Position numbers and translations under genes: made by a program | In this document: positions 1-64,000 of the stretch, one piece after another | Layout of the letters: every line of letters begins with the position of its first letter | Position numbering within the stretch: the first letter of the stretch is position 1 | NCBI GenBank assembly: GCA_017546145.1 | Contig: JAFYXN010000013.1 | Span: forward strand, 5,213 to 69,212 | Source: Clostridia bacterium | GTDB taxonomy: Bacteria; Bacillota; Clostridia; Monoglobales; Monoglobaceae | Length of the DNA stretch: 64,000 nt | Direction: 5' to 3' | The notes under the pieces: model-generated | Told to the model about the DNA's origin: nothing | Databases searched by the model: none | Seen by the model: only the letters and a program-made list of their open reading frames with translations

Positions 1-688
1 GAAGCTGAAGTGCACTGATGGTCCATGCATGGTCAACGCCGCCCTCTACGCAGTGACGGAGTGCACGTGCCTTGTTATGTCCGCTGATGAGAAGAAGAAC
101 CTCTCTGGAATCGCAAACAGTACCAACACCAACAGAAAGAGCGGTCTTGGGCACCTTGTCGGGGTCGTTGCCGAAGAAACGGGAGTTAACAATAAGTGTG
201 TCCTCTGTCAGAGCACGAACGCCTGTGCGTGAGGTAAGTGATGTAAAGGGTTCGTTGAATGCGATATGTCCGTCAACACCGCTGCCGCCGAGGAACAGGT
301 CAATTCCGCCGTAGGATGCAATCTTGTCTTCGTAACGCTGACATTCAGCTTCAAGGTCATCTGCCATACCGTCTAAAATATTAACATTTTCAGCGGGTAT
401 ATCAATATGGTTGAAGAAGTTGTCGTGCATAAAGTACCAGTAGCTCTGGTCGTGGTCCTTGGGCAGTCCTACATATTCGTCCATATTGAAGGTTACAACG
501 TTTTTAAAGCTAACCTTACCTGCTTTGTTCATTTCAATCAGTCTTTTATATACGCCGAGAGGAGATGAACCTGTAGGAAGACCCAGTATGAAGGGGCGGC
601 TTTCGGAATGGTTGTTGATAGCGTCAGCGATATGCTGGGCAGCCCATGCACACATTTCTTCGTAATTGTTTCTGATAATAAGTTTCAT
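1..688 (-). CDS. nagB: glucosamine-6-phosphate deaminase (3' end runs off the window)
   Basis: I translated the minus strand from the ATG at 688: [66 protein letters not shown]. It is absent from the ORF track because there is no stop codon in the window. Confidence 0.9.
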
Positions 689-718
689 TCGAATACACTC
701 TCCTTTTTTGAGATATTA

Positions 719-740
719 GGAATAAAATGGAATTTATTCC
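719..740. promoter_or_regulatory. inverted repeat GGAATAAA-N6-TTTATTCC in the nagB 5' region (candidate operator)
   Basis: Perfect 8-bp arms read directly, about 30 nt upstream of the nagB start. Confidence 0.3.
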
Positions 741-848
741 ACAGACATATTATACATTTTTTTTGGTATGTTGTCTATATTTTTATAAAAAAATATGATT
801 TTTCTTCAGAACAATATAAAAATATTTTGCCGAGAATTAAAAAAAACC

Positions 849-877
849 TTGATTTTTTGTTTTTTATATGTTATTAT
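849..877 (+). promoter_or_regulatory. sigma-A-like promoter for tRNA-Leu
   Basis: TTGATT, 17-nt spacer, TATTAT, about 30 nt upstream of the tRNA. Confidence 0.45.
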
Positions 878-907
878 ATTGTGGTAGCTCATAAGAGCGT
901 CATATTT

Positions 908-994
908 GCGGATATGGCGGAATTGGCAGACGCGCATGGTTCAGGTCCATGTGCTCGCAAGGGCATGGAGGTTCAAGTCCTCTTGGCCGCACCA
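908..994 (+). tRNA. tRNA-Leu (anticodon CAG), CCA encoded
   Basis: Manual fold. Acceptor GCGGATA/TGGCCGC, D-arm GCGGAATTGGCAGACGC, anticodon stem CATGG/CCATG with loop TTCAGGT. It has a long variable arm, T-arm GGAGGTTCAAGTCCTCT and discriminator A plus CCA. Confidence 0.9.
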
Positions 995-1000
995 AAACGG

Positions 1001-1033
1001 AAAATCCTGTCGAAAGATGGGATTTTTCGTTTA
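1001..1033 (+). terminator. hairpin plus T-run after tRNA-Leu
   Basis: AAAATCC-N12-GGATTTT followed by TCGTTT. Confidence 0.5.
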
Positions 1034-1106
1034 TATTGCTCATTTTTTATTTTTAATAGAATTTGCATGATTATTATTAATTTTACAAAAGGGGCTTAAG
1101 ACGATT

Positions 1107-1760
1107 ATGAGAGAAAATGTTATCAGAGCAATTGAACGTGAAAAAATAGTTGTTATTGTGCGCGGTGTTGAACAGGAAAAGTTGATTCCGTTGGCGGAAG
1201 CTATGTATAAGGGAGGAATACGTCTTTTGGAAGTTACATACACTGCAAATGGAGCAGTTTCTGATGAAGAAACCGCAATCAACATTCAAAAATTAAGCAG
1301 CTATTTTAAGGATAAAATGTATATAGGAGCAGGAACGGTTATTAATCCGCGTCAGGTTGAGCTGACAAAAGCTGCCGGAGGTCAGTTTGTTATTTCCCCT
1401 GATACGTTTGAGGATGTAATAAAGAAGACTCGCGAGCTTGAAATGGTATCAATGCCCGGTGCACTTACCCCAAGTGAAATTCAGGCAGCACACAGATACG
1501 GTGCAGATTTTGTAAAGCTTTTTCCTGTAACGAACCTTGGTGTTAATTATATAAAAGCGGTAAAAGCACCGCTATCTCACATAAAATTTCTTGCAGTTGG
1601 CGGAATTGACGAAAGTAATATATCAGAATATTTAAAAGCAGGAGTATGCGGATTTGGCGTAGGGTCAAATATTGTTGACAAAAAAATGCTTGCAGAGAAT
1701 AAATATGAAAGCATTACAGAATGTGCAAAAAAATATGTTACTGCAGTAAAACAGGGGTAA
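1107..1760 (+). CDS. KDPG/KDPGal aldolase family (2-dehydro-3-deoxy-6-phosphogalactonate or -gluconate aldolase)
   Basis: 217 aa. The pattern IVVIVRG..LLEVTY..GAGTV..FVISP..KLFP..VGGI is typical of Eda/DgoA. It lies 4 nt upstream of a DgoK homolog. Confidence 0.85.
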   Translation: MRENVIRAIEREKIVVIVRGVEQEKLIPLAEAMYKGGIRLLEVTYTANGAVSDEETAINIQKLSSYFKDKMYIGAGTVINPRQVELTKAAGGQFVISPDTFEDVIKKTRELEMVSMPGALTPSEIQAAHRYGADFVKLFPVTNLGVNYIKAVKAPLSHIKFLAVGGIDESNISEYLKAGVCGFGVGSNIVDKKMLAENKYESITECAKKYVTAVKQG

Positions 1761-1763
1761 AAT

Positions 1764-2702
1764 ATGGCGAACTATATTACAATTGACGGAGGAACTACCA
1801 ATACAAGAATAAGTCTTGTTAAATGTGGTGAAATAGTTGATACAGTAAAGCTGAATGTTGGAGCAAGGTCAGGTATTGATGAAAACTCACTTCTCAAAGC
1901 TGAAATAAAAAAAGGAATCATTCAGCTTTTAAATAAAAATAAATTAAGCGATAACGAAATTGACAGAATACTTGCATCCGGGATGATTACATCAGAATTT
2001 GGGATTTGTAAGCTTGATCATATTGTTGCTCCGGCAGGAATCATTGAGTTAAATCAAACCAAGCATGAAACCGTTCTTGAAGAAGTATCAGGTATACCTT
2101 TTGTTTTTATTAGGGGAGTTAAAACTTCGGGAGAAAAGCTTTGCGAATGTGATGTTATGCGAGGCGAAGAAACCGAGCTTATGGGGATAATTACTTCAGG
2201 CGATGGAAAGTGTATCTATGTTTTGCCCGGTTCACATTCAAAGATTATTTATACCGATGAAAATGGCAGAATTACGAAATTCGTTACCATGCTTACAGGC
2301 GAAATGATTTTTTCTCTGACAAACAGCACTATTTTAAAGGATGCGGTTGATTTAAGCATAGTAAATACCAATACCCAATACCTTCAGACAGGCTTTGAAT
2401 ATTGTAAGGATAAGGGCATTAACGAAGCTTTGTTTAAGACCCGCATTTTAAAAAACATTTATAACTGTACAGCCGAGCAAATATACAGTTTCTTTTTGGG
2501 AGTTGTTTTATGTGCGGAAATTTTACAAATTATAAAAAGTGATATAAAAAAGGTTGTAATAGGCGGCAAAGCACAAATAAAAAATGCTATGGCTGAACTT
2601 CTCAGGCGTAATTCAGATAAGATGGTTGTTTGTCTTTCTGAAGAAGAGGTTAACAAATCTACCTCTATGGGTATGATAAAAATATATGAACTAAATAAAT
2701 AA
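1764..2702 (+). CDS. dgoK: 2-dehydro-3-deoxygalactonokinase
   Basis: 312 aa. ITIDGGTTNTR, DVMRGEETELMG, LPGSHSKI and TMLTGEM match the E. coli DgoK blocks IAIDWGSTNLR, VMRGEETQLIG, MPGTHCKW and VMTGEL. Confidence 0.8.
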   Translation: MANYITIDGGTTNTRISLVKCGEIVDTVKLNVGARSGIDENSLLKAEIKKGIIQLLNKNKLSDNEIDRILASGMITSEFGICKLDHIVAPAGIIELNQTKHETVLEEVSGIPFVFIRGVKTSGEKLCECDVMRGEETELMGIITSGDGKCIYVLPGSHSKIIYTDENGRITKFVTMLTGEMIFSLTNSTILKDAVDLSIVNTNTQYLQTGFEYCKDKGINEALFKTRILKNIYNCTAEQIYSFFLGVVLCAEILQIIKSDIKKVVIGGKAQIKNAMAELLRRNSDKMVVCLSEEEVNKSTSMGMIKIYELNK

Positions 2703-2708
2703 GTCGTT

Positions 2709-2745
2709 AAGCGATTTGGAAACACTGTCCAAATCGCTTGCTTTT
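2709..2745 (+). terminator. intrinsic terminator after dgoK
   Basis: 12-bp stem AAGCGATTTGGA/TCCAAATCGCTT followed by GCTTTT. Confidence 0.75.
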
Positions 2746-2747
2746 AC

Positions 2748-2776
2748 TTGACAGCAACAGATACATTTGATAGAAT
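2748..2776 (+). promoter_or_regulatory. sigma-A-like promoter
   Basis: TTGACA, 17-nt spacer, TAGAAT. Confidence 0.55.
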
Positions 2777-2824
2777 TAAATCCAATGACTGTTTTAGTAC
2801 TTATGTTAGAAAAGGCGGTATAAA

Positions 2825-3304
2825 ATGATAAATCATCCCATACAGCCCTTGTATGATGAAAATTCAAAAGTACTTATTCTGGGAAGCTTTCCTTCCGTGA
2901 AATCGCGTGAAAGCATGTTTTTTTACGGACATCCTCAAAATCGTTTCTGGAAAGTGGTTTCGGCTGTGCTTGACTGTAATACTCCCGAAACACTTGACGA
3001 AAAACGTGCGTTTTTATTATCTCATAACATTGCCGTGTGGGACGTAATCGCATCTTGTGATATAAACGGCAGTTCGGATTCTTCCATTAAAAATGTTGTG
3101 GCAAATGATTTAAATATTATTTTAAATAATTGCGATATAAAGCAGATTTATGTTAACGGAAAAACGGCGGAAAAGTATTACAATAAGTATATCCGCAATA
3201 AAATTAATCGTGAGGCACTATGCTTACCATCAACCTCTCCGGCAAATGCTGCATGGAGTTTTGAACGATTGGTTGATGCATGGAAGATAATAACTACAAT
3301 ATAA
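2825..3304 (+). CDS. DNA-deoxyinosine (hypoxanthine) glycosylase, UDG superfamily
   Basis: 159 aa. LILGSFPS and GHPQNRFW are motifs of this UDG family. Confidence 0.75.
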   Translation: MINHPIQPLYDENSKVLILGSFPSVKSRESMFFYGHPQNRFWKVVSAVLDCNTPETLDEKRAFLLSHNIAVWDVIASCDINGSSDSSIKNVVANDLNIILNNCDIKQIYVNGKTAEKYYNKYIRNKINREALCLPSTSPANAAWSFERLVDAWKIITTI

Positions 3305-3358
3305 AATCAAACTTTGTTTTAATTATAAATTTACTTTACCCAAACAGGAGGATTTATT

Positions 3359-3919
3359 ATGGGCGGCTGGGAATTGTTTGCTATTGCATTGGGCTTATCA
3401 GCAGATGCTTTTGCCGTTGCGGTTTGCAAGGGGCTTTCGCTTGAAAAAATAAAAAAAAGAAACTTGATTACGGTGGGACTTTATTTTGGAGGATTTCAGG
3501 CGGCTATGCCGCTCATTGGATTTTGGCTGGGAAGCAGTTTTCAGGAACTTATAACAAATATTGACCATTGGATTGCATTTGTTCTTCTGGCAATTATCGG
3601 ACTGAACATGATAAAGGAATCAAGAGAATGTGCAGAAAAAATAGATGGTTCCTTTGTTGCAAAAGCGATGATTCCACTGGCTGTTGCTACAAGCATTGAT
3701 GCTCTTGCAGTAGGTATCACCTTTGCTTTTCTTAATGTAAAAATTATTTCTGCAGTTAGTTTTATCGGCGTAACAACCTTTATATTATCAGCGGCAGGAC
3801 TTTGGCTTGGTAACAAGTTTGGCGGAAGATACAAGGCAAAGGCAGAACTTGCGGGTGGAATAGTTCTTGTTTTAATGGGTATAAAAATATTATTTGAACA
3901 CCTTGGATTTCTGGGATAA
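3359..3919 (+). CDS. mntP: manganese efflux pump MntP
   Basis: 186 aa, polytopic membrane protein. The N-terminus [15 protein letters not shown] and the internal repeat [11 protein letters not shown] are typical of MntP. Confidence 0.85.
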
Positions 3920-3937
3920 ATATTGAATTATGTAAAA

Positions 3938-3973
3938 AACAAGCCTCACAGAAACAATTCTGTGAGGCTTGTT
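3938..3973. terminator. bidirectional intrinsic terminator (mntP versus the oadB unit)
   Basis: Perfect 16-bp stem AACAAGCCTCACAGAA/TTCTGTGAGGCTTGTT, flanked by an A-run and a T-run. Confidence 0.85.
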
Positions 3974-3976
3974 ACT

Positions 3977-4102
3977 TTATCTTGAAAACTTAGTGAAGAG
4001 GTAAACTATAAGCGAAATAGCCGCCATAACAATAAATATACCAAGCATACCCATCCCCATAAGCTCAAATGCAATCTGTAGATTTTCAAAATTAATATTC
4101 AT
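3977..4102 (-). CDS. 41-aa OadG-like single-pass membrane micro-protein (below the ORF-track size cutoff)
   Basis: I translated MNINFENLQIAFELMGMGMLGIFIVMAAISLIVYLFTKFSR. AAGGAGA lies 8 nt upstream of the ATG, the gene starts 13 nt after the oadB stop, and the terminator follows immediately. Confidence 0.6.
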   Translation of the reverse strand: MNINFENLQIAFELMGMGMLGIFIVMAAISLIVYLFTKFSR

Positions 4103-4115
4103 ATTTTAAATCTCC

Positions 4116-5264
4116 TTATTTAATAAGCTGCGGAAGCAGATTAAGTATCATACCGCCTGCAAGAACAGATGCAATCTGCCCTGAAACGTTTGCGCCGACT
4201 GCATGCATAAGAAGGTGGTTCTGACTGTCTGCTTCAAGACCAAGCTTCTGTATAACACGTGCTGACATAGGGAATGCAGAAATTCCTGCAGCGCCGACCA
4301 TTGGGTTAATTTTGTTTTTTGTAAACAGATTAAGGAACTTTGCAAAGAAAACTCCTGCAACAGAGTCAAAGACAAATGCAACAAGACCAAGTCCCATAAT
4401 AAGAATTGTATCAAGCTTTACAAAATTTTCTGCAACCATACTGAATGAAATAGTAATTCCCAAAAGAAGTGTTACAAGATTTGCAAGAACATTCTGTGCT
4501 GATTCGGAAAGTGTATTAAGAACACCGCATTCACGAAGCAGATTACCGAACATAAGGAACCCAACAAGTGAAACAGATGTAGGAGCAATAAATCCGGCAA
4601 TTATGGTAACAATAACAGGGAAGACAATCTTTAGCGTCTTTGAAACGTTGTTGGGGTTGTATGGCATACGGATCTGACGTTCTTTTTTTGTGGTAACTGC
4701 CTTGATGGCAGCAGGCTGAATAATTGGAACAAGCGCCATGTACGAGTATGCTGCAACGGCGATAGGCCCAACATATTTTGATTTAAGCACCTGAGAAACC
4801 AAAATAGAAGTAGGACCGTCAGCTGCGCCGATGATACCGATTGATGCGGCGTCTATAATATCAAAACCAAGAGCTACGGCAACTGCAATAGTAAAGAAGA
4901 TTCCAAACTGTGCTGCTGCACCAAAAAGAAACATCTTTGGATTTGAAAGCAGCGGCCCGAAGTCAATCATGGCACCAATGCCGATGAACAATAAAAGAGG
5001 CATCGCTTCGGATGCTTCAATACCTGTTTCATACAGCCACTGTACAATTCCCTGTACTTCGCCTATGCCTGCAATTTCCTGATTAAGAGCACCGGAAAAT
5101 GGCAGATTTACAAGAATTGCACCAAAGCCCATAGGAAGAAGCAAGGATGGTTCATAGTTCTTTTTGATTGCAAGATAAATAAGCAATGCTCCTACGGCGT
5201 ACATAACCAACTGTTGCCATGTGACAGACAAAAATCCGTCAAATAAAAAACTCATTTTATACAC
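4116..5264 (-). CDS. sodium ion-translocating decarboxylase beta subunit (OadB/GcdB/MmdB family)
   Basis: 382 aa, polytopic. YEPSLLLPMGFGAILVNLP and the overall composition are typical of this family. Confidence 0.85.
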   Translation of the reverse strand: MYKMSFLFDGFLSVTWQQLVMYAVGALLIYLAIKKNYEPSLLLPMGFGAILVNLPFSGALNQEIAGIGEVQGIVQWLYETGIEASEAMPLLLFIGIGAMIDFGPLLSNPKMFLFGAAAQFGIFFTIAVAVALGFDIIDAASIGIIGAADGPTSILVSQVLKSKYVGPIAVAAYSYMALVPIIQPAAIKAVTTKKERQIRMPYNPNNVSKTLKIVFPVIVTIIAGFIAPTSVSLVGFLMFGNLLRECGVLNTLSESAQNVLANLVTLLLGITISFSMVAENFVKLDTILIMGLGLVAFVFDSVAGVFFAKFLNLFTKNKINPMVGAAGISAFPMSARVIQKLGLEADSQNHLLMHAVGANVSGQIASVLAGGMILNLLPQLIK

Positions 5265-5447
5265 CTCGTTAGAATTTATTTAAAGTTTATCATTTTCTAT
5301 GTATATTCAAAAAAATATTTTATCAATATATAATGGGAATGTCAAGGTAAAGATTTAACTTTAAATCTATAACTGCAGAAAACTACAATAATAAAGTTTA
5401 TTAAATATTAAAATTTAGCAAATGTGCATTAATTTGTTAGAAAGGTA

Positions 5448-5476
5448 TTAACACATTTGATTTTATATGTTATAAT
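5448..5476 (+). promoter_or_regulatory. sigma-A-like promoter of pyk
   Basis: TTAACA, 17-nt spacer, TATAAT. Confidence 0.5.
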
Positions 5477-5509
5477 AATTATCAAATAATGTAAAAGACA
5501 GGTGAGAGT

Positions 5510-6922
5510 ATGCGTAAGACAAAAATAGTTTGTACAATAGGGCCTGCGTCCAACAATGAAGAAACATTAAGCCGCATGTGCCTTGCGGGAATGAATGTGG
5601 CAAGACTGAATTTTTCTCACGGCACGCATGAGGAACATAAAAGAAACATCAGCCTTATAAAAAAGGTCAGAGAGAAGCTGGGGCTTCCCATAGCAATATT
5701 GCTTGATACAAAAGGTCCCGAATACAGAATAGGTATATTTGAAAATAAAAAGATTATCTTAAATGACGGCGATTTATTTACCTTTACAACAGATGATATA
5801 GTAGGAAATACCGAAAGGGTATCAGTAAGCTATAAAGGTCTTACAAATGACATTAATCCGGGCGACAGAATCCTTCTTAACAATGGTCTTGTTGTTTTTG
5901 ATGTTATCGAAGTAAAGGGAAATGATGTGATTTGCAAAACAGTATGCGGCGGCGAGGTTTCTGACAGAAAGAGCATGAGCTTTCCAAACAAGGTGCTGAA
6001 ACAGGTATATCTTTCCGAGCAGGATAAAAAGGATTTACTTTTTGGTATTGAAAACGGAATTGATTTTATTGCTTGCTCTTTTGTGTCGTGCAAGCAGGAT
6101 TTGCTTGATGTCAAGGCGTTTTTAAATAAACACGGAGTAAATGACGTAGAACTTATTGCAAAGATTGAAAATCAAGCAGGAATAGACAATATTGAAGAAA
6201 TATGCAGCGAATGTTCGGGTATTATGATTGGCAGAGGCGATATGGGTGTTGAAATTGCATACGAAAAGCTTCCTGCAATTCAAAAGCATCTTATTACAAA
6301 ATGCCGTATGCTTGGAAAACGCGTAATCACCGCCACCGAAATGCTTGAGTCCATGATTCATAATCCAAGACCTACAAGAGCAGAGATTTCTGATGTAGCA
6401 AATGCGGTTTATGACGGTTCAAGTGCGGTTATGCTTTCGGGTGAAACTGCTGCAGGTAAGTATCCTGTTGAGGCGGTGGGAGCAATGGCAAAGATTGCAG
6501 AGGAAACTGAAAACAATATTCATTACGAAAAACGTTTCAGCAATAATAATTTCAGGATAGAAAACACACTTGATGCTATTTCACATTCAACCTGCTGTAT
6601 GGCAATTGACCTTAATGCAAGTGCAATTGTTGTATGCTCGCATTCGGGGATGACGGCACGAATGGTTTCACGTTTCAGACCGCCTGTTGATATAATAGGT
6701 CTTACAACAAACGAAAAAGCTTCGCGTAAGCTTGCACTCTCATGGGGTGTTACACCGGTTATTGCAGAGGCATATCCGTCTACAGAGGTTCTTTTCTATA
6801 TCGCAAAGAAGAAAGCAACAGAAATCTTTAAGTTAAATTCAAACGATAAAATTATTATAACAGGCGGTGCGACAAACGGCAGTTCGGGAAATACAGACCT
6901 TATAAAAATCGAAACAATTTAA
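5510..6922 (+). CDS. pyk: pyruvate kinase
   Basis: 470 aa. MRKTKIVCTIGPAS..NVARLNFSHG..DTKGPE..MIGRGDMGVE..MLSGETA. Confidence 0.95.
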   Translation: MRKTKIVCTIGPASNNEETLSRMCLAGMNVARLNFSHGTHEEHKRNISLIKKVREKLGLPIAILLDTKGPEYRIGIFENKKIILNDGDLFTFTTDDIVGNTERVSVSYKGLTNDINPGDRILLNNGLVVFDVIEVKGNDVICKTVCGGEVSDRKSMSFPNKVLKQVYLSEQDKKDLLFGIENGIDFIACSFVSCKQDLLDVKAFLNKHGVNDVELIAKIENQAGIDNIEEICSECSGIMIGRGDMGVEIAYEKLPAIQKHLITKCRMLGKRVITATEMLESMIHNPRPTRAEISDVANAVYDGSSAVMLSGETAAGKYPVEAVGAMAKIAEETENNIHYEKRFSNNNFRIENTLDAISHSTCCMAIDLNASAIVVCSHSGMTARMVSRFRPPVDIIGLTTNEKASRKLALSWGVTPVIAEAYPSTEVLFYIAKKKATEIFKLNSNDKIIITGGATNGSSGNTDLIKIETI

Positions 6923-6934
6923 ACAAATATACAA

Positions 6935-6967
6935 AAACGCCGTGCAGATAATATCTGCACGGCGTTT
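6935..6967. terminator. bidirectional terminator between pyk and the permease
   Basis: Near-perfect palindrome AAACGCCGTGCAGATA/TATCTGCACGGCGTTT. Confidence 0.8.
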
Positions 6968-6982
6968 AGTCTGTCTTAAAGC

Positions 6983-8344
6983 TTATTGCTCGTTTTTCTT
7001 AGATGAAAGAATAAGATTTGTTATTATACCAAGGATAAGAGCGCAAGCGATCGAGGTAATTGTTATTTGACCAAAAGTAAGGGTAAGACCGCCTATGCCC
7101 GAAATAAGAATAACACTTACAACAAAAAGGTTTCTGTTATCTTCAAGGTCAACATATTTAAACATCTTAAGACCGCTTACCGCAATAAATCCGTAAAGTG
7201 CAATACAAACACCACCCATTACACATGATGGGATGGAGTTAACAAATGCTACAAAAGGAGAAATAAACGAAATAAGTACAGCACATATTGCTGCGGTTAT
7301 AATTGTAACAACAGATGCGTTTGCAGTGATAGCAACACAGCCAACCGATTCCCCGTATGTTGTATTGGGACATCCGCCAAAGAATGCACCTACCATTGAA
7401 CCGATACCGTCGCCCAGAAGTGTTCTGTGAAGACCCGGCTCTGTGAGCAGGTCTTTTTCTATAATAGAAGAAATGTTTTTATGATCTGCAATGTGTTCAG
7501 CAAACACAACAAAGGCAACAGGAATGTATGCAACGGCTATTGTACCGATATATGCACCGTTTAGTTCGCCGACACCCTTGAAGGCAGTAGCAAAGGTGCA
7601 GTTTGGAACAGAAATAAAGGTTTCAAGATTTACACCATTTGTCACAAGCGCTTTAAAGGGTTCAAAGCTGATAACCTTAAGAGCATCAATGTCAAGCCAT
7701 GTTCCAAGTGCGGTGAAGATTATACTTGCAAGATAGCCGGCAAGAATACCAATGATAAACGGAATAAGTCTTACCATCTTTTTGCCGTAAGTAGAGCAAA
7801 TCGTTGTAACAAACAAAGTAATCAGACCGCAAACCAAACAGATAAGGGGTGACGCAGCCTGGGCGCCTTCTATAAGCACATTGCCTTTGGTAATATCACC
7901 AACAGCGTTGCCGGCAAGCGAAAGACCTATTATTGCAACTGTGGGACCTATAACAATTGCAGGCATAAGCTTGTTTATCCAGTTAACGCCAACAAATTTA
8001 ACAATTATAGCTATAGCAACATAAACAAGACCTGCAAAAACTGCACCGATAATCATGCCAAGGTAGCCCAAAGACATAGAAACACCGCCTGCAAAAGCTG
8101 CAAACATCGAACCGATGAAAGCAAAGGAAGAACCAAGAAATACAGGACTCTTCTTTTGGGTGAACAGGACATAAACAAGTGTTCCTAAGCCTGCACCAAG
8201 CAGCGCTGCGGCGGGATCCATACCGTTACCGATGATTACGGGTACAACCAATGTTGCAGTCATAATTGCAAGCAATTGCTGAATTGCAAAAATAATCAGC
8301 TGCCCGAATTTGGGTTTGTCATCTACATTGTAGATAAGTTTCAT
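6983..8344 (-). CDS. NCS2-family nucleobase (uracil/xanthine) permease
   Basis: 453 aa, polytopic. The start MKLIYNVDDKPKFGQLIIFAIQQLLAI is typical of uracil-xanthine permeases. Confidence 0.8.
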   Translation of the reverse strand: MKLIYNVDDKPKFGQLIIFAIQQLLAIMTATLVVPVIIGNGMDPAAALLGAGLGTLVYVLFTQKKSPVFLGSSFAFIGSMFAAFAGGVSMSLGYLGMIIGAVFAGLVYVAIAIIVKFVGVNWINKLMPAIVIGPTVAIIGLSLAGNAVGDITKGNVLIEGAQAASPLICLVCGLITLFVTTICSTYGKKMVRLIPFIIGILAGYLASIIFTALGTWLDIDALKVISFEPFKALVTNGVNLETFISVPNCTFATAFKGVGELNGAYIGTIAVAYIPVAFVVFAEHIADHKNISSIIEKDLLTEPGLHRTLLGDGIGSMVGAFFGGCPNTTYGESVGCVAITANASVVTIITAAICAVLISFISPFVAFVNSIPSCVMGGVCIALYGFIAVSGLKMFKYVDLEDNRNLFVVSVILISGIGGLTLTFGQITITSIACALILGIITNLILSSKKNEQ

Positions 8345-8412
8345 AAAAATCTCTCCTTTTATTTTGACTTTTTGCTCCGCAGTGTCGTCTGCGTTAATTT
8401 TTACTAAAAATC

Positions 8413-8441
8413 AGTATAGCACATATAAATTATTTTGTAAA
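8413..8441 (-). promoter_or_regulatory. sigma-A-like promoter of the permease
   Basis: On the minus strand: TTTACA, 17-nt spacer, TATACT. Confidence 0.45.
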
Positions 8442-8470
8442 TATTTTTAGAAAAATAATAATAATTAAAG

Positions 8471-8506
8471 AAAAACGTCAAACATATTAACGTATTTGAC
8501 GTTTTT
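8471..8506. terminator. orphan bidirectional hairpin between divergent promoters
   Basis: AAAAACGTCAAA-N12-TTTGACGTTTTT. Confidence 0.4.
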
Positions 8507-8585
8507 TGCTATAGATGCTTTATGCTCAAAACCAGTATATATACATTTTTAACATGCAAAATATGTAATTTTTTGAAGAAAACTA

Positions 8586-8614
8586 TTGACTTTATTGCTT
8601 TAGTGTGCTAAAAT
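8586..8614 (+). promoter_or_regulatory. sigma-A promoter of T-box leader 1
   Basis: TTGACT, 17-nt spacer, TAAAAT. Confidence 0.7.
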
Positions 8615-8629
8615 ACAAACATTAAATGC

Positions 8630-8898
8630 GTTTGAGCAAAAATAAGTAGGCGCGTGAAAGTCTTCAGAGAGTTGCCGGTGGCTGTGAGGCAATGGCGGAA
8701 GCGTGGCTGAATACCTTTTGTGAGCAGTGCACCGAACAGGGCTGATCCTCCTAAGTAGGCTGCAACGGGTGTTCCCGTCACAGGACTGAGGTATTGTTTA
8801 GATACCTTTAAAGGCTGCGGTTGTGAAGCTGCAGTGAATTGAGGTGGTACCACGGGTGTTATCCCGTCCTCTGTTTTTAAAACGAGGACGGGTTTTTT
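8630..8898 (+). promoter_or_regulatory. T-box riboswitch leader, specifier most likely UAC (Tyr)
   Basis: Stem I has a K-turn (TGAG/TGAGCA), the S-turn side ATAAGTA, AGAGAG at 8666-8671 and the distal loop GGTGGCTGTGA. The specifier loop reads GAA-TAC-C at 8709-8715. The T-box sequence AATTGAGGTGGTACCACGGG lies at 8837-8856. The terminator CCCGTCCTC/GAGGACGGG plus T6 lies at 8863-8898. Confidence 0.85.
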
Positions 8899-8935
8899 AT
8901 TTGCCCGTCCCCAAAAAGAAAGGGATGTTTTAAAC

Positions 8936-10480
8936 ATGGTATTAAAAATTGGAATGTTGGTAGTTTTCTTTGCGATTATGATTGCTGTAGGTATTTATTG
9001 CAGAAAAAATTCAACTGACGTAAGAGGCTTTGTTCTGGGTGGTCGTGCAGTAGGTCCATGGCTTACAGCGTTTGCTTACGGAACATCTTATTTTTCAGCT
9101 GTTATATTTGTGGGCTATGCAGGACAGTTCGGCTGGAAGTTTGGTATTGCTTCAACTTGGATCGGTATTGGCAATGCTGTTCTTGGCTCTCTTCTTGCGT
9201 GGATGGTTCTGGGACGTCGTACAAGACTGATGTCACAGCATCTTGAAAGCTCAACTATGCCTGAATTTTTTGGCAAAAGATATAGCAGCACCGCACTTAA
9301 AATTGCGGCATCAGTTATTGTATTTATATTTCTTATTCCATACACCGCATCGCTTTATAACGGTCTTTCAAGATTGTTCTCGATGGCTTTTCCGGGAGTA
9401 AGCTACTCGGTTTGTGTTATTGTTATGGCGATTCTTACCGGTATTTATGTTATTGCAGGCGGATATATGGCTACTGCAATTAATGATTTTATACAGGGCG
9501 TTATTATGATTATCGGTATCGTTGCGGTTATTGCGGCGGTGCTTACTCAAAACGGAGGGTTTATAGCTGCTCTCAATGGCCTTGCAGAGATTCATGTTGA
9601 AGGCAACGCACCCGGTGCATTTAACTCGTTCTTCGGTCCTGACCCGCTGAATTTAATGTTTGTTGTAATCCTTACCTCACTCGGTACATGGGGACTTCCT
9701 CAGATGGTGCAAAAATTCTATGCAATAAAAAGCGAGAAGGACATAACAAAGGGCACAATTATTTCAACCGTATTTGCGATTATTGTTGCAGGAGGATGTT
9801 ATTTCCTTGGCGGCTTTGGAAGATTGTTTACAGACAGACTTACCTTCCTTTCGGACGGCTCAATTGAAGGTGGTTTTGATGCAATTATTCCGACAATGCT
9901 TTCAGGACTTCCCGATGTTTTGATTGCAATTGTTATCATATTGGTGCTTTCTGCATCAATGTCAACACTTTCGTCACTGGTTCTTGCATCAAGCTCAACA
10001 CTTACGCTTGACCTTATAAAAGATCATGTTGTAAAAAATATGACAGAGAAGAAGCAGGTTCTTATTATGAGAATCCTTATAGTTGTATTTATTGCAATTT
10101 CTGCATACATAGCTTTAAACAAAGATAAGCTCAGTGCTATTGCCGATATGATGGGCATTTCATGGGGTGCTTTGGCAGGTGCTTTCTTAGCGCCGTTTAT
10201 GTATGGTTTGTACTGGAAGAAGACCAGCAAAGCTGCTGTGTGGGCAAGCTTTATATTTGGTGCGGGAATAATGGTTCTTAATATGCTGTTTAGAGGTGCG
10301 TTTCCTGCAATTCTTCAGTCACCTATCAACAGCGGAGTGATTGCAATGCTCGGCGGCCTGGTTGTTGTTCCGGTTGTCAGCATGGTTACAAGGAAACCTG
10401 AAAAAGCATTGACAGATGAAATGTTTGCGTGCTACAATAAAGAAGTAATTGTTACCGCCAAAAAATCATTGGGCGATTAA
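8936..10480 (+). CDS. sodium:solute symporter (SSS) family transporter
   Basis: 514 aa with about 13 TM segments. GGRAVGPWLTAFAYGTSYFSA is typical of the SSS family (PutP/PanF/ActP-like). Confidence 0.8.
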   Translation: MVLKIGMLVVFFAIMIAVGIYCRKNSTDVRGFVLGGRAVGPWLTAFAYGTSYFSAVIFVGYAGQFGWKFGIASTWIGIGNAVLGSLLAWMVLGRRTRLMSQHLESSTMPEFFGKRYSSTALKIAASVIVFIFLIPYTASLYNGLSRLFSMAFPGVSYSVCVIVMAILTGIYVIAGGYMATAINDFIQGVIMIIGIVAVIAAVLTQNGGFIAALNGLAEIHVEGNAPGAFNSFFGPDPLNLMFVVILTSLGTWGLPQMVQKFYAIKSEKDITKGTIISTVFAIIVAGGCYFLGGFGRLFTDRLTFLSDGSIEGGFDAIIPTMLSGLPDVLIAIVIILVLSASMSTLSSLVLASSSTLTLDLIKDHVVKNMTEKKQVLIMRILIVVFIAISAYIALNKDKLSAIADMMGISWGALAGAFLAPFMYGLYWKKTSKAAVWASFIFGAGIMVLNMLFRGAFPAILQSPINSGVIAMLGGLVVVPVVSMVTRKPEKALTDEMFACYNKEVIVTAKKSLGD

Positions 10481-10501
10481 TAAATTTGATTTTAATAAAA
10501 G

Positions 10502-10536
10502 AAAAGACTGTCTTTTTTGCAGACAGCCTTTTCTGC
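10502..10536 (+). terminator. imperfect hairpin plus TTTTCT (possibly a partial terminator)
   Basis: AAAAGACTGTCT/AGACAGCCTTTT with one mismatch. Only about 25 nt separate it from the next RBS. Confidence 0.45.
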
Positions 10537-10558
10537 CGTTTAAAAAGGAGATATATAA

Positions 10559-12196
10559 ATGCCGATTACAGAGATTTTACAAAAGAATGCGGATTTTTAT
10601 CCAAATGATGTCAGCTTGATTGAAATCAATCCGCAGATGGAAAAACAGTCAAGAATGACATGGCGTGAGTATTCGCTTATTGAGGCAAACCCAAATGAGG
10701 CATACCGCAAGGAAATTACCTGGAGTGAGTTCAATAAGCGTGCAAACAGATTTGCAAATTTTTTGCTTACACGCGGAATAAAGAAGGGCGATAAGGTTGC
10801 AATTCTTTTAATGAACTGCATTGAGTGGCTGCCTGTATACTTTGGTATTCTTAAAATGGGTGCAATGGCGGTTCCGCTCAATTACCGCTACGCATCGGAC
10901 GAAATAAAATACTGTCTTGAACTTGCTGATGCTGATGTTATTATTTTTGGTCCTGAATTTACAGGCCGTATTGAGCAGATTTGCCATAAGGTAAAGAGAA
11001 TAAAAATGTGGCTTTATCATGGCGAGGATTGTCCGACGTTTGCAGAGAGCTACGACAGTCTGGTTTCATATTGCTCAAGTAAAAGTCCGCAGATTAAACT
11101 GACAGATGACGATGATGCGGCAATTTACTTCTCTTCGGGAACAACAGGATTTCCCAAGGCGATTATACATAAACATCAAAGCCTTGTTCATGCTGCAATG
11201 ACCGAACAGAGCCATCATTCACAGACAAAAGATGATGTATTTCTTTGTATCCCGCCGCTTTATCATACCGGTGCAAAAATGCATTGGTTCGGAAGCTTTT
11301 TGGTGGGCGGCAAGGCTGTTATCCTTAAAGGAATTAAACCGGAATGGATTCTTAAAGCCGTGTCTGAAGAAAAGTGTTCAATAGTATGGCTCTTGGTTCC
11401 GTGGGCACAGGATATACTCGACTCAATTGAACGCGGCGAAATAAAGCTTGAAGAGTATGAGATTTCACAGTGGCGGCTTATGCATATCGGTGCACAGCCG
11501 GTTCCGCCAAGCTTAATAAAAAGATGGAAGAATGTATTTCCAAATCATCAATATGACACAAACTATGGCCTTTCTGAGTCAATTGGACCAGGTTGCGTAC
11601 ACTTGGGTGTTGAAAACGAACACAAGGTAGGCGCAATTGGAAAAGCAGGCTTTGGCTGGCAGACAAAAATTGTTGATGAAAACGGCATTGAAGTCGCACG
11701 CGGCGAAGTAGGTGAGCTTGCGGTTAAGGGTCCCGGCGTAATGACAGCTTACTATAAGGATGAAAATGCAACAAATGCCGTTTTAAAGAACGGATGGCTG
11801 TTTACAGGTGATATGGCAAGGGAAGACGAGGACGGATTTATCTTTCTTGTTGACCGCAAAAAGGATGTTATTATTTCGGGCGGCGAAAATCTTTATCCTG
11901 TTCAGATTGAGGACTTTTTGAGGAAGTTTGATAAAATAAGTGACGTTGCAGTTATCGGACTTCCTGATGCACGACTTGGCGAGATAGCTGCGGCTATTAT
12001 TCAGATAAAGGACGGTATGACCGCAACAGAAGACGAAATTAACGATTTTTGTGCTGAACTTCCAAGATACAAGCGGCCAAGAAAAGTTATCTTTGCTGAT
12101 GTGCCGCGCAATCCAACCGGAAAAATTGAAAAACCAAAACTCAGACAAATTTACTGTGGCGACAGTGTTGTGGCACAGCAGAATGAAATCAAATAG
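10559..12196 (+). CDS. AMP-dependent acyl-CoA synthetase/ligase (class I adenylate-forming enzyme)
   Basis: 545 aa. YFSSGTTGFPKAIIH (A3 motif), TGDMAREDEDGFIFLVDRKKDVIISGGENLYP and a C-terminal GKIEK. Confidence 0.85.
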   Translation: MPITEILQKNADFYPNDVSLIEINPQMEKQSRMTWREYSLIEANPNEAYRKEITWSEFNKRANRFANFLLTRGIKKGDKVAILLMNCIEWLPVYFGILKMGAMAVPLNYRYASDEIKYCLELADADVIIFGPEFTGRIEQICHKVKRIKMWLYHGEDCPTFAESYDSLVSYCSSKSPQIKLTDDDDAAIYFSSGTTGFPKAIIHKHQSLVHAAMTEQSHHSQTKDDVFLCIPPLYHTGAKMHWFGSFLVGGKAVILKGIKPEWILKAVSEEKCSIVWLLVPWAQDILDSIERGEIKLEEYEISQWRLMHIGAQPVPPSLIKRWKNVFPNHQYDTNYGLSESIGPGCVHLGVENEHKVGAIGKAGFGWQTKIVDENGIEVARGEVGELAVKGPGVMTAYYKDENATNAVLKNGWLFTGDMAREDEDGFIFLVDRKKDVIISGGENLYPVQIEDFLRKFDKISDVAVIGLPDARLGEIAAAIIQIKDGMTATEDEINDFCAELPRYKRPRKVIFADVPRNPTGKIEKPKLRQIYCGDSVVAQQNEIK

Positions 12197-12211
12197 GAGA
12201 GGATGTATACT

Positions 12212-13948
12212 ATGAAAAAATTATTGCTCGGTAATGCAGCTGTGGCGCGCGGAGCTTATGAAGCGGGCGTAAACGTTGTTGCTTCATACCCCGGAACACC
12301 AAGCACAGAAATTACCGAAGAAATTGTTAAATTTGGTGAAATATATGCGGAATGGTCTCCAAATGAAAAGGTTGCAGCAGAGGTTGCTATCGGTGCATCA
12401 ATTGCCGGCGGCAGAGCCATGAGCTGTATGAAACACGTAGGCCTTAATGTTATGGCAGACCCGGTATTTACGGTTAGCTACATAGGAGTAAACGGCGGTC
12501 TTGTTTTCTGTGTGGCAGATGACCCGGGCATGCACTCATCGCAAAATGAGCAGGATTCCAGACACTACGCAAAGGCATCAAAGATAATGATGCTTGAGCC
12601 GGCAGACTCTGCAGAATGTAAAGAATATACCAAAATGGCATTTGACCTTTCTGAAAAGTTTGATACTCCTGCATTTATCAGACTTTCAACCAGAGTTTCA
12701 CACTCTCAGAGCCTTGTTGAACTGGGTGAAAGAAAGGCTGTTCCCGTTAAACCCTATGAGAAGAATATTCCAAAGCACGTTATGATGCCGGCTATGGCAA
12801 TAAAACGCCATGTTGTTGTGGAAGAAAGAATAGAAGCTCTCAGAGAATTTGCTGAAAGCTCAGAAATTAACACGATTGAAGAAAATGGGTCAAAAATTGG
12901 CGTAATTACTGCCGGAATTGCATACGTATATGCAAAAGAAGCACTTGGTGATAAGGCTGACTTTTTGAAGCTGGGTATGGTCTATCCATTGCCTCGCAAA
13001 AAAATAGCAGATTTTGCAAAGAAATATGACAAAGTTTATGTTATTGAAGAACTTGACCCGGTTATCGAAGAAGAATGCAGAGCAATGGGTCTTGAAGTCC
13101 TTGGAAAGGATTTGTTCACACTTCTTGGTGAATACACACCCGAAATGATAAAAAAGGTCATTCTGGGTGAAAAGCCTGCTGAAAAAATTATGCCTGCTGA
13201 AAACATTCCTGTAAGACCTCCGGTTATGTGTGCAGGCTGTCCGCACCGCGGAACATTCTATGTACTCAAAAAATTGGGACTTGTTGTTTCCGGCGACATC
13301 GGTTGTTATACCCTTGGAGCAGCGCTTCCGCTTCAGTCTGTTGATACTACAATTTGTATGGGTGCATCAGTAAGTGCGGCACATGGTATGGCAAAGGCAC
13401 AGGGTGCTGAATTTAACAAAAAGCTTGTATCTGTAATTGGTGACTCGACGTTTATGCATTCAGGTATTACAGGACTTATTGACATTGTTTACAACAAGGG
13501 CAATAATACCGTAATCATTCTTGATAACTCAATCACCGGTATGACCGGACATCAGGATAATCCTACAACGGGCTATACAATCCGTGGCGAAGAAACAAAG
13601 CAGGTAAATCTTATTGCCCTTTGCAAGGCATGCGGTATTGACCATGTTACAGTATGTGACCCGTTCAATATAAAAGAATTTGAAAAGGTTGTTAAAACAG
13701 AGGTTGAAAGGGAAGAACCCTCTGTAATAATTGCTCAGCGTCCGTGCGCACTTTTAAAATCAGTTAAGTATACGGGTCATTGCACAATTTCCGACAACTG
13801 TAAGAACTGCAAAATGTGTATGAAGCTTGGCTGTCCTGCTATCACCCTTAAAGAAGGCAAGGTAGTTATCGACAGCACTCAGTGCAACGGTTGCGGACTG
13901 TGCGTAAATGTTTGTCCTTTTGAAGCAATAGTAAAGGAGGAAGACTGA
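12212..13948 (+). CDS. iorA: indolepyruvate:ferredoxin oxidoreductase alpha subunit
   Basis: LLGNAAVARGAYEAGVNVVASYPGTPSTEI, a TPP-binding region, and two C-terminal CxxCxxCxxxCP clusters. I prefer the ATG at 12212 because of its spacing from GGAGAGG; the ORF-track start is 12203. Confidence 0.9.
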   Translation: MKKLLLGNAAVARGAYEAGVNVVASYPGTPSTEITEEIVKFGEIYAEWSPNEKVAAEVAIGASIAGGRAMSCMKHVGLNVMADPVFTVSYIGVNGGLVFCVADDPGMHSSQNEQDSRHYAKASKIMMLEPADSAECKEYTKMAFDLSEKFDTPAFIRLSTRVSHSQSLVELGERKAVPVKPYEKNIPKHVMMPAMAIKRHVVVEERIEALREFAESSEINTIEENGSKIGVITAGIAYVYAKEALGDKADFLKLGMVYPLPRKKIADFAKKYDKVYVIEELDPVIEEECRAMGLEVLGKDLFTLLGEYTPEMIKKVILGEKPAEKIMPAENIPVRPPVMCAGCPHRGTFYVLKKLGLVVSGDIGCYTLGAALPLQSVDTTICMGASVSAAHGMAKAQGAEFNKKLVSVIGDSTFMHSGITGLIDIVYNKGNNTVIILDNSITGMTGHQDNPTTGYTIRGEETKQVNLIALCKACGIDHVTVCDPFNIKEFEKVVKTEVEREEPSVIIAQRPCALLKSVKYTGHCTISDNCKNCKMCMKLGCPAITLKEGKVVIDSTQCNGCGLCVNVCPFEAIVKEED

Positions 13949-13949
13949 T

Positions 13950-14516
13950 ATGACTAAAAAGATAATGATTGTTGGCGTCGGAGGTCAGGGAACTCTTCTT
14001 GCCAGCAGAATTTTAGGTAATGTAGCGATAAACGAAGGCTATGATGTTAAAGTGTCCGAGGTTCATGGTATGAGCCAACGCGGCGGTAGCGTTGTAACCT
14101 ATGTTAAGTACGGAGATAAAGTGTATTCACCAATAATTGATCAGGGCGAGGCAGATACAATTCTTGCATTTGAACTGCTTGAAGCATACAGAGCACTGCC
14201 GTATCTGAAAAAAGGCGGTAAAATGATTGTAAACAATCAGCAGATAGACCCCATGCCGGTGATAACTGGAGCGGCAGAATACCCCGGGGATATTGCAGGA
14301 AAGCTTAGCAACGAGGTGGATACAACCGTTGTTGACGCGCTTAGTGCAGCAAAAGAAGCAGGTAATATAAAAGCTGTTAATGTTGTGCTTATCGGTGTTA
14401 TGGCAAGAACAACGGATATTGCTTATGAAAAATGGATTGAAACCATTAAAACAACCGTTCCGCCGAAGTTTTTGGACGTAAATCTCAAAGCATTTGAGAT
14501 AGGATATAATCTATAA
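13950..14516 (+). CDS. iorB: indolepyruvate:ferredoxin oxidoreductase beta subunit
   Basis: 188 aa. IMIVGVGGQGTLLASRILG. It starts 2 nt after iorA. Confidence 0.9.
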   Translation: MTKKIMIVGVGGQGTLLASRILGNVAINEGYDVKVSEVHGMSQRGGSVVTYVKYGDKVYSPIIDQGEADTILAFELLEAYRALPYLKKGGKMIVNNQQIDPMPVITGAAEYPGDIAGKLSNEVDTTVVDALSAAKEAGNIKAVNVVLIGVMARTTDIAYEKWIETIKTTVPPKFLDVNLKAFEIGYNL

Positions 14517-14528
14517 GGGGTGTATAAA

Positions 14529-15833
14529 ATGAAATACTGGCAGGAAGAAATCGAAACCATGCCTCGTGAGCAAATTAAAAAAGACCAAAGTAAAAAGCTC
14601 AAGTGGCAGGTTGCAAGAATGTACGAAAAGGTTGAGCTGTTCAGAAAAAGAATGGATGAGGCAGGGCTCAAGCCTGATGATATAAACGGTGTTGAAGACC
14701 TCCACAAGCTTCCGTTTTCATATAAGCAGGATTTAAGAGATTATTATCCTTATGGACTTTTTGCTGTACCTATGAAGGATATAAGACGTGTTCATGCATC
14801 ATCAGGAACAACCGGTAAGCAGATTGTTGTTGGATATACTGATAACGACCTTGAAATGTGGGCGGATTGTTTTGCAAGAATGCTTATCGCAACAGGGGCA
14901 GACGAAGATTCGTTTGTCCATGTCGGATATGGTCTTGGCTTGTTTACAGGTGGTTTTGGTGCGCATGACGGTGCTGTAAGAATTGGCGCGACAGCAATAC
15001 CGATTTCTGCAGGCAATACGCAAAGACAGATTCAGACAATGATTGATTTTGGCTCAACGGTTCTTTGCTGCACACCGTCTTATGCAATGTATTTGGGTGA
15101 AACAATTGAAGAAATGGGTCTTAAGGATAAGCTTCAGTTAAAAGCCGGAATTTTCGGCGCAGAGCCATGGACAGAGGAAATGCGTGCACAAATAGAAGAA
15201 AAATTGGGACTTAAGGCTTATGATATTTATGGCCTTTCTGAAATTATGGGTCCGGGTGTTTCTTATGAATGCGAGTATCAATGCGGTATGCACGTTTGTG
15301 AGGATAACTTTATTCCTGAAATTATTGACCCTGACACAGGCGAAGTGCTCCCTGAGGGCGAGTGGGGCGAGCTTGTGTTTACCACAATAACAAAAGAGGG
15401 CTTCCCCCTCATCAGATACCGTACAAGGGATATTTGTTCTCTTAATTATGAACCCTGCAAATGTGGCAGAACACATGTCAGAATGAACAAGCCTCAGGGC
15501 AGAACAGACGATATGCTGATTATTCGCGGTGTAAACGTATTCCCGTCACAGATTGAAGAAGTTCTCCTTAAAATCGGCGGAGAAATTACCCCCAACTATC
15601 AGATTATAGTTGACCGTGAAAACAATACAGATACCTTCCAGGTTAATGTCGAAATGAGTGAAGAACTGTTCTCGGACGGCATCAAAGCAATCCAGAAGGT
15701 TGAAAAGCAGATTTCCGACAGCCTAAGAAGCACACTGGGTATTGGCCCCAAGGTTAACCTTGTTAACCCCAAATCAATAGAACGCAGCGAAGGCAAGGCA
15801 AAGCGTGTTATTGATAAGCGTAAGCTTAAATAA
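14529..15833 (+). CDS. paaK: phenylacetate-CoA ligase family
   Basis: PaaK-type N-terminus ([26 protein letters not shown]), HASSGTTGK and [16 protein letters not shown]. The ATG at 14529 lies 8 nt after AAGGGG; the track start is a GTG at 14520. Confidence 0.85.
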
Positions 15834-15850
15834 TTGAAAGGAGATATATT

Positions 15851-16264
15851 ATGTTTATAAAACAGCTTTCGATTTTTGTTGAAAATAAAGCAGGCAGACT
15901 TCAGGACATCATCAATGCTCTGGGCGAAAATGATGTTAATATCAGCGCACTGTCAATTGCGGATACCACCGATTTTGGTATTCTGCGAATTATTGTTGAC
16001 AATCCTGACAAAGCAAAGCTTGTGCTTAAAGGGATGGGTGTTATTTCAAAAACAACGGATGTTGTTGCGGTTTATATTGATGACCGCAGCGGTGGTCTTG
16101 CATCTGTCTTGAATCTTGTATCCGATGCGGGAATAGGCATTGAGTATATGTATGCATTTCTTGGCAGAACAGAGGGCAAGGCACTTATGGTTCTTAAAGC
16201 TGATGATGAAGTTAAGCTTGAAAAAGTCCTGATGGAAAACGGTGTAGAGCTTGCAGAGCAATAA
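15851..16264 (+). CDS. ACT domain-containing protein
   Basis: 137 aa with two ACT-like halves (LSIFVENKAGRL.. and VVAVYIDDRSGGL..). An ACT protein is commonly found next to ior and paaK. Confidence 0.75.
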   Translation: MFIKQLSIFVENKAGRLQDIINALGENDVNISALSIADTTDFGILRIIVDNPDKAKLVLKGMGVISKTTDVVAVYIDDRSGGLASVLNLVSDAGIGIEYMYAFLGRTEGKALMVLKADDEVKLEKVLMENGVELAEQ

Positions 16265-16286
16265 TTATTCAGAAAGGAGACGTGGC

Positions 16287-17312
16287 ATGGCTATAAAAAA
16301 GCAACTATTTGGCAAGGCTTTTGATAAGGATGTTTATCTTTTTACACTCGACAACGGAAAAGACCTGACGGCAGAAATTATAAATTACGGCGGAATAATA
16401 AAAAGCCTGATTTATAAGGGCGTTGACGTTGTTCTTGGAAGAGATACAATGGAAGAATATCTAAGCAACAGCGGATATTTGGGAGCGCTGGTCGGCAGAA
16501 ACTCAAACAGAATTGCAAATTCTGAGTTTGTGCTAAACGGCAAAAAATATAAGCTCTGCTCAAATAATGGAAAGTGCAATCTTCATGGCGGAAAGCAGGG
16601 CTTTTCTAACAGAGTATGGGATTTTGAATGTAAAGACGAAATTGAGCCTGAACTGATTTTAACATTGAATAGTCCTGACGGCGATGAAGGCTTTCCGGGC
16701 AATGCGGAAATAAAAGTTACCTACAAGCTGACTAAGCGCAATTCAATTGAAGTTCATTATGAGGGCGTATGTGACAGCGATACAGTTATTAATATGACAA
16801 ACCATTCGTATTTTAATCTTAACGGACATGGTTCGGGTACAGTTGATAAGCATATTATGAAGCTTGAAAGTGAGTATTTTACTCCAAACAACGAAGAATG
16901 TTACCCGACAGGCGAAGTTAAAAAGGTTGAAGGAACGGCGTTTGATTTTGCAACACCCAAAAAATTAGAGGATGGATTCAATGCTGATTGCCAACAAATA
17001 AAAATGTTTGGCGGCTATGACCACAACTTTGCAATCTCAGGCAACGGCTTCAGGAAATTCTGTGAGCTTAAAGGTGATTTAACAGGAATTATAATGGAAA
17101 GCTATACAGACTGCGTTGGTGTGCAGGTCTATACAAGCAATTCGCTTGATGAGCCAAATCCATGCAAGGATGGTGCAGTATATGGATTGCATCAGGGAAT
17201 TTGTCTTGAAACGCAAGCTTTCCCAAATGCAGTAAACTACTCGCATTTTCCGTCTTGCGTGCTAAAGAAGGGCACAAAATACGATACAAAAACGGAATAT
17301 TTATTTAAATAA
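16287..17312 (+). CDS. galM: aldose 1-epimerase (galactose mutarotase)
   Basis: NLHGG..GF, TNHSYFNL and the C-terminal LETQAFPNAVN motifs. The ATG at 16287 lies behind AAAGGAGA; the track start at 16251 overlaps the ACT gene. Confidence 0.85.
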   Translation: MAIKKQLFGKAFDKDVYLFTLDNGKDLTAEIINYGGIIKSLIYKGVDVVLGRDTMEEYLSNSGYLGALVGRNSNRIANSEFVLNGKKYKLCSNNGKCNLHGGKQGFSNRVWDFECKDEIEPELILTLNSPDGDEGFPGNAEIKVTYKLTKRNSIEVHYEGVCDSDTVINMTNHSYFNLNGHGSGTVDKHIMKLESEYFTPNNEECYPTGEVKKVEGTAFDFATPKKLEDGFNADCQQIKMFGGYDHNFAISGNGFRKFCELKGDLTGIIMESYTDCVGVQVYTSNSLDEPNPCKDGAVYGLHQGICLETQAFPNAVNYSHFPSCVLKKGTKYDTKTEYLFK

Positions 17313-17444
17313 ATTATAAAAAAGTGTTTGATAAAACACTTCAACTCCCCTGCCCCTCAATCTTAAGGGGATTAAGGTGCATTTTTGTGTAATATAGGAA
17401 ATTACAACAAAAAAGCAGTAATTTCCTATAAGATAAAAAAAGTC

Positions 17445-17480
17445 AAACCCGACAAGTTAAATCTTGTCGGGTTTTGTTGT
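17445..17480. terminator. bidirectional terminator (galM unit versus fic)
   Basis: AAACCCGACAAG-N6-CTTGTCGGGTTT, flanked by A7 and TTTTGTTGT. Confidence 0.75.
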
Positions 17481-17521
17481 ACAAGATAAATTATACTATT
17501 AAATGTTATTAAAAACAAACC

Positions 17522-18418
17522 CTAACCCTTATATGGTACTTTAAAATAGGCCAAATACTTTTTAAACTTATCCTGTGCTGATAGGCAGGTATCAAGCAAA
17601 TAACCCTTTTCGTTGTTCCATTCAGACAAACCTCTGTAATAGAACATTTTAAGGCTGTCATCAATAATAAACGGTACAATATTATTTTTTAGGCATTCCT
17701 TAAACATAATAAGTCTGCCAACACGCCCATTACCATCCTGGAATGGATGCAAGGCTTCAAACTGATAATGAAACTCTATAACATCTTCCAAGGTATGCTC
17801 ATGCTTTTGATTATAAGATTTCAAAAGTTCTTTGATTTTCTGCTCCACAGTTTCAGGACTTGCAGTTTCTTTTCCACCAACTTCGTTAGGAAGCTTTTTA
17901 TATTCTCCCAAATTAAACCAATCTTTTCTTGAATCGGAGGTTCCGGATTTCAAAGTAAAGTGCAGTTCTTTTATAAACTTTTCCGTGAGCTTATAGGTGC
18001 TATTTTCAATTATCATATTAATACATTTGAAATGATTTGCCGTCTCAATAATATCATCAACGTTTAAGGCATCATTTTCTGCTCCAATAGTATTAGTCTC
18101 AAAAATATATCTTGTTTGGTCGTGGGTTAATTTGCTGCCTTCAATATGATTTGAGTTATAGGTAAGCTCTATTTGAATTTTGTGATAAATTCCGCCCATA
18201 AGGGAAGTCTTTTTCTCTTCTTTTAACCTTTCAAGAAGGTTTTGGGGATCACAATTTTTCTTATTTATTCTTTCGGGTTTTTGTGCATCTTCAGGAATAT
18301 TCCAGGTTTTGCCCGTTAAAAACGCTCCGGGAATCTTGTTTTGAGCACAGTAATTCCGTACCGTCCGTTCTGACATATTCCATTTTTTTGCAATATCTGC
18401 AACTGATAAATAATGCAT
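17522..18418 (-). CDS. Fic family protein with N-terminal HTH (class II, intramolecular inhibitory motif)
   Basis: The Fic motif is HPFQDGNGRVGRL and the inhibitory motif is SNHIEG. The N-terminal part LSVADIAKKWNMSERTVRNYC looks like an HTH. The ATG at 18418 lies behind AGAGGTGA; the track start is 18460. Confidence 0.85.
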   Translation of the reverse strand: MHYLSVADIAKKWNMSERTVRNYCAQNKIPGAFLTGKTWNIPEDAQKPERINKKNCDPQNLLERLKEEKKTSLMGGIYHKIQIELTYNSNHIEGSKLTHDQTRYIFETNTIGAENDALNVDDIIETANHFKCINMIIENSTYKLTEKFIKELHFTLKSGTSDSRKDWFNLGEYKKLPNEVGGKETASPETVEQKIKELLKSYNQKHEHTLEDVIEFHYQFEALHPFQDGNGRVGRLIMFKECLKNNIVPFIIDDSLKMFYYRGLSEWNNEKGYLLDTCLSAQDKFKKYLAYFKVPYKG

Positions 18419-18513
18419 ACTGTTTATCACCTCTGCAACACTTTTTGCCGTTATCGGCAAAATTTCTTCTAAAACGTCATAACGTTTTTTGTTTCTTGCT
18501 GATATTTTTTAAA

Positions 18514-18543
18514 AAATAAATACACCATATAGTGTATTTATTT
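18514..18543 (-). terminator. terminator of the tRNA-Ser pair
   Basis: Perfect 12-bp stem AAATAAATACAC/GTGTATTTATTT with a 6-nt loop, and a T-rich tail on the minus strand. Confidence 0.7.
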
Positions 18544-18544
18544 G

Positions 18545-18635
18545 TGGCGGAGAAGGAGAGATTTGAACTCTCGCGCCGCTTTCACGACCTACACCCTTAG
18601 CAGGGGCGCCTCTTCGGCCTCTTGAGTACTTCTCC
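18545..18635 (-). tRNA. tRNA-Ser (anticodon GCU), CCA encoded
   Basis: The reverse complement folds as GGAGAAG..anticodon loop CTGCTAA..long variable arm..GGTTCAAATCC-like T-loop..CTTCTCC-G-CCA. Confidence 0.9.
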
Positions 18636-18664
18636 GAATTTAAAATTTGTTATTAAAATAAAAA

Positions 18665-18751
18665 TGGCGGAGAGGCAGAGATTCGAACTCTGGGTGCTTT
18701 CGCATCACTAGTTTTCAAGACTAGCTCCTTAAACCACTCGGACACCTCTCC
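18665..18751 (-). tRNA. tRNA-Ser (anticodon UGA), CCA encoded
   Basis: The reverse complement reads GGAGAGGTGTCCGAGTGG..CTAGT-CTTGAAA-ACTAG..variable arm..GTTCGAATC..CCTCTCC-G-CCA. Confidence 0.9.
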
Positions 18752-18783
18752 GTAAAACGTATCGCTTTGTTTGCGACTTTGAC

Positions 18784-18812
18784 AGTATAACATATTTGTG
18801 CAAGGATGTCAA
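18784..18812 (-). promoter_or_regulatory. sigma-A promoter of the tRNA-Ser pair
   Basis: On the minus strand: TTGACA, 17-nt spacer, TATACT. Confidence 0.7.
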
Positions 18813-19014
18813 GGCTTATTTTAAGAAATTTATAATTTTTATTTAAAGAGCTTTTGCCTTTGAATTTATCAATTTGTAACAATAAAAAAAACATAAAATT
18901 GTTATTTACACAACTTGACAGTAAAAGTATAATGTGGTATTCTAAAAATAATAAAATTAAAAGTATGCCTGGGAGTGTAAGGGTATATAAAAATAAATGA
19001 AGGAGAATGACAAA

Positions 19015-22000
19015 ATGATTGTAAAAAAACTAATTGCAGCAATAATGATATTTACAATGTTGATGACGTGCGTTCAACCTTGTTTTGCGGCAACAATCAA
19101 CGATACCACGGACTTTGTTCCCAATCCTTTAGAGATGGATTTGGCTGTTGGTGTTACTGCACGTAAAAGTGGGACATCAGATGCATATACCTCGGCTCTT
19201 AGCATAGAGGATGTAGTTGGCGGTGTTGGTGTTGATTATCAGGCAACACTTAATATGAAACCGATTAGGGATATATGCACAGGTGCTTTTATTACAAATG
19301 TAATTGGAAATGACCAGTCTTTAAAAACGGAATTTGACAGTGCGCCAGTTACGACGACTGTAAGTGTTGAGATTGAATATCCTTCTTCAGCCTCAATTGG
19401 CGCAGATTTATCTACAGCAGGTGTTTTGGAAGCAGGAAGCATCTTCAGTGAAGCGTCACCTAGAAGTATTAACGGAAACAAGGTGACAATTACATATAAA
19501 AATGCTGATAGTATTACAGCAAGAGCTCTTGTTGATAATGTAAATTCATATCTTGCTGATATTATATTTACTCTTAATGATGCGGTGACATATTCAACAG
19601 ACGGTTATCATACTGTATCTGTTAAATTGACAGGAGAAACACAAATTGCGTTTTCGTCAAAAGTACAAAAGGTGCAGTATACGGGTGAAGCATCTCACAT
19701 CGTATCAGCTTTAACGATGCATGTGCTTGAAGTTGTTCCTGCTAAGCCTGCAACCTGTACTGACAGAGGTTGGACAGAGGGTGTTAAGTGTAAAACACAC
19801 AGTAGTTATAACTGTGGTGCTCATGGCTTGATTGAACCCCAAAACACAATAGCGCCTTTAGGACACACCACAAGCTTTATAGCAGAAACACCTGCAACTT
19901 GTACAACAGATGGTGTAAAGGCACATTATGTTTGTTTGGTTTGTAAAAAGGACTTTAAAGAAGCATCTGCAACAACAGAAATGAGTGCTGTAGACCTTAA
20001 GATTACAGCAGAAGGACACAAATATACTATTTCTGTAGATGCTGTTTCTGCAACTTGTACAAAAGACGGTTTATCGAGTGGATATATTTGTTCCGTTTGT
20101 AACCACGCAACAACAAGAACCGTAGTTCCTGCAAACGGACATACCGTTGTGGATATTACTGCAGTTCCTGCAACCTGTACAACAGATGGTGCAACCATAG
20201 GTAAAAAATGTTTGTCTTGTGGTGTTGTTCTTATTGCTCCTGTAGTTGTTGCTGCAACAGGTCATAAGTATGACGATAACTGGTCAGAAACTTTAGCTCC
20301 CACAGAATCATCAACCGGTTCAAAGGAAAGAGTATGTACTGTCTGCGGTCAGGGAAAAGAAACTGTTACAATTCCTAAGTTGGAGCACACTTGTGCGGCA
20401 GATCCAAATGCAAGTGTTGTAACAAAAGAAGCAACTTGTACAGAAACAGGCTTACTTCAGAAATATTGTGCTTGCGGTCAGCCTTTTGGTGAAGCAGAAG
20501 TGATTGCAGCAAAGGGTCACGACACAACACACGTTGTGGGCAAAACAGCAACATGTACCGATAAGGGTATAATTGACCACTATGCATGTAAAAACTGTCA
20601 GGGCTTGTATCGTGATGCTGAGTGCACAAAAGCGGTTCAGAGTGCAGAAATTCCTGTTGACAAAACAAATCATGTTGACGGAAGAAGAACCATTCCTGCA
20701 GTTGCCGCAACTTGCGATAAGGACGGTCTTACCGCAGGTGAAAAATGTACAGGATGTAACACTATTACAACACCTCAGACAAAAATCCCCAAGCTCAGTG
20801 ATAATCCTGAAGCTAACTACGAGCGTGTTTCCTATGTGGCTCCTACCTGTGAGGCTGATGGTGTAATCGAACATTATCATTGTTCAAATTGTAATAAAGA
20901 CTATACAATTCATGAATTAGAAGTTCTTGACGATTGTTCAATTCCAAAAACTGGTCACCATTGGGGTGATGTAATCATTGATACTCCTTCAACTGAAACT
21001 ATAAAGGGTGAAGGTCACAGAGTTTGTACAAATAACTCGGATCATACTATCACAGTGGATATAGCATTGAAAGAACACGTTCACAACGAGGAATGTGAGG
21101 AAATAATCAAGCAACCTTCATGTACCGAAAAGGGTAAAAAGAGAGTTGTTTATACCTGCTGTGGTGAAATTAAAAACAAAGAGGTTAACAACGGAATAAT
21201 TGAAATTCCTGCAAAAGGGCACAATTTTAAAACAATAGAGAAAGCTCCTGACTGTTTTAGAAATGGTATCAAGAAGCATAAATACTGTGCAGTATGTGAT
21301 AAAGCTTTTGACTTTACAACAGAAGTTGAGATAACCGATTTAGAAACTTTGAAAACCCATAAACTTACACATAAGTTTGGTAATTGGACAGATAACAAAC
21401 GTGAATGTGAATATTGTCATGAAATAGTTCACAGAAAACAAGAAAATCATAATCACAATGTAAAAGAACATGGTGGTCTCAAGGGTGAAGAGGGAGATAT
21501 CAGAGAAAAACGTGCAGACGAAGAACCCAACAGAGACGTTAAAGTTGAATCAAAGATTACTATTGAAGAAAGAGAAATCTCTGAAAAACTTGATAACGAA
21601 GTACGCAAAGACGAAAAGGCTCATGAGGATAAGGTGGTTTTGGAAATTACTGTTGAAAAGGAAACTAAAACTACCGACACAACTACCAGCAATGTTCTTG
21701 ATATAGATAGAGAAATCGTTAAGGAAACAGAAGATTTGATTGTAATCGAAATTGCTGTTCCTGCAGGAATGCAAGATTTTGTTGACTTCCTCGTTCACAG
21801 ACTTCATATTGATGATCAGGGAGCAGAAAGTTTTGACGTTATTAAAGTTGCACCCAATAACGATGGCGAATTTATCAAGCTTATCAAGAGTGGTGACAAG
21901 GTTGAGAAAATCGAGCTTCATGTAAAGAAATTCTCAGAGTATGCCGTTATTGGTTATGACAAGGTTGTAAATGTTGATCCTGTTACATCTTCATCCGGTG

Positions 22001-22809
22001 GTGGCTCGACATCTTACACAGTTAAGCTTAACGTAAACGGTGGTGTTGTGCTTAACAACATAGTGGTTAAACGTGGCGAAAAGGTTACACTTCCTACGCC
22101 TACAAGAGATGGTTATGTATTTGCAGGCTGGTACACAGACTCCGCATTCAATACACCGTTTGATGCAAATACTGCAATCAACAGAAACTATGTTCTCTAT
22201 GCTAAGTGGATTGAAGCGGGTGAATGTGAAGGTACAGTCGAGGATAATTGCCCGTGTCTCAAGTACAATGACCTCGATCCTGAACTCTGGTATCATGAAG
22301 GTGTTGACTATGTTCTTAACACAGGTATGATGATAGGAACTGGCGATAAGACATTTGAACCTGATACAAGCGTTACAAGAGCAATGCTGGTAACAGTTCT
22401 TTGGAGAGCAGAAGGCAAGCCTGAGGCTGCAAAGGATTCAAGCTTCAAGGATTTGGAAGATGGTCTTTACTATGTTGATGCAGTTGAATGGGCAGCAGAG
22501 AATGGTATCGTAAACGGCTATACCGAAACAGAATTTGCACCCAATGATAAGCTGGCACGTGAACAGATTGCTGCAATTATGTTCAGATATGCAGGACATA
22601 AGGGATATGATGTATCTGTCGGAGAGAATACAAACATTCTTTCATACACAGACTACAGCCAGATTTCAGAGTATGCTATTCCTGCAATGCAGTGGGCAGC
22701 AGGCAGCGGATTAATGACAGGAAGAACAAACAGCACACTTAATCCCAAGGCTGACACAACAAGAGCAGAAATCGCTACAATCCTTTACAGATTTTTCTCT
22801 GCAAGATAA
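19015..22809 (+). CDS. large secreted cell-surface protein: signal peptide, unknown N-domain, about 12 Cys3-His repeats, charged linker, Listeria/Bacteroides-type repeat and 3 SLH domains
   Basis: The ATG at 19015 lies behind AAGGAGA. The signal peptide is MIVKKLIAAIMIFTMLMTCVQPCFA. The repeat YVFAGWYTDSAFNTPF is Flg_new-like. The C-terminal SLH repeats include FKDL..YYVDAVEWAAENGIVNGY and YAIPAMQWAAGSGLMTG. Confidence 0.85.
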   Translation: MIVKKLIAAIMIFTMLMTCVQPCFAATINDTTDFVPNPLEMDLAVGVTARKSGTSDAYTSALSIEDVVGGVGVDYQATLNMKPIRDICTGAFITNVIGNDQSLKTEFDSAPVTTTVSVEIEYPSSASIGADLSTAGVLEAGSIFSEASPRSINGNKVTITYKNADSITARALVDNVNSYLADIIFTLNDAVTYSTDGYHTVSVKLTGETQIAFSSKVQKVQYTGEASHIVSALTMHVLEVVPAKPATCTDRGWTEGVKCKTHSSYNCGAHGLIEPQNTIAPLGHTTSFIAETPATCTTDGVKAHYVCLVCKKDFKEASATTEMSAVDLKITAEGHKYTISVDAVSATCTKDGLSSGYICSVCNHATTRTVVPANGHTVVDITAVPATCTTDGATIGKKCLSCGVVLIAPVVVAATGHKYDDNWSETLAPTESSTGSKERVCTVCGQGKETVTIPKLEHTCAADPNASVVTKEATCTETGLLQKYCACGQPFGEAEVIAAKGHDTTHVVGKTATCTDKGIIDHYACKNCQGLYRDAECTKAVQSAEIPVDKTNHVDGRRTIPAVAATCDKDGLTAGEKCTGCNTITTPQTKIPKLSDNPEANYERVSYVAPTCEADGVIEHYHCSNCNKDYTIHELEVLDDCSIPKTGHHWGDVIIDTPSTETIKGEGHRVCTNNSDHTITVDIALKEHVHNEECEEIIKQPSCTEKGKKRVVYTCCGEIKNKEVNNGIIEIPAKGHNFKTIEKAPDCFRNGIKKHKYCAVCDKAFDFTTEVEITDLETLKTHKLTHKFGNWTDNKRECEYCHEIVHRKQENHNHNVKEHGGLKGEEGDIREKRADEEPNRDVKVESKITIEEREISEKLDNEVRKDEKAHEDKVVLEITVEKETKTTDTTTSNVLDIDREIVKETEDLIVIEIAVPAGMQDFVDFLVHRLHIDDQGAESFDVIKVAPNNDGEFIKLIKSGDKVEKIELHVKKFSEYAVIGYDKVVNVDPVTSSSGGGSTSYTVKLNVNGGVVLNNIVVKRGEKVTLPTPTRDGYVFAGWYTDSAFNTPFDANTAINRNYVLYAKWIEAGECEGTVEDNCPCLKYNDLDPELWYHEGVDYVLNTGMMIGTGDKTFEPDTSVTRAMLVTVLWRAEGKPEAAKDSSFKDLEDGLYYVDAVEWAAENGIVNGYTETEFAPNDKLAREQIAAIMFRYAGHKGYDVSVGENTNILSYTDYSQISEYAIPAMQWAAGSGLMTGRTNSTLNPKADTTRAEIATILYRFFSAR
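19735..21440 (+). repeat. in-frame tandem array of about 40-50-aa Cys-rich units (consensus p-A-T-C-T-x-x-G-x5-6-C-x2-C-x10-25-G-H)
   Basis: Units read from the translation include PATCTDRG..KCKTH, PATCTTDGVKAHYVCLVC..EGH, SATCTKDGLSSGYICSVC..NGH, PATCTTDGATIGKKCLSC..TGH, EATCTETG..YCAC..KGH, TATCTDKG..YACKNC, AATCDKDG..KCTGC and APTCEADG..YHCSNC..TGH. Confidence 0.8.
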
Positions 22810-22830
22810 TTAAGCATTAATAGAATTAAA

Positions 22831-22860
22831 ATATGCCGCATTATTTACAATGCGGCATAT
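22831..22860 (+). terminator. hairpin after the SLH protein gene
   Basis: ATATGCCGCATT-N6-AATGCGGCATAT. The T-tail is weak. Confidence 0.6.
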
Positions 22861-22885
22861 TTCATAAAACAGGAGGATATTGGAA

Positions 22886-23332
22886 ATGATTTATGATATT
22901 TATGAAAACAAAAATCTTTACTCAGGTATGGGTTACGAGAAGGCATTTGATTTTATTAAGCGTGTAGAAAACGAAAATTTGCCTGCAGGACGCTATGAGA
23001 TTGATGGTGACGTTGTGTATGGTGTAGTAAGCGAATACGACACAAAGACGGAAATAGTTTACGAGGCACATAAAAAGTATATTGATGTTCAATATGTAGT
23101 TTCGGGACATGAAAATATTTGCTGGAAAAATCTTAAGGATTGTAAAGTTACAACAGAATACAATCCAGAAAAGGATTGCGGCTTATATGAAGCAACTCAG
23201 CCGGTAGTTTTGGATATGCAAAAGGGAAGCTTTGCGGTGCTTTTCCCCGAGGATGCTCACGCTCCCGGAATTGCGTATAACGGAGAGGTTTCAAAAGTTA
23301 AAAAGATTGTTGTGAAAATAAAGATTGATTAA
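22886..23332 (+). CDS. YhcH/YjgK/YiaL (DUF386, EbgC-like) family protein
   Basis: GRYEIDGD..YEAHKKYIDVQYVVSGHE..FAVLFPEDAHAP. The ATG at 22886 lies 9 nt after AGGAGG. Confidence 0.75.
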   Translation: MIYDIYENKNLYSGMGYEKAFDFIKRVENENLPAGRYEIDGDVVYGVVSEYDTKTEIVYEAHKKYIDVQYVVSGHENICWKNLKDCKVTTEYNPEKDCGLYEATQPVVLDMQKGSFAVLFPEDAHAPGIAYNGEVSKVKKIVVKIKID

Positions 23333-23343
23333 TCGTTAAATAA

Positions 23344-23381
23344 CAAAAAAGCGCATTTGCAGGCTTGCAAATGCGCTTTTT
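23344..23381. terminator. bidirectional terminator (yhcH-like gene versus pyrI)
   Basis: AAAAAAGCGCATTTGCA-GGCT-TGCAAATGCGCTTTTT. Confidence 0.85.
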
Positions 23382-23386
23382 GATTA

Positions 23387-23809
23387 TCATTGTTCGCTTG
23401 CCCTTGTTTCGCAATAGGCACAGCGATATTCGCGTTTTTCGCGGTTTGTAAGGTTGAAAATATTTGGAAGCTCCTGCTCGGTGGTTGTAATGCACCTTGG
23501 GTTTTTACAGAAAATAACATTGGTAAGCTTTTCGGGCAATGACATTTTCTTTTTTTCACAAAGACTTCCGTCGACGATTATATCAACCGTTGCAGTTGGA
23601 GCTACGTACCCTAAAATATCCATATCAATATCAATCTTTGCATCAATCTTGATTATATCCTTTCGGCCCATTTTAGAGCTTGTGGCGTTTTTTATAATTG
23701 CAACAGAGCAATCCAGCAAATCAAGACGGAGGAGGTTATAGATTTCCATGCCCTTGCCGGCTTCAATATGGTCAATAACAATTCCGTTTTTAATTGAATC
23801 TATATTCAT
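23387..23809 (-). CDS. pyrI: aspartate carbamoyltransferase regulatory subunit
   Basis: 140 aa. IKNGIVIDHI plus the zinc domain CKNPRCIT..YRCAYCE. Confidence 0.9.
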   Translation of the reverse strand: MNIDSIKNGIVIDHIEAGKGMEIYNLLRLDLLDCSVAIIKNATSSKMGRKDIIKIDAKIDIDMDILGYVAPTATVDIIVDGSLCEKKKMSLPEKLTNVIFCKNPRCITTTEQELPNIFNLTNREKREYRCAYCETRASEQ

Positions 23810-23810
23810 A

Positions 23811-24722
23811 TTACAGCACCTCCAAAAGCTTTAAAATCAGCGACATTCTCATATATTTTCCGTTTAATACCTGTTTAAAGTAGCACGCTCTGGGGTCATC
23901 ATCAACTGCAACACTTATTTCGTTAACTCTGGGCAGTGGATGCATTATTGAAAGGTCGGACTTTGCCGTGGCAAGCTTTTCAGGTGTAAGAATATAGCTG
24001 TCTTTAAGTCTAAGGTAGTCTTCTTCGTTAAAGAACCGCTCGCGCTGTACTCTTGTCATATAAAGAATATCAAGCTCGGGCATAAATTCTGACAAATCCT
24101 TTGTCTGAACATAGCTGTGACCACATTCTTTTATTTCGTTTTTTACATAGCTTGGTACTTTAAGCTCTTCGGGTGAGATAAGAACAAACTTTATGTTTGT
24201 GTACCGTGTAAGAGCATTAATAAGCGAATGAACCGTACGTCCAAACTTAAGGTCGCCGCAAAGTCCCACTGTCAGGTTGTCAAAGCGCCCTTTTTCTCTG
24301 TGGATGGTAAGAAGGTCAGCAAGGGTCTGTGTTGGGTGATTGTGACCGCCGTCACCCGCATTGATTACAGGAACGGATGCATTCATGGCGGCAACCAGGG
24401 GCGCGCCCTCCTTGGGATGACGCATTGCTATAATGTCTGCATAGCATGATACAGTTTTTGCGGTATCGGCAACGCTTTCGCCTTTTGCGGCAGAGCTTGA
24501 GCCTGCATCAGACATCGAAAGAACATGACCGCCAAGCTCGTACATTGCTGCTTCAAAGCTGAGGCGAGTGCGTGTTGAAGGCTCAAAAAACAGTGTCGCA
24601 AGCTTTTTTCCGTCGCATTTATGTGCGTATTTGTCAGGGTTTTCGATTATGTCTTCGGCAACTGCTATGATTTCTTCAAGTTCTTTTGTTGAAAGGTCTT
24701 TTATATCAATTACACTTCTCAT
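23811..24722 (-). CDS. pyrB: aspartate carbamoyltransferase catalytic subunit
   Basis: 303 aa. [17 protein letters not shown] and HPLPR motifs. Confidence 0.95.
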
Positions 24723-24754
24723 TGAAGTTCATCCTTTCTGTTTATGGGTTTTGT

Positions 24755-25393
24755 TTATGCTCCAATCCAAGATTCATCAGAGGGGTTATTGCGGAAGGCA
24801 ATAAGTCTTTTGATGTCATCGGTTTTGATATAGCCTTCTTCAGCTGCAACCTCGGCAATAACATCAAAATTGGTAAGGCTGACATTTTTAACATCAGCTG
24901 CAGCAAGTCTGTCAAGACCCTTCTGCATACCGTAAGTAAAGATTGAAACAATACCAAGAACCTCAGCGCCGGCTTCACGAAGAATGTTTACAACCTCGAT
25001 TACGCTGCCGCCTGTAGAAATAAGGTCTTCAACTACAACGACCTTCTGACCGGGGAGAAGCTTGCCTTCAATCTGGTTTTGTCTGCCGTGGTCTTTTGCT
25101 CCGCTGCGTACATATCCCATAGGCAGACCCATAAGATGTGCTGTAATTGCAGCGTGTGCTATACCTGCTGTTGAAGTACCCATAAGAACCTCAGCATCGG
25201 GGTAGTTTGCCTTGATTGTTTCTGCAAGAGCAGTTTCAACATCGGTGCGCACGTCGGTGTCGCTAAGAGTAAGACGGTTGTCACAGTAAACAGGGCTTTT
25301 GATTCCGCTTGCCCATGTAAAAGGTTCTTCAGGGCGGAAGAATACAGCCTTGATTTTAAGTAAGTCTTTTGCAATTAAAATTTTTGTTTCCAT
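24755..25393 (-). CDS. pyrE: orotate phosphoribosyltransferase
   Basis: 212 aa. FTWASGIKSPVYCDNR and the PRPP loop VVVVEDLISTGGS. Confidence 0.9.
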   Translation of the reverse strand: METKILIAKDLLKIKAVFFRPEEPFTWASGIKSPVYCDNRLTLSDTDVRTDVETALAETIKANYPDAEVLMGTSTAGIAHAAITAHLMGLPMGYVRSGAKDHGRQNQIEGKLLPGQKVVVVEDLISTGGSVIEVVNILREAGAEVLGIVSIFTYGMQKGLDRLAAADVKNVSLTNFDVIAEVAAEEGYIKTDDIKRLIAFRNNPSDESWIGA

Positions 25394-25406
25394 TTTTATT
25401 TTCTCC

Positions 25407-26105
25407 TTATCCTACAAATTCGTTTATACATCTTCTGTATGCTGCAACAGGGTCTTCTGCTGCAGTAATGGGTCTGCCTACAACAATGTAATCAGAGCCG
25501 ATTTCCTTTGCCTGAGCAGGGGTCATAACTCTGACCTGATCGCCCTTGTCGCCGTCTGCAAAACGCACACCGGGGGTAACGGTCAAGAACTCTTTTCCAC
25601 AAGCATTATGTACCTTTTCGGCTTCAAGAGGTGAACAAACAACACCGTCAAGACCTGCTTTTTTTGCGTTTTCTGCATAGTGCATAACAACTTTGTCAAT
25701 GGGTTCGTTTATAAGAAGGTCTGATTTCATAGTTTCTTCACTTGTAGATGTAAGCTGAGTTACCGCAATAAGAAGAGGACGTGTACCGTCTTCGCGTGTA
25801 AGACCTTCAAGAGCCGCCTGCATCATAGAAATTGTACCTGATGCGTGAAGATTTGTCATATCAACGTCAAGGTTTCTAAGAACAGACATTGATTTCTTTA
25901 CTGTATTGGGTATGTCGTGAAGCTTTAGGTCAAGAAATATTTTATGACCTCTTTTTTTGATTTCACGTACAATTTCGGGGCCCTCTGCATAGAAAAGCTC
26001 CATACCGATTTTTACAAAGGGTTTTTCTTCCTTAAACAAATCAAGAAAATCAAAAACCTGTTTTTTTGTTGCAAAATCACATGCAATAATAACATCCTTA
26101 CCCAT
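25407..26105 (-). CDS. pyrF: orotidine 5'-phosphate decarboxylase
   Basis: 232 aa. [14 protein letters not shown] and VVGRPIT. Confidence 0.9.
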
Positions 26106-27016
26106 TAATGAGCACCTCCAATAATTTCATTTAAATCTTTTATTCCGTATTTTTCCATTGTTTTCGGAAGGTTTTCTACAATGTCACGGCTTGCAAAGGG
26201 GTCAACAAGGTTTGCTGCACCAACCTGAACAGCGGTTGCACCTGCAAGCATCATTTCGATTACGTCTTCGGCAGAGGAAACGCCACCCATACCGATAATC
26301 GGGATTTTAACAGCCTCATATACCTGATAAACCATTCGTACAGCAACTGGGAATATAGCAGGTCCGGAAAATCCGCCCATTTTGTTTGCGATAACACATT
26401 TTTTTGTCTTTAAATCGATACGCATACCAAGAAGAGTATTTATAAGGCTGATACCGTCTGCACCTGCCTCTTCACAAGCTTTTGCAATTGACACAATATC
26501 TGTCACATTGGGCGAAAGCTTGATAAATACCGGCTTTGTTGTAACTGCTTTAACTGCTTTTGTGACCTGTGCAGCAGACTCGGGAGATGTTCCAAAGCTC
26601 ATGCCGCCACCGTGAACATTGGGGCAGGAAACATTAACCTCAAACCAGCCAATCTGGGGTTCGTTGTCTAAAGCCTTGCAGGTATAGGTATATTCGTCAA
26701 TGGAAAATCCGCTGACGTTTGCCATTACCGGCTTGTGAAATACTTCTTTAAGCTTGGGAAGCTCAACTGATTTTACGGCTTCAACACCGGGGTTTTGCAA
26801 GCCGACGGAATTAATCATTCCGCTGTAGCATTCCGCAATTCTGGGCGTTGGGTTGCCAAAACGCGGCTCTTTTGTTGTTCCCTTAAACGAAAACGTACCA
26901 AGACAGTTTATATCATATATTTCGGCAAATTCATAGCCAAAGCCAAAGGTTCCGCTGGCAGGAATAACAGGGTTGTCAATAGTAATGCCTGATAGGTTTA
27001 CTTTTGTGTTTACCAT
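26105..27016 (-). CDS. pyrD: dihydroorotate dehydrogenase catalytic subunit (class 1B)
   Basis: 303 aa. [19 protein letters not shown]-like..IIGMGGV. It overlaps pyrK by 7 nt. Confidence 0.9.
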
Positions 27017-27765
27017 ATAATTTCCTCCCTTTCCAGAACAGGTCCGTCCTTACAAATTCTTTTGTTGCCGTATTTGGTCTTGCATGAGCAGCCCATACAT
27101 GCACCAAAGCCACAGCCCATACGTTCTTCAAAGCTGTATTGTCCTGACGTTGAGGCGATTTTTTCAATTGCCTTAAACATTGGCTCAGGACCGCAGGTGA
27201 AGAAGTAGTCATAACAAATATCTTTCATGGCGTCAGTTACAAAGCCGTGAATGCCATAAGAGCCATCAGCAGTTGTAACAACAGTTTTTGCGCCAAGTAC
27301 TTTAAATTCTTCTTCAAAGAAAACGTCTTCACGGCTGTTAAAACCAAGAACAACAATGGGATGTTTGCCGTCTTCAATTAATTTTTTGCAAAGATTATAC
27401 ATTGGCGGAACACCTACACCGCCGCCAATAAGAAGGGGGGATGTGCCGCTTTTGGAAATGTCAAAGCCATTGCCAAGGGCAATAAGAACATCAAGCTCTT
27501 TGCCCGGCTGGTAATTGCTCATTTTTTCTGTTCCGACACCCACAACTTTGTAGATAAGTGTCAGAGTTTTATCGTCATAATCGCATATAGATATAGGTCT
27601 TCTGAGGTACTGTCCCTCAAGCTTAATGTTGACAAACTGTCCGGGACGGGTTATATCGCTTGTGTCGCCGGAAAGCACAAGAAGGTATATATCTTTTGCA
27701 ATTTTTTGGTTTTTTAATATTGTAAAAATTTCTTGCTTCACAGTAAATTTTACCTTTCTATGCAT
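27010..27765 (-). CDS. pyrK: dihydroorotate dehydrogenase electron-transfer subunit
   Basis: RPISI flavin motif, GGGVGVPP, and the C-terminal 2Fe-2S motif CGFGACMGCSC. The start is uncertain: the ATG at 27765 overlaps the carB stop (GATGCATAG), and a GTG at 27741 behind GAAAGG is the alternative. The track start at 27804 is unlikely. Confidence 0.85.
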   Translation of the reverse strand: MHRKVKFTVKQEIFTILKNQKIAKDIYLLVLSGDTSDITRPGQFVNIKLEGQYLRRPISICDYDDKTLTLIYKVVGVGTEKMSNYQPGKELDVLIALGNGFDISKSGTSPLLIGGGVGVPPMYNLCKKLIEDGKHPIVVLGFNSREDVFFEEEFKVLGAKTVVTTADGSYGIHGFVTDAMKDICYDYFFTCGPEPMFKAIEKIASTSGQYSFEERMGCGFGACMGCSCKTKYGNKRICKDGPVLEREEIIW

Positions 27766-30700
27766 CAATTGTTGAAATGCAGATTGTGTTTTCTTCAAGT
27801 ACATCGACCAAAACCGAAACAGTGTCCAGTGCGGTAAAGAGGTTTACGTTGTTTTCTGTCGCAAGGATTCTGATTTCCTGACCGTCATGGGTCGAATTTG
27901 TGCTGATGTCACTTGTGTTGATAAGGTATGCAATATGTCCCTGACGGATTGCTTCGGGAATTTCCTCGCTGCCTTCGCTTATCTTGCCAAGAGCGTGTGT
28001 GCGGATGCCGTTCTTTTTGAGGAAATCTGCTGTACCCTTTGTTGCCTGAATGTTAAAGCCAAGGTTGTAGAAACGGCGGATAAGTGAAAGTGCTTCTTCT
28101 TTGTCCTTGTCAGCAATTGTAGCAAGCACAGTACCATAGTTCTGAAGATGCATTCCTGATGCCTGAAGTGCTTTGTAAAGGGCACGGTTAAGCTTGTCAT
28201 CATAACCGATAGCCTCACCGGTTGACTTCATTTCGGGCGAGAGATATGCGTCAAGTCCGCGAAGCTTATTGAACGAGAACACCGGAACCTTTACATACCA
28301 ACGGTCTTTTTCTGCAGGATAGGTCTTTTTGATGCCCTGAGATTTGAGGGATTTGCCCATAATTACGTTGGTTGCAATATCAGCTAAACTGTAGCCGGTT
28401 GCCTTTGAAAGGAATGGTACAGTTCTTGAAGAACGCGGGTTTACTTCGATAATAAACACGTTATCGTCTTTATCAACAATAAACTGAATGTTGTAAAGAC
28501 CAATTATGCCAATGCCCAATCCAAGCTGTTTTGCGTATTTAAGAATTGTTTTCTTAACCTTATCTGAAATACTGAATGACGGATATACGCTTATAGAGTC
28601 ACCGCTGTGTACGCCTGTACGTTCTACAAGCTCCATAATACCGGGAACAAACACATCTTTGCCGTCGCAGATGGCATCAATTTCGACTTCCTTGCCGACA
28701 ATGTATTTATCAACCAGAACAGGCTTGTCCTCATCAATTTCAACGGCTGTTTTAAGATAGTGTCTGAGCGCTTCCTCGTTTGCAACAATCTGCATAGCGC
28801 GACCGCCAAGAACAAAGCTTGGACGAACAAGAACCGGATAGCCGATTTCCTGTGCGGCTTTAACGCCGTCTTCTATTTTTGTAACAGCCTTGCCCTTTGG
28901 TTGAGGAATATTAAGCTTTTTAAGTATCTTTTCAAAAGCATCACGGTTTTCTGCACGGTCTATTGCTTCACAATCTGTACCAATAATTTTAACACCACGG
29001 TCTGTAAGTGGCTGCGCAAGGTTGATTGCTGTCTGACCGCCAAGTGATGCGATGGTTCCTTCGGGATTTTCAAAGAGGATAATATTCATTGTATCCTCGG
29101 TTGTAAGAGGCTCAAAGTAAAGCTTGTCCGCTGTTGTATAGTCGGTTGAAACGGTTTCAGGGTTGTTGTTTATAATAATTGCCTCGTAACCGGAATTTTT
29201 AATTGTTGTAACAGCGTGAACTGTTGAATAGTCAAATTCAACACCCTGACCGATACGGATTGGACCTGCACCAAGTACAACAACCGATTTCTTGTCGGTT
29301 ATCTTAGAGTCGTTTTCGCCTGTATATGTTGAGTAGAAGTAGGGAATATATGCACCGGTGTGGCAGGTGTCAACCATTTTATAAATGGGCATAATTTTGT
29401 GCTTTCTTCTCATCGCAAACACATCAATTTCAGACTCGTTCCAAAGTTTTGCAATAAATGCATCACTAAAGCCCATAGTCTTTGCGTCTTTAAGAGTTAC
29501 AGCATCGTTTTTATTTGCTTTAATTATTTGCTCAAAATCGGTTATTTTTTTGATAGATTCAAGGAAGTAAGGGGTAATCATTGTGATGTTATGTAGCTCT
29601 TCAACTGACATGCCGCGTCTTAAAAGCTGCGCAACGGCATAGATTGTATCGTCACGGAATTCCTTGATGTATTCAATCATATCCGCATCAGACATGTTTT
29701 CAAATTTTGCCATCCAAAGATGGTTTACACCGATTTCAAGTGAACGTACCGATTTAAGCATACATTCCTCAAGGGTAGAACCGATACCCATAACCTCACC
29801 GGTTGCCTTCATCTGCGTTCCAAGCTTGTTGTTGGCAGACGTAAACTTATCGAAGGGGAATCTTGGGAACTTGGCAACAATATAGTCAAGACGCGGCTCA
29901 AATGCTGCATTGGTGTTTGCAATTTTTATATCTTCAAGAGACATTCCAACTGCAATTTTTGCAGTAACTCTTGCAATCGGGTATCCGCTTGCTTTTGATG
30001 CAAGAGCAGAGGAACGTGAAACTCTGGGGTTAACCTCAATAAGATAGTATTCTGAAGTGGTAGGATTAAGTGCAAACTGAACATTGCAGCCACCCTCAAT
30101 TTTCAGCTCGCGAATAATCTTTATTGCACTGTCGTTGAGCATTTTGAGGTCTTTGTCATTGAGCGTAAGAATAGGCGCAACAACGATGCTGTCGCCTGTA
30201 TGAACACCGACAGGGTCAATGTTTTCCATACCGCAGATTGTGATTGCAGTATCGTTGGAATCACGCATAACCTCAAATTCAATTTCTTTGTAGCCCTTAA
30301 CGCTTTTTTCAATAAGCACTTGTGAAACAGGAGAAAGCTTAAAGGCGTTTGTGCCGATTTCAATAAGCTCTTCTTCGTTGTAAGCAAAACCGCCGCCTGT
30401 GCCGCCCAGAGTGAATGCAGGACGAAGAACAACCGGATAGCCGATTTTTTCAGCTGCAGCTTTTGCTTCTTCAAGTGAATATGTTATTTCGGAAGGAATT
30501 ACAGGTTCGCCGATTGACTGGCACAGCTCTTTGAAAAGCTCACGGTCTTCGGCACGTTCGATGCTTTCGCTCTTTGTTCCAAGAAGCTCGACATTACATT
30601 CTTTAAGTATGCCTTTCTTTTCAAGCTGCATTGCAAGATTAAGTCCTGTCTGACCGCCAATACCCGGCACAATTGCATCGGGTCTTTCGTAGCGGATAAT

Positions 30701-30928
30701 GCGTGCGATATATTCAAGAGTAAGAGGCTCCATGTACACTTTATCTGCAATAGATGTGTCGGTCATAATGGTAGCAGGGTTAGAGTTTGCAAGGACAACC
30801 TCGTAGCCCTCTTCCTTAAGTGCAAGACAAGCCTGCGTTCCTGCGTAGTCAAATTCAGCTGCCTGACCTATAACAATAGGTCCTGAACCAATGATGAGTA
30901 TTTTCTTTAAATCTGTTCTTTTTGCCAT
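27758..30928 (-). CDS. carB: carbamoyl-phosphate synthase large subunit
   Basis: 1056 aa with duplicated ATP-grasp halves (ILIIGSGPIVIGQAAEFDY.. and VVVLGAGPIRIGQGVEFDY..) and an MGS-like C-terminus. Confidence 0.95.
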   Translation of the reverse strand: MAKRTDLKKILIIGSGPIVIGQAAEFDYAGTQACLALKEEGYEVVLANSNPATIMTDTSIADKVYMEPLTLEYIARIIRYERPDAIVPGIGGQTGLNLAMQLEKKGILKECNVELLGTKSESIERAEDRELFKELCQSIGEPVIPSEITYSLEEAKAAAEKIGYPVVLRPAFTLGGTGGGFAYNEEELIEIGTNAFKLSPVSQVLIEKSVKGYKEIEFEVMRDSNDTAITICGMENIDPVGVHTGDSIVVAPILTLNDKDLKMLNDSAIKIIRELKIEGGCNVQFALNPTTSEYYLIEVNPRVSRSSALASKASGYPIARVTAKIAVGMSLEDIKIANTNAAFEPRLDYIVAKFPRFPFDKFTSANNKLGTQMKATGEVMGIGSTLEECMLKSVRSLEIGVNHLWMAKFENMSDADMIEYIKEFRDDTIYAVAQLLRRGMSVEELHNITMITPYFLESIKKITDFEQIIKANKNDAVTLKDAKTMGFSDAFIAKLWNESEIDVFAMRRKHKIMPIYKMVDTCHTGAYIPYFYSTYTGENDSKITDKKSVVVLGAGPIRIGQGVEFDYSTVHAVTTIKNSGYEAIIINNNPETVSTDYTTADKLYFEPLTTEDTMNIILFENPEGTIASLGGQTAINLAQPLTDRGVKIIGTDCEAIDRAENRDAFEKILKKLNIPQPKGKAVTKIEDGVKAAQEIGYPVLVRPSFVLGGRAMQIVANEEALRHYLKTAVEIDEDKPVLVDKYIVGKEVEIDAICDGKDVFVPGIMELVERTGVHSGDSISVYPSFSISDKVKKTILKYAKQLGLGIGIIGLYNIQFIVDKDDNVFIIEVNPRSSRTVPFLSKATGYSLADIATNVIMGKSLKSQGIKKTYPAEKDRWYVKVPVFSFNKLRGLDAYLSPEMKSTGEAIGYDDKLNRALYKALQASGMHLQNYGTVLATIADKDKEEALSLIRRFYNLGFNIQATKGTADFLKKNGIRTHALGKISEGSEEIPEAIRQGHIAYLINTSDISTNSTHDGQEIRILATENNVNLFTALDTVSVLVDVLEENTICISTIDA

Positions 30929-30946
30929 TTTCTTTTCCTCCCTGAA

Positions 30947-32209
30947 TTATTTCTGTTCCTGCCATACAATATTACCGTCACGTATGGTCATCAAACATTT
31001 TCCGAAAACCTCATAGCCTGCAAAGGGTGTGCTGCGCCCTTTGGAGAGAAAGTCGTCGGGGTTTATCTTATATTGTGTGTTCAGGTCAAAAACCGTAAGA
31101 CTTGCTTTGCAGCCTTCTTTAATTTCTGCCCCTATATTAAATCTCTTGCGCGGATTATCACACAAAAGAGCAATAAGCTTTTCAAGACTGATAATATTTG
31201 TTTTTACCAGATACGTATAAAGAATAGGAAATGCGGTTTCAATGCCTACAACTCCCATAAGACTGTCTTTAAGACCCCTGCCTTTTTCTTCGGCTGAATG
31301 CGGAGCATGGTCGGTTGCAATCATATCAATAGTACCATCGCATATACCCTCAATAAGTGCAAGTCTGTCGTCCTCACTGCGAAGAGGAGGATTCATTTTA
31401 AACCGTCCGTCTTCTTGCAAATCCTTGTCGGAAAGTACAAGGTAGTGCGGGGCGGTCTCGCATGTTACATCAAGACCTTCAGCCTTTGCCTGCCGTATAA
31501 GCTCAACGCTTTCTTTGGTTGAAATATGACATACATGGTACGCACATCCAATCTCTCTGACAAGCTCCAGGTCGCGCTTGATTGGTCCCCACTCGCTTTC
31601 AGAACAAATGCCCTTGTGGCAGTGTGCCTTTGCGTATTCTCCATCGTGAATATACCCACCTTTAAGCAGTGAATTATCCTCGCAGTGTGCTGAAATAATT
31701 TTCCCCAAACGTTTTGCCTCAATCATTGCGTTTTTCATCATTTCAGTATTTTGAACGCCGCGCCCGTCATCTGAAAAACCGGCTACATCAGCCGAAATAC
31801 CAGCCATATCCGAAAGCTCTTCACCAAGGCTTGCATTGGTTATTGCGCCAAAAGGATAAACGTCAATAACTGCTGAATTTTTGATTGAGTCAAGCTGAAT
31901 TTGAAGATTTTCTTTGCGATCGGGGGCAGGTATCAGGTTTGGCATGGAGCAAACTGTGGTATATCCGCCTCGCGCGCATGCTTTTGTGCCGCTTTCGATT
32001 GTTTCCTTATACAAAAAACCCGGCTCTCTCAGATGAACATGAACATCTGTAAAACCGGGAAAAATAAATCTATTGTTAAAAGGAATAACTGTAAAATCAG
32101 AAAAAAGAGGGGAGTATTCAAGAAACACTTTGCCGTCAGTAATGAAAATATCTCTTTTTTCAAACTTGCCGTTTGTATAAACCTGTGCATCTTTTAAAAT
32201 ACAATTCAT
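30947..32209 (-). CDS. pyrC: dihydroorotase
   Basis: FTDVHVHLREPG, SAHCED and ATDHAPH. The ATG at 32209 lies 7 nt after AAAGGA; the track start at 32326 runs into the promoter region. Confidence 0.9.
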   Translation of the reverse strand: MNCILKDAQVYTNGKFEKRDIFITDGKVFLEYSPLFSDFTVIPFNNRFIFPGFTDVHVHLREPGFLYKETIESGTKACARGGYTTVCSMPNLIPAPDRKENLQIQLDSIKNSAVIDVYPFGAITNASLGEELSDMAGISADVAGFSDDGRGVQNTEMMKNAMIEAKRLGKIISAHCEDNSLLKGGYIHDGEYAKAHCHKGICSESEWGPIKRDLELVREIGCAYHVCHISTKESVELIRQAKAEGLDVTCETAPHYLVLSDKDLQEDGRFKMNPPLRSEDDRLALIEGICDGTIDMIATDHAPHSAEEKGRGLKDSLMGVVGIETAFPILYTYLVKTNIISLEKLIALLCDNPRKRFNIGAEIKEGCKASLTVFDLNTQYKINPDDFLSKGRSTPFAGYEVFGKCLMTIRDGNIVWQEQK

Positions 32210-32237
32210 GGTAAATTCCTTTCTGACATTTTCATAT

Positions 32238-32266
32238 ATTTTACCACAAACCATGTTTTGTGTCAA
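32238..32266 (-). promoter_or_regulatory. sigma-A promoter of the pyr operon
   Basis: On the minus strand: TTGACA, 17-nt spacer, TAAAAT. This leaves a leader of only about 20 nt. Confidence 0.65.
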
Positions 32267-32307
32267 CCGTAAAATAAAAGTTTTTACATAAAAATTATTT
32301 GATTTAT

Positions 32308-32336
32308 TTGACAATAAATACTGCAAATGATATAAT
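32308..32336 (+). promoter_or_regulatory. consensus sigma-A promoter of the SGNH hydrolase gene
   Basis: TTGACA, 17-nt spacer, TATAAT. Confidence 0.7.
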
Positions 32337-32376
32337 AATTTTTACTAAAAATGTATTTGATAAAGGTGGGCTTAGA

Positions 32377-33366
32377 GTGTTTGAAAATAAAAAAGAAATT
32401 AATATTGTATTTTTGGGTGGTTCAATTACCCAAGGAGCAGGCTCAAGCGATAAAAGTAAGTGCTTTGCCAACATGACAGGTGAATGGTTTAAAGAAAAAT
32501 ATGGAGCAGATAGGGTTAACTACTATAATAAAGGCGTTGGCGGAACACCGTCTTTTTACGGCTTACTCAGGCTTCAGCGTGATGTGATTGCATATAATCC
32601 CGATATGGTGTTTGTTGAATTTGCGGTAAACGATACAGGCAGTGATTCAAGAGTATATCTTGAATCCATTGTAAGAATGCTGGGGAATATTCCAAGCAAT
32701 CCATATATCGTCTTTTTATATACAACCAATAAAGATTACACAACACCTACCCAAAACTTTGAACAGGTGGCAAATTACTATGGCATACCGCAAATAAGCC
32801 TAAAAGATGCGCTTAAACGGGAACTAAACGGTGAAGACGCGTTTGAGGCAGGTTATCTTGCGGATTCTGTTCACCCAAGCGACAAGGGGTATGAGGTTTA
32901 CTACAACGAAATGATAAGACTTCTTGAAAAAGAGGAATATTATAAAAAGCCAATAAAAAAAGAAAAAACACTTGTCGAAGGATGCTTTGCAGCAGATACG
33001 CGTTTTATTTCTTCAACCGAAGTTTTACATACAGATGGCTGGAAGGTAACAACCATAGGCGAGCGTAAGAGCCTTTTGGCAGAAAAAGAAAACGAAAGTA
33101 TTGAATTTGAGTTTGATGGTAATATCCTTGGTTTTGAACACGGCTTACATCAGGACAGCGGGGTATATAATGTTTATGTTGATGATAAACTCATAGGTAC
33201 AGGAAGCCCGTATTACAGCAACAACGAATCCAATCAGCTTGTTTTTGGATTTGTAACAACAGACCTTGATGACGGACATCACAAGGTAAAGGTTGAAACA
33301 GCAAAAGGCGAGCATGGCGGAACAAGGATATTGTTGTATAATATTATTATAGGAAACAAAAATTAA
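32377..33366 (+). CDS. SGNH/GDSL hydrolase with a C-terminal beta-sandwich-like domain
   Basis: Block I is IVFLGGSITQG, with a later DSVHPS (block V). The GTG at 32377 lies 7 nt after AAAGGTGG. Confidence 0.75.
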   Translation: MFENKKEINIVFLGGSITQGAGSSDKSKCFANMTGEWFKEKYGADRVNYYNKGVGGTPSFYGLLRLQRDVIAYNPDMVFVEFAVNDTGSDSRVYLESIVRMLGNIPSNPYIVFLYTTNKDYTTPTQNFEQVANYYGIPQISLKDALKRELNGEDAFEAGYLADSVHPSDKGYEVYYNEMIRLLEKEEYYKKPIKKEKTLVEGCFAADTRFISSTEVLHTDGWKVTTIGERKSLLAEKENESIEFEFDGNILGFEHGLHQDSGVYNVYVDDKLIGTGSPYYSNNESNQLVFGFVTTDLDDGHHKVKVETAKGEHGGTRILLYNIIIGNKN

Positions 33367-33553
33367 TTTAAAATATACTGTCAGGGTAAAAACCCAATGA
33401 TACAAAACTGCACTTTATTTACAGGTATTATTAATCTTAACTAAAATATATAAAATTTGAAGAAAGTTTTTGCAAGAAAAATAATATAATTTTACGATTA
33501 ATAGAAGAAAATATAAATGATAAAATTACCATATATATTGGAGGTGACGGACG

Positions 33554-34411
33554 GTGAAAAGAAAGTTGTCAATAATTGTTCCTTTGCTGTGTTTATTTAT
33601 GGTTATAACCCCCTTGTATGTGTCTGCAAATATCAGGTATCATTGGGAGCAGGAGTACATTGATGAAGGGTATTCGCAGGAGGATATGTATTATCTTGCA
33701 GGTATAGTTACATATTCGAAAAATAACAGAGGTGAAAAGTATATAATTCCTGATTTTTATATGCATAATAAAGGTGATTGGGATCAAGTTTTGGAAGATA
33801 AGGAAGACCTTGGTACATGGAAAGATGTAGCTTGGTATTATTTTGTTGATTATAAAAAGCTTGAAAATTTTGTAACTGCAAGAAAGGTTATGGACGGGCT
33901 GATAACATGGAAAGAGGTTGAGGCTCAAAGAAAAGCGGAAGAAGCTGAAAAAAATAAATGGAAAAAGCGAATATTTCTTTATGTAGGCAGCAATAAGGCT
34001 ATTGTAAACGATACTGAAAAGATTATTGATGAAGAAAATCCAGATACAGTTGTGTTTACTGAAAACGACCGTTCTTATGTGCCGGTTAGATTTTTAAGTG
34101 AAGAATATGGCGGAAATGTCAATTGGAATGAAGAAATGCAGACTGTGAGTATTTCTTTTGAAGACAGAGATATATCCTTAACAGTGGGAAAACCTGAAAT
34201 TATAGTAAATGGTGAGCCTGTAGAAAATGATGTTGCACCGATTCTAAAAAATGATAGAGTTTTTCTTCCGTTACGTGCCTGTGTTAATGCTATTGGCAGA
34301 TACGTAATGTATAACAGCGGACTTATCGTTGTGGATGAAAACCTTGACATGGATTGGGAAATGAGGAACATGGAATTTGTCAAGGGATTCAGTGAAGAAC
34401 GGTTTAAATAA
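33554..34411 (+). CDS. secreted protein with a copper-amine-oxidase N-terminal (stalk) domain
   Basis: The signal peptide ends in LYVSA. The C-terminal half (YVPVRFLSEEYGGNVNWNEEMQTVSI..VFLPLRACVNAIG) is typical of the Cu_amine_oxidN1 fold. The GTG start lies behind GGAGGTG. Confidence 0.7.
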   Translation: MKRKLSIIVPLLCLFMVITPLYVSANIRYHWEQEYIDEGYSQEDMYYLAGIVTYSKNNRGEKYIIPDFYMHNKGDWDQVLEDKEDLGTWKDVAWYYFVDYKKLENFVTARKVMDGLITWKEVEAQRKAEEAEKNKWKKRIFLYVGSNKAIVNDTEKIIDEENPDTVVFTENDRSYVPVRFLSEEYGGNVNWNEEMQTVSISFEDRDISLTVGKPEIIVNGEPVENDVAPILKNDRVFLPLRACVNAIGRYVMYNSGLIVVDENLDMDWEMRNMEFVKGFSEERFK

Positions 34412-34446
34412 ACGTCAAAATATCCAAAAAAATATTGAAAAAGATA

Positions 34447-34475
34447 TTGACAATGCTGAAAAAGAGTGCTATAAT
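34447..34475 (+). promoter_or_regulatory. consensus sigma-A promoter of T-box leader 2
   Basis: TTGACA, 17-nt spacer, TATAAT. Confidence 0.75.
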
Positions 34476-34489
34476 TACTCTGTTATTTT

Positions 34490-34757
34490 TTAAAAGCTAT
34501 GACGAAGAAGGTACGAAGCGTGACGTCTTCACAGAGAGTCGGTGGGTGGTGCAAACCGATAGCGGCAGTTTCAATGTACCCCTCACTTCCGAGCTGAAGG
34601 TCAGAACACCGATATGGCAAGTAGATACCTTCCGTGAATGCTACGTTAAGTGCAAAAGGCTTGTTAGAGCCTGCAGAGCGGCGAATTTTTTCGCAATTTG
34701 AGTGGTACCGCGAGTGTTTTCACCCGTCTCAAAGCTTTTCTTTGAGACGGGTATTTT
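34490..34757 (+). promoter_or_regulatory. T-box riboswitch leader, specifier most likely CUC (Leu)
   Basis: K-turn and basal helix ATGAC-GAAG ... CTTC-CGAGC. AAGGTA forms the S-turn side, AGAGAG lies at 34533-34538, and the distal loop is GGGTGGTGCAA. CTC-A at 34582-34585 sits immediately 5' of the basal helix. The T-box sequence AATTTGAGTGGTACCGCGAG lies at 34695-34714. The terminator CCCGTCTCAAAG/CTTTGAGACGGG plus TATTTT lies at 34723-34757. Confidence 0.85.
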
Positions 34758-34799
34758 ATTATCATAATCCAATTTTTTACATAAAGACGGAGAAATAAA

Positions 34800-35468
34800 A
34801 TGAAATACAATTATAAAAGGATAACATTGCTTTCTGGTCATTACGGAAGCGGTAAGACAAATATTGCTGTAAATATGGCGTTTGACCTGAAAAAAAACTT
34901 TCACAATGTAACCATTGCTGACCTCGATATTGTAAACCCGTATTTTAGAACAAAGGACAGCCAGACCGAGCTTGAGCAGAGCGGAATAAAGCTTATATGC
35001 TCCGAGTATGCAAATTCAAACGTTGATATACCGGCACTTCCTCAGGAAATGTATTCTGTGATTGATGACAAATCCCAAAGAGCGGTTATTGATATAGGCG
35101 GTGATGACCGCGGGGCACTTGCTCTTGGAAGATATTCAAAGGGTATCATTGAAGAAAATGACTATGATATGCTATTTGTGATAAATTGCTATCGTCCATT
35201 GACTTGTGATGTCCAAACTACGCTTGAGGTCATGAGAGAAATCGAAAATGCCGGAAGGATAAAATTTACAGGAATTGTAAACAATTCAAACCTTGGCGAA
35301 GAAACAACAGCGGACGATATATTGGATTCGCTTGATTATGCATCAGATATTTCAAAAGCAACAAGACTTCCCATTGTGGCAACCTGTGTTAAAGAAGAAC
35401 TGTTTGATGTGTTGTCGGAAAGAATTTCAAATCTGTTTGCTTTAAAATTACAAAAAAAGATTATTTAA
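34800..35468 (+). CDS. P-loop NTPase (SIMIBI class, MinD/ParA/GPN-loop-like), function unknown
   Basis: 222 aa. Walker A is GHYGSGKT, followed by IADLDIVNPYF and a later DIGGDDRG. Confidence 0.6.
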   Translation: MKYNYKRITLLSGHYGSGKTNIAVNMAFDLKKNFHNVTIADLDIVNPYFRTKDSQTELEQSGIKLICSEYANSNVDIPALPQEMYSVIDDKSQRAVIDIGGDDRGALALGRYSKGIIEENDYDMLFVINCYRPLTCDVQTTLEVMREIENAGRIKFTGIVNNSNLGEETTADDILDSLDYASDISKATRLPIVATCVKEELFDVLSERISNLFALKLQKKII

Positions 35469-35484
35469 TGAAGGAGAGATAAAT

Positions 35485-35691
35485 ATGGCAAAGCTTACAT
35501 TTAAAACAGATAACTGCAAAGGCTGTGGACTTTGTGTTGACGCGTGCCCCAAGCAGGTTCTGGAACTGGCAAAAGACAAAATAAACAAAAAAGGTCATCA
35601 CCCTGTTGAAACGGTTAATCCCGATGCGTGCATCGGTTGTGCGTTTTGTGCAACAATGTGTCCCGATTGTATTATTACAGTAGAAAGGTAG
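35485..35691 (+). CDS. 2-oxoacid:ferredoxin oxidoreductase delta subunit (2x[4Fe-4S] ferredoxin)
   Basis: 68 aa. CKGCGLCVDACP and CIGCAFCATMCP. Confidence 0.9.
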   Translation: MAKLTFKTDNCKGCGLCVDACPKQVLELAKDKINKKGHHPVETVNPDACIGCAFCATMCPDCIITVER

Positions 35692-35700
35692 GAGAATATT

Positions 35701-36765
35701 ATGTCAGATAAAGTTTTGATGAAAGGCAACGAGGCAATAGCAGAAGCTGCTATTATCGCAGGATGCCGTCATTATTTCGGTTATCCCATTACACCGCAGA
35801 CAGAAATTGCGGCATATATGGCAAAAAGAATGCCCAAAATAGGAGGAACATTCCTTCAGGCTGAAAGTGAAATTGCAGCAATCAATATGGTTTATGGTGT
35901 TGCATCAACTGGTAAGAGAGTTATGACCTCTTCATCAAGCCCCGGTATTTCGCTGAAGGGTGAGGGACTTTCATATCTTGCGGGTGCAGACCTTCCGTCA
36001 CTGGTAATCAATGTTCAGCGTGGCGGCCCCGGTCTTGGCGGTATTCAGCCTTCACAGTCTGACTACTTCCAGGCAACAAAGGGAGCGGCTCATGGTGACT
36101 TCAGAATGATTGTTCTTGCGCCAAGCTCAGTTCAGGAAATGGCAGACATGACAGTTAAGGGTTTTGAACTTGCAGATAAGTACAGAATGACCGCAATGGT
36201 GCTGGCAGACGGTACAATGGGTCAGATGATGGAGCCTGTTTCTCTTGATTATAAGATTGGCGAACCCATCGAAAAGCCATGGGCAACAACAGGTACAAAA
36301 ATGGAAAGACCGCACAATATTGTAAACTCATTGTTCCTTGAACCTGATGAACTGGAAAAATCAAACTTTGCACGTTACGACAGATACAAAACAATTGAAG
36401 AAAACGAGTGCATGTATGAAGAATATATGATGGATGACGCGGAAATCTGCGTTACAGCATTTGGTATTGCGGCACGTGTTTCAAAAAATGCAATTAACGA
36501 AGCAAGAAAGCAGGGAATAAAGGTTGGTTTAATCAGACCAATAACTCTTTGGCCGTTCCCCAAAGCTCCATACATAAAGGCGACAGAAAAAGTAAAAGAA
36601 ATTATTTCTGTTGAACTTTCAATGGGTCAGATGATTGAGGATGTGCGTCTTGCATCAGAGTGCAAGGTTCCTGTTTCGCTCTGCAACCGTGTGGGTGGTA
36701 TGATTCCCTCACCTGAGCAGGTGCTTGATGCGATAAAAAATGCAGCAAAGGGAGGTAACAAATAA
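35701..36765 (+). CDS. 2-oxoacid:ferredoxin oxidoreductase alpha subunit (VorB/PorA-like)
   Basis: 354 aa. [31 protein letters not shown]. Confidence 0.85.
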
Positions 36766-37520
36766 TGGTAGTTTTTGAAAAACCAAAGGCTCTGGCAGAT
36801 GTCCAGATGCATTACTGCCCCGGCTGTACTCACGGTATTGTTCACCGTCTGGTAGCCGAGGTTATAGACGAACTCGGAATTGAGGGCAAGACAATAGGTG
36901 TTGCACCTGTTGGTTGCTCGGTTATGGCTTATAACTATTTTAATTGTGATATGATTGAAGCCGCACACGGACGTGCTCCGGCTGTTGCAACGGGTGTTAA
37001 GCGTTCAGACCCTGAAAACCACATAGTGTTTACTTATCAGGGTGATGGTGACCTTGCGTCAATTGGTATGGCAGAAACTGTTCACAGTGCGGCAAGAAAC
37101 GAAAATATTACGGTTATTTTTATCAACAATGCGATTTACGGAATGACAGGCGGTCAGATGGCTCCAACATCACTTCCGGGTCAGGTTACACAAACTTCAC
37201 CTTACGGAAGAGATACAGATGCCTGCGGTTTCCCCATAAGAGTTTGCGAAATGCTTTCAACTCTTGATGGTCCCGAATATCTTGAGCGTGTTACCGTAAA
37301 CAATGTTAAAAATGTTAAGAATGCTAAAAAGGCAATCAAAAAAGCGTTCCAGAATCAGATTGACGGCAAGGGCTTCTCACTTGTTGAGGTTGTTTCAAGC
37401 TGTCCTACAAACTGGGGCATGACACCTCAGGATGCACTGAAATGGATTGACGAAAAAATGCTTCCTTATTATCCTCTTGGTGTATATAAGGACCGCAGCG
37501 CAGAAAAGGAGGAAAAGTAA
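36765..37520 (+). CDS. 2-oxoacid:ferredoxin oxidoreductase beta subunit (TPP-binding)
   Basis: 251 aa. [23 protein letters not shown]. The stop and start overlap. Confidence 0.85.
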
Positions 37521-38053
37521 TGAGTACATCACAAATGCTTATTGCAGGTTTTGGCGGTCAGGGAATTTTGTTTGCAGGAAAGTTTCTTGCATACAAAGGC
37601 CTTGTTGAAGAAAAAGAAGTAAGCTGGCTTCCTTCTTACGGACCCGAAATGCGTGGCGGAACAGCAAGCTGCAGCGTAATCATAAGTGACGAGCCTGTTG
37701 GCTCGCCTATTGTATCAACTCCCGATGTTTTGGTAGCTATGAACTTACCTTCGCTTGATAAGTACGAGGCTACAGTTGCACCCGGCGGTAAAATTTTTGT
37801 TGATTCAACACTTATTGAGAGAAAAGTTAACCGTACAGATGTTGAGGTGTATTATATTCCTGCAACAAAGCTTGCCTCGGATAATAATATGCCAACACTT
37901 GCAAATATGATTATTGCAGGCAAAATTCTTAGTGTAACAGACGGATTTTCTGAAGATTCTGTCAACGCTGCACTTAAAAAGGTTATCTCTGCAAAACGTG
38001 CAGATATGCTTGAAACAAACCTTAAAGCTATGCAGATTGGTGCAGAAAACTAA
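37520..38053 (+). CDS. 2-oxoacid:ferredoxin oxidoreductase gamma subunit
   Basis: 177 aa. IAGFGGQGILFAGK..GPEMRGG. Confidence 0.85.
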   Translation: MSTSQMLIAGFGGQGILFAGKFLAYKGLVEEKEVSWLPSYGPEMRGGTASCSVIISDEPVGSPIVSTPDVLVAMNLPSLDKYEATVAPGGKIFVDSTLIERKVNRTDVEVYYIPATKLASDNNMPTLANMIIAGKILSVTDGFSEDSVNAALKKVISAKRADMLETNLKAMQIGAEN

Positions 38054-38074
38054 GTTTTAAAGGAGAACATAAAA

Positions 38075-39139
38075 ATGGATATAAAGATTGTTAAAACAAC
38101 AACACCAAAAGAACATCCCGAAAGCTCAACATTAGGTTTTGGTAAGTTCTTTACAGACCACATGTTTATTATGGATTATTCACGTGAAAAAGGCTGGTAC
38201 GACGCAAGAATAGTTCCTTTCGGCAGAATTGAGCTTCATCCTGCCTCAACAGTACTTCACTATGGTTCAGAAATTTTTGAAGGACTTAAGGCTTATCGCC
38301 GCGAAGACGGAACTGTTCAGATGTTCAGACCTATCGAAAATATTCGCAGAATGAACCGCAGTGCAGAAAGACTTTGCCTTCCTCAGATTGATGAGGCTAT
38401 GGCTATGGAGATTCTTGAAAAATTTGTTGCATTTGAGCAAGACTGGACACCATCTGCTCCCGGAACGTCTCTTTATTTAAGACCTTTTATGTTTGGTAAT
38501 GACGAAACACTTGGTGTTCACGCTGTTCACAATGCTACATTTATGATTATTGCATCACCGGTTGGCAGCTACTACAAAGAGGGCATTAATCCTGTTAAAA
38601 TTATGATTGAAGCAGAGGATGTACGTGCTGTCCGTGGCGGTACAGGTTATGCAAAGTGCGGCGGAAACTACGCTGCAAGCAACCGTGCCGGCGAAAAGGC
38701 TGAACAAAGCGGATATTCTCAGGTTTTGTGGCTTGATGGCCTGGAGAGAAAGTACATTGAAGAAGTTGGTGCAATGAACGTTATGTTTAAAATAAACGGC
38801 GAGATTGTTACACCGGCTCTTACGGGCTCGATTCTTCCGGGTATTACACGTATGTCTTGCCTTGAAGTATTAAGAAAAGAAGGCTACAATGTTTCAGAAA
38901 GGCTTCTCAGCATTGACGAGCTTGAAAAAGCTATGGACGACGGAACACTTGAAGAAGCTTGGGGCTGCGGCACTGCTGCAGTAATTTCACCTATCGGTGA
39001 GCTTCGTTACAAGGACAAGATTTTTGCTGTAAATAATGGTGAAATCGGTGAGGTTACTCAACATCTTTATGATACACTTACCGGAATTCAATGGGGCAAG
39101 ATTGAAGATACCTTCGGTTGGACGTATCCTTTAAAATAA
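38075..39139 (+). CDS. ilvE: branched-chain amino acid aminotransferase
   Basis: 354 aa. FGKFFTDHMF, YGSEIFEGLKAYR and GTGYAKCGGNY motifs of the long BCAT type. Confidence 0.9.
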   Translation: MDIKIVKTTTPKEHPESSTLGFGKFFTDHMFIMDYSREKGWYDARIVPFGRIELHPASTVLHYGSEIFEGLKAYRREDGTVQMFRPIENIRRMNRSAERLCLPQIDEAMAMEILEKFVAFEQDWTPSAPGTSLYLRPFMFGNDETLGVHAVHNATFMIIASPVGSYYKEGINPVKIMIEAEDVRAVRGGTGYAKCGGNYAASNRAGEKAEQSGYSQVLWLDGLERKYIEEVGAMNVMFKINGEIVTPALTGSILPGITRMSCLEVLRKEGYNVSERLLSIDELEKAMDDGTLEEAWGCGTAAVISPIGELRYKDKIFAVNNGEIGEVTQHLYDTLTGIQWGKIEDTFGWTYPLK

Positions 39140-39173
39140 GGTCTTTTATTTAGTTTATTAGGAGGAAAGAAAA

Positions 39174-40571
39174 ATGAAAAATATTAATGTGGCGGACATA
39201 ACTTTGTGTCGCAATGCATCGACACTTAGTTTTAAAGAAAAGATAGAGATTGTCAGACAGCTTGAAAAGCTTAATATAAATGCAATTGAACTACCTGCAA
39301 TTGAAAATAAAAAGACTGACATCCTATTTGTCCGTACAATTTCTTCATTTGTGCAAAACGGTATTATTTCTGTTTCAGCCGGTATGAATGCTGAAGGAGT
39401 AGAATATGCACTTGAAGCACTTTCAGCAGCAAAGCATCCGCGCGTTAGAATAGAATTGCCGGTTTCTCCTGTAGGAATGGAATATACTTGTCACAAAAAA
39501 GCACCAAAAATGCTTGAACTTATTTCAGAAATGGTTTCAAAAGCAAAGGCATCCTGCACAGACGTTGAATTCTGTGCAGTTGATGCAACGCGTGCAGAAG
39601 AACAGTTTTTGATTGATGCTGTTAAAGCTGCAATCTGTGCAGGTGTATCCTTGATAACAATATGCGACACAGCCGGCGAGATGATGCCGGATGAGTTTGC
39701 TGGATTTATTGATGACATCAAAGCAAAAGTTTCTGAACTTGATAAGGTTTCTTTGGGCGTTTCATGTGAAGATAAAAACGGCATGGCAAATGCCGCAGCA
39801 GCAATTACCGTCAGAGACAGCGCAGACACTGTAAAAACTGCTGTTTCTTCCGGAACTGTTTCTTTGGAGATTTTTGCTGAAACAATTAAAAATTGCGGAA
39901 ATAACTGCGGTCTTTCAAGTCAAATCAAATATACTGAGCTTCGTCGCATCATACGTCAGATTTCAAGAATAATTAAAATAACCGATGAAGCTGATGCTTC
40001 TGAAAAGATTGAATACACAGACAGCAATACGCTTTATCTTGATAAAAGCGATGACAGCACTGCTGTTGCCGCAATGACTCAAAAACTGGGCTATGACCTT
40101 AGCGAAGAGGATTGCGAAAAAGTCTATGAAGAGTTTAAAAAACTTACAGAAAAGAAAGAAAAGGTCGGAGCAAGAGAACTTGATGCAATAATTGCAGCGG
40201 TTGCTCTTCAAGTTCCGCCTACATATAAGCTTATAAGCTATATAATCAATACCGGCAATATTATTACTGCATCTGCTCAGGTTAAGCTGTTCAAAGCTGA
40301 CACAGGTGAGGTTGAAGGCGTTTCAATGGGTGACGGACCTATTGATGCAGCATTTCGCGCTATTGAACAGATAACAGGCTCACATTATGAGCTTGATGAT
40401 TTTCAGATTCAGTCTGTAACCGAAGGCCGGGAGGCTATGGGTTGTGCATTGGTTCGTCTTCGCGAAGGAGGACGTCTTTATTCAGGCAGCGGTATTTCTA
40501 CTGACATTGTTGGCGCAAGTATAAATGCATATCTTGGTGCCGTGAATAAAATTGTTTACGAGGAGGCATAA
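39174..40571 (+). CDS. 2-isopropylmalate synthase homolog with degenerate catalytic motifs and an intact LeuA allosteric/dimerisation domain
   Basis: The HMGL-like barrel is recognisable (DVEFCAVDATR, ITICDTAGE). However, DITLCRNAS replaces DTTLRDGEQ and VSCEDKNG replaces VHCHNDLG. The C-terminal part (SAQVKL..GDGPIDAAFRAI..QSVTEGREAMG..GSGISTDIVGASINAYL) is LeuA_dimer-like. Confidence 0.7.
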   Translation: MKNINVADITLCRNASTLSFKEKIEIVRQLEKLNINAIELPAIENKKTDILFVRTISSFVQNGIISVSAGMNAEGVEYALEALSAAKHPRVRIELPVSPVGMEYTCHKKAPKMLELISEMVSKAKASCTDVEFCAVDATRAEEQFLIDAVKAAICAGVSLITICDTAGEMMPDEFAGFIDDIKAKVSELDKVSLGVSCEDKNGMANAAAAITVRDSADTVKTAVSSGTVSLEIFAETIKNCGNNCGLSSQIKYTELRRIIRQISRIIKITDEADASEKIEYTDSNTLYLDKSDDSTAVAAMTQKLGYDLSEEDCEKVYEEFKKLTEKKEKVGARELDAIIAAVALQVPPTYKLISYIINTGNIITASAQVKLFKADTGEVEGVSMGDGPIDAAFRAIEQITGSHYELDDFQIQSVTEGREAMGCALVRLREGGRLYSGSGISTDIVGASINAYLGAVNKIVYEEA

Positions 40572-40574
40572 ATT

Positions 40575-43103
40575 ATGAAACTGTCGTTTTCAACCAAGGG
40601 ATGGCATGGCCGTTCCTTTGAGGATTTTTGCGAAATAGCAAAAGATATGAAGTTCGAGGGTATTGAACTTCATAACATATACAACCCGCTTTTTACAGAA
40701 AAGGACGGCGCGTTTTATAACTATGCAGCTGCTGCAACGGTAAGACGGCTTTATGAGCTTAAGCTGACGCTTCCTTGCATTGACACTCTTTGCGATTGTG
40801 CAGATATTTCCTCTAAGGCTAAAGCATTGGAAGAAATTAATCAATGTATAAAAATTGCAACTAATCTTCATATTCCTAACGTACGTATTCGTGCAATAGG
40901 CGAAGGCATAGAAAAACAATCAGCAATCTCTGCTGTAATGGAAATCCTTTCTGAAGTTGTGCCAAATGCAGAGTCAAACAATGTTTCCCTGCTTTTGGAA
41001 ACCTCCGGAATTTTCTGCGATACAGCGGCACTTCGTGAGGTTTTGATTGATTTTGCAAGTGACTCACTTGGTGCAATATGGGATATGTATTCACCGTATT
41101 TTACTTGTGGTGAACAACCCGAAACAACAATTACAAACTTGGGTGCGTATGTGCGCCATGTGCATATTAAGGACGCACAGCGCACTGAAAATGGCACCGA
41201 ATTTTGTCTTATGGGCGAAGGTGAGCTTCCGATAGGTGAGATGATGGCTGCACTGCGCTCGGTGAATTATGACGGATTTATCTCTCTTGAATGGCATCCG
41301 GGTTGGTGCGAAGAGCTTGATGATATGGAGATTATCTTTGCTCAGTTTGTCAATTATATGAAACAGTACAGTGACCCTGCAAAGAACACACCTGCACTAT
41401 ATTCAAATAACACACATACCGGAAAGTACGTATGGAAAAAAGACCTCTTGATTGATTGCACCTTTGGTCAGGTACTTGACCGTATGGTAGAAGAATTTCC
41501 GGACCAGTACGCTTTTAAATATACAACTCTTGATTACACAAGAACCTACAGCGAATTTCGTGATGATGTTGACGAGTTTGCGCGTGCTCTTGTTGCAATG
41601 GGTGTTAAAGCGGGCACACACGTTGCTGTTTGGGCAACAAATGTTCCCCAGTGGTACATTGCATTTTGGGCAACCACTAAAATCGGAGCCGTTTTGGTTA
41701 CTGTAAACACAGCTTATAAAATTCATGAGGCTGAGTATCTGTTTAAACAGTCAGATACACATACGCTTATTATGGTTGACAGCTATCGGGACTCAAACTA
41801 TTCGCAGATTATTGCTGAGCTTTGTCCCGAACTGGAAGATTTAAAGCCGGGACAGCAGCTTCATGCAAAACGTTTGCCATTCTTGCGCAATGTAATTACA
41901 ATTGGCTTTAAGCAAAAAGGCTGCCTTGAGTGGGAGGATGCAGTTGCGCTTTCTTCAAAGGTTCCTGTTGAAACTGTTTATCGCATGGCGGCAGCAGTTG
42001 ATAAAGATGATGTCTGCAATATGCAGTACACATCAGGTACAACAGGCTTCCCTAAAGGGGTAATGCTGACGCACTACAATGTTGTAAATAACGGAAAGTG
42101 TATTGGTGACCGTATGGATTTGTCAACAGCAGACCGAATGATGATTCAGGTGCCAATGTTTCATTGCTTTGGAATGGTGCTTGCAATGACTGCATCAATG
42201 ACTCATGGTGCAACACTTTTGCCGCTTCCGTACTTTTCACCAAAGCCTGCACTTGCGTGTATCAACCGCGAACATATTACTGCATTCCATGGCGTTCCAA
42301 CAATGTTCATAGCACTTTTGGAACACCCTGATTTTGAAAAAACAGATTTTTCTTATATGCGTACAGGAATTATGGCAGGAAGTCCTTGCCCTATTTCGGC
42401 TATGCAGGATGTTGTAAACAAAATGAATATGAAGGAAATTACCATTGTTTATGGTCAGACCGAGGCATCTCCCGGATGTACCATGAGTTCTGCTGATGAC
42501 CCGCTTGAAGTACGTGTTGCAACTGTTGGACGTGCACTTCCCGAAATTGAGTGCAAAATTGTTGACCCTGACACGGGTGAGGAATGCCCTGATGGTGTAA
42601 ACGGTGAATTTGTGGCGCGCGGATACAATATCATGAAGGGATATTACAAGATGCCCAAGGCAACAGCAGCTGCAATAGATAAAGATGGATGGCTTCATAC
42701 AGGTGACCTTGCTTGCCGTACACCTGAAGGCAATTATAAAATTACAGGACGACTTAAGGATATGATTATCCGTGGTGGTGAGAATATTTATCCCAAAGAA
42801 ATTGAGGAGTTTATTTATACTCATCCGATGGTTAGTGATGTTCAGGTTATAGGCGTTCCTGACGAACAATATGGCGAAGAAATTATGGCTTGTATTATTC
42901 TTAAAGAAGGAGAAAGCATGACCGAGCAGGAAATGAAGGAATATATTCTTGCTCACATGGCAAAGCACAAGGTTCCAAAGTATATAGACTTTGTTAAGGC
43001 ATTCCCGATGAATGCTGCAGGCAAAATCCTTAAATACAAAATGCGTGAAGATGCAGTTGTTAAACTTGGTCTTCAAAAAGCAGACAGCGTGGTGACAGCA
43101 TAA
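40575..43103 (+). CDS. fusion protein: xylose-isomerase-like TIM barrel (AP_endonuc_2) domain plus AMP-dependent acyl-CoA synthetase
   Basis: 842 aa. Residues 1 to about 270 (GIELHN..LLLETSG..HVHIKDA..ISLEWH) form the TIM barrel. Residues from about 300 to 842 carry YTSGTTGFPKGVMLTH, YGQTE, TGDLA..ITGRLKDMIIRGGENIYP and GKILK. Confidence 0.8.
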   Translation: MKLSFSTKGWHGRSFEDFCEIAKDMKFEGIELHNIYNPLFTEKDGAFYNYAAAATVRRLYELKLTLPCIDTLCDCADISSKAKALEEINQCIKIATNLHIPNVRIRAIGEGIEKQSAISAVMEILSEVVPNAESNNVSLLLETSGIFCDTAALREVLIDFASDSLGAIWDMYSPYFTCGEQPETTITNLGAYVRHVHIKDAQRTENGTEFCLMGEGELPIGEMMAALRSVNYDGFISLEWHPGWCEELDDMEIIFAQFVNYMKQYSDPAKNTPALYSNNTHTGKYVWKKDLLIDCTFGQVLDRMVEEFPDQYAFKYTTLDYTRTYSEFRDDVDEFARALVAMGVKAGTHVAVWATNVPQWYIAFWATTKIGAVLVTVNTAYKIHEAEYLFKQSDTHTLIMVDSYRDSNYSQIIAELCPELEDLKPGQQLHAKRLPFLRNVITIGFKQKGCLEWEDAVALSSKVPVETVYRMAAAVDKDDVCNMQYTSGTTGFPKGVMLTHYNVVNNGKCIGDRMDLSTADRMMIQVPMFHCFGMVLAMTASMTHGATLLPLPYFSPKPALACINREHITAFHGVPTMFIALLEHPDFEKTDFSYMRTGIMAGSPCPISAMQDVVNKMNMKEITIVYGQTEASPGCTMSSADDPLEVRVATVGRALPEIECKIVDPDTGEECPDGVNGEFVARGYNIMKGYYKMPKATAAAIDKDGWLHTGDLACRTPEGNYKITGRLKDMIIRGGENIYPKEIEEFIYTHPMVSDVQVIGVPDEQYGEEIMACIILKEGESMTEQEMKEYILAHMAKHKVPKYIDFVKAFPMNAAGKILKYKMREDAVVKLGLQKADSVVTA

Positions 43104-43906
43104 TGATAAACGGCTTTTACGTAATTGATGCGCACTGCCATATATATCCTGAAAAAATTGCATCCAAAGCTGTTGCCGCAACCGATAAATTTTATGGTTC
43201 AACTGCTTACGGTGAAGGAACAGTAAATGATTTGATGTCCTCTTATCGTGAGCTTGGTGTTGACCATGCCGTTGTTCAATCCGTTGCAACAACCCCGCAT
43301 CAGGTAAAAAGTATAAATGAATTTATTGCCAAAGAAGTAGAAGCCTCTGATGGTTTTCTTACCGGACTTGGCACACTGCATCCCGAGAGCGATGATATTT
43401 GCGGTGACATTGAGTATCTTATGGAGCTTGGACTCAAAGGGGTTAAGCTTCACCCTGATATTCAAGGGTTCAAGGTGGATACAGATAATCTTCTTAAAAT
43501 ATATGAATGTTGTGAGAAGAAGGGTCTGTCCATTTTGATGCATACAGGGGATTACAGATACGATAATTCAAACCCTAATAGAGTGTTGCCGATTTTAAAA
43601 GCATATCCAAAACTTACGGTTATTGGTGCACATTTTGGCGGTTGGTCTATATGGGAAGAAGCGTGCGAGAAATATTCAGACCTTCCTAATTTCTATGTAG
43701 ACTGTTCATCAAGCTTTGAGTTTTCAGATGAGGTTGATTTTAAGGCGCTGGTTTTGCGGTATGGAACAGACCGAGTGCTGTTTGGTACGGATTACCCCAT
43801 GTGGTCAGCCGAAAAAGAACTTAAAACCTTTTTTGCAATGAATTTGCATGATGAAGCAAATCGTTTGATTTTGAGTGAAAATGCAAAAAGAATATTTAAT
43901 ATCTGA
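43103..43906 (+). CDS. amidohydrolase-2 (PF04909-like) metal-dependent hydrolase/decarboxylase family
   Basis: 267 aa. IDAHCHI (HxH), MHTG, GAHFGG and LFGTDYP. The start overlaps the upstream stop (TAATG). Confidence 0.75.
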   Translation: MINGFYVIDAHCHIYPEKIASKAVAATDKFYGSTAYGEGTVNDLMSSYRELGVDHAVVQSVATTPHQVKSINEFIAKEVEASDGFLTGLGTLHPESDDICGDIEYLMELGLKGVKLHPDIQGFKVDTDNLLKIYECCEKKGLSILMHTGDYRYDNSNPNRVLPILKAYPKLTVIGAHFGGWSIWEEACEKYSDLPNFYVDCSSSFEFSDEVDFKALVLRYGTDRVLFGTDYPMWSAEKELKTFFAMNLHDEANRLILSENAKRIFNI

Positions 43907-43908
43907 AC

Positions 43909-43933
43909 AAAAAACAGCCTTAGGGCTGTTTTT
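43909..43933 (+). terminator. intrinsic terminator ending the T-box(Leu) operon
   Basis: AAACAGCC-TTAG-GGCTGTTT followed by TTATTTT. Confidence 0.75.
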
Positions 43934-43976
43934 ATTTTCTTATTTTGGTTAATACTGAAAATAAGGAGATGATTAA

Positions 43977-44144
43977 ATGCGGATAATAAGATATATAAAC
44001 GGAAAACGTGTCAGCAAGCCCTTTGACAACAGCATAATTGTTGATAAAAACGAAATTTCACAGGCAATAAACAGCGCAAATCGCAGATTGAGAGGCACAG
44101 ATAACAGAAATATTCATGCCAACTTTGGTTTAGAAAATGAGTAA
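43977..44144 (+). CDS. 55-aa basic protein of unknown function, translationally coupled to the recombinase (below the ORF-track cutoff)
   Basis: I translated MRIIRYINGKRVSKPFDNSIIVDKNEISQAINSANRRLRGTDNRNIHANFGLENE. AAGGAGA lies 7 nt upstream, and its last 8 nt (ATGAGTAA) overlap the recombinase start. Confidence 0.5.
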   Translation: MRIIRYINGKRVSKPFDNSIIVDKNEISQAINSANRRLRGTDNRNIHANFGLENE

Positions 44145-45492
44145 AATTGCAGCAATCTATATTCGTGTTTCAACGGATGCTCAAAGGGAAGAAGGCTATT
44201 CAATAGATGCACAAAAAGAAATGCTTACGGCATACTGTGTGTCAAAGGGAATAAAGTGTTTTGAATATTATATTGACGGTGGATTTAGCGGAAGCAATAT
44301 TGAACGTCCTGAATTGAAAAGGCTTATAGGGGATGTCAAGGAAGGAAAAATCGGATGCGTGCTTGTTTATAAGCTTGACCGTCTTTCAAGAAGTCAGAAG
44401 GACACTCTTTATTTGATTGAAGATGTGTTTAACCCGTATGATGTGGATTTTGTTTCGCTTAACGAAAGCATGGATACATCAACACCGCTTGGTAGGCTGA
44501 TGCTTGGTATACTTTCGGCATTTGCACAGCTTGAACGAGAAAACATTAAAGAACGTACAAGTATGGGTATGAAGGAAAGGGTTAAAGAAGGCTACTGGAT
44601 GGGTGGAGGCCGTGTTCCGTTTGGCTATGACTATGATTCCAAAAAGGGTATTCTTGTCCCAAACCAAGATGCCGAAACTGTACGAAAGGTCTATGAACTG
44701 TATCTCGGCGGTTATTCAACCAATGCAATTGCAAGAATGGTTGGCTTAAGCTATGAACGGCTTGCAAGACAAATTCTAAAGCGAAAAACCAACGCAGGGT
44801 TTATTGTTTATAAAGGCGAGGAGTTCTTAGGAAAGCACAAACCTATAATAAGTCTTGAAACCTATGAACGTGCTATGCAAAAAATGTCAGAACGCTCGGG
44901 CAAATTTAAAGGCGACGCCCAAAACCTTCTTACTGGATTGGTAAAATGCGGTGTTTGCGGAGCAAAGATGCGATATCATAAATGGGGAAAACAAGGCTAC
45001 AAGCTGGTTTGTTATTCAAAGGATAAAAGTAAACCGCATCTTGTAAAAGACCCTGACTGTACAAATAACGGAATTTGGGCTGATGAACTGGAAAATGTGG
45101 TAAAAGAAGACCTATTTTCATTGGGTATAAAAAGCACTAAAACAAAATTTGATAACGAAAAAAGTGTTATTGATATTTTAAAAGAAAACGAAAAAAAGCT
45201 TTCTGATAAGTTAAAGCGGCTTTATTCTCTTTATGCAGAGGCGGAGGATGAAATTCTTAAGGAGTCTATTAAAGAAATAAAGATTAATTTGGATAGTATA
45301 CAAAAGCAGATAAAACGCGAAGAAAAAGAAAGGGTTATCTCTAAAAGGAACAATGAAATAAAAAAACAACTCAGTACGCTTCGTGAAACATGGAAATATC
45401 TTACCCCAAAAGAAAAACGAAATATTATTGAAAGCTGTGTATCAGAAATTGTTGTAGCAGATGATAATGCAGAAATATACTACAAATTTTAG
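44137..45492 (+). CDS. large serine recombinase (SpoIVCA/phage-integrase type)
   Basis: 451 aa. The catalytic region is AAIYIRVSTDAQ..YKLDRLSRS. It also has a recombinase domain, a zinc ribbon (CGVCGAKM..CYS..DPDC) and a coiled-coil tail. Confidence 0.9.
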   Translation: MSKIAAIYIRVSTDAQREEGYSIDAQKEMLTAYCVSKGIKCFEYYIDGGFSGSNIERPELKRLIGDVKEGKIGCVLVYKLDRLSRSQKDTLYLIEDVFNPYDVDFVSLNESMDTSTPLGRLMLGILSAFAQLERENIKERTSMGMKERVKEGYWMGGGRVPFGYDYDSKKGILVPNQDAETVRKVYELYLGGYSTNAIARMVGLSYERLARQILKRKTNAGFIVYKGEEFLGKHKPIISLETYERAMQKMSERSGKFKGDAQNLLTGLVKCGVCGAKMRYHKWGKQGYKLVCYSKDKSKPHLVKDPDCTNNGIWADELENVVKEDLFSLGIKSTKTKFDNEKSVIDILKENEKKLSDKLKRLYSLYAEAEDEILKESIKEIKINLDSIQKQIKREEKERVISKRNNEIKKQLSTLRETWKYLTPKEKRNIIESCVSEIVVADDNAEIYYKF

Positions 45493-45493
45493 T

Positions 45494-45535
45494 TTTTCTA
45501 CATGGTACATTCATTGGCACAGCGTACGTAGAAAA
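45494..45535. repeat. att-like imperfect inverted repeat centred on the sigG breakpoint
   Basis: TTTTCTAC (45494-45501), 26-nt spacer, GTAGAAAA (45528-45535). Inner GTAC elements lie at 45505-45508 and 45524-45527. The dyad centre at 45514/45515 coincides with the last SigG-like codon. Confidence 0.6.
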
Positions 45536-45799
45536 CTTAACACCGTGAGAGGTATCAAAATTATCAAGTGCCTTAATAAGCCCGATGCAACCTACCTGAA
45601 ATAAATCGTCTATATTTTCGTTCCTGTTTGAAAATCTTTGCAGTACACTAAGTACAAGTCTTAGATTGCCGTATATAAATTCTTGACGGGCGTTTGTATC
45701 GCCCCTTTGAATTTTGGAAAAAAGCTCTTGCTTTTGAGCCTCGCTCAAAACGGGAAGCTTTGATGTGTTTACTCCGCATATATCAACTTTGTTAATCAT
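45512..45799 (-). pseudogene. sigG: 5' fragment (96 codons, regions 1.2-2.3) of sporulation sigma factor G; the 3' half is missing
   Basis: MINKVDICGVNTSKLPVLSEAQ..GNLRLVLSVLQRF..DDLFQVGCIGLIKALDNFD..VKFSTYAVPM matches B. subtilis SigG (KVEICGVDTSKLPVL..FSTYAVPMIIGEIRRYLRDN). The sequence after PM is unrelated (NVPCRKTKICS..) and stops at 45425 inside the recombinase gene. The RBS GGGGGA and an upstream GTATA-N16-GAAATAATA are intact. Confidence 0.8.
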
Positions 45800-45938
45800 T
45801 TTCCCAATATCCCCCTTTTGTTTTCCATAATATTATTTCACAAACAAACTTTGGATATACCGAAAATTATTTTCTTTGTTTTAAATTCATAAGGTAAAAT
45901 TTTTTGGCATAAAGTATGTAAAAAAGGGAGGGATTCAG

Positions 45939-46178
45939 TTGAAATGCAGTATAAACGAGCTTAAAACAAAGGAAGTAATAAATGTTTCCGATGGAGCAAG
46001 ACTTGGATTTGTTTCAGACGTTTTGCTTGATTTAAAAGAAGGCAGAATTGTTGCGTTGATTGTTCCGGGAGCATATCGGCTTATGGGCTTTCTTGGAAGA
46101 GATGAAGACGTAATAATTAATTGGGAAAATATCAAAAAAATAGGTGATGATATTATAATTATTGATAATATTTCTTAA
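45939..46178 (+). CDS. YlmC/YmxH-family PRC-barrel sporulation protein
   Basis: 79 aa. ELKTKEVINVSDGARLGFVSDVLLDLKEGRIVALIV..INWENIKKIGDDIIII. The TTG start lies behind AAGGGAGGGA. Confidence 0.8.
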   Translation: MKCSINELKTKEVINVSDGARLGFVSDVLLDLKEGRIVALIVPGAYRLMGFLGRDEDVIINWENIKKIGDDIIIIDNIS

Positions 46179-46214
46179 ATTTTGCACATTTTTTACATTA
46201 TTTATCAAAAGTAC

Positions 46215-46243
46215 TTGAAATATTTTGGGGTGAATGGTATACT
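46215..46243 (+). promoter_or_regulatory. sigma-A-like promoter of pncB
   Basis: TTGAAA, 17-nt spacer, TATACT. The 12-bp palindrome TATATTAATATA lies at 46249-46260. Confidence 0.55.
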
Positions 46244-46294
46244 TATTCTATATTAATATAAGATAATAACAAAAGAAAGGCTGTGGTGATTTTT

Positions 46295-47725
46295 ATGAAT
46301 AATACATTGCTTACCGACTTTTACGAAATAACCATGGCAAACGGCTATTTTAAAAACAATATGCACAGCGAAATTGCATATTTTGATATGTTTTTCAGAA
46401 AAGTTCCTGACAACGCAGGCTTTGCAATTATGGCAGGTGTCGAACAGGTAATAGAATATCTGGAAAACCTTAAATTTGAAAAAGATGATATAGAATTCCT
46501 TCGCGAAAAGGGTATTTTTTGCGAGGAATTTCTTAATTATCTGGCGAATTTTAAGTTTGAATGTGACGTTTGGGCAATCCCTGAGGGTACACCTATTTTC
46601 CCTAACGAGCCGATTCTGACAGTCAGGGGTCCGCTTATTCAGGCGCAGTTTGTTGAGACTATGATTTTGCTCACTGTAAATCACCAAAGTCTTATTGCAA
46701 CTAAGTGCAACCGAATTGTCCGTGCGGCAGAGGGCCGTCCTGTTATGGAATTTGGTTCGCGCCGTGCGCAAGGCACAGGCGGTGCGGTTCTTGGTGCAAG
46801 AGCGGCGTTTATAGGCGGTGCTGCCGGTACAGCATGTACCGTTACGGACAAGCTGTATGGAGTTCCCGCATTGGGAACCATGGCACACAGCTGGATTCAG
46901 TCCTTTGACAGCGAGTATGAGGCTTTCAAAGCGTATGCCCTTGCATATCCTACGCAGTGTACACTTTTGGTCGATACCTATAATGTTTTAAAATCAGGTA
47001 TTCCCAATGCAATACGTGTTTTTGACGAGGTGCTAAAGCCTATGGGTATCAGACCCAAAGGCGTCAGAATAGACAGCGGCGATATAACATATCTCACCAA
47101 GCAAACAAGAAAAATGCTGGATGCAGCAGGATATAGTGATGTGGGAATTGTTGTGTCAAATTCACTGGACGAGCATATTATCCGTGATATTTTAAGACAG
47201 GGCGCGTGTATTGACTCGTTTGGCGTTGGTGAACGCTTGATTACCTCAAAATCAGAACCTGTTTTTGGTGGAGTATATAAAATTGTTGCGGTGGAAAAAA
47301 ACGGCGAAATGATACCAAAAATAAAAATAAGCGAGAACGTTGCCAAAATTACCAACCCTTGCTTTAAAAAGGTATACCGCCTGTTTTCAAACGAGACAGG
47401 AAAAGCCATTGCGGATGTTTTGACCCTTGCGGATGAAGTAATAGACGACAGCCGTGAATATGAAATTTTTGACCCCGAACATACATGGAAAAGAAAGAAA
47501 GTTACAGATTTTCACGCAGTAGAGCTTCAGGTTCCCATTTTTAAACATGGAAAGTGTGTATATAAATCACCCAAGCTTGTTGAAATAAAGAAATTCTGCG
47601 AAGAACAAATCAATACCATCTGGGACGAAGTAAAAAGATTTGAAAATCCCCACGAATATTATGTAGACCTCTCGGAAAAGCTTTGGAATATCAAATACAA
47701 GCTTTTGTCAGAGCATAAGGGGTAA
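46295..47725 (+). CDS. pncB: nicotinate phosphoribosyltransferase
   Basis: LLTDFYEITMANGYF..EFGSRRAQG..GTMAHSWIQ..VRIDSGD. It is collinear with B. subtilis YueK-type NAPRTase. The start is uncertain (ATG 46295 or GTG 46283/46286). Confidence 0.9.
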   Translation: MNNTLLTDFYEITMANGYFKNNMHSEIAYFDMFFRKVPDNAGFAIMAGVEQVIEYLENLKFEKDDIEFLREKGIFCEEFLNYLANFKFECDVWAIPEGTPIFPNEPILTVRGPLIQAQFVETMILLTVNHQSLIATKCNRIVRAAEGRPVMEFGSRRAQGTGGAVLGARAAFIGGAAGTACTVTDKLYGVPALGTMAHSWIQSFDSEYEAFKAYALAYPTQCTLLVDTYNVLKSGIPNAIRVFDEVLKPMGIRPKGVRIDSGDITYLTKQTRKMLDAAGYSDVGIVVSNSLDEHIIRDILRQGACIDSFGVGERLITSKSEPVFGGVYKIVAVEKNGEMIPKIKISENVAKITNPCFKKVYRLFSNETGKAIADVLTLADEVIDDSREYEIFDPEHTWKRKKVTDFHAVELQVPIFKHGKCVYKSPKLVEIKKFCEEQINTIWDEVKRFENPHEYYVDLSEKLWNIKYKLLSEHKG

Positions 47726-47822
47726 ACAGCTTAAGGCAAGCCTTGAAAACTTTTCTTGAACAATGATATGCGATTATAATTAAAGCTTTAAATACATTAC
47801 AAAAAACCAAAGGAGAAATCAA

Positions 47823-48953
47823 ATGAAATCAACAATTGAATCCTACAATCTTGGCCGTCTTGGTGTCATCGGTATGACAGGCTGTGAGAATTTTTGCGAG
47901 AAGGTTGATTATTATCTTAAAACCTTCAATGCCGACGATGTAAACAATCTTGGTACATTTCTTTTGCCTGTTAAGCTTTCAAGATTTGGTACGGGTGAGG
48001 CAAAAGCAACTCTTCTTCATTCTGCAAGAACCTATGATGTTTATATCATAGTTGACTGCTTCAATTATGGTGAAACCTACAAGCTGTACGGAACAGAGAT
48101 TCCCATGAGTCCGGACGACCACTATCAGGATCTTAAAAGAGCCATTTCTGCAATCGGCGGTAAGGCAAAGCGCATAACTGTTATTATGCCTATGCTTTAT
48201 GAAGGTCGTCAGCACAAAAGGTCTTCAAGAGAGTCGCTGGACTGTGCTATGGCACTGCAGGAGCTTTGCAACATAGGCGTTGATAACATTATTACCTTTG
48301 ATGCACATGACCCAAGAGTTCAGAATGCTATACCCCTTAAAGGATTCGAAAATGTTATGCCTACATACCAGATGATAAAGGCTTGTCTTAAGTATGATAA
48401 GGATGTTATTTTAAATAAAGAAAACACATTGATTATTTCTCCTGACGAGGGTGCAATGAGCAGATGTATGTATTATTCGTCTGTTCTTGGCATGGACCTT
48501 GGCATGTTCTATAAGCGCCGTGATTATTCAAAGGTTGTAAACGGCAAAAATCCGATAGTTGCTCACGAATTTTTGGGCAGAGATATTGATGGCAAAAATG
48601 TTATTGTTGTTGATGATATGATTTCTTCAGGCGACTCAATGATAGATGTTGCAAAAGAACTTAAAAAGAGAAAGGCTGCAAGAGTATTTGTGTTCTCTAC
48701 ATTTGGTTTGTTCACCGAAGGCTTTGAGCGCTTTGACAAAGCCTATGAAGAAGGTTTTATTGAAGGAGTGTTTACAACAAATCTTATCTATGCAAAACCT
48801 GAGCTTCTTACAAAACCGTGGTATCATCAGGTTGACATGAGTAAGTATGTTGCTCTTCTTATCAGTGAGCTTAATGCAGAACACTCAATAAGTGAATTAC
48901 TTAATCCTATCAAGAGAATTGAAAAGATTTTGGATAAATACAAGAATATGTAA
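47823..48953 (+). CDS. ribose-phosphate pyrophosphokinase (Prs) family, long divergent paralog
   Basis: 376 aa. RFGTGE (versus RFSDGE), YEGRQHKRS (versus YARQDRK), FDAHD, ISPDEGA and VVDDMISSGDS. Confidence 0.7.
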   Translation: MKSTIESYNLGRLGVIGMTGCENFCEKVDYYLKTFNADDVNNLGTFLLPVKLSRFGTGEAKATLLHSARTYDVYIIVDCFNYGETYKLYGTEIPMSPDDHYQDLKRAISAIGGKAKRITVIMPMLYEGRQHKRSSRESLDCAMALQELCNIGVDNIITFDAHDPRVQNAIPLKGFENVMPTYQMIKACLKYDKDVILNKENTLIISPDEGAMSRCMYYSSVLGMDLGMFYKRRDYSKVVNGKNPIVAHEFLGRDIDGKNVIVVDDMISSGDSMIDVAKELKKRKAARVFVFSTFGLFTEGFERFDKAYEEGFIEGVFTTNLIYAKPELLTKPWYHQVDMSKYVALLISELNAEHSISELLNPIKRIEKILDKYKNM

Positions 48954-48971
48954 GACCGACAGAGGTATTAA

Positions 48972-49790
48972 ATGATTAGATTACAAAAATTTCTCGCAAA
49001 TGCCGGAGTGGCATCAAGGCGTGGTGCCGAAAAAATTATAGCCGAAGGCAGAGTATCTGTAAATGATCAGATAATCCGTGAGATGGGTGTGCAGATTGAT
49101 GAAAACTATGATGTGGTCAAGCTGGACGGCGAGATAATAAAACACGCCGAAAAGAAAGTCTATATCATGCTCAATAAGCCGGTTGGATTTATAACAACCG
49201 TGTCTGACGATAAAGGTCGTCCAACTGTAATGGAATTGGTATCCGACATTTCATCAAGGATTTATCCGGTGGGCAGGCTTGATTATGATACAGAGGGTCT
49301 GTTGCTTCTTACAAATGACGGGGACCTTACATTCAGGATAACTCATCCTAAGCATGATATTGCAAAAACTTATGTCGCCGAAGTTACCGGTGACGTCAGT
49401 ATGGATACTATAATTCAATTGCGGCGCGGCGTTATGCTTGATGGTCAAAAAACCAGCCCTGCAGAGGTAGAGGTTGTTGGTGCAACACAGTATGGTACAA
49501 AAATAGAAATTACAATACATGAGGGCAGAAACAGACAGGTAAGAAGGATGTTTGAAGCTTTGGGTTGTGTTGTAAAAAAGCTTAAAAGAACAAAGGAAGC
49601 GGGTCTTACATTGGGACATCTTCCTGTGGGAAAATGGCGCAAACTCAGTGAATCTGAGGTGAATATGCTAAAAAAGATCGAGGCAGTATCTTCTTCAAAA
49701 AGCAAATCCGTTATTTCGCAGGGAAGAAAATCTGTAAAGCCGTTTAGCAGAAACACTAACCGAAAAAACACACCCAAAAGGGGCAGGTAA
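48972..49790 (+). CDS. rluB: 23S/16S rRNA pseudouridine synthase, RsuA/RluB family
   Basis: The S4 domain is RLQKFLANAGVASRR and the catalytic motif is GRLDYDTEGLLLLTNDG. The C-terminal tail is basic. Confidence 0.85.
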   Translation: MIRLQKFLANAGVASRRGAEKIIAEGRVSVNDQIIREMGVQIDENYDVVKLDGEIIKHAEKKVYIMLNKPVGFITTVSDDKGRPTVMELVSDISSRIYPVGRLDYDTEGLLLLTNDGDLTFRITHPKHDIAKTYVAEVTGDVSMDTIIQLRRGVMLDGQKTSPAEVEVVGATQYGTKIEITIHEGRNRQVRRMFEALGCVVKKLKRTKEAGLTLGHLPVGKWRKLSESEVNMLKKIEAVSSSKSKSVISQGRKSVKPFSRNTNRKNTPKRGR

Positions 49791-49795
49791 AAGTT

Positions 49796-51037
49796 ATGAG
49801 TGAAATTACAGCAGATGTTGTTGTTATAGGTGGCGGTGCTGCAGGAATGATGGCTGCAGGTACAGCTGCCGGACGAGGTAAAAAAGTTATTCTTATAGAG
49901 AAAAATCGTATTTTGGGCAAAAAAATGCTGATTACCGGCAAAGGTCGCTGTAATATTACCAATGCGTGTGAGGATGTTGAAACGCTTCTTGAAAATGTTA
50001 CGGTAAATCATACATTTCTATACAGTGCTTTTTACGGTTTTACAAATGCTGATACAGTAACTTTTTTTAATAATTTAGGTGTTGAAACAAAGGTTGAACG
50101 GGGAAACAGAGTTTTCCCCGTTTCTGACAAAAGTTTGGATGTTGTAGAGGCGATGTCAAGATTTATTAAGCACAGCGGAGTAAAAGTAATCCACGATTCG
50201 GTAAATGAAGTTCTGACAGAAACAAATGGTTCTGTATGTGCTGTTTTAACAAGTAAGCACGGAAGGATTTCGGCTAAATCGGTGATTGTTGCAACGGGTG
50301 GACTTTCATATCAGGGTACAGGTTCGACCGGTGATGGATATGCTTTTGCAAAAAAGCTTGGGCATACGGTTACAGATATAATTCCTTCACTTGTTCCTTT
50401 GAAGGTTGCTGAAAGCTGGGTGTATGACCTTATGGGTACTTCGCTGAAGAATATAGAGATAACAGTTGTAAATAAAAACAACAAAAAAATATATAAAGAT
50501 TTCGGCGAAATGATGTTTGCGCATTTTGGTCTTACCGGACCGGTTATACTAAGTGCATCTGCACATCTTAGACCAATGATGCCGGATGAGTATAAGATTA
50601 TACTTGACCTCAAGCCTGCACTAAGCGAAAAAGAGCTTGATACAAGACTACTCAGAGATTTTCAAAAGTTTAATAACAGAGATTTCGTAAACAGCCTTGG
50701 CGATTTGCTTCCGCAAAAGCTTATATACATAGTCATAAGCCTTTCGGGAATTGAGCCAAGAAAAAAGGTTAATTCAATCACAAAAGAAGAAAGAAAAAGG
50801 CTTATTTCTGTAATTAAAGGCATAGAATTTAATGTTACAGATTTTTGTCCGATTGAGCAGGCAATAATTACTTCGGGCGGTGTTTCGGTCAAAGAGATTG
50901 ATTCATCCACAATGGAATCAAAAAAAATTCCGGGACTTTTCTTTGCCGGTGAAATAATTGATGTGGATGCTTATACAGGAGGATTTAATCTTCAGATTGC
51001 TTTTTCCACAGGGCGTCTGGCCGGGCTTTCATGCTGA
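49796..51037 (+). CDS. NAD(P)/FAD-dependent oxidoreductase, HI0933/BaiN-like
   Basis: 413 aa. VVVIGGGAAGMMAA..ITGKGRCNITN..TGGLSY..FAGEIIDVDAYTGGFNLQ. Confidence 0.8.
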   Translation: MSEITADVVVIGGGAAGMMAAGTAAGRGKKVILIEKNRILGKKMLITGKGRCNITNACEDVETLLENVTVNHTFLYSAFYGFTNADTVTFFNNLGVETKVERGNRVFPVSDKSLDVVEAMSRFIKHSGVKVIHDSVNEVLTETNGSVCAVLTSKHGRISAKSVIVATGGLSYQGTGSTGDGYAFAKKLGHTVTDIIPSLVPLKVAESWVYDLMGTSLKNIEITVVNKNNKKIYKDFGEMMFAHFGLTGPVILSASAHLRPMMPDEYKIILDLKPALSEKELDTRLLRDFQKFNNRDFVNSLGDLLPQKLIYIVISLSGIEPRKKVNSITKEERKRLISVIKGIEFNVTDFCPIEQAIITSGGVSVKEIDSSTMESKKIPGLFFAGEIIDVDAYTGGFNLQIAFSTGRLAGLSC

Positions 51038-51101
51038 TGCATTCTCTTGAAAACCGCACTGAAAAAAATCTCAAAAATTTGCCTTTTTTGTCAAAAAAAT
51101 A

Positions 51102-51130
51102 TTGCATATACAAATCTGTTGTGATATAAT
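51102..51130 (+). promoter_or_regulatory. sigma-A promoter with an extended -10 (gdhA)
   Basis: TTGCAT, 17-nt spacer ending in TGA, TATAAT. Confidence 0.6.
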
Positions 51131-51173
51131 ATTTTGAAAAGTAATTTTATTTATCAATTAGGAGATGGTTACA

Positions 51174-52529
51174 GTGAGTATCAAAAACGAATACTTAAAG
51201 CGTGTCTACGAAACAGTAGAAAAGCGCAATGCAGGCGAAAGCGAATTTTTGCAGGCAGTATATGAGGTTTTAGAATCTTTGGAGCCTGTTATTGAACAGC
51301 ATCCTGAATACGAAGCAGCAGGTCTTATTGAAAGACTGGTTGAACCCGAAAGAGTTATTACATTCCGTGTTCCTTGGGTTGACGATAACGGCAAGGTTCA
51401 GGTAAACAGAGGTTACAGAGTTCAGTTTAACAGCGCAATCGGTCCGTATAAGGGTGGACTCAGATTTGCTCCAAATGTATATGCGGGTATTATTAAGTTC
51501 CTCGGCTTTGAGCAAATCTTTAAAAATTCACTTACTGGTCTTCCTATCGGCGGCGGCAAGGGCGGTTCTGACTTTGACCCCAATGGTAAATCAGATGCAG
51601 AAGTTATGAGATTCTGTCAGTCATTCATGACAGAGCTTTACAGACATATCGGTGCAAATACCGACGTTCCTGCAGGTGACCTTGGTGTTGGCGCAAGAGA
51701 AATCGGATATCTCTTCGGTCAGTACAAAAGACTTAAGGATGTATACGAAGGCGTACTTACAGGTAAAGGTATTCCTTATGGCGGACTTAAAGGAAGAACA
51801 GAGGCAACAGGCTATGGTATTGTATTCTTTGCAAGAGAAATGCTCAAGCGTTTTGGCGAAGAACTTAAGGGCAAGGAAGTTGTTGTTTCGGGTTTTGGTA
51901 ATGTTTCATGGGGTACCGTACAGAAGCTTAATCAGCTTGGTGCAAAGGTTATTACAATTTCAGGTCCCGATGGTTACATATATGATCCCGACGGTGTAAC
52001 AGCAGGTGAAAAGGAAGATTATCTCCTTGAACTTCGTGCATCAGGTAAAAACATCTGTGCGCCTTATGCAGAAAAGTTCCCCAATGCAAAATTCTTCCCG
52101 GGCGAAAAGCCTTGGGGTGTTAAAGCTGACCTTTACATACCTTGTGCAACACAGAATGAAATCGGCATGGAGGAAGCAAAGGCTATGGTTGCTGCCGGTT
52201 GTAAGTTCCTTTGCGAAGGTTCAAATATGCCCACAACAAACGAAGCTGTTGCATACCTTCGCGACAACGGCGTAGTTATTGGTCCTGCAAAGGCAGCAAA
52301 TGCCGGCGGCGTTGCATGCTCATGCATTGAGATGGGTCAGAATGCAGGCCATACAGTATTTGCACCTGATCAGGTATACGCACAGCTTGAAAGCATCATG
52401 ATTAATATTCATGACAGTGCTGCTGCAGCTGCTGAAAAGTACGGTTTTGGATACAACCTTGTTGCAGGCGCAAATATTGCAGGCTTTGAAAAGATTGCAA
52501 GTGCTATGATGGCTCAGGGTATTGTTTAA
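51174..52529 (+). CDS. gdhA: NADP-specific glutamate dehydrogenase
   Basis: QFNSAIGPYKGGLRF..GGGKGGSDFDP..GVGAREIGY. I prefer the GTG at 51174, 9 nt after AGGAGA. The ATG at 51165 overlaps the RBS. Confidence 0.9.
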   Translation: MSIKNEYLKRVYETVEKRNAGESEFLQAVYEVLESLEPVIEQHPEYEAAGLIERLVEPERVITFRVPWVDDNGKVQVNRGYRVQFNSAIGPYKGGLRFAPNVYAGIIKFLGFEQIFKNSLTGLPIGGGKGGSDFDPNGKSDAEVMRFCQSFMTELYRHIGANTDVPAGDLGVGAREIGYLFGQYKRLKDVYEGVLTGKGIPYGGLKGRTEATGYGIVFFAREMLKRFGEELKGKEVVVSGFGNVSWGTVQKLNQLGAKVITISGPDGYIYDPDGVTAGEKEDYLLELRASGKNICAPYAEKFPNAKFFPGEKPWGVKADLYIPCATQNEIGMEEAKAMVAAGCKFLCEGSNMPTTNEAVAYLRDNGVVIGPAKAANAGGVACSCIEMGQNAGHTVFAPDQVYAQLESIMINIHDSAAAAAEKYGFGYNLVAGANIAGFEKIASAMMAQGIV

Positions 52530-52554
52530 TTAACCAATAAAGAAGTTTTTACTG

Positions 52555-52583
52555 CGGGCAGAATGTTTTTCTGCCCGTTGTTT
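52555..52583 (+). terminator. intrinsic terminator after gdhA
   Basis: CGGGCAGAA-N5-TTCTGCCCG followed by TTGTTT. Confidence 0.7.
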
Positions 52584-52626
52584 ATCTTATAGGTAATTTT
52601 TACTTTAAAAGGAAAGGTTGACGTAT

Positions 52627-53175
52627 ATGGTATTTAACGAAAAAACCATTACTTCCGAAAAAAAGTTTGAAGGACGTATATTCGATGTCAGGGTCGAAAC
52701 AGTAGAGCTTCCAGATGGCAAAACCGGTTATCGTGAGCTTGTTGACCATCCGGGCGGCGTGGGTATTCTTGCAATTACAAACGATAATAAAATTATTATG
52801 GTTTCGCAATACCGAAAAGCGGTAGAAAAGGAGTTACTTGAAATTCCGGCAGGAAAGCTTGAACGCGGCGAAGACCCTCTTGAGTGCGGTATTCGCGAGC
52901 TTGAAGAGGAAACCGGGTATAAAGCAAAAGAATTTATACCTCTTGGCTATCTTTATCCGTCACCGGGGTTTGCCAATGAAACAACATATTTGTTTCTTGC
53001 AAAAGGTCTGTACACTGGAAAAGTAAACCCTGACGAGGACGAATATCTTGATATTTTAGAGTATGACATACATGAGGTTTGGGACAAAATAATGGCTAAT
53101 GAAATAACTGACGCAAAAACTGTTATTGCATTTTTTAAAGGAATGACAATTTTAAAAAACAAATTGGAATTTTAG
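52627..53175 (+). CDS. NUDIX hydrolase, ADP-ribose pyrophosphatase type
   Basis: The Nudix box is GKLERGEDPLECGIRELEEETGY. The N-terminal region (F.GRIFDVRVETVELPDG) is typical of NudF. Confidence 0.8.
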   Translation: MVFNEKTITSEKKFEGRIFDVRVETVELPDGKTGYRELVDHPGGVGILAITNDNKIIMVSQYRKAVEKELLEIPAGKLERGEDPLECGIRELEEETGYKAKEFIPLGYLYPSPGFANETTYLFLAKGLYTGKVNPDEDEYLDILEYDIHEVWDKIMANEITDAKTVIAFFKGMTILKNKLEF

Positions 53176-53184
53176 GAGATTACT

Positions 53185-53553
53185 ATGGAAAAGAAAAAAG
53201 TTAAGGTTCTTATAAACGGTGCAGAGTACACCTTGGTAACAGCCGAACCCGCAGAGTATGTTCAAAGAGTTGCGGTAAAGGTGGATAAGACGCTTTCAGA
53301 AATTTCTGTTGCCAATCCCCGGCTCAGTACAGCTATGCTCGGAATGCTTACATCCATAAATTTGGCAGACGAGCTTCTTAGACTTGAAGATTCAGCAGAC
53401 AATCTCAGAAAGCAGATAGCTGAATATTCAAAAAGTGAAATTCAGTTATCAACACAGGTTTCTGAAAAGACTGCCAGAATTGAAACTTTAGAGAAACTGG
53501 TTCAGGAGATTCAGATTGAACTTGCAAAAAGTTCTGCAAGAAACGGTTACTAA
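53185..53553 (+). CDS. zapA: cell division protein ZapA
   Basis: 122 aa. VKVLINGAEYTL plus a C-terminal coiled coil. Confidence 0.8.
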   Translation: MEKKKVKVLINGAEYTLVTAEPAEYVQRVAVKVDKTLSEISVANPRLSTAMLGMLTSINLADELLRLEDSADNLRKQIAEYSKSEIQLSTQVSEKTARIETLEKLVQEIQIELAKSSARNGY

Positions 53554-53573
53554 ATTAAAAGGATTGAAAATAA

Positions 53574-55658
53574 ATGAATAAAATTGAGTTGCTTGCCCCT
53601 GCAGGTAATTTCGCCTGCTTAGTTGCAGCGGTTCAAAACGGAGCAGATGCGGTGTATCTTTCGGGCAAGGCGTTTGGTGCAAGAAGCTTTGCTGATAATT
53701 TTGATAAGCTTGAACTCGAAAAAGCGGTAGATTACTGCCACTTGCGTGATACAAAAATTTATGTAACAGTAAATACTCTTGTTTCGGATAGTGAGATGTC
53801 TGAACTGAGAGAATATCTCGTTTTTCTTAATAATATAGGCGTCGATGCAATAATTGTACAGGATATGGGCGTTGTCAAAATTGCACGAAAAATTGTTCCT
53901 GAACTGCCTATTCACGCAAGCACGCAAATGACAGTGCATAATTCTGACGGCGTAAAAATGCTTGAAGCTCTGAATATTAAAAGAGTTGTTCTTGCCAGAG
54001 AAGTTTCAATTGAAAATATAAAAGAAATTGCGGAAAAAACAAAAGCAGAGCTTGAAGTGTTTGCGCACGGAGCTTTGTGTATGTGCTATTCAGGCCAGTG
54101 CCTTATGAGCAGCATAATAGGCGGGCGCTCCGGCAATCGCGGCAAATGTGCGCAACCATGCAGGCTTCCTTATAGTATAAATAACGGCAAATCAAAAAAA
54201 TTCTTTATGAGTCTTAAGGATTTGTCATCTATTGAACACATAGGCACTTTGTCTGAAATCGGGGTATCATCTCTTAAAATTGAAGGAAGAATGAAAGGCG
54301 CTGCATACGTTGCTGCAGTTGTGGGGATATACAGAAAGTATATTGACAATCCACATCCGGTTGAAAAATCAGACCTTGAATTGCTTGACCGGATATTCAA
54401 CCGCGGAGGGGTTACAGACGGATATTTAACACACAAGCCTGGCAAAGAGATGTTTGCATTTGATAAGCCGGATAATCCTTATCTTAAGGGGTCAGACGCA
54501 ATTAAACAAGAGCTTTTGAATAAAATTAAATCAGAAACACGCAAAATATCGCTTAGTTGCTGTGTAAAAATTCGACTTGGAGAAAATCCCAGTATTACAA
54601 TCAGCGGCACAAATATATTTGAAGAATATATTTGTGATACGATTGTTGAAAAAGCTCAAAAAATACCTATTACAGAGGAAACAGTCAAGTTGCAGATAAG
54701 CAAAACGGGCGGAACGCCCTTTGAGTTTTCTGAGATGAAAATCGAACTTGACGATGGTGTGTTTGTTACTGCAGCCACGCTTAATTCGATGCGCCGAACT
54801 GCGCTTGAACGCTTTAAGCAAAAACTGATAAAATCATTTAAAAGACAAAATCCTGAACCTGTTGAAGAATTTGTCAACAACAATACTGAAACGCACAGTG
54901 GCTTTGTGTGTGAAGTAACATCTTTTGAGCAATTTGAGGCAGCAAAAAACGAAGACTTTACCCAATTTTATATTCCGCTGCAAATAATCGAACAAAACCT
55001 TGATGCAATAACTCCGTATAAAGAAAAAACAGTAATTGTTTTACCGGCGATTATTCAAGAAGATGCTGCAACAAATATTTATAACAGAGCAAAATTGTTG
55101 CTTGATAAAGGCTTTTATGCAGTTCTGGCATTAAATCTTTCGCAAATACAAGCTTTTAAAAATTATAGGGTTTTGGGCGGATTCAGACTTAATATATTTA
55201 ATTCAGATGCTCTTGAGTTTTATAAATCTGTGGGTCTTGAAGCTGCAGAACTGTCGCCGGAACTTAATTTGCGGCAGATAGAAAAAATAAAAAAAGTAAT
55301 TTCGGTGCAGACTATGGTCTATGGAAGACTTCCGCTCATGGTGACCGAAAATTGTATAATACGAAACGACTCCAAGTGCCCTTGTACTGGTAATAACAAA
55401 ATAATTGACCGCTTGGGTATGGTTTTTCCGGTAATAAAAGACGGGGCGTCCTGCCGCAGCGTAATTTTAAACTGCAAAAAGACTTTTATGGGATTTGATT
55501 TAGACAAATTAAATAATGCAGGGGTGGGCTTGTTCAGAATTTATTTCACGGATGAAACGCCCGAAGAATGTGCTCGTATATGTAATACTTTTTTCAGAAA
55601 CGAAAAGTATCGACCGCAGGATTTTACAGGCGGTCACTATTCAAAAGGTGTACAATAA
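53574..55658 (+). CDS. peptidase U32 family protein (long form with a DUF3656-like C-terminus)
   Basis: ELLAPAGN..AVQNGADAVYL..HASTQM..EVFAHGALCMCYSGQCLMSS..RSGNRGKCAQPCR. Confidence 0.85.
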   Translation: MNKIELLAPAGNFACLVAAVQNGADAVYLSGKAFGARSFADNFDKLELEKAVDYCHLRDTKIYVTVNTLVSDSEMSELREYLVFLNNIGVDAIIVQDMGVVKIARKIVPELPIHASTQMTVHNSDGVKMLEALNIKRVVLAREVSIENIKEIAEKTKAELEVFAHGALCMCYSGQCLMSSIIGGRSGNRGKCAQPCRLPYSINNGKSKKFFMSLKDLSSIEHIGTLSEIGVSSLKIEGRMKGAAYVAAVVGIYRKYIDNPHPVEKSDLELLDRIFNRGGVTDGYLTHKPGKEMFAFDKPDNPYLKGSDAIKQELLNKIKSETRKISLSCCVKIRLGENPSITISGTNIFEEYICDTIVEKAQKIPITEETVKLQISKTGGTPFEFSEMKIELDDGVFVTAATLNSMRRTALERFKQKLIKSFKRQNPEPVEEFVNNNTETHSGFVCEVTSFEQFEAAKNEDFTQFYIPLQIIEQNLDAITPYKEKTVIVLPAIIQEDAATNIYNRAKLLLDKGFYAVLALNLSQIQAFKNYRVLGGFRLNIFNSDALEFYKSVGLEAAELSPELNLRQIEKIKKVISVQTMVYGRLPLMVTENCIIRNDSKCPCTGNNKIIDRLGMVFPVIKDGASCRSVILNCKKTFMGFDLDKLNNAGVGLFRIYFTDETPEECARICNTFFRNEKYRPQDFTGGHYSKGVQ

Positions 55659-55677
55659 CCTACAAAGGAAGCGTGTA

Positions 55678-56061
55678 ATGATGTTGTTTACCAAAGGCGA
55701 TAAAGTCATTATATTTACAGTGCTTTTGTCAGCGCTTATGATTTATTTAGGATTTACGTTTACTGTGTTTGCAAAACGCCCTCAAATGGTGGAGATATAT
55801 TTTGACGGAAAACCGTATGCAAATTACGCTCTTTCGGAAATTAAAGGCAGCAAAACCGTCAGAATTGAAACATCATACGGTATCAATGTTCTTGAAATCA
55901 CACCCAATGGCGTCAGGATGACAGATGCTTCATGCCCTGATAAAACTGATATAAAAAGCGGAAAAATTACAAAAGCAAATCAAATGATAATCTGCATTCC
56001 AAACCGGATTTCCGTAAAGCTTTCCGGCTATAATGCGGATGTGGATAAGGTAGCTCACTGA
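55678..56061 (+). CDS. NusG domain II-containing (DUF1312) membrane-anchored protein
   Basis: 127 aa with an N-terminal TM segment, then VEIYFDGK..VLEITPNGVRMTDASCPDK.C. The ATG lies 6 nt after AAAGGAAG. The track ORF start at 55516 overlaps the U32 gene. Confidence 0.75.
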   Translation: MMLFTKGDKVIIFTVLLSALMIYLGFTFTVFAKRPQMVEIYFDGKPYANYALSEIKGSKTVRIETSYGINVLEITPNGVRMTDASCPDKTDIKSGKITKANQMIICIPNRISVKLSGYNADVDKVAH

Positions 56062-56576
56062 TGAATAAACATATTACAAAAACACGAAAAATAGGAATAA
56101 TGGCAATTTTTGTTGCAATTGGTATGGTTTTGCAGTATGCCGAGTCCCGGCTGATAGTTACAAGCGTGCCGGGCGGCAAACTTGGGCTTGCCAATGTTGT
56201 TACTATTATAAATATTTTTATGTTTGGCAACAAGAGTGCAATTTTGATTTCTGTTATAAGAGCAACGCTCGGCTGCCTTATTTCGGGCGGAATTACTGCA
56301 TTGCCGTATAGTCTGTCGGGTGCCTTTTTCTCGACATTGTTTATGTGTCTTGCAAAAAAATTAATATACCCAAGAATAAGTACGATTGGCATAAGTGTTA
56401 TAGGTGCTGCCATACATAATATATCCCAAATATTTGTTGCAGCCTTAGTTTTTTCATCGTGGTATATTTTTTCGTATTTGCCGGCACTTCTTGTAGTTGC
56501 TGTAATAAGCGGCGTGCTTACGGGATATACGGCTGATGTGTTTTCAAAACGTATACTTAAGGAGATTTACAAGTGA
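56061..56576 (+). CDS. Gx transporter family protein (Hpre_diP_synt_I-like)
   Basis: 171 aa with 5 TM segments. LQYAESRL..PGGKLGLANVV. TGATG overlap with the upstream gene. Confidence 0.75.
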   Translation: MNKHITKTRKIGIMAIFVAIGMVLQYAESRLIVTSVPGGKLGLANVVTIINIFMFGNKSAILISVIRATLGCLISGGITALPYSLSGAFFSTLFMCLAKKLIYPRISTIGISVIGAAIHNISQIFVAALVFSSWYIFSYLPALLVVAVISGVLTGYTADVFSKRILKEIYK

Positions 56577-57160
56577 AAAAAATAATTTTGGCATCAAATT
56601 CGCCAAGGCGAAGAGAGCTTCTTTTGGCACTTGGACTTGAATTTGAAATAATACCCGACAATACACCTGAAATAATGGAGAAAGGCTTGTCCCCTTGCGA
56701 AACAGTTAAAAGCCTTGCAAAATTCAAGGGCGAAAATATCCGCAAAACATTGTCCTGCGATGCTGATGCTGTTATCATTTCAGCAGATACTGTTGTTGCA
56801 ATAAATAATATGATTTTGGGTAAACCCAAAGATTATGATGATGCTGAAAAAATGCTTAAAATGCTGAGCGGAAATATGCATTGCGTTTATACAGGTGTAT
56901 ATGTGGTGGAAAATATATCGGGAAAATCAGCAAATTTTTACGAAAAAACGGAAGTGTTCTTTAAAAACCTTGACATAAACGAAATTAAAGATTATATTAA
57001 TACTGGAGAGCCGATGGATAAAGCCGGAGCATACGGAATCCAAAATTTTGGCTCACTGTTTGTTGAGAAACTGCAAGGCGATTATTTTAATGTGGTCGGT
57101 TTGCCTGTTTGTGAACTCGGAAAGGTATTAAATAAAGATTTTGGAATAAAATTCTTTTAG
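56573..57160 (+). CDS. maf: Maf nucleoside-triphosphate pyrophosphatase
   Basis: ILASNSPRRRELL..ADTVV..GKP..DKAGAYGIQ. Confidence 0.9.
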   Translation: MKKIILASNSPRRRELLLALGLEFEIIPDNTPEIMEKGLSPCETVKSLAKFKGENIRKTLSCDADAVIISADTVVAINNMILGKPKDYDDAEKMLKMLSGNMHCVYTGVYVVENISGKSANFYEKTEVFFKNLDINEIKDYINTGEPMDKAGAYGIQNFGSLFVEKLQGDYFNVVGLPVCELGKVLNKDFGIKFF

Positions 57161-57194
57161 AAAATAACAAAACAGAAAGTGTGGTTAAGAATTT

Positions 57195-58187
57195 ATGTTA
57201 AACGAAATCGGAATTGATTTAGGTACTTCAAATACTATAATTTATCTCAAGGGCAAAGGTATTGTTGTAAACGAGCCTACCGTTGTAGCTGTCAGCAAAA
57301 AGAACGGTAAGGTGCTTTCAATAGGTAAGGAAGCAGGCGAAATGCTGGGCAGAACCCCTCAGGATATACGTGCACTTACACCTATAAAGGACGGTGTTAT
57401 TGCAAACTTTGATATTACAGTAGCTATGCTCAGATACTTTATAAAAAAGGCAGTAAATTCTTCGTTTTTAAAACCAAAGGCAGTAATTTGTATTCCGTCA
57501 CACATTACTGACGTTGAAAAACGTGCGGTAAGAGATGCCGCGCTTGCGGCAGGAGTGAAAGAAGTATACCTTATTGAAAAATCCATGGCTGCGGCTATCG
57601 GTGCAGGTATTGAGGTTCATAAGCCGATAGGCTCCATGATTGTTGATATCGGTGGCGGCACAACCGAAATTGCGGTTGTATCTTTAGGCGGAGTTGTTGC
57701 AACACAGAGCCTTAGAATTGCCAGTCATACTCTTGATAACGATATTGTACAGTTCCTCAAAAAGAACAATAATCTTATTATCGGTGATATAACTGCAGAG
57801 GAAATAAAAAAGAATATTGGCTCTGCGTGCCCTCTTAAAGAGGAACTTTCTATGGATATAAAGGGACGTGATTTGGTTTCTGGACTTCCAAAAACAATTA
57901 CAGTAAAATCCTCTGAAATAAGAGATGCATTTCAGGAGAGCCTTGCAGCAATTATAGACGGTATAAAATCTGTTCTTGAAAAGACACCGCCCGAGCTTGC
58001 AGCAGACATTTTTGAATCAGGTATTGTTATGACCGGAGGCGGCTCAATCCTAAGAGGTCTTGGACGTCTTATCAACGTACATACCGAAATTCCCATTTTT
58101 ATTGCGGAATCTCCGGCTGAGTGCGTTGCAATCGGCGCAGGCAAAGCACTTGAGGAAATAAGAACACTTCACAGCATTCTCAGCTGA
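57195..58187 (+). CDS. mreB: rod shape-determining protein MreB
   Basis: IGIDLGTSNT..DIGGGTTEIAV..MTGGGS. Confidence 0.95.
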   Translation: MLNEIGIDLGTSNTIIYLKGKGIVVNEPTVVAVSKKNGKVLSIGKEAGEMLGRTPQDIRALTPIKDGVIANFDITVAMLRYFIKKAVNSSFLKPKAVICIPSHITDVEKRAVRDAALAAGVKEVYLIEKSMAAAIGAGIEVHKPIGSMIVDIGGGTTEIAVVSLGGVVATQSLRIASHTLDNDIVQFLKKNNNLIIGDITAEEIKKNIGSACPLKEELSMDIKGRDLVSGLPKTITVKSSEIRDAFQESLAAIIDGIKSVLEKTPPELAADIFESGIVMTGGGSILRGLGRLINVHTEIPIFIAESPAECVAIGAGKALEEIRTLHSILS

Positions 58188-58212
58188 TTTTTCTTGAGAG
58201 GAGATACTTCTT

Positions 58213-59049
58213 TTGCGGAAGCTATTTAAAAATAAAGCAGCATTATGGCTTATTGTTTTAGTGATTATACTTGGAATTGCAGTGGGCATTCTTAATGCTA
58301 CAAAAAACGATACAACTATTTTTGAAAACGTTACCAATATTATTGTAACTCCTGTGCAAAAGCTGTTTACAAATATAGGACACGGCGTATCTGATTTTTT
58401 TGGTTATTTTTCTGATGTAGATAAGCTTAGAACTGAAATTGATGCTTTAAAAGCCGAAAATTCAGAATTAAAAAAAGAAATAAATCAAAATGAATCAAGC
58501 AGGCTTGAAAATGAACAGCTGAGAAAGCTCCTTAACATGAAGCAAGGCAACACCGAATTTGAACTTGAAGCTGCTTCGGTTATTGCACGCAACCCTTCAA
58601 ATTGGTATAATACATTCACTATTGATAAGGGCGCGGCAGATGGCATTGCGCTTAACCAACCGGTTGTCGCATCGGGCAACGCTCTGGTTGGAAGGATAAG
58701 TGAGGTAGGAACAACGTGGTCTACGGTTTCGGTGATTACCGACTCTGAGCATGCCGCAGGAGCTCAAATTGTTCGTTCCGGCGAATTTGGCATTTGTGAG
58801 GGAGACAGCGGTCTTGCCGCTGACGGAAATTTAAGACTTTCTTTTGTTTCAAAAAACGCTAATATAATTGTTGGTGATACAGTTGTTACATCGGGGCTTG
58901 GCGGTATTTATCCCAAAGGCCTTGTTATAGGAAAGATTTATAAAATCCGTCCTGATATTCAGGGGATTTCTCAATATGCAGTCATTACCCCTGAAACGGA
59001 TATTAAAAATCTTTGTGCAGTTTTTGTTATAAAGAATCCTCTTGATTAA
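58213..59049 (+). CDS. mreC: rod shape-determining protein MreC
   Basis: TM segment, coiled coil (LRTEIDALKAENSELKKE) and a C-terminal VVTSGLGGIYPKGLVIG. TTG start. Confidence 0.85.
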   Translation: MRKLFKNKAALWLIVLVIILGIAVGILNATKNDTTIFENVTNIIVTPVQKLFTNIGHGVSDFFGYFSDVDKLRTEIDALKAENSELKKEINQNESSRLENEQLRKLLNMKQGNTEFELEAASVIARNPSNWYNTFTIDKGAADGIALNQPVVASGNALVGRISEVGTTWSTVSVITDSEHAAGAQIVRSGEFGICEGDSGLAADGNLRLSFVSKNANIIVGDTVVTSGLGGIYPKGLVIGKIYKIRPDIQGISQYAVITPETDIKNLCAVFVIKNPLD

Positions 59050-59072
59050 TTTTTCTGAAAGGTCAAAAGTTA

Positions 59073-59576
59073 ATGAAAGTTGCAGTACACGGAATATTTT
59101 TAGCATTTTTTTTGATTGTTCAGGCAACGTGGCTTGAAGCAATTGCCGTTTTTGGCGTAAAGCCAAATCTGTTTATTATTTATATTGTTACATTAAGCTG
59201 TTTTTGCAGCAAGAAAGAGGGAGCCATAACCGGCTTCTTCTTTGGGATTATGCTGGATTTTGTGATTGGTAAGGCACTGGGACTAAACGCTGTGCTTTTA
59301 CTTGCTTTAGGCTTTCTTACTGCACAGTTTTGCGAAAAGGTAATTCGCAAGAACTCGGTTTTAATTGTTATGCTTATAACATTGATTACATCTGTTTGTT
59401 ATGAGTTATTTTATTATGTTGTTTCATTTGTAGGCGATTTGGAATTTAAATCAGTTTTTTTCAGAACATTGCTTCCTGAATGTATTTATAACAGCCTCAT
59501 GACGCTTCCAGTTTATTTTGTAATTAAGAAGCTTTCGAACCGGCTGTGGGTTGATAAGGGTGAAATTATTGGATAG
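59073..59576 (+). CDS. mreD: rod shape-determining protein MreD
   Basis: 167 aa, polytopic, in the expected position after mreC. Confidence 0.75.
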   Translation: MKVAVHGIFLAFFLIVQATWLEAIAVFGVKPNLFIIYIVTLSCFCSKKEGAITGFFFGIMLDFVIGKALGLNAVLLLALGFLTAQFCEKVIRKNSVLIVMLITLITSVCYELFYYVVSFVGDLEFKSVFFRTLLPECIYNSLMTLPVYFVIKKLSNRLWVDKGEIIG

Positions 59577-61602
59577 AAAAAGTTTCAAAGGACGACTTAT
59601 TTTAATATATTTTATTTTTGCGGTTTTTACTTTCCTTTGTATTGCAAGGCTTTTCAATCTTCAGATTGTAAACGGCGACGAATATAAGGAAATGGCTGAA
59701 AACCGCCTTGTTCGTGCTGCCACAATTAAGGCTCCGCGCGGCGAAATGATGGATAGATACGGAATCCCCATGGTTACAAACAGCATGGGTTATTATATAC
59801 AAATTCACAGTGTTGACAAAGAAAACAGCACGCTTAATGATACCTTGGCGGCTTTAATTAAAATATGCAAAGCAGATAAAGTTGAGTATTTTGACGATTT
59901 TCCTGTTTCAGATATACCGTATTCATTTGATTTTGGCAATGATACAACAGATGAAATGATTGTAAAATGGAAAAAAGATAATAAGCTTGAAAAGTACGAA
60001 ACCGCAGAAGATATAGTAAATCATTTTTTTGAAAAATATAAGATTTCAGAGCATGTTTCGCTTGAAACAGCAAAGGAAATTGTTGCAATAAGATATACAA
60101 TGGATTCAAAAAACTTCAGTGTAATGAATCCTTATACCTTTGCAAATAATATAAGCATGGAAACCGTGCAAAAAATAAAAGAATGCGCATTTACCCTAAA
60201 AGGTGTAAGTGTAGAGATTGAGCCTGTGCGTGAATATCTTAACGGTTCAATGGCAGCGCACATTTTAGGCAGAACGGGTATTATTTATAAAGAAGAATAC
60301 GACGAGCTTAAAAATCAAGGCTACGGAATGAATGACATAATAGGTAAAGATGGTCTTGAAAAGGTGTTGGAAAAGCATCTTAAAGGCAAGGACGGATATA
60401 AAAAAGTAAACCAAGGAAAAACCGGAACTATTTCTGAAACTCTGAGCGTTAAAGAGGCAGAAACAGAGAATTTTGCTGTGCTGACCATTGATTCGGGGCT
60501 TCAGAGAGTAACAGAAGAATCTTTGGCAAAAAATATTACAGCAACAAGAGGCGAAAAAGGATTTGATTGCTTCAGCGGAGCAGCTGTGGCTGTTGAAATT
60601 GCTACGGGGGAGGTGCTTGCCATTGCATCACACCCAACCTACAATCCGTCTGAATATACAAAAATTTATAACAGCTTACTTAACGACCCTCACAAGCCTT
60701 TGTTTAACAGAGCGCTTAACGGAGCATATACTCCCGGGTCTACATTTAAGCCGCTTACAGCTATTGCTGCTCTTGAAGAAGGGATAATAACCCCAACACA
60801 AATTATTGAAGACAAAGGTGTATACACATACTATGCACCGTCATACCAGCCAACCTGCCTTATTTGGAAGAATACAGGTAAGACACACGGCCCGATTAAT
60901 GTTTCGGAAGCAATTGGCGTTTCGTGTAACTATTTCTTTTATGATGTAGGCAGAAAGCTTACAATTGACACACTTGGAAAGTACGCAAAAAAATTTGGTC
61001 TTGGACAGACAACAGGAATTGAATTATCAGAATCAAGTGGGATTGTAGCAGGCCCGGAATACAGAGAAAAAATGGGCACAGAGTGGTATCCCGGCGATAC
61101 ACTTCAGGCATCTATCGGTCAGTCTGATAATATGTTTACTCCGGCTCAGCTTGCAAGCTACATTTCAACAATTTTAAATAACGGAAGCAGATATGCACTG
61201 CATCTTGTAAAGGAAGTTCGCAACTATCATACCGGTGAGCTTGTATATAAAACTGAGCCCAAAATCGTATCACAAACTGAGATTTCTGAAAGTACGGTCA
61301 TAGCAGTTAAGGACGGAATGCGACGGGTTACAGAAGACGGAACGGCGCAAGCAGTTTTTGATAATTTTCCGGTTCCGGTAGCAGGCAAAACGGGTACAGC
61401 CGAAGTAGGAAGCGGAAGTGATACAGTTCTTTTTGTAGGCTTTGCTCCATACGATAATCCGCAAATTGCCGTGGCGGTTGTTTTGGAACACGGTGCCACA
61501 AGCCGTTATGCAGCTATGGTCGCAAAAGATATGTTTGAAAAATACCTTGGTCTTTCTGATGTATCCGATACTGTTAAACCCGTAAATGCGCTTCTTGAAT
61601 AA
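59551..61602 (+). CDS. mrdA: penicillin-binding protein 2 (elongation transpeptidase)
   Basis: TM segment, APRGEMMDRYG, and the STFKP, SCN and KTGTAE motifs. The start is uncertain (TTG 59551, GTG 59560 or TTG 59569) and overlaps the mreD end. Confidence 0.9.
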   Translation: MIRVKLLDRKSFKGRLILIYFIFAVFTFLCIARLFNLQIVNGDEYKEMAENRLVRAATIKAPRGEMMDRYGIPMVTNSMGYYIQIHSVDKENSTLNDTLAALIKICKADKVEYFDDFPVSDIPYSFDFGNDTTDEMIVKWKKDNKLEKYETAEDIVNHFFEKYKISEHVSLETAKEIVAIRYTMDSKNFSVMNPYTFANNISMETVQKIKECAFTLKGVSVEIEPVREYLNGSMAAHILGRTGIIYKEEYDELKNQGYGMNDIIGKDGLEKVLEKHLKGKDGYKKVNQGKTGTISETLSVKEAETENFAVLTIDSGLQRVTEESLAKNITATRGEKGFDCFSGAAVAVEIATGEVLAIASHPTYNPSEYTKIYNSLLNDPHKPLFNRALNGAYTPGSTFKPLTAIAALEEGIITPTQIIEDKGVYTYYAPSYQPTCLIWKNTGKTHGPINVSEAIGVSCNYFFYDVGRKLTIDTLGKYAKKFGLGQTTGIELSESSGIVAGPEYREKMGTEWYPGDTLQASIGQSDNMFTPAQLASYISTILNNGSRYALHLVKEVRNYHTGELVYKTEPKIVSQTEISESTVIAVKDGMRRVTEDGTAQAVFDNFPVPVAGKTGTAEVGSGSDTVLFVGFAPYDNPQIAVAVVLEHGATSRYAAMVAKDMFEKYLGLSDVSDTVKPVNALLE

Positions 61603-61622
61603 CAGGCAGGAGGAGAAAATAT

Positions 61623-62306
61623 ATGATTAACGAAGCTGTTACACTTAAACTTTATAAGGAAGGTATGGTTGTTTATTTAAACAATAAACTTTCCTTTGAT
61701 GAACTTAAAACACAGGTTACTGAAAAATTCAGAAAATCCGAAAGCTTTTTTAACGGATTGACACTGAAAGTTGGTTTCAAAGGTTCAAATGAGCTTAGCA
61801 AAGAACAATATGACGAATTGATAGACGCAATATCTGCTGTTTTAAACTGCAAGGCTGTTTTGTGGGAAAATCCACATCCGGTTGATGAACAGAGCGACAC
61901 TAAAATGCCCGAGCACCTTTCGGGTGAACAGCTTGCTGATAAAGCATTCAGATTGAATCTTGAGGATGAATTTACAAAGTTTTATACTAAGACCATTCGT
62001 TCCGGTCAACTTCTGGAATCCGAGGGCAATATCGTTGTAATCGGAGATGTAAATCCCGGTGCAGAATTGGTTGCAGCAGGAAATATTGTTGTTATGGGTA
62101 CTGTAAAGGGTACAGTTCACGCTGGAGCTAAGGGAAACCGTGAAGCAATAGTTACTGCGTTTAATTTGTCACCAACTCAGCTAAGAATTGCTGATGTAAT
62201 TACACGCTCGCCTGACGATGATGAAATTCATGGTCTTGCACCTGAAATTGCATATATAAAAGATGACCGTATTTTTATTGAAGAATTTTTGCAAAAACGC
62301 AAATAA
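61623..62306 (+). CDS. minC: septum site-determining protein MinC
   Basis: The C-terminal beta-helix has IRSGQ..GNIVVIGDVNPGAELVAAGNIVVMG. Confidence 0.85.
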   Translation: MINEAVTLKLYKEGMVVYLNNKLSFDELKTQVTEKFRKSESFFNGLTLKVGFKGSNELSKEQYDELIDAISAVLNCKAVLWENPHPVDEQSDTKMPEHLSGEQLADKAFRLNLEDEFTKFYTKTIRSGQLLESEGNIVVIGDVNPGAELVAAGNIVVMGTVKGTVHAGAKGNREAIVTAFNLSPTQLRIADVITRSPDDDEIHGLAPEIAYIKDDRIFIEEFLQKRK

Positions 62307-62370
62307 TATTTTGACAATTGTATGTTTTTATGATATTATGTGATAAATAGATGTTTATGGAGGTTTTTAA

Positions 62371-63165
62371 ATGTCACAGGTAATTGTTGTTACTTCCGGC
62401 AAAGGCGGAGTTGGTAAAACCACAACTACTGCGAATTTGGGCGTTGGACTTTCCAAACTCGGCAAAAAGGTAGTTTTAATTGATACAGATATAGGTCTTA
62501 GAAACTTGGATGTTGTACTTGGCCTCGAGAACCGTATAGTATATGATTTGGTTGATGTTGTGACGGGCGTTTGCACACCTAAACAGGCTGCAATTAAGGA
62601 CAAGCGTTTTGATGGATTATTTTTGATTCCTGCAGCCCAGACAAAGGACAAGGATTCTGTTACTATTGAACAGATGCAGGATTTGTGTGAAAAGCTTAAA
62701 GAGGATTATGATTTTATTATTATAGATTGCCCCGCAGGTATCGAGCAAGGCTTTAAAAATGCCATTGCAGGCGCAGATAAGGCTCTTATCGTTACAACAC
62801 CTGAGGTTTCAGCTGTGCGTGACGCAGACAGAATAATCGGACTTCTTGAAGCAAACGAAATCGAAGAACACTATCTTATAATAAACAGAATTCGTCCTGA
62901 TATGGTAAGACGCGGCGACATGATGAATGTCGACGATATTATTGACATACTCAATATTGATCTTATCGGCATAGTACCGGATGATCAGGATATTATTATT
63001 TCAACAAACAAAGGCGAGCCTGCCGTTGTAAATCCTAAGTCATTGGCAGGTCAGGGCTACAGAAATATCACCGAAAGACTTAACGGCAACAATGTTCCGC
63101 TTATGGACCTTGAAGGAAATACGTTTTTGGGCAAGCTTAAAAAGCTTTTTACCAAAAAACAATAA
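62371..63165 (+). CDS. minD: septum site-determining ATPase MinD
   Basis: VVTSGKGGVGKTTTTANLG..DCPAGIE, with a C-terminal amphipathic helix. Confidence 0.95.
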   Translation: MSQVIVVTSGKGGVGKTTTTANLGVGLSKLGKKVVLIDTDIGLRNLDVVLGLENRIVYDLVDVVTGVCTPKQAAIKDKRFDGLFLIPAAQTKDKDSVTIEQMQDLCEKLKEDYDFIIIDCPAGIEQGFKNAIAGADKALIVTTPEVSAVRDADRIIGLLEANEIEEHYLIINRIRPDMVRRGDMMNVDDIIDILNIDLIGIVPDDQDIIISTNKGEPAVVNPKSLAGQGYRNITERLNGNNVPLMDLEGNTFLGKLKKLFTKKQ

Positions 63166-63203
63166 TATCCGCCGATAATTGAAAATTTAAGGAGAGAATA
63201 CAG

Positions 63204-63479
63204 ATGCTGGATTTGTCTAGAATTTTTGGCAGAAAAAACAATTCCAAGGATGCAGCAAAAGACAGACTTAAACTTGTTCTTGTCCATGACAGAGCAAATG
63301 TATCACCGGAATTTTTACAAAAAATAAAAGATGAGATTATGCAGGTCTTAGCAAAATATATGGATGTTTCAGACGGAGGTCTTGATATAAACCTCACGAC
63401 TGCAACAGGTGAAGACGGAAAGTCCAGAGTTCCTGCGATTACCGCTAATATACCAATAAAAAGTATTAAACAAAAATAA
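63204..63479 (+). CDS. minE: cell division topological specificity factor MinE
   Basis: 91 aa. SKDAAKDRLKLVLVHDR. Confidence 0.9.
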   Translation: MLDLSRIFGRKNNSKDAAKDRLKLVLVHDRANVSPEFLQKIKDEIMQVLAKYMDVSDGGLDINLTTATGEDGKSRVPAITANIPIKSIKQK

Positions 63480-63516
63480 CACAAGAAAAGCATTGCCATA
63501 TTAGGAGGGTCAGTAA

Positions 63517-63927
63517 ATGAATATAGCATTAATTGCGCATGACAAAAAGAAGGAATTAATGGTTGATTTTTGCATAGCTTATAAAGGTATCCTAAGCAAA
63601 CATAATCTTTGCGCAACCGGAACAACAGGCGGACTTATATCAGACGCAACCGGTTTAAATGTTAATTTGTTTTTGTCAGGGCCTCAGGGCGGTGACCAGC
63701 AGATTGGCGCAAGAATAGCATATAATGAAATTGACCTTGTTTTGTTCTTCCGCGACCCGCTCACAGCTCAGCCCCACGAGCCTGACGTTTCGGCTCTTTT
63801 CAGACTTTGTGATGTACACAATATTCCGCTTGCGACAAACAGCGCTACAGCAGAAGTATTGATACGAGGTCTTGAAAGAGGCGACCTTGATTGGCGTGAT
63901 ATAGTTAACCCCAAAATCTCAAGATAA
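63517..63927 (+). CDS. mgsA: methylglyoxal synthase
   Basis: [40 protein letters not shown]. Confidence 0.9.
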
Positions 63928-63950
63928 TTATTTTTATAATACAAAACATT

Positions 63951-63996
63951 AAGCCGCAATATCCGCGAACTTTTAACGCGGTATCGCGGCTTGTTT
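63951..63996 (+). terminator. imperfect hairpin after mgsA
   Basis: AAGCCGC..CCGCG-N9-CGCGG..GCGGCTT followed by GTTT. Confidence 0.5.
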
Positions 63997-64000
63997 AACA

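Follow-up and report, generated by a model that had tools for sequence, protein, structure and literature searches.

The window analysed here, a 64,000-nucleotide stretch of DNA from a Clostridia bacterium (all positions below count from its first letter), carries on its + strand a leader that, judged by its sequence, is a canonical transcription-attenuating T-box reading tRNA-Tyr via the specifier codon UAC, followed by a gene for a sodium:solute symporter (SSS) and then by genes for an acyl-CoA ligase (here called LIG), the two subunits of IOR, a PaaK-like ligase and an ACT-domain protein. It seems moderately likely that this Tyr T-box drives uptake and activation of 4-hydroxyphenylacetate (4-HPA) by the SSS and LIG products, feeding tyrosine synthesis by IorAB, with the two parts of the cluster coupled by read-through; more generally, the cluster enzymes most likely serve to regenerate aromatic amino acids out of aryl-acetic acids that the cell scavenges. 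The riboswitch class is known but this cargo for it is new, and the tie that the T-box makes to tRNA charging supplies regulatory evidence for the direction of the pathway. All of the elements that an earlier, sequence-only reading had listed were found at or near the places where it had put them; its interpretation fared more unevenly, as described below.

The leader and its specifier codon

The promoter (8586–8614) is of sigma-70 type, with TTGACT at 8586–8591, 17 nt, and then TGcTAAAAT at 8606–8614 (10 of 12 hexamer matches, plus the extended −10 TG). The leader itself (8622–8898) comprises Stem I, a Stem II/IIA-B region, Stem III, antiterminator and terminator, and is thus as complete as had been claimed: Rfam RF00230 matches 8622–8874 over its full length (model positions 1–219 of 219) with 112.4 bits and an E-value of 4.9e-24, the gathering score being 93. 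RNAalifold applied to 29 homologous leaders gave 53 pairs, and compensatory changes occur in 38 of these. The T-box bulge UGGUACC lies at 8845–8851, its UGGU pairing with the NCCA of a tRNA that has discriminator A, and the bulge region GGUGGUA is invariant throughout this leader family; the terminator (stem 8863–8871 / 8884–8892, U-run 8893–8898) has its helix present in the MFE fold.

Within the specifier loop, UAC (8712–8714) forms part of the 7-nt strand G8709 A A U8712 A C8714 C8715, i.e. GAA-UAC-C in a GAA-NNN-N layout, which is closed by the basal helix, one strand of which (UUUUGU) follows directly. UAC occupies columns 103–105 of alignment A2 in 28/28 SSS-linked leaders and is found also in the leaders of loci L139, L142 and L144, making 31/31 homologous leaders in all. 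The C8715 that stands where a purine is usual recurs in six other homologues (7/31, the remaining 24 having A), so that the earlier assignment of this specifier as Tyr is upheld, unusual base included. If the specifier were instead shifted by one base, to ACC or ACA, the element would sense threonine, and there is something to be said for this in that Rfam's alignment of the window leaves an extra U unpaired, placing ACC at loop positions 2–4 from the 3′ end, while both triplets that the family would then contain are Thr codons. Against it, L139 was placed by Rfam in the UAC register; the loop-closing A:U pair (columns 28:107), present in 28/29 leaders, yields the canonical 7-nt GAA-NNN-R strand; the base after the codon would be a purine in 0/31 leaders in the Thr register, as against 24/31; two different isoacceptors would be required among close relatives; and a Phe (UUC) variant occupies identical columns ahead of iorAB-paaK. 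In addition, the UGGU bulge, which suits discriminator A, would be mismatched to the U73 carried by two tRNA-Thr genes that lie on related contigs, which again counts for Tyr. A threonine-sensing element is accordingly scarcely credible.

The cistrons and the junction between symporter and ligase

The T-box cargo had been identified as a sodium:solute symporter, and this is borne out (8936–10480; PF00474, 188.6 bits). The protein belongs to a PutP/PanF-like branch without a named subfamily: every NCBIfam equivalog falls below its own cut-off, the best similarity being to PutP and PanF, while ActP models score 27–42 bits against cut-offs of at least 750. It is proposed to import 4-HPA (an arylacetate), or alternatively tyrosine. 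LIG (10559–12196, 545 aa; PF00501 and PF13193) is a FadD13/4CL-like AMP-forming acyl-CoA ligase, reaching 423 bits against PRK06187 (cut-off 476). Its neighbours in the PDB are generic, FadD13 (the best match), FadD5 and other fatty-acyl/malonyl-CoA enzymes all ranking above 4-coumarate-CoA ligases and feruloyl-CoA synthetase; we propose it to be a 4-HPA-CoA ligase. Thereafter come IorA, the alpha subunit of indolepyruvate (arylpyruvate):ferredoxin oxidoreductase (12203–13948; TIGR03336, 744.3 bits, cut-off 650.9), the beta subunit IorB (13950–14516; NF005325, 293.3 bits, cut-off 230), a PaaK-like AMP-forming arylacetate-CoA ligase with a GTG start (14520–15833; PF14535 present, TIGR02155 at 545.7 bits, below the equivalog cut-off of 646.3), and a protein with a pair of ACT domains (15851–16264; PF19571, 109 bits), which is likely to be an amino-acid-binding regulatory subunit and whose gene comes after that of PaaK in most related loci. 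The gaps from LIG onwards are 6, 1, 3 and 17 nt, so that both the identities and the tight spacing previously given for these genes stand. Neither an aminotransferase nor a Pta/Ack or ADP-forming enzyme is encoded within the cluster. The transcription unit may extend beyond 16264, since galM (aldose 1-epimerase; 16288–17312; PF01263, PRK11055 272.7 bits, cut-off 240), with its real start at ATG 16288 and an RBS at 16274–16280, begins 23 nt past the ACT stop, and the first terminator-like element past the cluster is a G+C-rich 12-bp hairpin at 17445–17474, its T-run lying on the − strand. No link between galM and the cluster was found in the relatives' loci, and it is possibly a passenger cistron.

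Between SSS and LIG there is indeed, as had been noticed, an imperfect hairpin (10500–10534, −16 kcal/mol), lying 19 nt past the SSS stop and 24 nt ahead of the LIG ATG; it has only a poor U-tract on the + strand, and may be a weak terminator-like or an mRNA-stability element. Hairpins of unlike sequence occupy the same position in seven relatives (L001, L002, L003, L005, L010, L034 and L068), the 45-nt gap of L004 contains a short one of 6 bp (−8.0 kcal/mol), and in L009, L011, L016 and L017 the gap is 14–41 nt and a hairpin is absent or marginal (0 to −4.4 kcal/mol). The claim that there is no room for a separate promoter upstream of LIG has to be withdrawn: within the 3′ end of SSS lies a strong candidate (10409–10438; TTGACA, 18 nt, TACAAT with TG, 11/12 matches), conserved in no relatives but the nearest two, L001 and L002, as TTGACA-18-TATAAT, through which the downstream genes may have T-box-independent input. 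Taken together, the stable hairpin and this near-consensus candidate count against coupling in this genome, and that T-box transcripts pass 10500–10534 is suggested only by the relatives.

Gene order in relatives and the direction of the pathway

Every Tyr T-box recovered (31/31) heads an operon containing SSS, and in 15/28 T-box loci SSS is a solitary gene whose neighbours are unrelated or convergent; since this is about half of the T-box-bearing relatives, the conserved T-box target is the transporter and not the ior cluster. Operons of LIG-iorAB-paaK-ACT without any T-box are common. Nevertheless, L139, L142 and L144 have the co-directional order T-box (UAC, 126 bits)-LIG-SSS-IorA-IorB-PaaK-ACT, L028 has T-box (UAC, 109 bits)-LIG-SSS, and in L047 and L107 trpR-like-iorA-iorB-paaK-ACT is preceded by a homologous T-box in which UUC (Phe) fills the alignment columns that hold UAC elsewhere. 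Among 42 well-flanked species loci, 14 have LIG as a same-strand neighbour of SSS (19 of 42 allowing up to 10 kb), and of 35 loci centred on ior, 20 have LIG close to iorAB. SSS and LIG adjoin in both gene orders, with gaps down to 9 nt, across Oscillospirales, Lachnospiraceae and Treponema (in the last two without a T-box), which points to a carboxylate uptake and activation pair; gene neighbourhood suggests that its substrate is probably 4-HPA. The puzzle of two ligases in one cluster then resolves into two modules, SSS with LIG and iorAB with paaK and ACT. An Amidohydro_2 gene also recurs beside SSS or LIG.

On this basis, accumulation of uncharged tRNA-Tyr would allow the antiterminator to form and RNA polymerase to read into the symporter gene. 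SSS and LIG would take up and trap an aromatic carboxylate, most likely 4-HPA, LIG forming the CoA thioester; IorAB with reduced ferredoxin would carry out reductive carboxylation to 4-hydroxyphenylpyruvate, from which a housekeeping aminotransferase would yield tyrosine. The PaaK-like ligase and ACT protein would belong to a general iorAB module, probably handling phenylacetate and perhaps indoleacetate, with amino-acid feedback. Transcripts passing the weak hairpin would couple LIG-iorAB-paaK-ACT to tyrosine starvation, and the promoter candidate in SSS may contribute basal expression. The window does contain, as had been described, another module with a T-box (34490–34734); it has a CUC (Leu) specifier, a VorB-type OFOR, IlvE and an AMP ligase, and its T-box scores 85.5 bits, below the Rfam gathering score; it too has a member of the Amidohydro_2 family, where a phenolic substrate is not expected.

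IOR is reversible, so that imported tyrosine might instead be transaminated and oxidised by IOR to 4-HPA-CoA, arylacetate being a fermentation product, and the discussion in PMC13285125 links the IOR of Bacteroides thetaiotaomicron to phenylacetate production. Such a catabolic role is very improbable: both ligases are AMP-forming, the characterised catabolic arylpyruvate clusters have Pta/Ack-type or ADP-forming enzymes, and IOR with an AMP-forming arylacetate ligase has been argued to be biosynthetic (both PMC13285125). A switch thrown by uncharged tRNA-Tyr would moreover begin tyrosine degradation exactly at scarcity, and fits supply only. Precedent exists in that phenylacetate is a source of Phe for rumen microbes (PMC7356843) and that in M. 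maripaludis aryl acids supply aromatic amino acid synthesis via IOR (Porat et al., as cited in PMC4162585). The anabolic order proposed earlier, arylacetate to arylacetyl-CoA to arylpyruvate, therefore remains the most coherent, a Tyr or Phe T-box directly heading LIG or iorAB in relatives. The enzymes of these gut Clostridia would on this view serve amino acid synthesis rather than breakdown.

What is transported is less secure. SSS could be a plain tyrosine importer, LIG-iorAB-paaK-ACT being a separate unit under its own promoter (10409–10438) or other regulation, and this, though unlikely, has appreciable weight: the transporters hitherto reported under T-box control have the cognate amino acid as substrate (Wels 2008, PMC2494555), the solitary symporters show just that classic layout, all Tyr T-boxes recovered go with SSS while many LIG-ior operons have none, a hairpin and a promoter match come between the two genes here, and PutP, an amino-acid carrier, supplies the nearest NCBIfam model. 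It gives no account, however, of a CoA ligase joined to SSS in both orders with gaps of 9–34 nt (such tight pairs occur even in lineages without a T-box or without nearby ior genes), nor of the T-box-LIG-SSS and T-box-LIG-SSS-ior arrangements, and the candidate internal promoter is hardly conserved. Rather improbably, SSS and LIG might handle another tyrosine-related acid, such as 3-(4-hydroxyphenyl)propionate, p-coumarate or 4-hydroxyphenyllactate, or all arylacetates unselectively, with tRNA-Tyr reporting general aromatic shortage. Herbivore guts are rich in plant phenolic acids, the Amidohydro_2 Pfam family includes phenolic-acid decarboxylases and hydratases, and LIG's solved relatives include the 4CL and feruloyl-CoA enzymes, albeit below FadD13/FadD5; but LIG is closely associated with iorAB, the CoA substrate of IOR is arylacetyl-CoA, and Amidohydro_2 is shared with the Leu module. 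Against 4-HPA uptake itself must be set the solitary symporters, the likeness of SSS to PutP/PanF rather than to ActP-type carboxylate carriers, and the generic PDB neighbours of LIG; the frequency of T-box-less LIG-iorAB-paaK-ACT operons and the lack of an aminotransferase in the cluster also count against the proposed scheme.

Comparison with known systems

The founding Tyr T-box, that of Bacillus subtilis tyrS (RF00230), shares RNA family, competing terminator and antiterminator, UAC specifier and UGGU bulge (discriminator A) with the present leader, but differs in having a purine after the codon; the present leader has for its cargo no aminoacyl-tRNA synthetase or classical biosynthetic gene but an SSS, behind which come CoA ligases and a ferredoxin-dependent 2-oxoacid oxidoreductase. 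T-box-regulated transporters listed by Wels et al. 2008 (PMC2494555) are ABC, APC, DAACS, LIVCS, MFS, NhaC and NSS, a list that does not include SSS; the layout is the same, with the T-box directly upstream and the specifier predicting the amino acid pool served, but the neighbourhoods here suggest a precursor acid as substrate, not the amino acid itself.

ActP and PaaL belong to the SSS family. E. coli acs-yjcH-actP and Pseudomonas PaaL (a phenylacetate permease, PMC3224230) with phenylacetate-CoA ligase show the same genetic coupling of a sodium:solute-type carboxylate importer to an AMP-forming, CoA-trapping ligase, but they serve catabolism and have proteins as their regulators, and the symporter here falls outside the ActP branch. 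The IOR routes of M. maripaludis (PMC4162585, citing Porat et al.) and Bacteroides (as discussed in PMC13285125) have in common with this cluster IorAB, a PaaK-type AMP-forming ligase, often ACT, and the same proposed order of reactions; the extra FadD-type ligase, dedicated symporter and T-box control set the present cluster apart. Finally, HpdDEFG/HpdJ/HpdK of Clostridium scatologenes (PMC13285125), which lead from tyrosine to 4-HPA, pass through the same intermediates, 4-hydroxyphenylpyruvate, 4-HPA-CoA and 4-HPA, but employ a VOR-type four-subunit OFOR, a phosphotransacylase and a kinase, yielding ATP and running in the opposite physiological direction.

The leader and its specifier codon

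A complete T-box leader with its own promoter had been proposed from the sequence alone to precede the sodium:solute symporter gene (SSS), and this is borne out by a full-length match to the Rfam family RF00230 (8622-8874, + strand; 112.4 bits, gathering score 93, E 4.9e-24, model positions 1-219 of 219), just 5' of which lies a sigma-70-type promoter on the same strand (TTGACT at 8586-8591, a spacer of 17 nt, then TGcTAAAAT to 8614). The T-box sequence characteristic of RF00230 is present in the antiterminator as GGUGGUACCACG (8843-8854, +), including the bulge UGGUACC at 8845-8851 (+), and the leader ends in a G+C-rich terminator of 9 bp (8863-8871 paired with 8884-8892, +) followed by six U, the symporter start lying 37 nt past this U-run. 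The strand CCCGUCCUC, which is the 5' arm of the terminator, is common to the terminator (8863-8892) and the antiterminator, making the two folds mutually exclusive.

Symporter relatives were collected at 80 species-representative loci, and homologous leaders were sought using a motif regular expression, an nhmmer profile derived from 28 of the leaders, and Rfam; a homologous T-box was found at 27 of the 80. These 27, the window leader and one ior-linked leader were aligned (29 sequences), and the RNAalifold consensus has the expected T-box architecture, with changes on both sides in 38 of the 53 predicted pairs. As a riboswitch the leader is unremarkable within the T-box family, and read-through on uncharged cognate tRNA, which is the family mechanism, is predicted for this leader.

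In the same alignment the specifier loop of the window leader is GAA-UAC-C (8709-8715, +), and across the family the 3' strand of the loop reads G-A-A-U-A-C-(A/C), with the closing pair (columns 28:107) being A:U in 28 of 29 leaders. A seven-base strand closed in this way is the canonical GAA-NNN-R layout, from which the window leader deviates by having C instead of the purine in its helix-closed strand. UAC itself is invariant (31/31): all 28 SSS-linked leaders have it, as do three further ones on human-gut metagenome contigs. The base that follows it is A in 24 and C in seven (the window and, among the related loci numbered from L001 to L144, L002, L010, L012, L139, L142 and L144); since it recurs in this way, the C is a tolerated variant. 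L065 and L077 have one additional U between GAA and UAC. The TBDB rule (PMC7778990), by which the codon occupies positions 2-4 counted from the loop's 3' end, likewise gives UAC.

A competing register is displaced by one base and would read ACC or ACA (Thr) throughout, and Rfam's own alignment of the window leader is ambiguous between the two. The threonine register was nevertheless rejected: it would leave a purine after the codon in none of the 31 leaders, would require two isoacceptors among close relatives, and would break the conserved closing pair, and in addition the UGGU bulge predicts a discriminator A, as against the U73 in which the two tRNA-Thr genes found on related contigs end. 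The discriminator of bacterial tRNA-Tyr is A. The window holds two tRNA-Ser genes and no tRNA-Tyr gene. Taken together, the assignment to tyrosine can be regarded as secure, there being at most a slim chance that it is wrong. The sequence-only reading had arrived at UAC and had asked for a leader alignment to fix it; with the 29 leaders aligned, UAC stands, and the unusual base after it proves to be real but recurrent.

The genes behind the leader and the spacer between the first two

All the gene names originally suggested (symporter, ligase, iorA, iorB, PaaK-type ligase and ACT protein) agree with the profile matches, which differ in how much they say of function. The symporter (8936-10480, +; PF00474, 188.6 bits against 22.8) lies slightly below the cut-off of TIGR00813 (170.6 against 184) and below every named equivalog (PutP 202 against 515, PanF 160 against 328, MctC 64 against 670, ActP 34-42 against 750-1099), so that no substrate can be transferred to it from any named subfamily. 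The next gene encodes a FadD13/4CL-like AMP-forming acyl-CoA ligase of 545 aa (LIG; 10559-12196, +), identified by profile and PDB sequence searches, for which 108 models match; the best subfamily model, PRK06187, scores 422.6 against 476, and none of the matches listed exceeds its cut-off. Its PDB neighbours are FadD13, FadD5, 4CL and MatB; the relatives that the PDB sequence searches returned for the symporter and for LIG (SGLTs; FadD13 and 4CL) are all generic and carry no information as to substrate. IorA (12203-13948, +; TIGR03336, 744 against 651) and IorB (13950-14516, +; NF005325, 293 against 230), the two subunits of indolepyruvate (arylpyruvate):ferredoxin oxidoreductase (IOR), both exceed their equivalog cut-offs; POR_N, TPP_enzyme_C and Fer4 domains are present, the TPP and ferredoxin domains being fused in the alpha subunit. 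The product of 14520-15833 (+) matches TIGR02155 over the full model length but falls short of the PaaK equivalog (545.7 against 646.3); it has an AMP-binding_C_2 domain and is PaaK-like, a putative arylacetate ligase. An ACT-domain-pair protein follows (15851-16264, +; PF19571, 109.4 against 23.5), and the gaps downstream of LIG are of 6, 1, 3 and 17 nt.

Beyond the cluster lies galM (ORF 16251-17312, +, with its true start at ATG 16288, 23 nt past the ACT gene, and its own RBS), which may be co-transcribed with the cluster, there being no terminator between the two; the first terminator-like hairpin downstream is at 17445-17474, and the adjacency of galM to the ACT gene is absent from the relatives. 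The flanks are ordinary chromosome, with genes for pyruvate kinase, a uracil permease (opposite strand) and a Fic protein besides the two for tRNA-Ser. A match to rli40 at 6896-6970 (26.6 bits against 100) was dismissed as chance. No aro, tyrA or aminotransferase genes were found in the rest of the 64-kb window. The source is an uncultured Clostridia MAG, and its nearest relatives, labelled Acutalibacteraceae, Monoglobus and Oscillospiraceae, come from herbivore hindgut and rumen.

As to coupling of the leader to the enzymes as well as the symporter, the 78-nt spacer between SSS and LIG contains an imperfect hairpin of 14 pairs (10500-10534, +; -16 kcal/mol; folding z = -2.9 for the surrounding 101-nt segment), which is a weak terminator at best: its long stem is followed by GCCGUUU, and a shorter 6-bp version by CCUUUUCU. 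In L001, L002, L003, L005, L010, L034 and L068 a hairpin is found at this position too, each time with an unrelated sequence; L004 has a short 6-bp hairpin (-8.0 kcal/mol) in a 45-nt spacer, and the spacers of L009, L011, L016 and L017, of 14-41 nt, lack a stable hairpin (0 to -4.4 kcal/mol). G+C-rich hairpins also lie between genes within the operon type represented by L139 and shared by L142 and L144, all from human-gut contigs: those in the LIG-SSS and SSS-IorA spacers (2431-2514 and 4051-4157 in L139) reach -25 to -36 kcal/mol, and the IorB-PaaK spacer folds less stably (-16 to -18 kcal/mol). Such intra-operon hairpins are read here as putative attenuators or stabilisers that set the ratio of transporter to enzymes; it is plausible that transcripts would read through the window hairpin into LIG-iorAB.

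Against simple read-through stands a near-consensus candidate sigma-70 promoter within the final 70 nt of SSS (10409-10438, +; TTGACA-18-TACAAT, with TG upstream), which could give a basal expression of the enzymes independent of tyrosine. L001 and L002 have TTGACA-18-TATAAT at this site, and all other relatives lack it; since these are the two nearest relatives, and since the element coincides with codons that are themselves conserved (C-Y-N), its conservation is uninformative as to whether it is a promoter.

Two modules, their leaders and a possible wider regulon

The presence of two different CoA ligases in one cluster had been remarked on as notable; both are indeed there, and they belong to two conserved modules. 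Where each flank extends for 5 kb or more (42 loci), LIG lies within 10 kb of the symporter in 19 cases, and in 14 it is the immediate neighbour on the same strand, an association far commoner than chance. The window's relatives have SSS before LIG, and the opposite order, with gaps of 9-34 nt, is found in Lachnospiraceae, Ruminococcus and two Treponema MAGs. Some loci lacking a T-box have the pair without a nearby ior, as purB-purF-LIG-SSS-rho: in L021, L022 and L073 (Lachnospiraceae; ~5.3-13.1 kb) LIG-SSS stands behind purB and purF, and the L022 contig continues past SSS into rho. No regulators were found beside such non-T-box pairs, purB, purF and rho being there instead. In a metagenome scan with IorA as query, the companions of iorAB at 35 loci with good flanks were PaaK (32), LIG (20), SSS (9) and a TrpR-like gene (7). 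These counts imply that having two different ligases is a conserved design, in which iorAB-paaK-ACT is the general module and SSS with LIG an add-on pair.

An Amidohydro_2 (PF04909) protein with no NCBIfam name recurs beside the symporter or ligase in several families (L015 11595-12410; L018 1603-2394; L019 11630-12421; L042 9133-9987, -; L053 9124-9984, -; L043 15224-16153, -), and a 32%-identical paralogue at 43103-43906 of the window closes the leucine module described below. L015 also has an OLE RNA (18385-19020, 487 bits) ~130 nt downstream of its ACT gene.

All 31 tyrosine leaders found head a transcription unit containing the symporter. Of the 28 loci in the first set, 15 have a solitary symporter gene with convergent or unrelated genes after it. 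At the remaining T-box loci LIG stands downstream of the symporter, or upstream in L028, L139, L142 and L144; L015, L018 and L019 have the small Amidohydro_2 gene between the two. L028, from a Ruminococcus MAG, reads T-box (109 bits)-LIG-SSS, and L139, L142 and L144 read T-box (126 bits)-LIG-SSS-IorA-IorB-PaaK-ACT, with every gene on the same strand. Homologous leaders with a different codon were met in L047 (Lawsonibacter) and L107 (nhmmer E 4e-37 and 2e-36; Rfam 82 bits, below gathering, E 2e-16), where the specifier columns read UUC-A (Phe) and the order is leader, TrpR-family gene, iorA-iorB and, where the contig is long enough, paaK-ACT, with LIG transcribed divergently. Tyrosine leaders thus pair with SSS and LIG and phenylalanine leaders with iorAB-paaK, with no exception seen. 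Rfam at its gathering score misses the leaders of L047 and L107, as well as the leucine leader of the window, all of which were recovered using E-value thresholds and nhmmer. No T-box was found 5' of LIG-SSS in the Lachnospiraceae and Treponema loci (by motif expression and the 28-leader nhmmer profile, with Rfam at gathering confirming nine loci), which implies that T-box control is lineage-restricted.

A small TrpR-family gene (PF01371) stands directly 5' of iorA in many Oscillospirales contigs (L047 4485-4799, -; L107 4648-4929; ~20 further among L081-L129), a T-box being present in only two of these loci, with the Phe specifier; its product may be a protein-based sensor of aromatic amino acids for the ior cluster. 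The T-box-less symporter promoter of L047 is spanned at ~9810-9870 by a 14-bp inverted repeat, TATCACTTTTATGC ... GCATAAAAGCGATA, that looks like a putative protein operator.

The suggestion of a second module of the same logic in the window, and hence of a wider T-box regulon, gains support from a second T-box at 34490-34734 (85.5 bits, below Rfam gathering; specifier CUC-A, Leu). The module it heads (34490-43906) runs from the T-box through a P-loop NTPase, a VorB-type 2-oxoacid oxidoreductase (OFOR; alpha, beta and gamma; 542 bits against 399), IlvE, a LeuA-like protein and an 842-aa TIM-barrel (AP_endonuc_2)/AMP-ligase fusion to the Amidohydro_2 protein, and a homologous leader in L014 (12838-13079, -) reads AUC-A (Ile). 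LIG and the ligase domain of the fusion are only 28% identical, which implies that the likeness of the tyrosine and leucine modules is one of logic, not of recent duplication. A large serine recombinase gene directly after the leucine module (44137-45492) hints at a mobile-element boundary.

It is possible, if somewhat short of probable, that T-boxes in gut and rumen Oscillospirales gate modules for the salvage of fermentation acids, each placing an importer for the acid, a CoA ligase of the AMP-forming type and a 2-oxoacid synthase dependent on ferredoxin under one tRNA. The tyrosine arm of such a regulon would be SSS and LIG with or without iorAB, the phenylalanine arm iorAB-paaK-ACT, and the leucine or isoleucine arm the VOR, IlvE and the ligase fusion.

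Substrate, direction and known systems

As to what the symporter carries, an aromatic acid is favoured over tyrosine mainly because of the pairing with LIG, and 4-hydroxyphenylacetate (4-HPA) in particular because of the tyrosine specifier and the 6-nt junction between LIG and iorA. It is accordingly plausible that the symporter would import 4-HPA, as this pairing, specifier and junction predict, and that LIG is a putative 4-HPA-CoA ligase. If the salvage regulon outlined above exists, the symporter would be the first 4-HPA importer identified as serving biosynthesis, LIG would be dedicated to making 4-HPA-CoA, and T-boxes would control the uptake of a precursor that is not itself an amino acid. 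The rumen arylacetate pathway has been known physiologically since the 1960s; for its missing uptake step and its tyrosine-specific activation step candidate genes can now be named.

It is debated whether gut clusters of IOR and an arylacetate-CoA ligase release phenylacetate and 4-HPA, from which host-active metabolites derive, or consume them to make amino acids. C. scatologenes converts tyrosine to 4-HPA using an OFOR, a phosphotransacylase and a kinase, and catabolic Peptostreptococcales clusters have Pta/Ack or ADP-forming ligases (PMC13285125); both ligases of the present cluster are AMP-forming by profile match, and the Bacteroides combination of IOR and an arylacetate ligase of the AMP-forming type is considered probably biosynthetic, as in methanogens (PMC13285125). 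Rumen microbes make Phe from phenylacetate (PMC7356843), and M. maripaludis uses aryl acids via IOR (cited in PMC4162585). A switch that opens on uncharged tRNA-Tyr or tRNA-Phe fits supply only. The genes present, the type of ligase and the logic of the regulation together make reductive carboxylation of arylacetates, the direction originally proposed, the well supported reading. Switching on by these uncharged tRNAs would be direct regulatory evidence for a biosynthetic role in Clostridia, independent of sequence-based annotation, and the locus makes the direction of gut IOR clusters approachable by simple experiments. The T-box-based argument for direction appears to be new: among the papers of the library searched, none names both 'T-box' and 'indolepyruvate'.

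The SSS family is absent from the list in a 2008 survey of T-box-controlled transporters (PMC2494555), and with the present locus the T-box regulon extends to a further transporter family and to classes of enzyme new to it. It is the cargo that is new, with the control of precursor uptake that it implies; the riboswitch class itself is known. The general iorAB-paaK-ACT module is also already known, from methanogens and Bacteroides. For the add-on pair the comparison is with ActP and PaaL, both members of the SSS family. PaaL is a phenylacetate permease (PMC3224230), and SSS with LIG follows the logic of acs-actP and of the pairing of phenylacetate permease and ligase in Pseudomonas, namely a Na+-coupled carboxylate importer paired with an AMP-forming ligase.

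Follow-up and report, generated by a model that had tools for sequence, protein, structure and literature searches.

Organization of the operon

The window analyzed here, 64,000 nucleotides of DNA from an uncultured Clostridia bacterium of the gut, contains a compact forward-strand operon at positions 34447 to 43933. Nine genes from the list of open reading frames are packed tightly between 34800 and 43906, with intergenic gaps of, in order, 16, 9, −1, −1, 21, 34, 3, and −1 nt. Upstream is a sigma-70-type promoter (34447 to 34475; TTGACA, a 17-nt spacer, and TATAAT with an extra TG upstream of it), which is the sole 12/12 match within 33400 to 45600 and is followed by a full T-box leader. An intrinsic terminator (43910 to 43933; 10-bp stem with a U-run, −13.7 kcal/mol, z −4.8) closes the operon. 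The best explanation of this layout is a single transcription unit under a Leu-specific T-box riboswitch. A preliminary description had proposed a consensus promoter and complete T-box leader, nine co-directional genes with overlaps or gaps of at most 35 nt, and one terminator at the end, and these proposals are borne out, with gaps measured at −1 to 34 nt; its identities for the nine genes also hold in profile searches (9/9 domain calls).

The first gene (34800 to 35468) codes for a divergent MinD/Mrp-like (CbiA/MinD-like) P-loop NTPase of 222 aa, with weak CbiA, NUBPL, and MrpORP matches that are limited to the Walker A region. The next four code for a 2-oxoacid:ferredoxin oxidoreductase (OFOR). 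Its delta subunit (35485 to 35691, 68 aa) is a 2x[4Fe-4S] ferredoxin-like protein of the Fer4 families, with OGOR, PorD, and VorD delta models as best matches, and its alpha subunit (35701 to 36765, 354 aa) has POR_N and PFOR_II domains and is of the VorB type (NF005507, 541.8 bits against a cut-off of 399). The beta subunit (36765 to 37520, 251 aa) is TPP-binding, with TPP_enzyme_C and matches to beta-subunit models at 1e-35 to 1e-36 that are under the cut-offs, and the gamma subunit (37520 to 38053, 177 aa) has a POR domain (NF006323, 117.7 bits, under the cut-off of 235). IlvE (38075 to 39139, 354 aa), a class II branched-chain amino acid aminotransferase, passes the equivalog cut-offs of NF009897 (479.8 bits, cut-off 307) and TIGR01123 (399 bits, cut-off 250).

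The last three genes code for a LeuA-like protein (pseudo-LeuA; 39174 to 40571, 465 aa), a fusion of a TIM domain with an AMP-forming acyl-CoA synthetase (40575 to 43103, 842 aa), and an Amidohydro_2 protein (43103 to 43906, 267 aa). As described previously, no leuBCD or other leu or ilv biosynthetic genes occur in the window; this covers its open reading frames of 200 aa or more, which were either scanned themselves or represented in gene tables for overlapping loci.

The T-box leader

The leader spans 34490 to 34752, on the evidence of Rfam model RF00230, a custom Stem-I covariance model, and the terminator fold. RF00230 matches 34490 to 34734 end to end (model positions 1 to 219) with 85.5 bits and an E value of 2.8e-19, and the leader is missed in a default Rfam scan because this score falls short of the gathering score of 93; the Stem-I model gives 78.4 bits (E about 1e-15). 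Within Stem I (34492 to 34595), the RF00230 alignment places the specifier CUC at 34582 to 34584 with A next at 34585, confirming the specifier of the preliminary description. The base helix strand CUUC (34586 to 34589) follows and pairs with GAAG. This helix covaries, with pair 14:99 being AU in 14 sequences and GC in 10 and pair 16:97 being GC in 15 and AU in 9, and the specifier register is thereby fixed. Downstream are the T-box sequence with its UGGU bulge (about 34696 to 34714) and a terminator hairpin of 13 bp with a U-rich tail (34722 to 34752; −28.7 kcal/mol, z −3.9). The alternative antiterminator shares the strand GUCUCAAAG with the terminator, so that the two folds compete.

Two features, the sub-gathering Rfam score and atypical S-turn motifs, count against a Leu-responsive reading, and together with an Rfam register that is one off for the other T-box in the window they could indicate a decayed or misread leader that has lost tRNA sensing or has a specifier other than CUC. 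We consider this extremely improbable, given the full-length match, the mutually exclusive terminator and antiterminator, the covarying base helix, the conservation of CCC-CUC-A-CUUC in four species-level relatives of the leader, and the family-wide pattern of specifiers that match their cargo. Among the leaders of its gene family, it is most similar to the Ile type (70%) and less so to the family's usual Leu leaders (52%), implying that a single base of the specifier changed, from AUC to CUC.

The ilv-leu operons of Bacillus and other Firmicutes have Leu-specific T-box leaders, as does leuA in Geobacter (PMC2700814). The window leader resembles these in having Stem I, the T-box sequence, and the terminator/antiterminator pair, and it has the same predicted logic of transcription attenuation, in which uncharged tRNA-Leu(GAG) acts through a CUC-type specifier on leucine supply genes. 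The cargo differs, however, comprising an acyl-CoA ligase, a ferredoxin-dependent 2-oxoacid oxidoreductase, and IlvE in place of leuABCD and ilv genes.

Specifiers and cargo in related genomes

We compared the window with 82 loci from Oscillospirales genomes (83 sequences in all), the relatives being metagenome-assembled genomes (MAGs) from the gut of humans, ruminants, and other herbivores. The Stem-I covariance model (R1) identifies 114 T-boxes, and the specifier agrees with the downstream gene in all 110 that have an assigned gene, with no exceptions. A Leu specifier (64 CUC and 4 CUG) accompanies the trio of pseudo-LeuA, TIM-ligase, and amidohydrolase, an Ile specifier (14 AUC) the first of two HTH-cupin-ligases, and a Val specifier (22 GUA and 2 GUC) the second HTH-cupin-ligase together with the NTPase, OFOR, and IlvE genes. 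The NTPase-led operon of the window's clade has a Leu specifier (4 CUC). In 70 of the 74 loci in which this can be tested, the trio follows a Leu T-box. The same rule is obeyed in two more distant variants, L167, with CUG ahead of the trio and AUC ahead of a ligase and OFOR, and L168, with CUC ahead of the trio. The VorB-type OFOR and IlvE are shared and sit in the same array as the three ligase modules.

The ligases themselves differ between branches. The Ile- and Val-gated ligases of the relatives have an N-terminal HTH and cupin extension, and their best NCBIfam match is MbcS at 445 to 448 bits, under the cut-off of 850. In the window fusion, a xylose-isomerase-like TIM domain (AP_endonuc_2) occupies residues 1 to about 290 and the synthetase (AMP-binding and AMP-binding_C) residues about 292 to 842; the latter contains the ANL core motifs and is PRK12583-like, a broad subfamily assignment only, with 697 bits under a cut-off of 832. 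MbcS is the methylbutyryl-CoA synthetase of Staphylococcus aureus; when purified, it shows selectivity for 2-methylbutyrate and isobutyrate and uses isovalerate very poorly (PMC10026030). Its substrate range thus matches the Ile and Val specifiers of the relatives' ligases, and its poor use of isovalerate explains the presence of a different ligase family in the Leu branch. MbcS feeds fatty-acid synthesis rather than amino-acid synthesis, and the window ligase differs from MbcS in its PRK12583-like subfamily and TIM-barrel extension. We propose that the ligase half of the fusion is an isovalerate-CoA ligase.

A predicted route from isovalerate to leucine

T-boxes turn on genes that counter a shortage of their cognate amino acid, and OFORs are reversible. 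From the leader, specifier, gene set, and synteny observed here, and from the association of specifiers with cargo in the genomes compared, we infer substrates, a direction of flux, and roles for four accessory parts. Uncharged tRNA-Leu(GAG) would promote formation of the antiterminator and transcription of all nine genes. The ligase half of the fusion would then convert isovalerate to isovaleryl-CoA, the VorB-type OFOR, acting as a synthase with reduced ferredoxin and CO2, would form 4-methyl-2-oxopentanoate, and IlvE would transaminate this to leucine. A route from isovalerate to leucine induced by leucine starvation was suggested in the preliminary description, and comparison with the related genomes gives it strong and independent backing, through the three different ligase modules that follow Ile, Val, and Leu specifiers, the OFOR and IlvE shared within the same array, and the fit of the MbcS-like ligases to the MbcS substrate range. 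We regard the whole reading, a Leu T-box-gated isovalerate-to-leucine operon with accessory roles, as probable.

The assignment of the OFOR to branched-chain substrates rests on the name of the family model (VorB), and the enzyme could instead supply 2-oxoglutarate or pyruvate for transamination, as carbon skeleton or amino-group acceptor, with the ligase acting on an unrelated acid. The best matches of the delta, beta, and gamma subunits do include 2-oxoglutarate oxidoreductase models, none of them over the cut-off, and 2-oxoglutarate synthases are among the nearest solved alpha subunits, of which the closest is that of the Pyrococcus furiosus 2-keto acid:ferredoxin oxidoreductase. However, the alpha subunit passes VorB (542 bits versus 399) with KorA-type models far under their cut-offs, the genes follow Val, Ile, or Leu T-boxes, and short branched-acid-type ligases are always linked and IlvE usually, making a non-branched-chain OFOR very unlikely.

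The enzyme resembles the 2-ketoisovalerate:ferredoxin oxidoreductases (VorABCD) of Thermococcales and methanogens in its delta, alpha, beta, and gamma subunits and its TPP and Fe-S domains. Characterized VORs have been studied mostly in the oxidative direction, and OFORs of this kind are best known in amino-acid fermentation, as in Clostridium sporogenes and for archaeal VOR. Run oxidatively, the operon might take leucine via its 2-oxo acid to isovaleryl-CoA, providing energy or primers for branched lipids, and its association with a T-box would be incidental. We give this almost no credence: T-boxes activate on uncharged cognate tRNA, the opposite of a catabolic need, and the context of the window OFOR implies the synthase direction. 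Moreover, the acyl-CoA enzyme is an AMP-forming ligase and not a phosphotransacylase/kinase, CoA-transferase, or ADP-forming synthetase, and ligase type fits specifier for every one of the 110 leaders with an assigned gene. AMP-forming ligases suit acid activation and assimilation, not ATP-conserving fermentation.

Both the predicted chemistry and the habitat, rumen and hindgut Oscillospirales MAGs, resemble the reductive carboxylation of branched-chain volatile fatty acids in the rumen. Allison, Bryant, and co-workers reportedly showed in the 1960s that rumen Ruminococcus form Leu from isovalerate, Val from isobutyrate, and Ile from 2-methylbutyrate, in work that is said to have defined labeling and growth requirements and not genes. 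The gut origins of the relatives fit this physiology. Our literature searches found no gene-level or T-box-level account of such carboxylation to Leu, Val, or Ile, and the Ile- and Val-gated modules of the related genomes point to candidate genes for the long-sought isoleucine and valine versions.

Counting against the isovalerate-to-leucine reading, most relatives carry OFOR and IlvE behind a Val (or Ile) T-box, not a Leu one, and how these genes would be induced there by leucine starvation alone is not obvious. The reading also does not account for the genuine metY and metA genes that come after the trio in 16 loci, with gaps of 4 to 6 nt.

Accessory proteins

The P-loop NTPase gene lies directly 5′ of the OFOR delta gene in every OFOR-carrying locus, a dedicated association that distinguishes this OFOR from VOR, and the protein probably services the OFOR as a maturation or Fe-S delivery factor.

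Pseudo-LeuA has the domain order of 2-isopropylmalate synthase, with an HMGL-like barrel, linker, and LeuA_dimer allosteric domain, but it is under every LeuA cut-off (best model 283 bits versus 532), and the metal ligands (Asp/His/His) and catalytic Glu of LeuA are replaced family-wide. In place of the LeuA motifs DTTLRDGEQ, HCH, and F-S-x-E-D, the family has DITLCRNAS, SCE, and F-C-A-V-D, respectively; judged by these residues, the protein is catalytically dead for LeuA chemistry. Its leucine-binding LeuA_dimer domain is the best-conserved part, with 53% invariant columns in the regulatory domain versus 27% in the barrel. The TIM domain (model pLDDT 89) gives family-level matches only in fold searches, and its metal triad is EDE in the window but ENV, EQV, or EDI in most relatives, in which it appears catalytically dead. 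Degenerate sites in pseudo-LeuA and, in most relatives, in the TIM domain, together with a conserved LeuA_dimer domain, suggest sensor and scaffold functions rather than catalysis: pseudo-LeuA is probably the module's leucine feedback sensor for the ligase, and the TIM domain probably a docking or scaffold element for this sensor.

In the Amidohydro_2 protein (model pLDDT 93.5), the HxH, His, and Asp ligands are conserved, and the protein appears to be an active metalloenzyme with an auxiliary role. The nearest structures are the uncharacterized BB4693 (TM 0.83) and CAC3332, followed by the LigW, gamma-resorcylate, and ACMSD decarboxylases, and its gene adjoins the ligase gene in 57 of 63 testable loci. 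Because this protein keeps its metal ligands and its position beside the ligase, the Leu branch may hold chemistry beyond the three steps, a point against the simple scheme. Three proteins outside the three-step scheme had been noted before, and we agree, with the refinement that pseudo-LeuA has a degenerate site, as does the TIM domain in most relatives.

A Leu module with the same regulation and end product could process another gut metabolite through the TIM domain, Amidohydro_2, and perhaps the LeuA-like barrel, for example by converting a hydroxylated, unsaturated, or carboxylated C5/C6 acid to isovaleryl-CoA or the 2-oxo acid of leucine. The three extra parts are specific to the Leu branch, the Ile and Val branches having one ligase each; Amidohydro_2, with its ligands conserved, falls structurally among reversible metal-dependent decarboxylases; the window TIM domain retains an E/D/H/E metal set; and Cys106, Cys134, Cys164, and Cys241 of pseudo-LeuA are invariant. 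Set against this, the TIM triad is gone in most members with or without Amidohydro_2, which is itself absent beside the trio in 6 of the 63 loci and in L167 and L168. Pseudo-LeuA lacks all of the residues required for LeuA-type chemistry, the neighborhood has no conserved reductase or dehydratase partner, and the fold searches yield matches at the family level only. We judge such a substrate unlikely and favor isovalerate.

A second T-box operon

A second T-box in the window, with a Tyr specifier, gates an indolepyruvate-oxidoreductase/ligase operon at 8622 to 15833 that codes for IorA, IorB, a PaaK-like ligase, a sodium:solute symporter, and a second ligase. A table of regulatory elements predicted for amino acids and cofactors in Geobacter lists iorAB-paaK clusters with a conserved 5′ element under tryptophan (PMC2700814). 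Both systems combine IorA, IorB, and a PaaK-like ligase downstream of a leader linked to an amino acid, but the operon in the window has a Tyr-specifier T-box and adds the symporter and second ligase.

Organization of the leucine operon and its leader

The nine-gene operon (34800-43906) lies behind a consensus promoter of the extended -10 type (TTGACA-17-TG-TATAAT, 34447-34475), the sole 12/12 match within a 12-kb scan, and behind a T-box leader (34490-34752) that the preliminary description had read as carrying a CUC-A specifier. Alignment to RF00230 bears out both the class and the reading: the leader aligns end to end (model 1-219) at 34490-34734, with CUC at 34582-34584. The E value is 2.8e-19 and the score of 85.5 bits is under the RF00230 gathering score of 93, so that the leader is absent from a default Rfam scan at the gathering threshold and was recovered by an E-value scan. 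One related leader (locus L005) is likewise slightly under, at 88.8 bits, and sister leaders in L002, L004, and L167 clear the gathering score with 94 to 127 bits.

Within Stem I, the specifier and its following purine (34582-34585) abut a base helix, GAAG/CUUC, that covaries across 25 leaders, and the distal elements AGAGA and GGUGGUG are invariant. The leader also contains the T-box sequence AAUUUGAGUGGUACCGCGAG with a UGGN-type bulge, and its 3' part forms a 13-bp terminator (34722-34752) with a U-rich tail (-28.7 kcal/mol, z -3.9). Antiterminator and terminator are mutually exclusive, both using the strand GUCUCAAAG, and the leader is predicted to act as a tRNA-Leu(GAG)-responsive switch. 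We note that the sole tRNA-Leu in the window (908-994) has the anticodon CAG, and that the window has no tRNA with the GAG anticodon expected for a CUC specifier.

The nine open reading frames are co-directional with gaps of -1 to 34 nt, and the operon ends at a single terminator hairpin with a U-run (43910-43933), as first described. Searches with Pfam and NCBIfam uphold all nine gene assignments. The first gene codes for a divergent MinD/Mrp-like P-loop protein (NTPase), followed by the four subunits of a 2-oxoacid:ferredoxin oxidoreductase (OFOR), encoded together with a VOR-type architecture: alpha with POR_N and PFOR_II domains, beta with a TPP-binding domain, gamma with a POR domain, and delta with two [4Fe-4S] clusters. 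The alpha subunit scores 541.8 bits with the VorB model NF005507 (cut-off 399). The putative preference of the OFOR for branched-chain 2-oxo acids and acyl-CoAs is supported indirectly, through its gating by Val, Ile, and Leu T-boxes and its linkage to IlvE. The aminotransferase IlvE is a class IV enzyme scoring above equivalog cut-offs (NF009897, 479.8 bits against 307; TIGR01123, 399 bits against 250).

The last three genes code for a degenerate LeuA homologue (pseudo-LeuA, 39174-40571), a fusion of a TIM barrel and an acyl-CoA ligase (40575-43103), and an Amidohydro_2 protein (43103-43906), referred to here as the trio. The fusion combines AP_endonuc_2 and AMP-binding domains, and its ligase half (PF00501, 6e-93; PF13193, 1e-17) has both the AMP-binding and AMP-binding_C domains of the ANL superfamily and its core motifs (SGTTGxPKG, YGQTE, TGD, and the C-terminal Lys), which are readable in the translation as YTSGTTGFPKGV, VYGQTE, HTGDL, and AAGKILK. 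The reported absence of leuBCD and ilv biosynthetic genes from the window also holds, with none among open reading frames of at least 200 aa, either by direct scan or in the gene tables of overlapping loci. A glutamate dehydrogenase gene (51165-52529), 7 kb past the operon, could be the source of the amino donor for IlvE, and only proximity ties the two.

Specifier identity follows the ligase module in related genomes

Related genomes supply the decisive evidence. Pseudo-LeuA defines a large family: in a scan with each species represented by one genome, at least 580 genomes encode a relative of it. The best 80 of these are metagenome-assembled genomes of Oscillospirales (Acutalibacteraceae, Oscillospiraceae, and Ruminococcus sp.) from the guts of ruminants, deer, hares, and humans. 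Synteny analysis with tblastn shows that the trio is a fixed module, with pseudo-LeuA adjoining the TIM-ligase in every locus and the Amidohydro_2 gene adjoining it in 57 of the 63 testable loci. Roughly one-third to one-half of the loci have a full array of two ligase genes (ligase 1 and ligase 2), the NTPase, OFOR delta-alpha-beta-gamma, IlvE, a gap of ~400 nt, and then the trio, with T-boxes detected by Rfam within the gaps. The two ligases are paralogues of 750 to 760 aa (L004, 1-9897, and ~30 other loci, e.g., L019, L042, L051, L053, and L074), each a fusion of an MbcS-like acyl-CoA synthetase with an XRE-type HTH and a cupin domain; without exception, an Ile (AUC) T-box precedes ligase 1 and a Val (GUA or GUC) T-box precedes ligase 2. 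Such a DNA-binding or sensor extension is unusual on a ligase and may add substrate- or product-dependent control.

A Stem-I covariance model was built from 25 leaders, for which RNAalifold recovers the canonical structure with compensatory changes in 20 of the 24 Stem-I pairs, including those of the base helix that sets the specifier register. Applied to the window and 82 loci (83 sequences), the model finds 114 T-boxes. T-boxes before the trio have Leu specifiers (64 CUC and 4 CUG), those before ligase 1 have Ile specifiers (14 AUC), and those before ligase 2, at the head of the NTPase-OFOR-IlvE block, have Val specifiers (22 GUA and 2 GUC). In the clade that includes the window, whose operons have the trio fused on immediately after IlvE, the T-boxes before the NTPase are Leu specific (4 CUC). 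Two more distant variants follow this pattern: L167 has a CUG leader followed by the trio, and an AUC leader followed by a single HTH-cupin-ligase and the OFOR; L168 has a CUC leader followed by the trio alone. This distribution and the two variants together indicate that the specifier ties every ligase module to a single branched-chain amino acid, and that gating of the shared OFOR depends on the module that leads it; in the commoner architecture, OFOR and IlvE are behind the Val leader.

A Leu T-box precedes the trio in 70 of 74 testable loci. It is lacking before the trio in L019 and L030, where the gap between ilvE and pseudo-LeuA is 124 to 131 nt, and a Leu leader is likewise not detectable in L060 and L077. 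We note that L019 and L030 are also the sole two loci in which the Val leader has GUC rather than GUA.

A candidate specifier switch in the window clade

The leader in the window (34490-34752) was compared with those of L005, L006, and L008 and with the ligase 1 leaders. Over the full length, window-clade leaders share 70% identity with the Ile type and 64% with the Val type, and only 52% with the Leu leaders that usually precede the trio. In the specifier region, the window (CCC-CUC-A-CUUCCGAGC) and the Ile type (CCC-AUC-A-CUUCCGAGC) are one base apart. In the simplest history, the HTH-cupin ligases would have been lost, the trio would have been fused behind IlvE, and a one-base change from AUC to CUC would have retargeted the OFOR operon to leucine. 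From these alignments, the leader looks like a natural specifier switch accompanying operon fusion.

A predicted route from branched-chain acids to amino acids

2-Methylbutyrate and isobutyrate correspond to Ile and Val carbon skeletons lacking C1. Among NCBIfam models, the ligases gated by Ile and Val T-boxes score best with MbcS, the methylbutyryl-CoA synthetase of Staphylococcus aureus, with scores under its cut-off. Purified MbcS is selective for 2-methylbutyrate and isobutyrate and barely uses isovalerate (PMC10026030). The window ligase belongs to a different, PRK12583-like subfamily, and a separate ligase type in the Leu module is understandable because isovalerate is such a poor MbcS substrate.

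Four points of background fit the biosynthetic direction. Uncharged cognate tRNA is the signal by which T-boxes turn genes on; AMP-forming ligases serve acid activation rather than ATP conservation in fermentation; OFORs are reversible; and in rumen ruminococci, reductive carboxylation of branched acids yields the branched-chain amino acids. The preliminary description proposed that isovalerate is converted to isovaleryl-CoA by the ligase, then to 4-methyl-2-oxopentanoate by the OFOR running in the synthase direction, and then to Leu by IlvE. Because the pairing of specifier and cargo, the likeness to MbcS, and these four points of background agree, this pathway is the best-supported reading and a reasonably probable one.

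Two features, the Leu T-box and the likeness of the paralogous Ile and Val modules to MbcS, lead us to infer isovalerate as the ligase substrate, and it is improbable, to our judgment, that the Leu branch works on some other precursor. A scheme in which hydroxymethylglutarate or methylglutaconate is the source of isovaleryl-CoA would employ the extra proteins of the trio, and was dropped as the main reading because pseudo-LeuA is without catalytic residues, the metal site of the TIM domain is mostly lost, and there is no conserved reductase near the trio in the neighborhoods of relatives.

Sixteen loci have metY (O-acetylhomoserine sulfhydrylase) and metA (homoserine O-acetyltransferase) after the amidohydrolase gene, both above model cut-offs (L002, 14688-16968; L011, L014-L017, L020, L022, L024, L031, L040, L046, L056, L058, L071, and L080). 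They are only 4 to 6 nt from the amidohydrolase gene in about half of these, apparently inside the Leu T-box transcription unit, and are again beside the OFOR in the distant variant L167 (19272-21197). Rfam scans of L002 and L167 show neither a SAM riboswitch nor a Met T-box. A link to methionine through carboxylation of 3-methylthiopropionate was rejected because the leaders before the trio in the metY-metA loci all have CUC.

The trio: a putative leucine sensor, a barrel with a variable metal site, and a predicted enzyme

The preliminary description saw no obvious place in the three-step scheme for three extra proteins; pseudo-LeuA, the TIM domain, and the Amidohydro_2 protein indeed do not fit it. 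When pseudo-LeuA is aligned with solved LeuA structures and 13 family members, the Asp of RDGEQ is gone (now CRN, within CRNAS), both His residues of the HxH motif are gone (HCH to SCE, with S, C, N, or V and E, D, or N in relatives), and the catalytic Glu of the E-D-A motif is replaced by Val, Ala, Ile, or Leu. The protein is under every LeuA cut-off, with 282.7 bits against 532 for the best model, NF002086. The C-terminal LeuA_dimer domain is present (PF08502, E 5e-29, positions 4-130/131) and is the best-conserved region, with 53% invariant columns versus 27% in the barrel. In LeuA this domain binds leucine for feedback inhibition, and from its conservation we infer that pseudo-LeuA is a putative leucine sensor. 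The barrel has four invariant cysteines (C106, C134, C164, and C241). They belong to a set of six in which the other two (C12 and C245) are nearly invariant, and several of the set appear to lie at the positions of active-site residues in the alignment to LeuA; the cysteines could form a metal or Fe-S site.

The AlphaFold model of the TIM domain (pLDDT 89) confirms the fold and matches only generic sugar isomerase and epimerase folds. In the window protein, the metal site (Glu/Asp/His/Glu in PF01261) corresponds to E142, D170, H195/H197, and E239; in most of the 80 relatives the Glu/Asp/Glu triad is replaced (ENV, EQV, or EDI), such that a conserved catalytic role is unlikely. It is plausible that the domain is a scaffold or docking element for the pseudo-LeuA sensor. 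An association between metal-site loss and loss of the amidohydrolase was tested, and none was found.

The metal ligands of Amidohydro_2 (ACMSD/LigW-type) enzymes, HxH, His, and Asp, are kept in the (beta/alpha)8 barrel of the Amidohydro_2 protein, with H11, H13, H147, H177, and D230 all invariant. Its model (pLDDT 93.5) has a TM score of 0.83 to the uncharacterized BB4693 and of 0.7 to 0.77 to reversible metal-dependent decarboxylases. The protein is probably an enzyme. In sequence searches of solved structures and Foldseek searches with AlphaFold models, the TIM domain and the amidohydrolase give family-level matches only, the pseudo-LeuA regulatory domain has no match, and the NTPase has almost none.

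A second T-box operon and a joint reading

A second T-box operon of five genes (8622-15833) codes for an SSF sodium:solute symporter, an AMP-forming ligase, IorA, IorB, and a PaaK-like ligase; IorA and IorB, above their NCBIfam cut-offs, constitute an indolepyruvate:ferredoxin oxidoreductase. The leader (8622-8874) scores 112 bits with RF00230, and its specifier is UAC (Tyr), with relatives having GAA-UAC-A beside the covarying helix. The register of Rfam and of the custom model gives ACC (Thr), a reading rejected because of this GAA-UAC-A motif in relatives. The operon suggests conversion of 4-hydroxyphenylacetate to tyrosine by an equivalent scheme (acid, CoA, CO2, and reduced ferredoxin to a 2-oxo acid and then to an amino acid).

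A tentative joint reading, which we regard as possible more than probable, is that Oscillospirales rebuild amino acids out of fermentation acids with a modular system addressed by T-boxes, in which one ligase module each for Ile, Val, and Leu and an IOR-based Tyr module would plug into ferredoxin-dependent oxidoreductases. Single-base specifier switches would retarget the shared OFOR operon, and the dead isopropylmalate synthase would be a leucine feedback sensor of the ligase, with the degenerate TIM barrel as its docking domain. If true, this would be pseudoenzyme-based allosteric control of a new kind.

Relation to known systems

VOR-type OFORs, IlvE, MbcS-type ligases, and the physiology of reductive carboxylation are each already known. 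So are Leu T-box riboswitches on ilv-leu or leuA (e.g., PMC2700814). A full-text literature search shows no description of T-box-gated ligase/OFOR operons, of the Ile/Val/Leu specifier triad, or of the pseudo-LeuA module. The operons would widen the cargo of T-box riboswitches to ferredoxin-dependent carboxylation, and pseudo-LeuA offers a clean case of a biosynthetic enzyme apparently cut down to its allosteric domain.

The need of rumen and gut fiber degraders for branched-chain volatile fatty acids has been known for sixty years, and these acids are sold as feed additives. As far as the literature search shows, the underlying genes have yet to be identified. Testable candidates come from the present locus and related ones, with a ligase for each acid, a shared oxidoreductase, an aminotransferase, and an RNA switch that indicates the amino acid served by each module, making a sixty-year-old physiological observation directly testable at the gene level.

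Other features of the window

Directly past the operon terminator is a gene for a large serine recombinase (44137-45492, forward strand) with Resolvase, Recombinase, and Zn_ribbon_recom domains, beside a gene for a small sigma-70 region-2 protein (45425-45799, reverse strand). Three loci, including L006, have a neighbor of similar size (454 aa versus 451) at the same post-operon position, and this region may be a mobile-element boundary. A complete pyrimidine biosynthesis block (23811-32326, reverse strand) codes for aspartate carbamoyltransferase, a phosphoribosyltransferase, OMP decarboxylase, dihydroorotate dehydrogenase B and its electron-transfer subunit, the carbamoyl-phosphate synthase large subunit, and dihydroorotase. 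This block is unremarkable and has no connection with the leucine operon.

Follow-up and report, generated by a model that had tools for sequence, protein, structure and literature searches.

The window, a 64,000-nucleotide stretch of a contig from a Clostridia bacterium, contains a forward-strand operon that opens with a promoter-like site and a T-box leader and ends at a terminator-like hairpin (Table 1). We refer to the LeuA-like protein encoded near its centre as pseudo-LeuA. The VOR-type oxidoreductase and the aminotransferase IlvE share this operon with pseudo-LeuA in the window, and both were recognized above their model cut-offs (VorB by NCBIfam NF005507, 542 bits with a cut-off of 399; IlvE by NF009897, 480 bits with a cut-off of 307). 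The CbiA/ParA-like protein encoded in front of them possibly serves in maturation. The amidohydrolase gene is a frequent, though not universal, third member of the pseudo-LeuA module. It was ruled out as part of the invariant core because many distant members lack it or have it elsewhere.

Table 1. Features of the pseudo-LeuA operon and its leader in the window.
Feature	Position	Strand	Details
Promoter-like site, TTGACA-17-TATAAT	34447..34475	+	12/12 matches with TG extension; consensus match only; 5' of the T-box
T-box leader, specifier CUC (Leu)	34490..34734	+	85.5 bits, E 1.6e-18; Rfam gathering score 93
T-box terminator hairpin	34722-34752	+	stem of 13 bp, then a T run
CbiA/ParA-like P-loop protein	34800..35468	+	222 aa; always 5' of the ferredoxin and VOR genes
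2x[4Fe-4S] ferredoxin	35485..35691	+	68 aa; delta subunit of 2-oxoacid:ferredoxin oxidoreductase
VOR-type 2-oxoacid:ferredoxin oxidoreductase (OFOR)	35701..38053	+	alpha 35701-36765, beta 36765-37520, gamma 37520-38053
Branched-chain amino acid aminotransferase IlvE	38075..39139	+	354 aa
Pseudo-LeuA ORF	39174..40571	+	465 aa
Pseudo-LeuA residues 1-265	39174..39968	+	HMGL-like (beta/alpha)8 barrel without Arg-Asp, active-site Glu, His-x-His and GERAGN loop
Pseudo-LeuA residues 266-288	39969..40037	+	variable disordered linker replacing the deleted accessory subdomain I (HxSGIHQDG motif)
Pseudo-LeuA residues 289-335	40038..40178	+	accessory subdomain II kept; weak HCS_D2 match
Pseudo-LeuA residues 336-465 and stop codon	40179..40571	+	LeuA-type regulatory (LeuA_dimer) domain: GDGPIDAA, G423, GSGISTDI
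Fusion protein, N-terminal domain	40575..41429	+	xylose-isomerase-like (AP_endonuc_2) TIM barrel
Fusion protein, C-terminal part	41430..43103	+	acyl-CoA ligase (AMP-binding), closest to the PRK12583 fatty-acid CoA ligase family
Amidohydro_2 enzyme	43103..43906	+	267 aa; HxH, Lys, His, His and Asp ligands intact
Terminator-like hairpin	43910..43933	+	operon end

Pseudo-LeuA aligned with 2-isopropylmalate synthase (LeuA), as a sequence-only reading of this DNA had proposed. The Pfam matches to HMGL-like (PF00682, residues 17-260, E 5e-31) and LeuA_dimer (PF08502, residues 333-460, E 5e-29) both lay within the ORF, and the blocks quoted in that reading (DVEFCAVDATR, ITICDTAGE, GDGPIDAAFRAI and GSGISTDIVGASINAYL) were all found in the protein. 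Nevertheless, the NCBIfam LeuA equivalogs gave only 200-283 bits against cut-offs of 532-748. The best of them, NF002086, reached 282.7 bits (cut-off 532), and TIGR00973 reached 256 (cut-off 598.7). The LeuA models fitted the protein more closely than the CimA models.

The catalytic apparatus of LeuA was gone from pseudo-LeuA, and the loss was wider than had been described. The degeneration of the RDGEQ and HxH motifs, reported earlier, was confirmed by alignment with E. coli LeuA and the structures 3ewb and 3rmj. The segment DTTLRDGEQALQAS was replaced by DITLCRN with a four-residue deletion, and (S)VHTHDDLG by (G)VSCEDKNG, which changed the two His residues to Ser and Glu. Thus R13/D14, H202 and H204 of E. 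coli LeuA aligned with C12/R13, S197 and E199 of pseudo-LeuA, so that the substrate Arg is a Cys here. Comparison with E. coli LeuA added losses that the earlier description did not contain. The active-site Glu had disappeared (FSCEDAGR to FCAVDATR), the NGIGERAGN loop was shortened by five residues, and a 27-residue deletion had taken out accessory subdomain I together with its AFAHSSGIHQDG motif.

Metal ligands conserved at shifted positions would have contradicted this description, but none were found. Among 63 family members, the columns of the former ligands varied (R13 as R/Q/T/K, S197 as S/C/M/V, E199 as E/D/N/S), as did the column of the former active-site Glu (V136 as V/I/L/A). No conserved acidic or His residue took the place of the lost ligands in these members, and the same losses recurred in more than 100 distant cluster representatives with 32-58% identity. 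A shifted register, in which R13 and N14 stand in for Arg-Asp, was ruled out by the variability of both positions in the family. The possibility that cysteines (C12, C106, C134, C164, C241, C245) form a new metal or Fe-S site was also rejected. These Cys residues were kept only among close relatives, 22% of which had Y/F at C245, and none of the six was conserved in the broad family. Judged by its lost catalytic residues, pseudo-LeuA is a bacterial 2-isopropylmalate synthase paralogue without catalytic function. One homologue is publicly annotated as '2-isopropylmalate synthase', yet pseudo-LeuA can hardly work as a normal isopropylmalate or citramalate synthase whose ligands have shifted, given the equivalog scores far under the cut-offs and the lack of conserved acidic or His replacements.

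A decaying pseudogene, the other way to account for such losses, is excluded because the ORF is intact and conserved across hundreds of species. At least 574 GTDB species genomes, mainly of Oscillospirales, carry a pseudo-LeuA relative, and 330 representatives of 50%-identity clusters were collected at E<=1e-30. We found no description of the family in the literature on the pseudoenzyme, the domain, the ligase or the pathway genes.

The T-box mentioned in the sequence-only reading was recovered, with a CUC specifier and a score slightly under the Rfam gathering score (85.5 vs 93). Homologous leaders in related loci scored 105-140 bits, and 22 of the 27 related loci tested gave Rfam matches above the gathering score. 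The T-box core motif lay less than 200 nt 5' of the pseudo-LeuA module in 71 of 86 loci. Wherever the specifier was read (about 40 leaders in the alignments), it was CUC or CUG. This variation is synonymous, which supports the leucine reading. On the sequence evidence, the pseudo-LeuA operon is controlled by a leucine T-box. In most genomes this T-box stands directly 5' of pseudo-LeuA and not 5' of the OFOR genes; the arrangement in the window differs. The sole T-box of the window above the gathering score lies at 8622-8874. It was ruled out as the regulator of the pseudo-LeuA operon, since it controls a separate transporter/IOR/PaaK/ACT operon. The window also holds an aromatic analogue, in which IOR and a PaaK-like ligase occur with a small ACT ligand-binding protein under their own T-box.

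The gene following pseudo-LeuA encodes the fusion of a TIM barrel with an acyl-CoA ligase, and the gap between the two genes in the window is 3 nt. The fusion was found directly 3' of pseudo-LeuA in 76 of the 78 GTDB loci with downstream sequence, and likewise behind all of about 47 degenerate metagenome members, down to 39% identity. The pairing reappeared in all three reciprocal look-ups that began from the TIM domain, one of them in a Synergistaceae MAG. In total, about 125 loci with enough sequence in GTDB and the metagenomes show this adjacency, and the true LeuAs in the same metagenome scan had no such fusion neighbour. By genomic adjacency, pseudo-LeuA and the ligase fusion form an obligate two-gene module. 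The ligase part is 66-95% identical over the whole family, and the window ligase scored 697 bits with PRK12583, below the cut-off of 832. The fused TIM barrel is largely degenerate. Two of the four canonical metal ligands of the AP_endonuc_2 domain are unconserved (D170 is N/D/H and E239 is V/E/I), which ruled out an active isomerase or dehydratase as a family-wide function. Stand-alone versions of the domain were ruled out as well, because every short match was a contig-end or frameshift fragment of the fusion.

These contexts also separated the partners that had been suggested for the protein. The sequence-only reading named OFOR, IlvE and the ligase as possible targets; the ligase holds its place in about 125 loci, whereas OFOR and IlvE are absent near many loci and were ruled out as conserved partners. 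Nor does the degenerate form always occur with OFOR operons, since at least 17 loci have neither OFOR nor IlvE within 10 kb. It is true that about 45 related loci, like the window, have the OFOR and IlvE genes adjoining the module. A leucine sensor that acts on OFOR or IlvE instead of the ligase is nevertheless very improbable. Apart from the loci that lack these enzymes, most others carry the module as a T-box unit of its own, at a distance of 350 nt to several kb from them. Moreover, both enzymes are common to all three amino acids, so a brake that responds to leucine alone would also choke the synthesis of Val and Ile.

Structure prediction for pseudo-LeuA alone indicated that the barrel fold is kept, in line with the alignment. 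The AlphaFold2 model had a mean pLDDT of 82, with about 90 in the barrel and values below 50 at residues 270-285 in the linker. It superimposed on the N-terminal domain of Listeria LeuA (3ewb, Foldseek) with an rmsd of 1.8 Å and a TM score of 0.92. The regulatory domain, which had been described as retained, also stood up to examination, with its PF08502 match, conserved effector-region motifs and a conserved Gly aligned with G462 of E. coli LeuA. G462 is the site of the feedback-resistant allele G462D. The mean column entropy in the pseudo-LeuA family was 0.98 for the regulatory domain and 1.82 for the barrel, while the corresponding values in true LeuAs were 1.53 and 1.10. The linker (residues 266-288, 63 members) reached 2.48. 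The constraint is therefore inverted relative to true LeuA, and within pseudo-LeuA no part is more conserved than the regulatory domain.

This pattern bears on the possibility that pseudo-LeuA is a scaffold or stabilizer of the ligase, which senses no ligand and uses its regulatory domain for dimerization only. LeuA_dimer is a dimerization domain, and the obligate pairing with the ligase would suit such a role. However, the conserved motifs belong to the effector-binding region and include the position of the feedback-resistant allele, and true LeuAs conserve this domain less strongly. We consider a pure scaffold decidedly unlikely. An isolated PF08502 domain functions as a self-contained ligand-binding module (PMC13381585). 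The identity of the ligand is not given by PF08502 alone, because the domain binds Ile in CimA (PMC13381585). Leucine is assigned as the probable ligand from the T-box context and the closer match to LeuA than to CimA models.

It has long been recognized that Oscillospirales of the rumen and gut (Ruminococcus, Acutalibacteraceae and relatives) turn branched-chain volatile fatty acids into branched-chain amino acids. To our knowledge, the genes and control of this route are poorly defined. Carboxylation of isovalerate to leucine is established in rumen microbes (PMC7356843). Many of the genomes examined here carry an array in which two HTH+cupin+ligase genes each have a T-box on their 5' side, one for Ile (AUC) and one for Val (GUA or GUC). 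These ligase units lie 5' of the CbiA, ferredoxin, VOR and IlvE genes, and the Leu T-box with the pseudo-LeuA module then follows. From this three-part array, the module would therefore be the leucine-specific entry to reductive carboxylation, from isovalerate to leucine. The leucine ligase is of another ANL lineage than its Ile and Val counterparts (24-27% identity), so its presumed preference for isovalerate has no support from paralogy, although the parallel with the ligases behind the Ile and Val T-boxes is suggestive.

Our preferred reading, held with moderate confidence, is that pseudo-LeuA acts, much like HisZ, as a leucine-sensing regulatory subunit of the ligase in a leucine-specific isovalerate route. 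In such a scheme, uncharged tRNA-Leu would induce the module through the leucine T-box. The ligase would convert isovalerate, its putative substrate, to isovaleryl-CoA, which VOR would carboxylate to 4-methyl-2-oxopentanoate, and IlvE would transaminate this product to leucine. Pseudo-LeuA would dimerize via its regulatory domains, presumably bind leucine there as LeuA does, and dock on the ligase, with the N-terminal TIM domain as the probable contact site. When leucine is abundant, pseudo-LeuA would then restrain the ligase, if the direction of the effect is as we suppose. It would thus provide fast end-product feedback beneath the slower control by the T-box.

The barrel itself leaves room for a different role. 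Residues D8, T10, P96, S98, D137, R140 and D165, at the C-terminal ends of strands 1, 4, 5 and 6, are conserved in the broad family, even in distant members, and could represent a surviving ligand pocket. Pseudo-LeuA might accordingly be a neo-functionalized subunit, whose barrel keeps a pocket and works with the TIM-ligase and the amidohydrolase as a catalytic or substrate-carrying partner, either in the conversion of another precursor to isovaleryl-CoA or 4-methyl-2-oxopentanoate or in a replacement of the LeuA chemistry. The intact metal site of the amidohydrolase, the separate lineage of the leucine ligase with its extra partners, and the Synergistaceae locus, where the pair sits right after ilvD, would all fit this possibility. 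It is nonetheless unlikely, for several reasons. All known catalytic elements of DRE-TIM/LeuA enzymes are lost or variable, subdomain I is deleted, and the barrel is the least constrained of the folded parts. The fused TIM barrel itself lacks some conserved ligands, and the amidohydrolase, being missing or displaced in many distant members, falls outside the invariant core. In addition, neither unbiased clustering of the neighbouring ORFs nor the window itself revealed leuBCD as recurrent neighbours.

A related proposal is that an ATP-dependent chemistry not yet described makes the leucine carbon skeleton, carried out jointly by pseudo-LeuA, the TIM-ligase fusion and the amidohydrolase. The barrel would be its substrate-holding or catalytic subunit, and the chemistry would replace the LeuA step or start from a precursor other than isovalerate. 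We regard it as rather doubtful. The sensor model leaves unexplained both the intact amidohydrolase next door and the Cys_Met_Meta_PP and HTS genes that were observed 3' of the module in about 17 loci.

Taken together, the loci point to an architecture with one acyl-CoA ligase per amino acid, each under its own T-box, and a common VOR and IlvE. The leucine branch would add to this a protein-level sensor recycled from the first enzyme of the canonical pathway. If leucine sensing by pseudo-LeuA is correct, the family would add a new case of pseudoenzyme evolution, one that follows the logic of HisZ. It would also account for hundreds of genes annotated as hypothetical, as 2-isopropylmalate synthase, or by their regulatory domain only, and metabolic models would be spared a wrongly inferred LeuA step. 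Further, it would help to study how isovalerate is used in gut and rumen ecosystems, and biosensors could draw on a natural leucine-binding module that stands alone.

Among known proteins, bacterial LeuA of the TIGR00973 / NF002086 type is the closest in structure. Pseudo-LeuA shares its barrel fold (1.8 Å from 3ewb), its accessory subdomain II and its regulatory domain with the GDGPxDA and GxGxSTDI motifs, and is about 30% identical to E. coli LeuA in every domain. In contrast to LeuA, it has no Arg-Asp, His-x-His or active-site Glu, its GERAGN loop is short and it lacks subdomain I. The protein has about 50 residues fewer, shows an inverted conservation pattern, and always occurs with a ligase instead of leuBCD. 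Leptospira LeuA2 and the plant methylthioalkylmalate synthase 6e1j belong to the same superfamily and show how modular it is. They are the mirror image of pseudo-LeuA, since they have kept catalysis and lost the regulatory domain.

Separate regulatory polypeptides offer a second comparison. IlvH/IlvN is the ACT-domain regulatory subunit of acetohydroxyacid synthase. IlvH has been described as a Val-binding module (PMC13381585). Like IlvH/IlvN, and like the ACT protein whose gene neighbours PaaK-type ligases, pseudo-LeuA would be a polypeptide of its own that binds a small molecule and is encoded next to the committed enzyme of a branched-chain or aromatic amino acid route. It differs from them in that its sensor fold is LeuA_dimer, with a whole dead catalytic barrel attached. 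In logic, the nearest parallel is HisZ, an inactive histidyl-tRNA synthetase paralogue that serves as the histidine-sensing regulatory subunit of the short-form ATP phosphoribosyltransferase. The folds and partners of the two proteins are unrelated, and the complex and allostery of HisZ have been demonstrated, whereas we infer those of pseudo-LeuA from genomics only. What they would have in common is a dead paralogue, drawn from the metabolism of the same amino acid, that became the feedback partner of another enzyme. Consistent with this, pseudo-LeuA has lost its catalytic residues, yet stands under purifying selection and, as judged from genomic evidence only, keeps one obligate partner.

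The ORF encoding pseudo-LeuA, the LeuA paralogue of the leucine operon, is genuine. Its product contains an HMGL-like barrel (residues 17-260; Pfam, E 5e-31) and a LeuA_dimer domain (residues 333-460; E 5e-29), which bore out the LeuA homology and the retained regulatory domain proposed in the sequence-only reading. The NCBIfam LeuA equivalogs scored 200-283 bits against cut-offs of 532-748, and their matches were split in two, with about 45 model positions skipped between. Alignment with E. coli LeuA, together with phmmer alignments to PDB LeuAs, confirmed the two motif substitutions of that reading: DTTLRDGEQ was replaced by DITLCRN and a 4-residue gap, and HxHDDLG by SCEDKNG. The same alignments revealed that the active-site Glu was gone (EDAGR to VDATR), that the GIGERAGN loop was 5 residues shorter, and that a 27-residue deletion had removed accessory subdomain I with its HSSGIHQDG motif. 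The onetime ligand positions varied freely among 63 family members, so the ligands were not simply relocated and the claimed loss of catalytic ligands stood. An early idea, a new metal site built from conserved cysteines, failed in the broad family. The barrel of the AlphaFold2 model was confident (pLDDT ~90) and superposed on the N-domain of Listeria LeuA at 1.8 Å; full-length M. tuberculosis LeuA matched the model with E ~1e-22. Pseudo-LeuA is a LeuA homologue, but it lacks the catalytic features that define the enzyme and scores below the curated cut-offs; it should not be classed as LeuA. In public databases, family members are named 'hypothetical protein', '2-isopropylmalate synthase' or 'alpha-isopropylmalate synthase regulatory domain-containing protein'.

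Coordinates of features in the window and at related loci in other genomes (L-numbers)
Feature	Position	Strand	Details
Second T-box operon	8622-16252	+	T-box (112 bits), SSF symporter, AMP-binding ligase, IorA, IorB, PaaK-like ligase, small ACT-pair protein
Pyrimidine biosynthesis cluster	23811-32326	-	aspartate carbamoyltransferase, dihydroorotate dehydrogenase, dihydroorotase, carbamoyl-phosphate synthase large subunit
Leucine operon T-box	34490-34734		specifier CUC, next base A
CbiA/ParA-like P-loop protein	34800-35468		222 residues
Pseudo-LeuA	39174-40571	+	465 residues
Fused AP_endonuc_2 TIM barrel	40575-41429		part of an 842-residue acyl-CoA ligase fusion
Large serine recombinase	44137-45799		Resolvase, Recombinase and Zn ribbon, 451 aa; sigma-70 region-2 ORF on the opposite strand
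HTH+cupin+ligase genes	L025:1-5175; L027, L037, L043, L052, L054, L062, L073, L079, L080 and others		fusion of an XRE-type HTH, a cupin and an acyl-CoA ligase, ~760-800 residues
Pseudo-LeuA and fusion outside Clostridia	L169:1-3343		Synergistaceae MAG GCA_030531285.1
Cys_Met_Meta_PP and HTS genes	L002:14688-16968; L004, L012, L014-L017, L020, L022, L024, L042, L047, L056, L058, L071, L085, L092, L093		O-acetylhomoserine sulfhydrylase-like; homoserine O-acyltransferase

The family is large and old. At least 120 database clusters had 59% or higher identity to pseudo-LeuA, and at least 574 GTDB species genomes carry a relative, most of them gut or rumen MAGs (Acutalibacteraceae, Ruminococcus, Oscillospiraceae). 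All representatives of the 50%-identity clusters were searched, and 330 matched at E<=1e-30; over 100 of these were 455-480 residues long, with 32-58% identity, and every distant member inspected had the same catalytic losses. Two full-length, partly degenerate LeuA-like relatives, P0242 (516 aa; HSSGIHQDG motif gone) and P0255 (511 aa; TLCDGEQ, and RAY where HxH stood), may be independent or intermediate degenerate lineages. Among 47 degenerate metagenome members, mean column entropy was higher in the barrel (1.82) than in the regulatory domain (0.98); 20 true LeuAs, taken from the same metagenome scan, showed the opposite order (1.10 and 1.53). This inversion indicates that the effector-binding domain is now the main target of selection. 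The conserved G423 aligns with E. coli G462, the residue changed in the G462D allele with which leucine feedback is abolished (PMC6345581).

The 9.5-kb window operon comprises, in order, a promoter, the T-box, the CbiA-like protein, ferredoxin, VorB-type oxidoreductase (VOR) alpha, beta and gamma subunits, the aminotransferase IlvE, pseudo-LeuA, the TIM barrel-ligase fusion, an Amidohydro_2 enzyme and a terminator. Mapped by tblastn, 80 GTDB loci showed the order pseudo-LeuA, fusion, amidohydrolase wherever downstream sequence exists. Unbiased clustering of the surrounding ORFs brought out just four further neighbours that recur: the VOR cluster, IlvE, HTH+cupin+ligase genes, and Cys_Met_Meta_PP with HTS (16-17 loci). 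A scan of metagenomes that started from distant members placed the fusion immediately 3' of all degenerate members, as far as 39% identity, and there the amidohydrolase was often absent or displaced; true LeuAs in that scan had no fusion neighbour. Searching in the reverse direction, from the TIM domain, returned only fragments of TIM barrel-ligase fusions, with a pseudo-LeuA just upstream in all three contexts examined, including the Synergistaceae MAG. The pseudo-LeuA and fusion pair is thus the invariant core. Of the partners earlier suggested, gene context singles out the ligase as the constant neighbour; the oxidoreductase and IlvE proved recurrent.

In the Synergistaceae MAG the pair comes right behind the 3' end of an ilvD-type dehydratase gene, and the 230-nt gap shows no recognisable T-box core motif. 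In about 17 loci, Cys_Met_Meta_PP and HTS genes follow the leucine module with gaps of only 6-30 nt, and no second regulatory RNA was detected, which leaves methionine-type genes on a leucine-controlled transcript. The CbiA/ParA-like protein, which matched no NCBIfam model, invariably stands ahead of the ferredoxin and VOR genes in VOR-type loci and may serve in maturation or assembly of the oxidoreductase.

The T-box with its CUC specifier upheld the RNA-level control read earlier from the window. In most other genomes (22 of 27 related loci tested), a T-box passing the Rfam gathering score lay immediately upstream of pseudo-LeuA, and the core motif occurred within 200 nt upstream in 71 of 86 loci. 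The leucine-module specifiers read in alignments were CUC or CUG, distant members included. Many genomes carry two further T-boxes upstream: an AUC (Ile) T-box before an HTH+cupin+ligase gene, and a GUA or GUC (Val) T-box before another gene of this type, after which come CbiA, ferredoxin, VOR and IlvE. One or two of these HTH+cupin+ligase genes stand upstream of the VOR cluster, each behind its own T-box; it is unusual for an enzyme to carry a DNA-binding domain and also to stand under a riboswitch-like leader. The array can thus be read as a set of ligases, one for each branched-chain amino acid, that supply the same oxidoreductase and aminotransferase. Such a reading agrees with the classical route of the rumen, where carboxylation and amination turn isovalerate into leucine (PMC7356843).

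The second T-box operon, whose specifier is ambiguous (UAC, Tyr, or ACC, Thr), looks like a parallel arylacetate-to-aromatic-amino-acid reductive-carboxylation unit. Its ACT-pair protein holds the place that pseudo-LeuA holds in the leucine module. The pyrimidine cluster upstream of the leucine operon is ordinary housekeeping context. The serine recombinase begins 200 nt past the operon terminator, and two close relatives have a similar one after the module; this region could mark the boundary of an element that is mobile or excised during development.

Ligase domain identity across the family was 66-95%, and that of pseudo-LeuA 39-80%. In the fused TIM barrel, conservation was gone at two of the four canonical metal ligands (D170 = N/D/H, E239 = V/E/I), both still present in the window's own protein, so that the module seems to hold two degenerate TIM barrels. 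The Amidohydro_2 enzyme kept all its ligands. The main alternative, which we consider unlikely, is that the pseudo-LeuA barrel keeps a pocket and joins new chemistry with the fusion and the amidohydrolase. The intact amidohydrolase speaks for it, as do the conserved barrel residues on strands 1, 4, 5 and 6, the different lineage of the leucine ligase and the ilvD neighbour in Synergistaceae.

We favour a regulatory role. The leucine site of true LeuA lies at the dimer of regulatory domains, and a pseudo-LeuA dimer would bind leucine in the same way. Docked on the fusion, the leucine-bound form would restrain the ligase. Such a leucine-dependent clamp is plausible because ANL ligases need their C-terminal domain to undergo a large rotation. 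The T-box context, and a better match to LeuA than to CimA models, point to leucine as the probable ligand. An isolated PF08502 domain can be a ligand-responsive module (PMC13381585).

Full-text literature searches found no description of the pseudo-LeuA family or of the three-T-box ligase array. The nearest functional precedent for pseudo-LeuA is HisZ, and IlvH/IlvN is a looser functional analogue.
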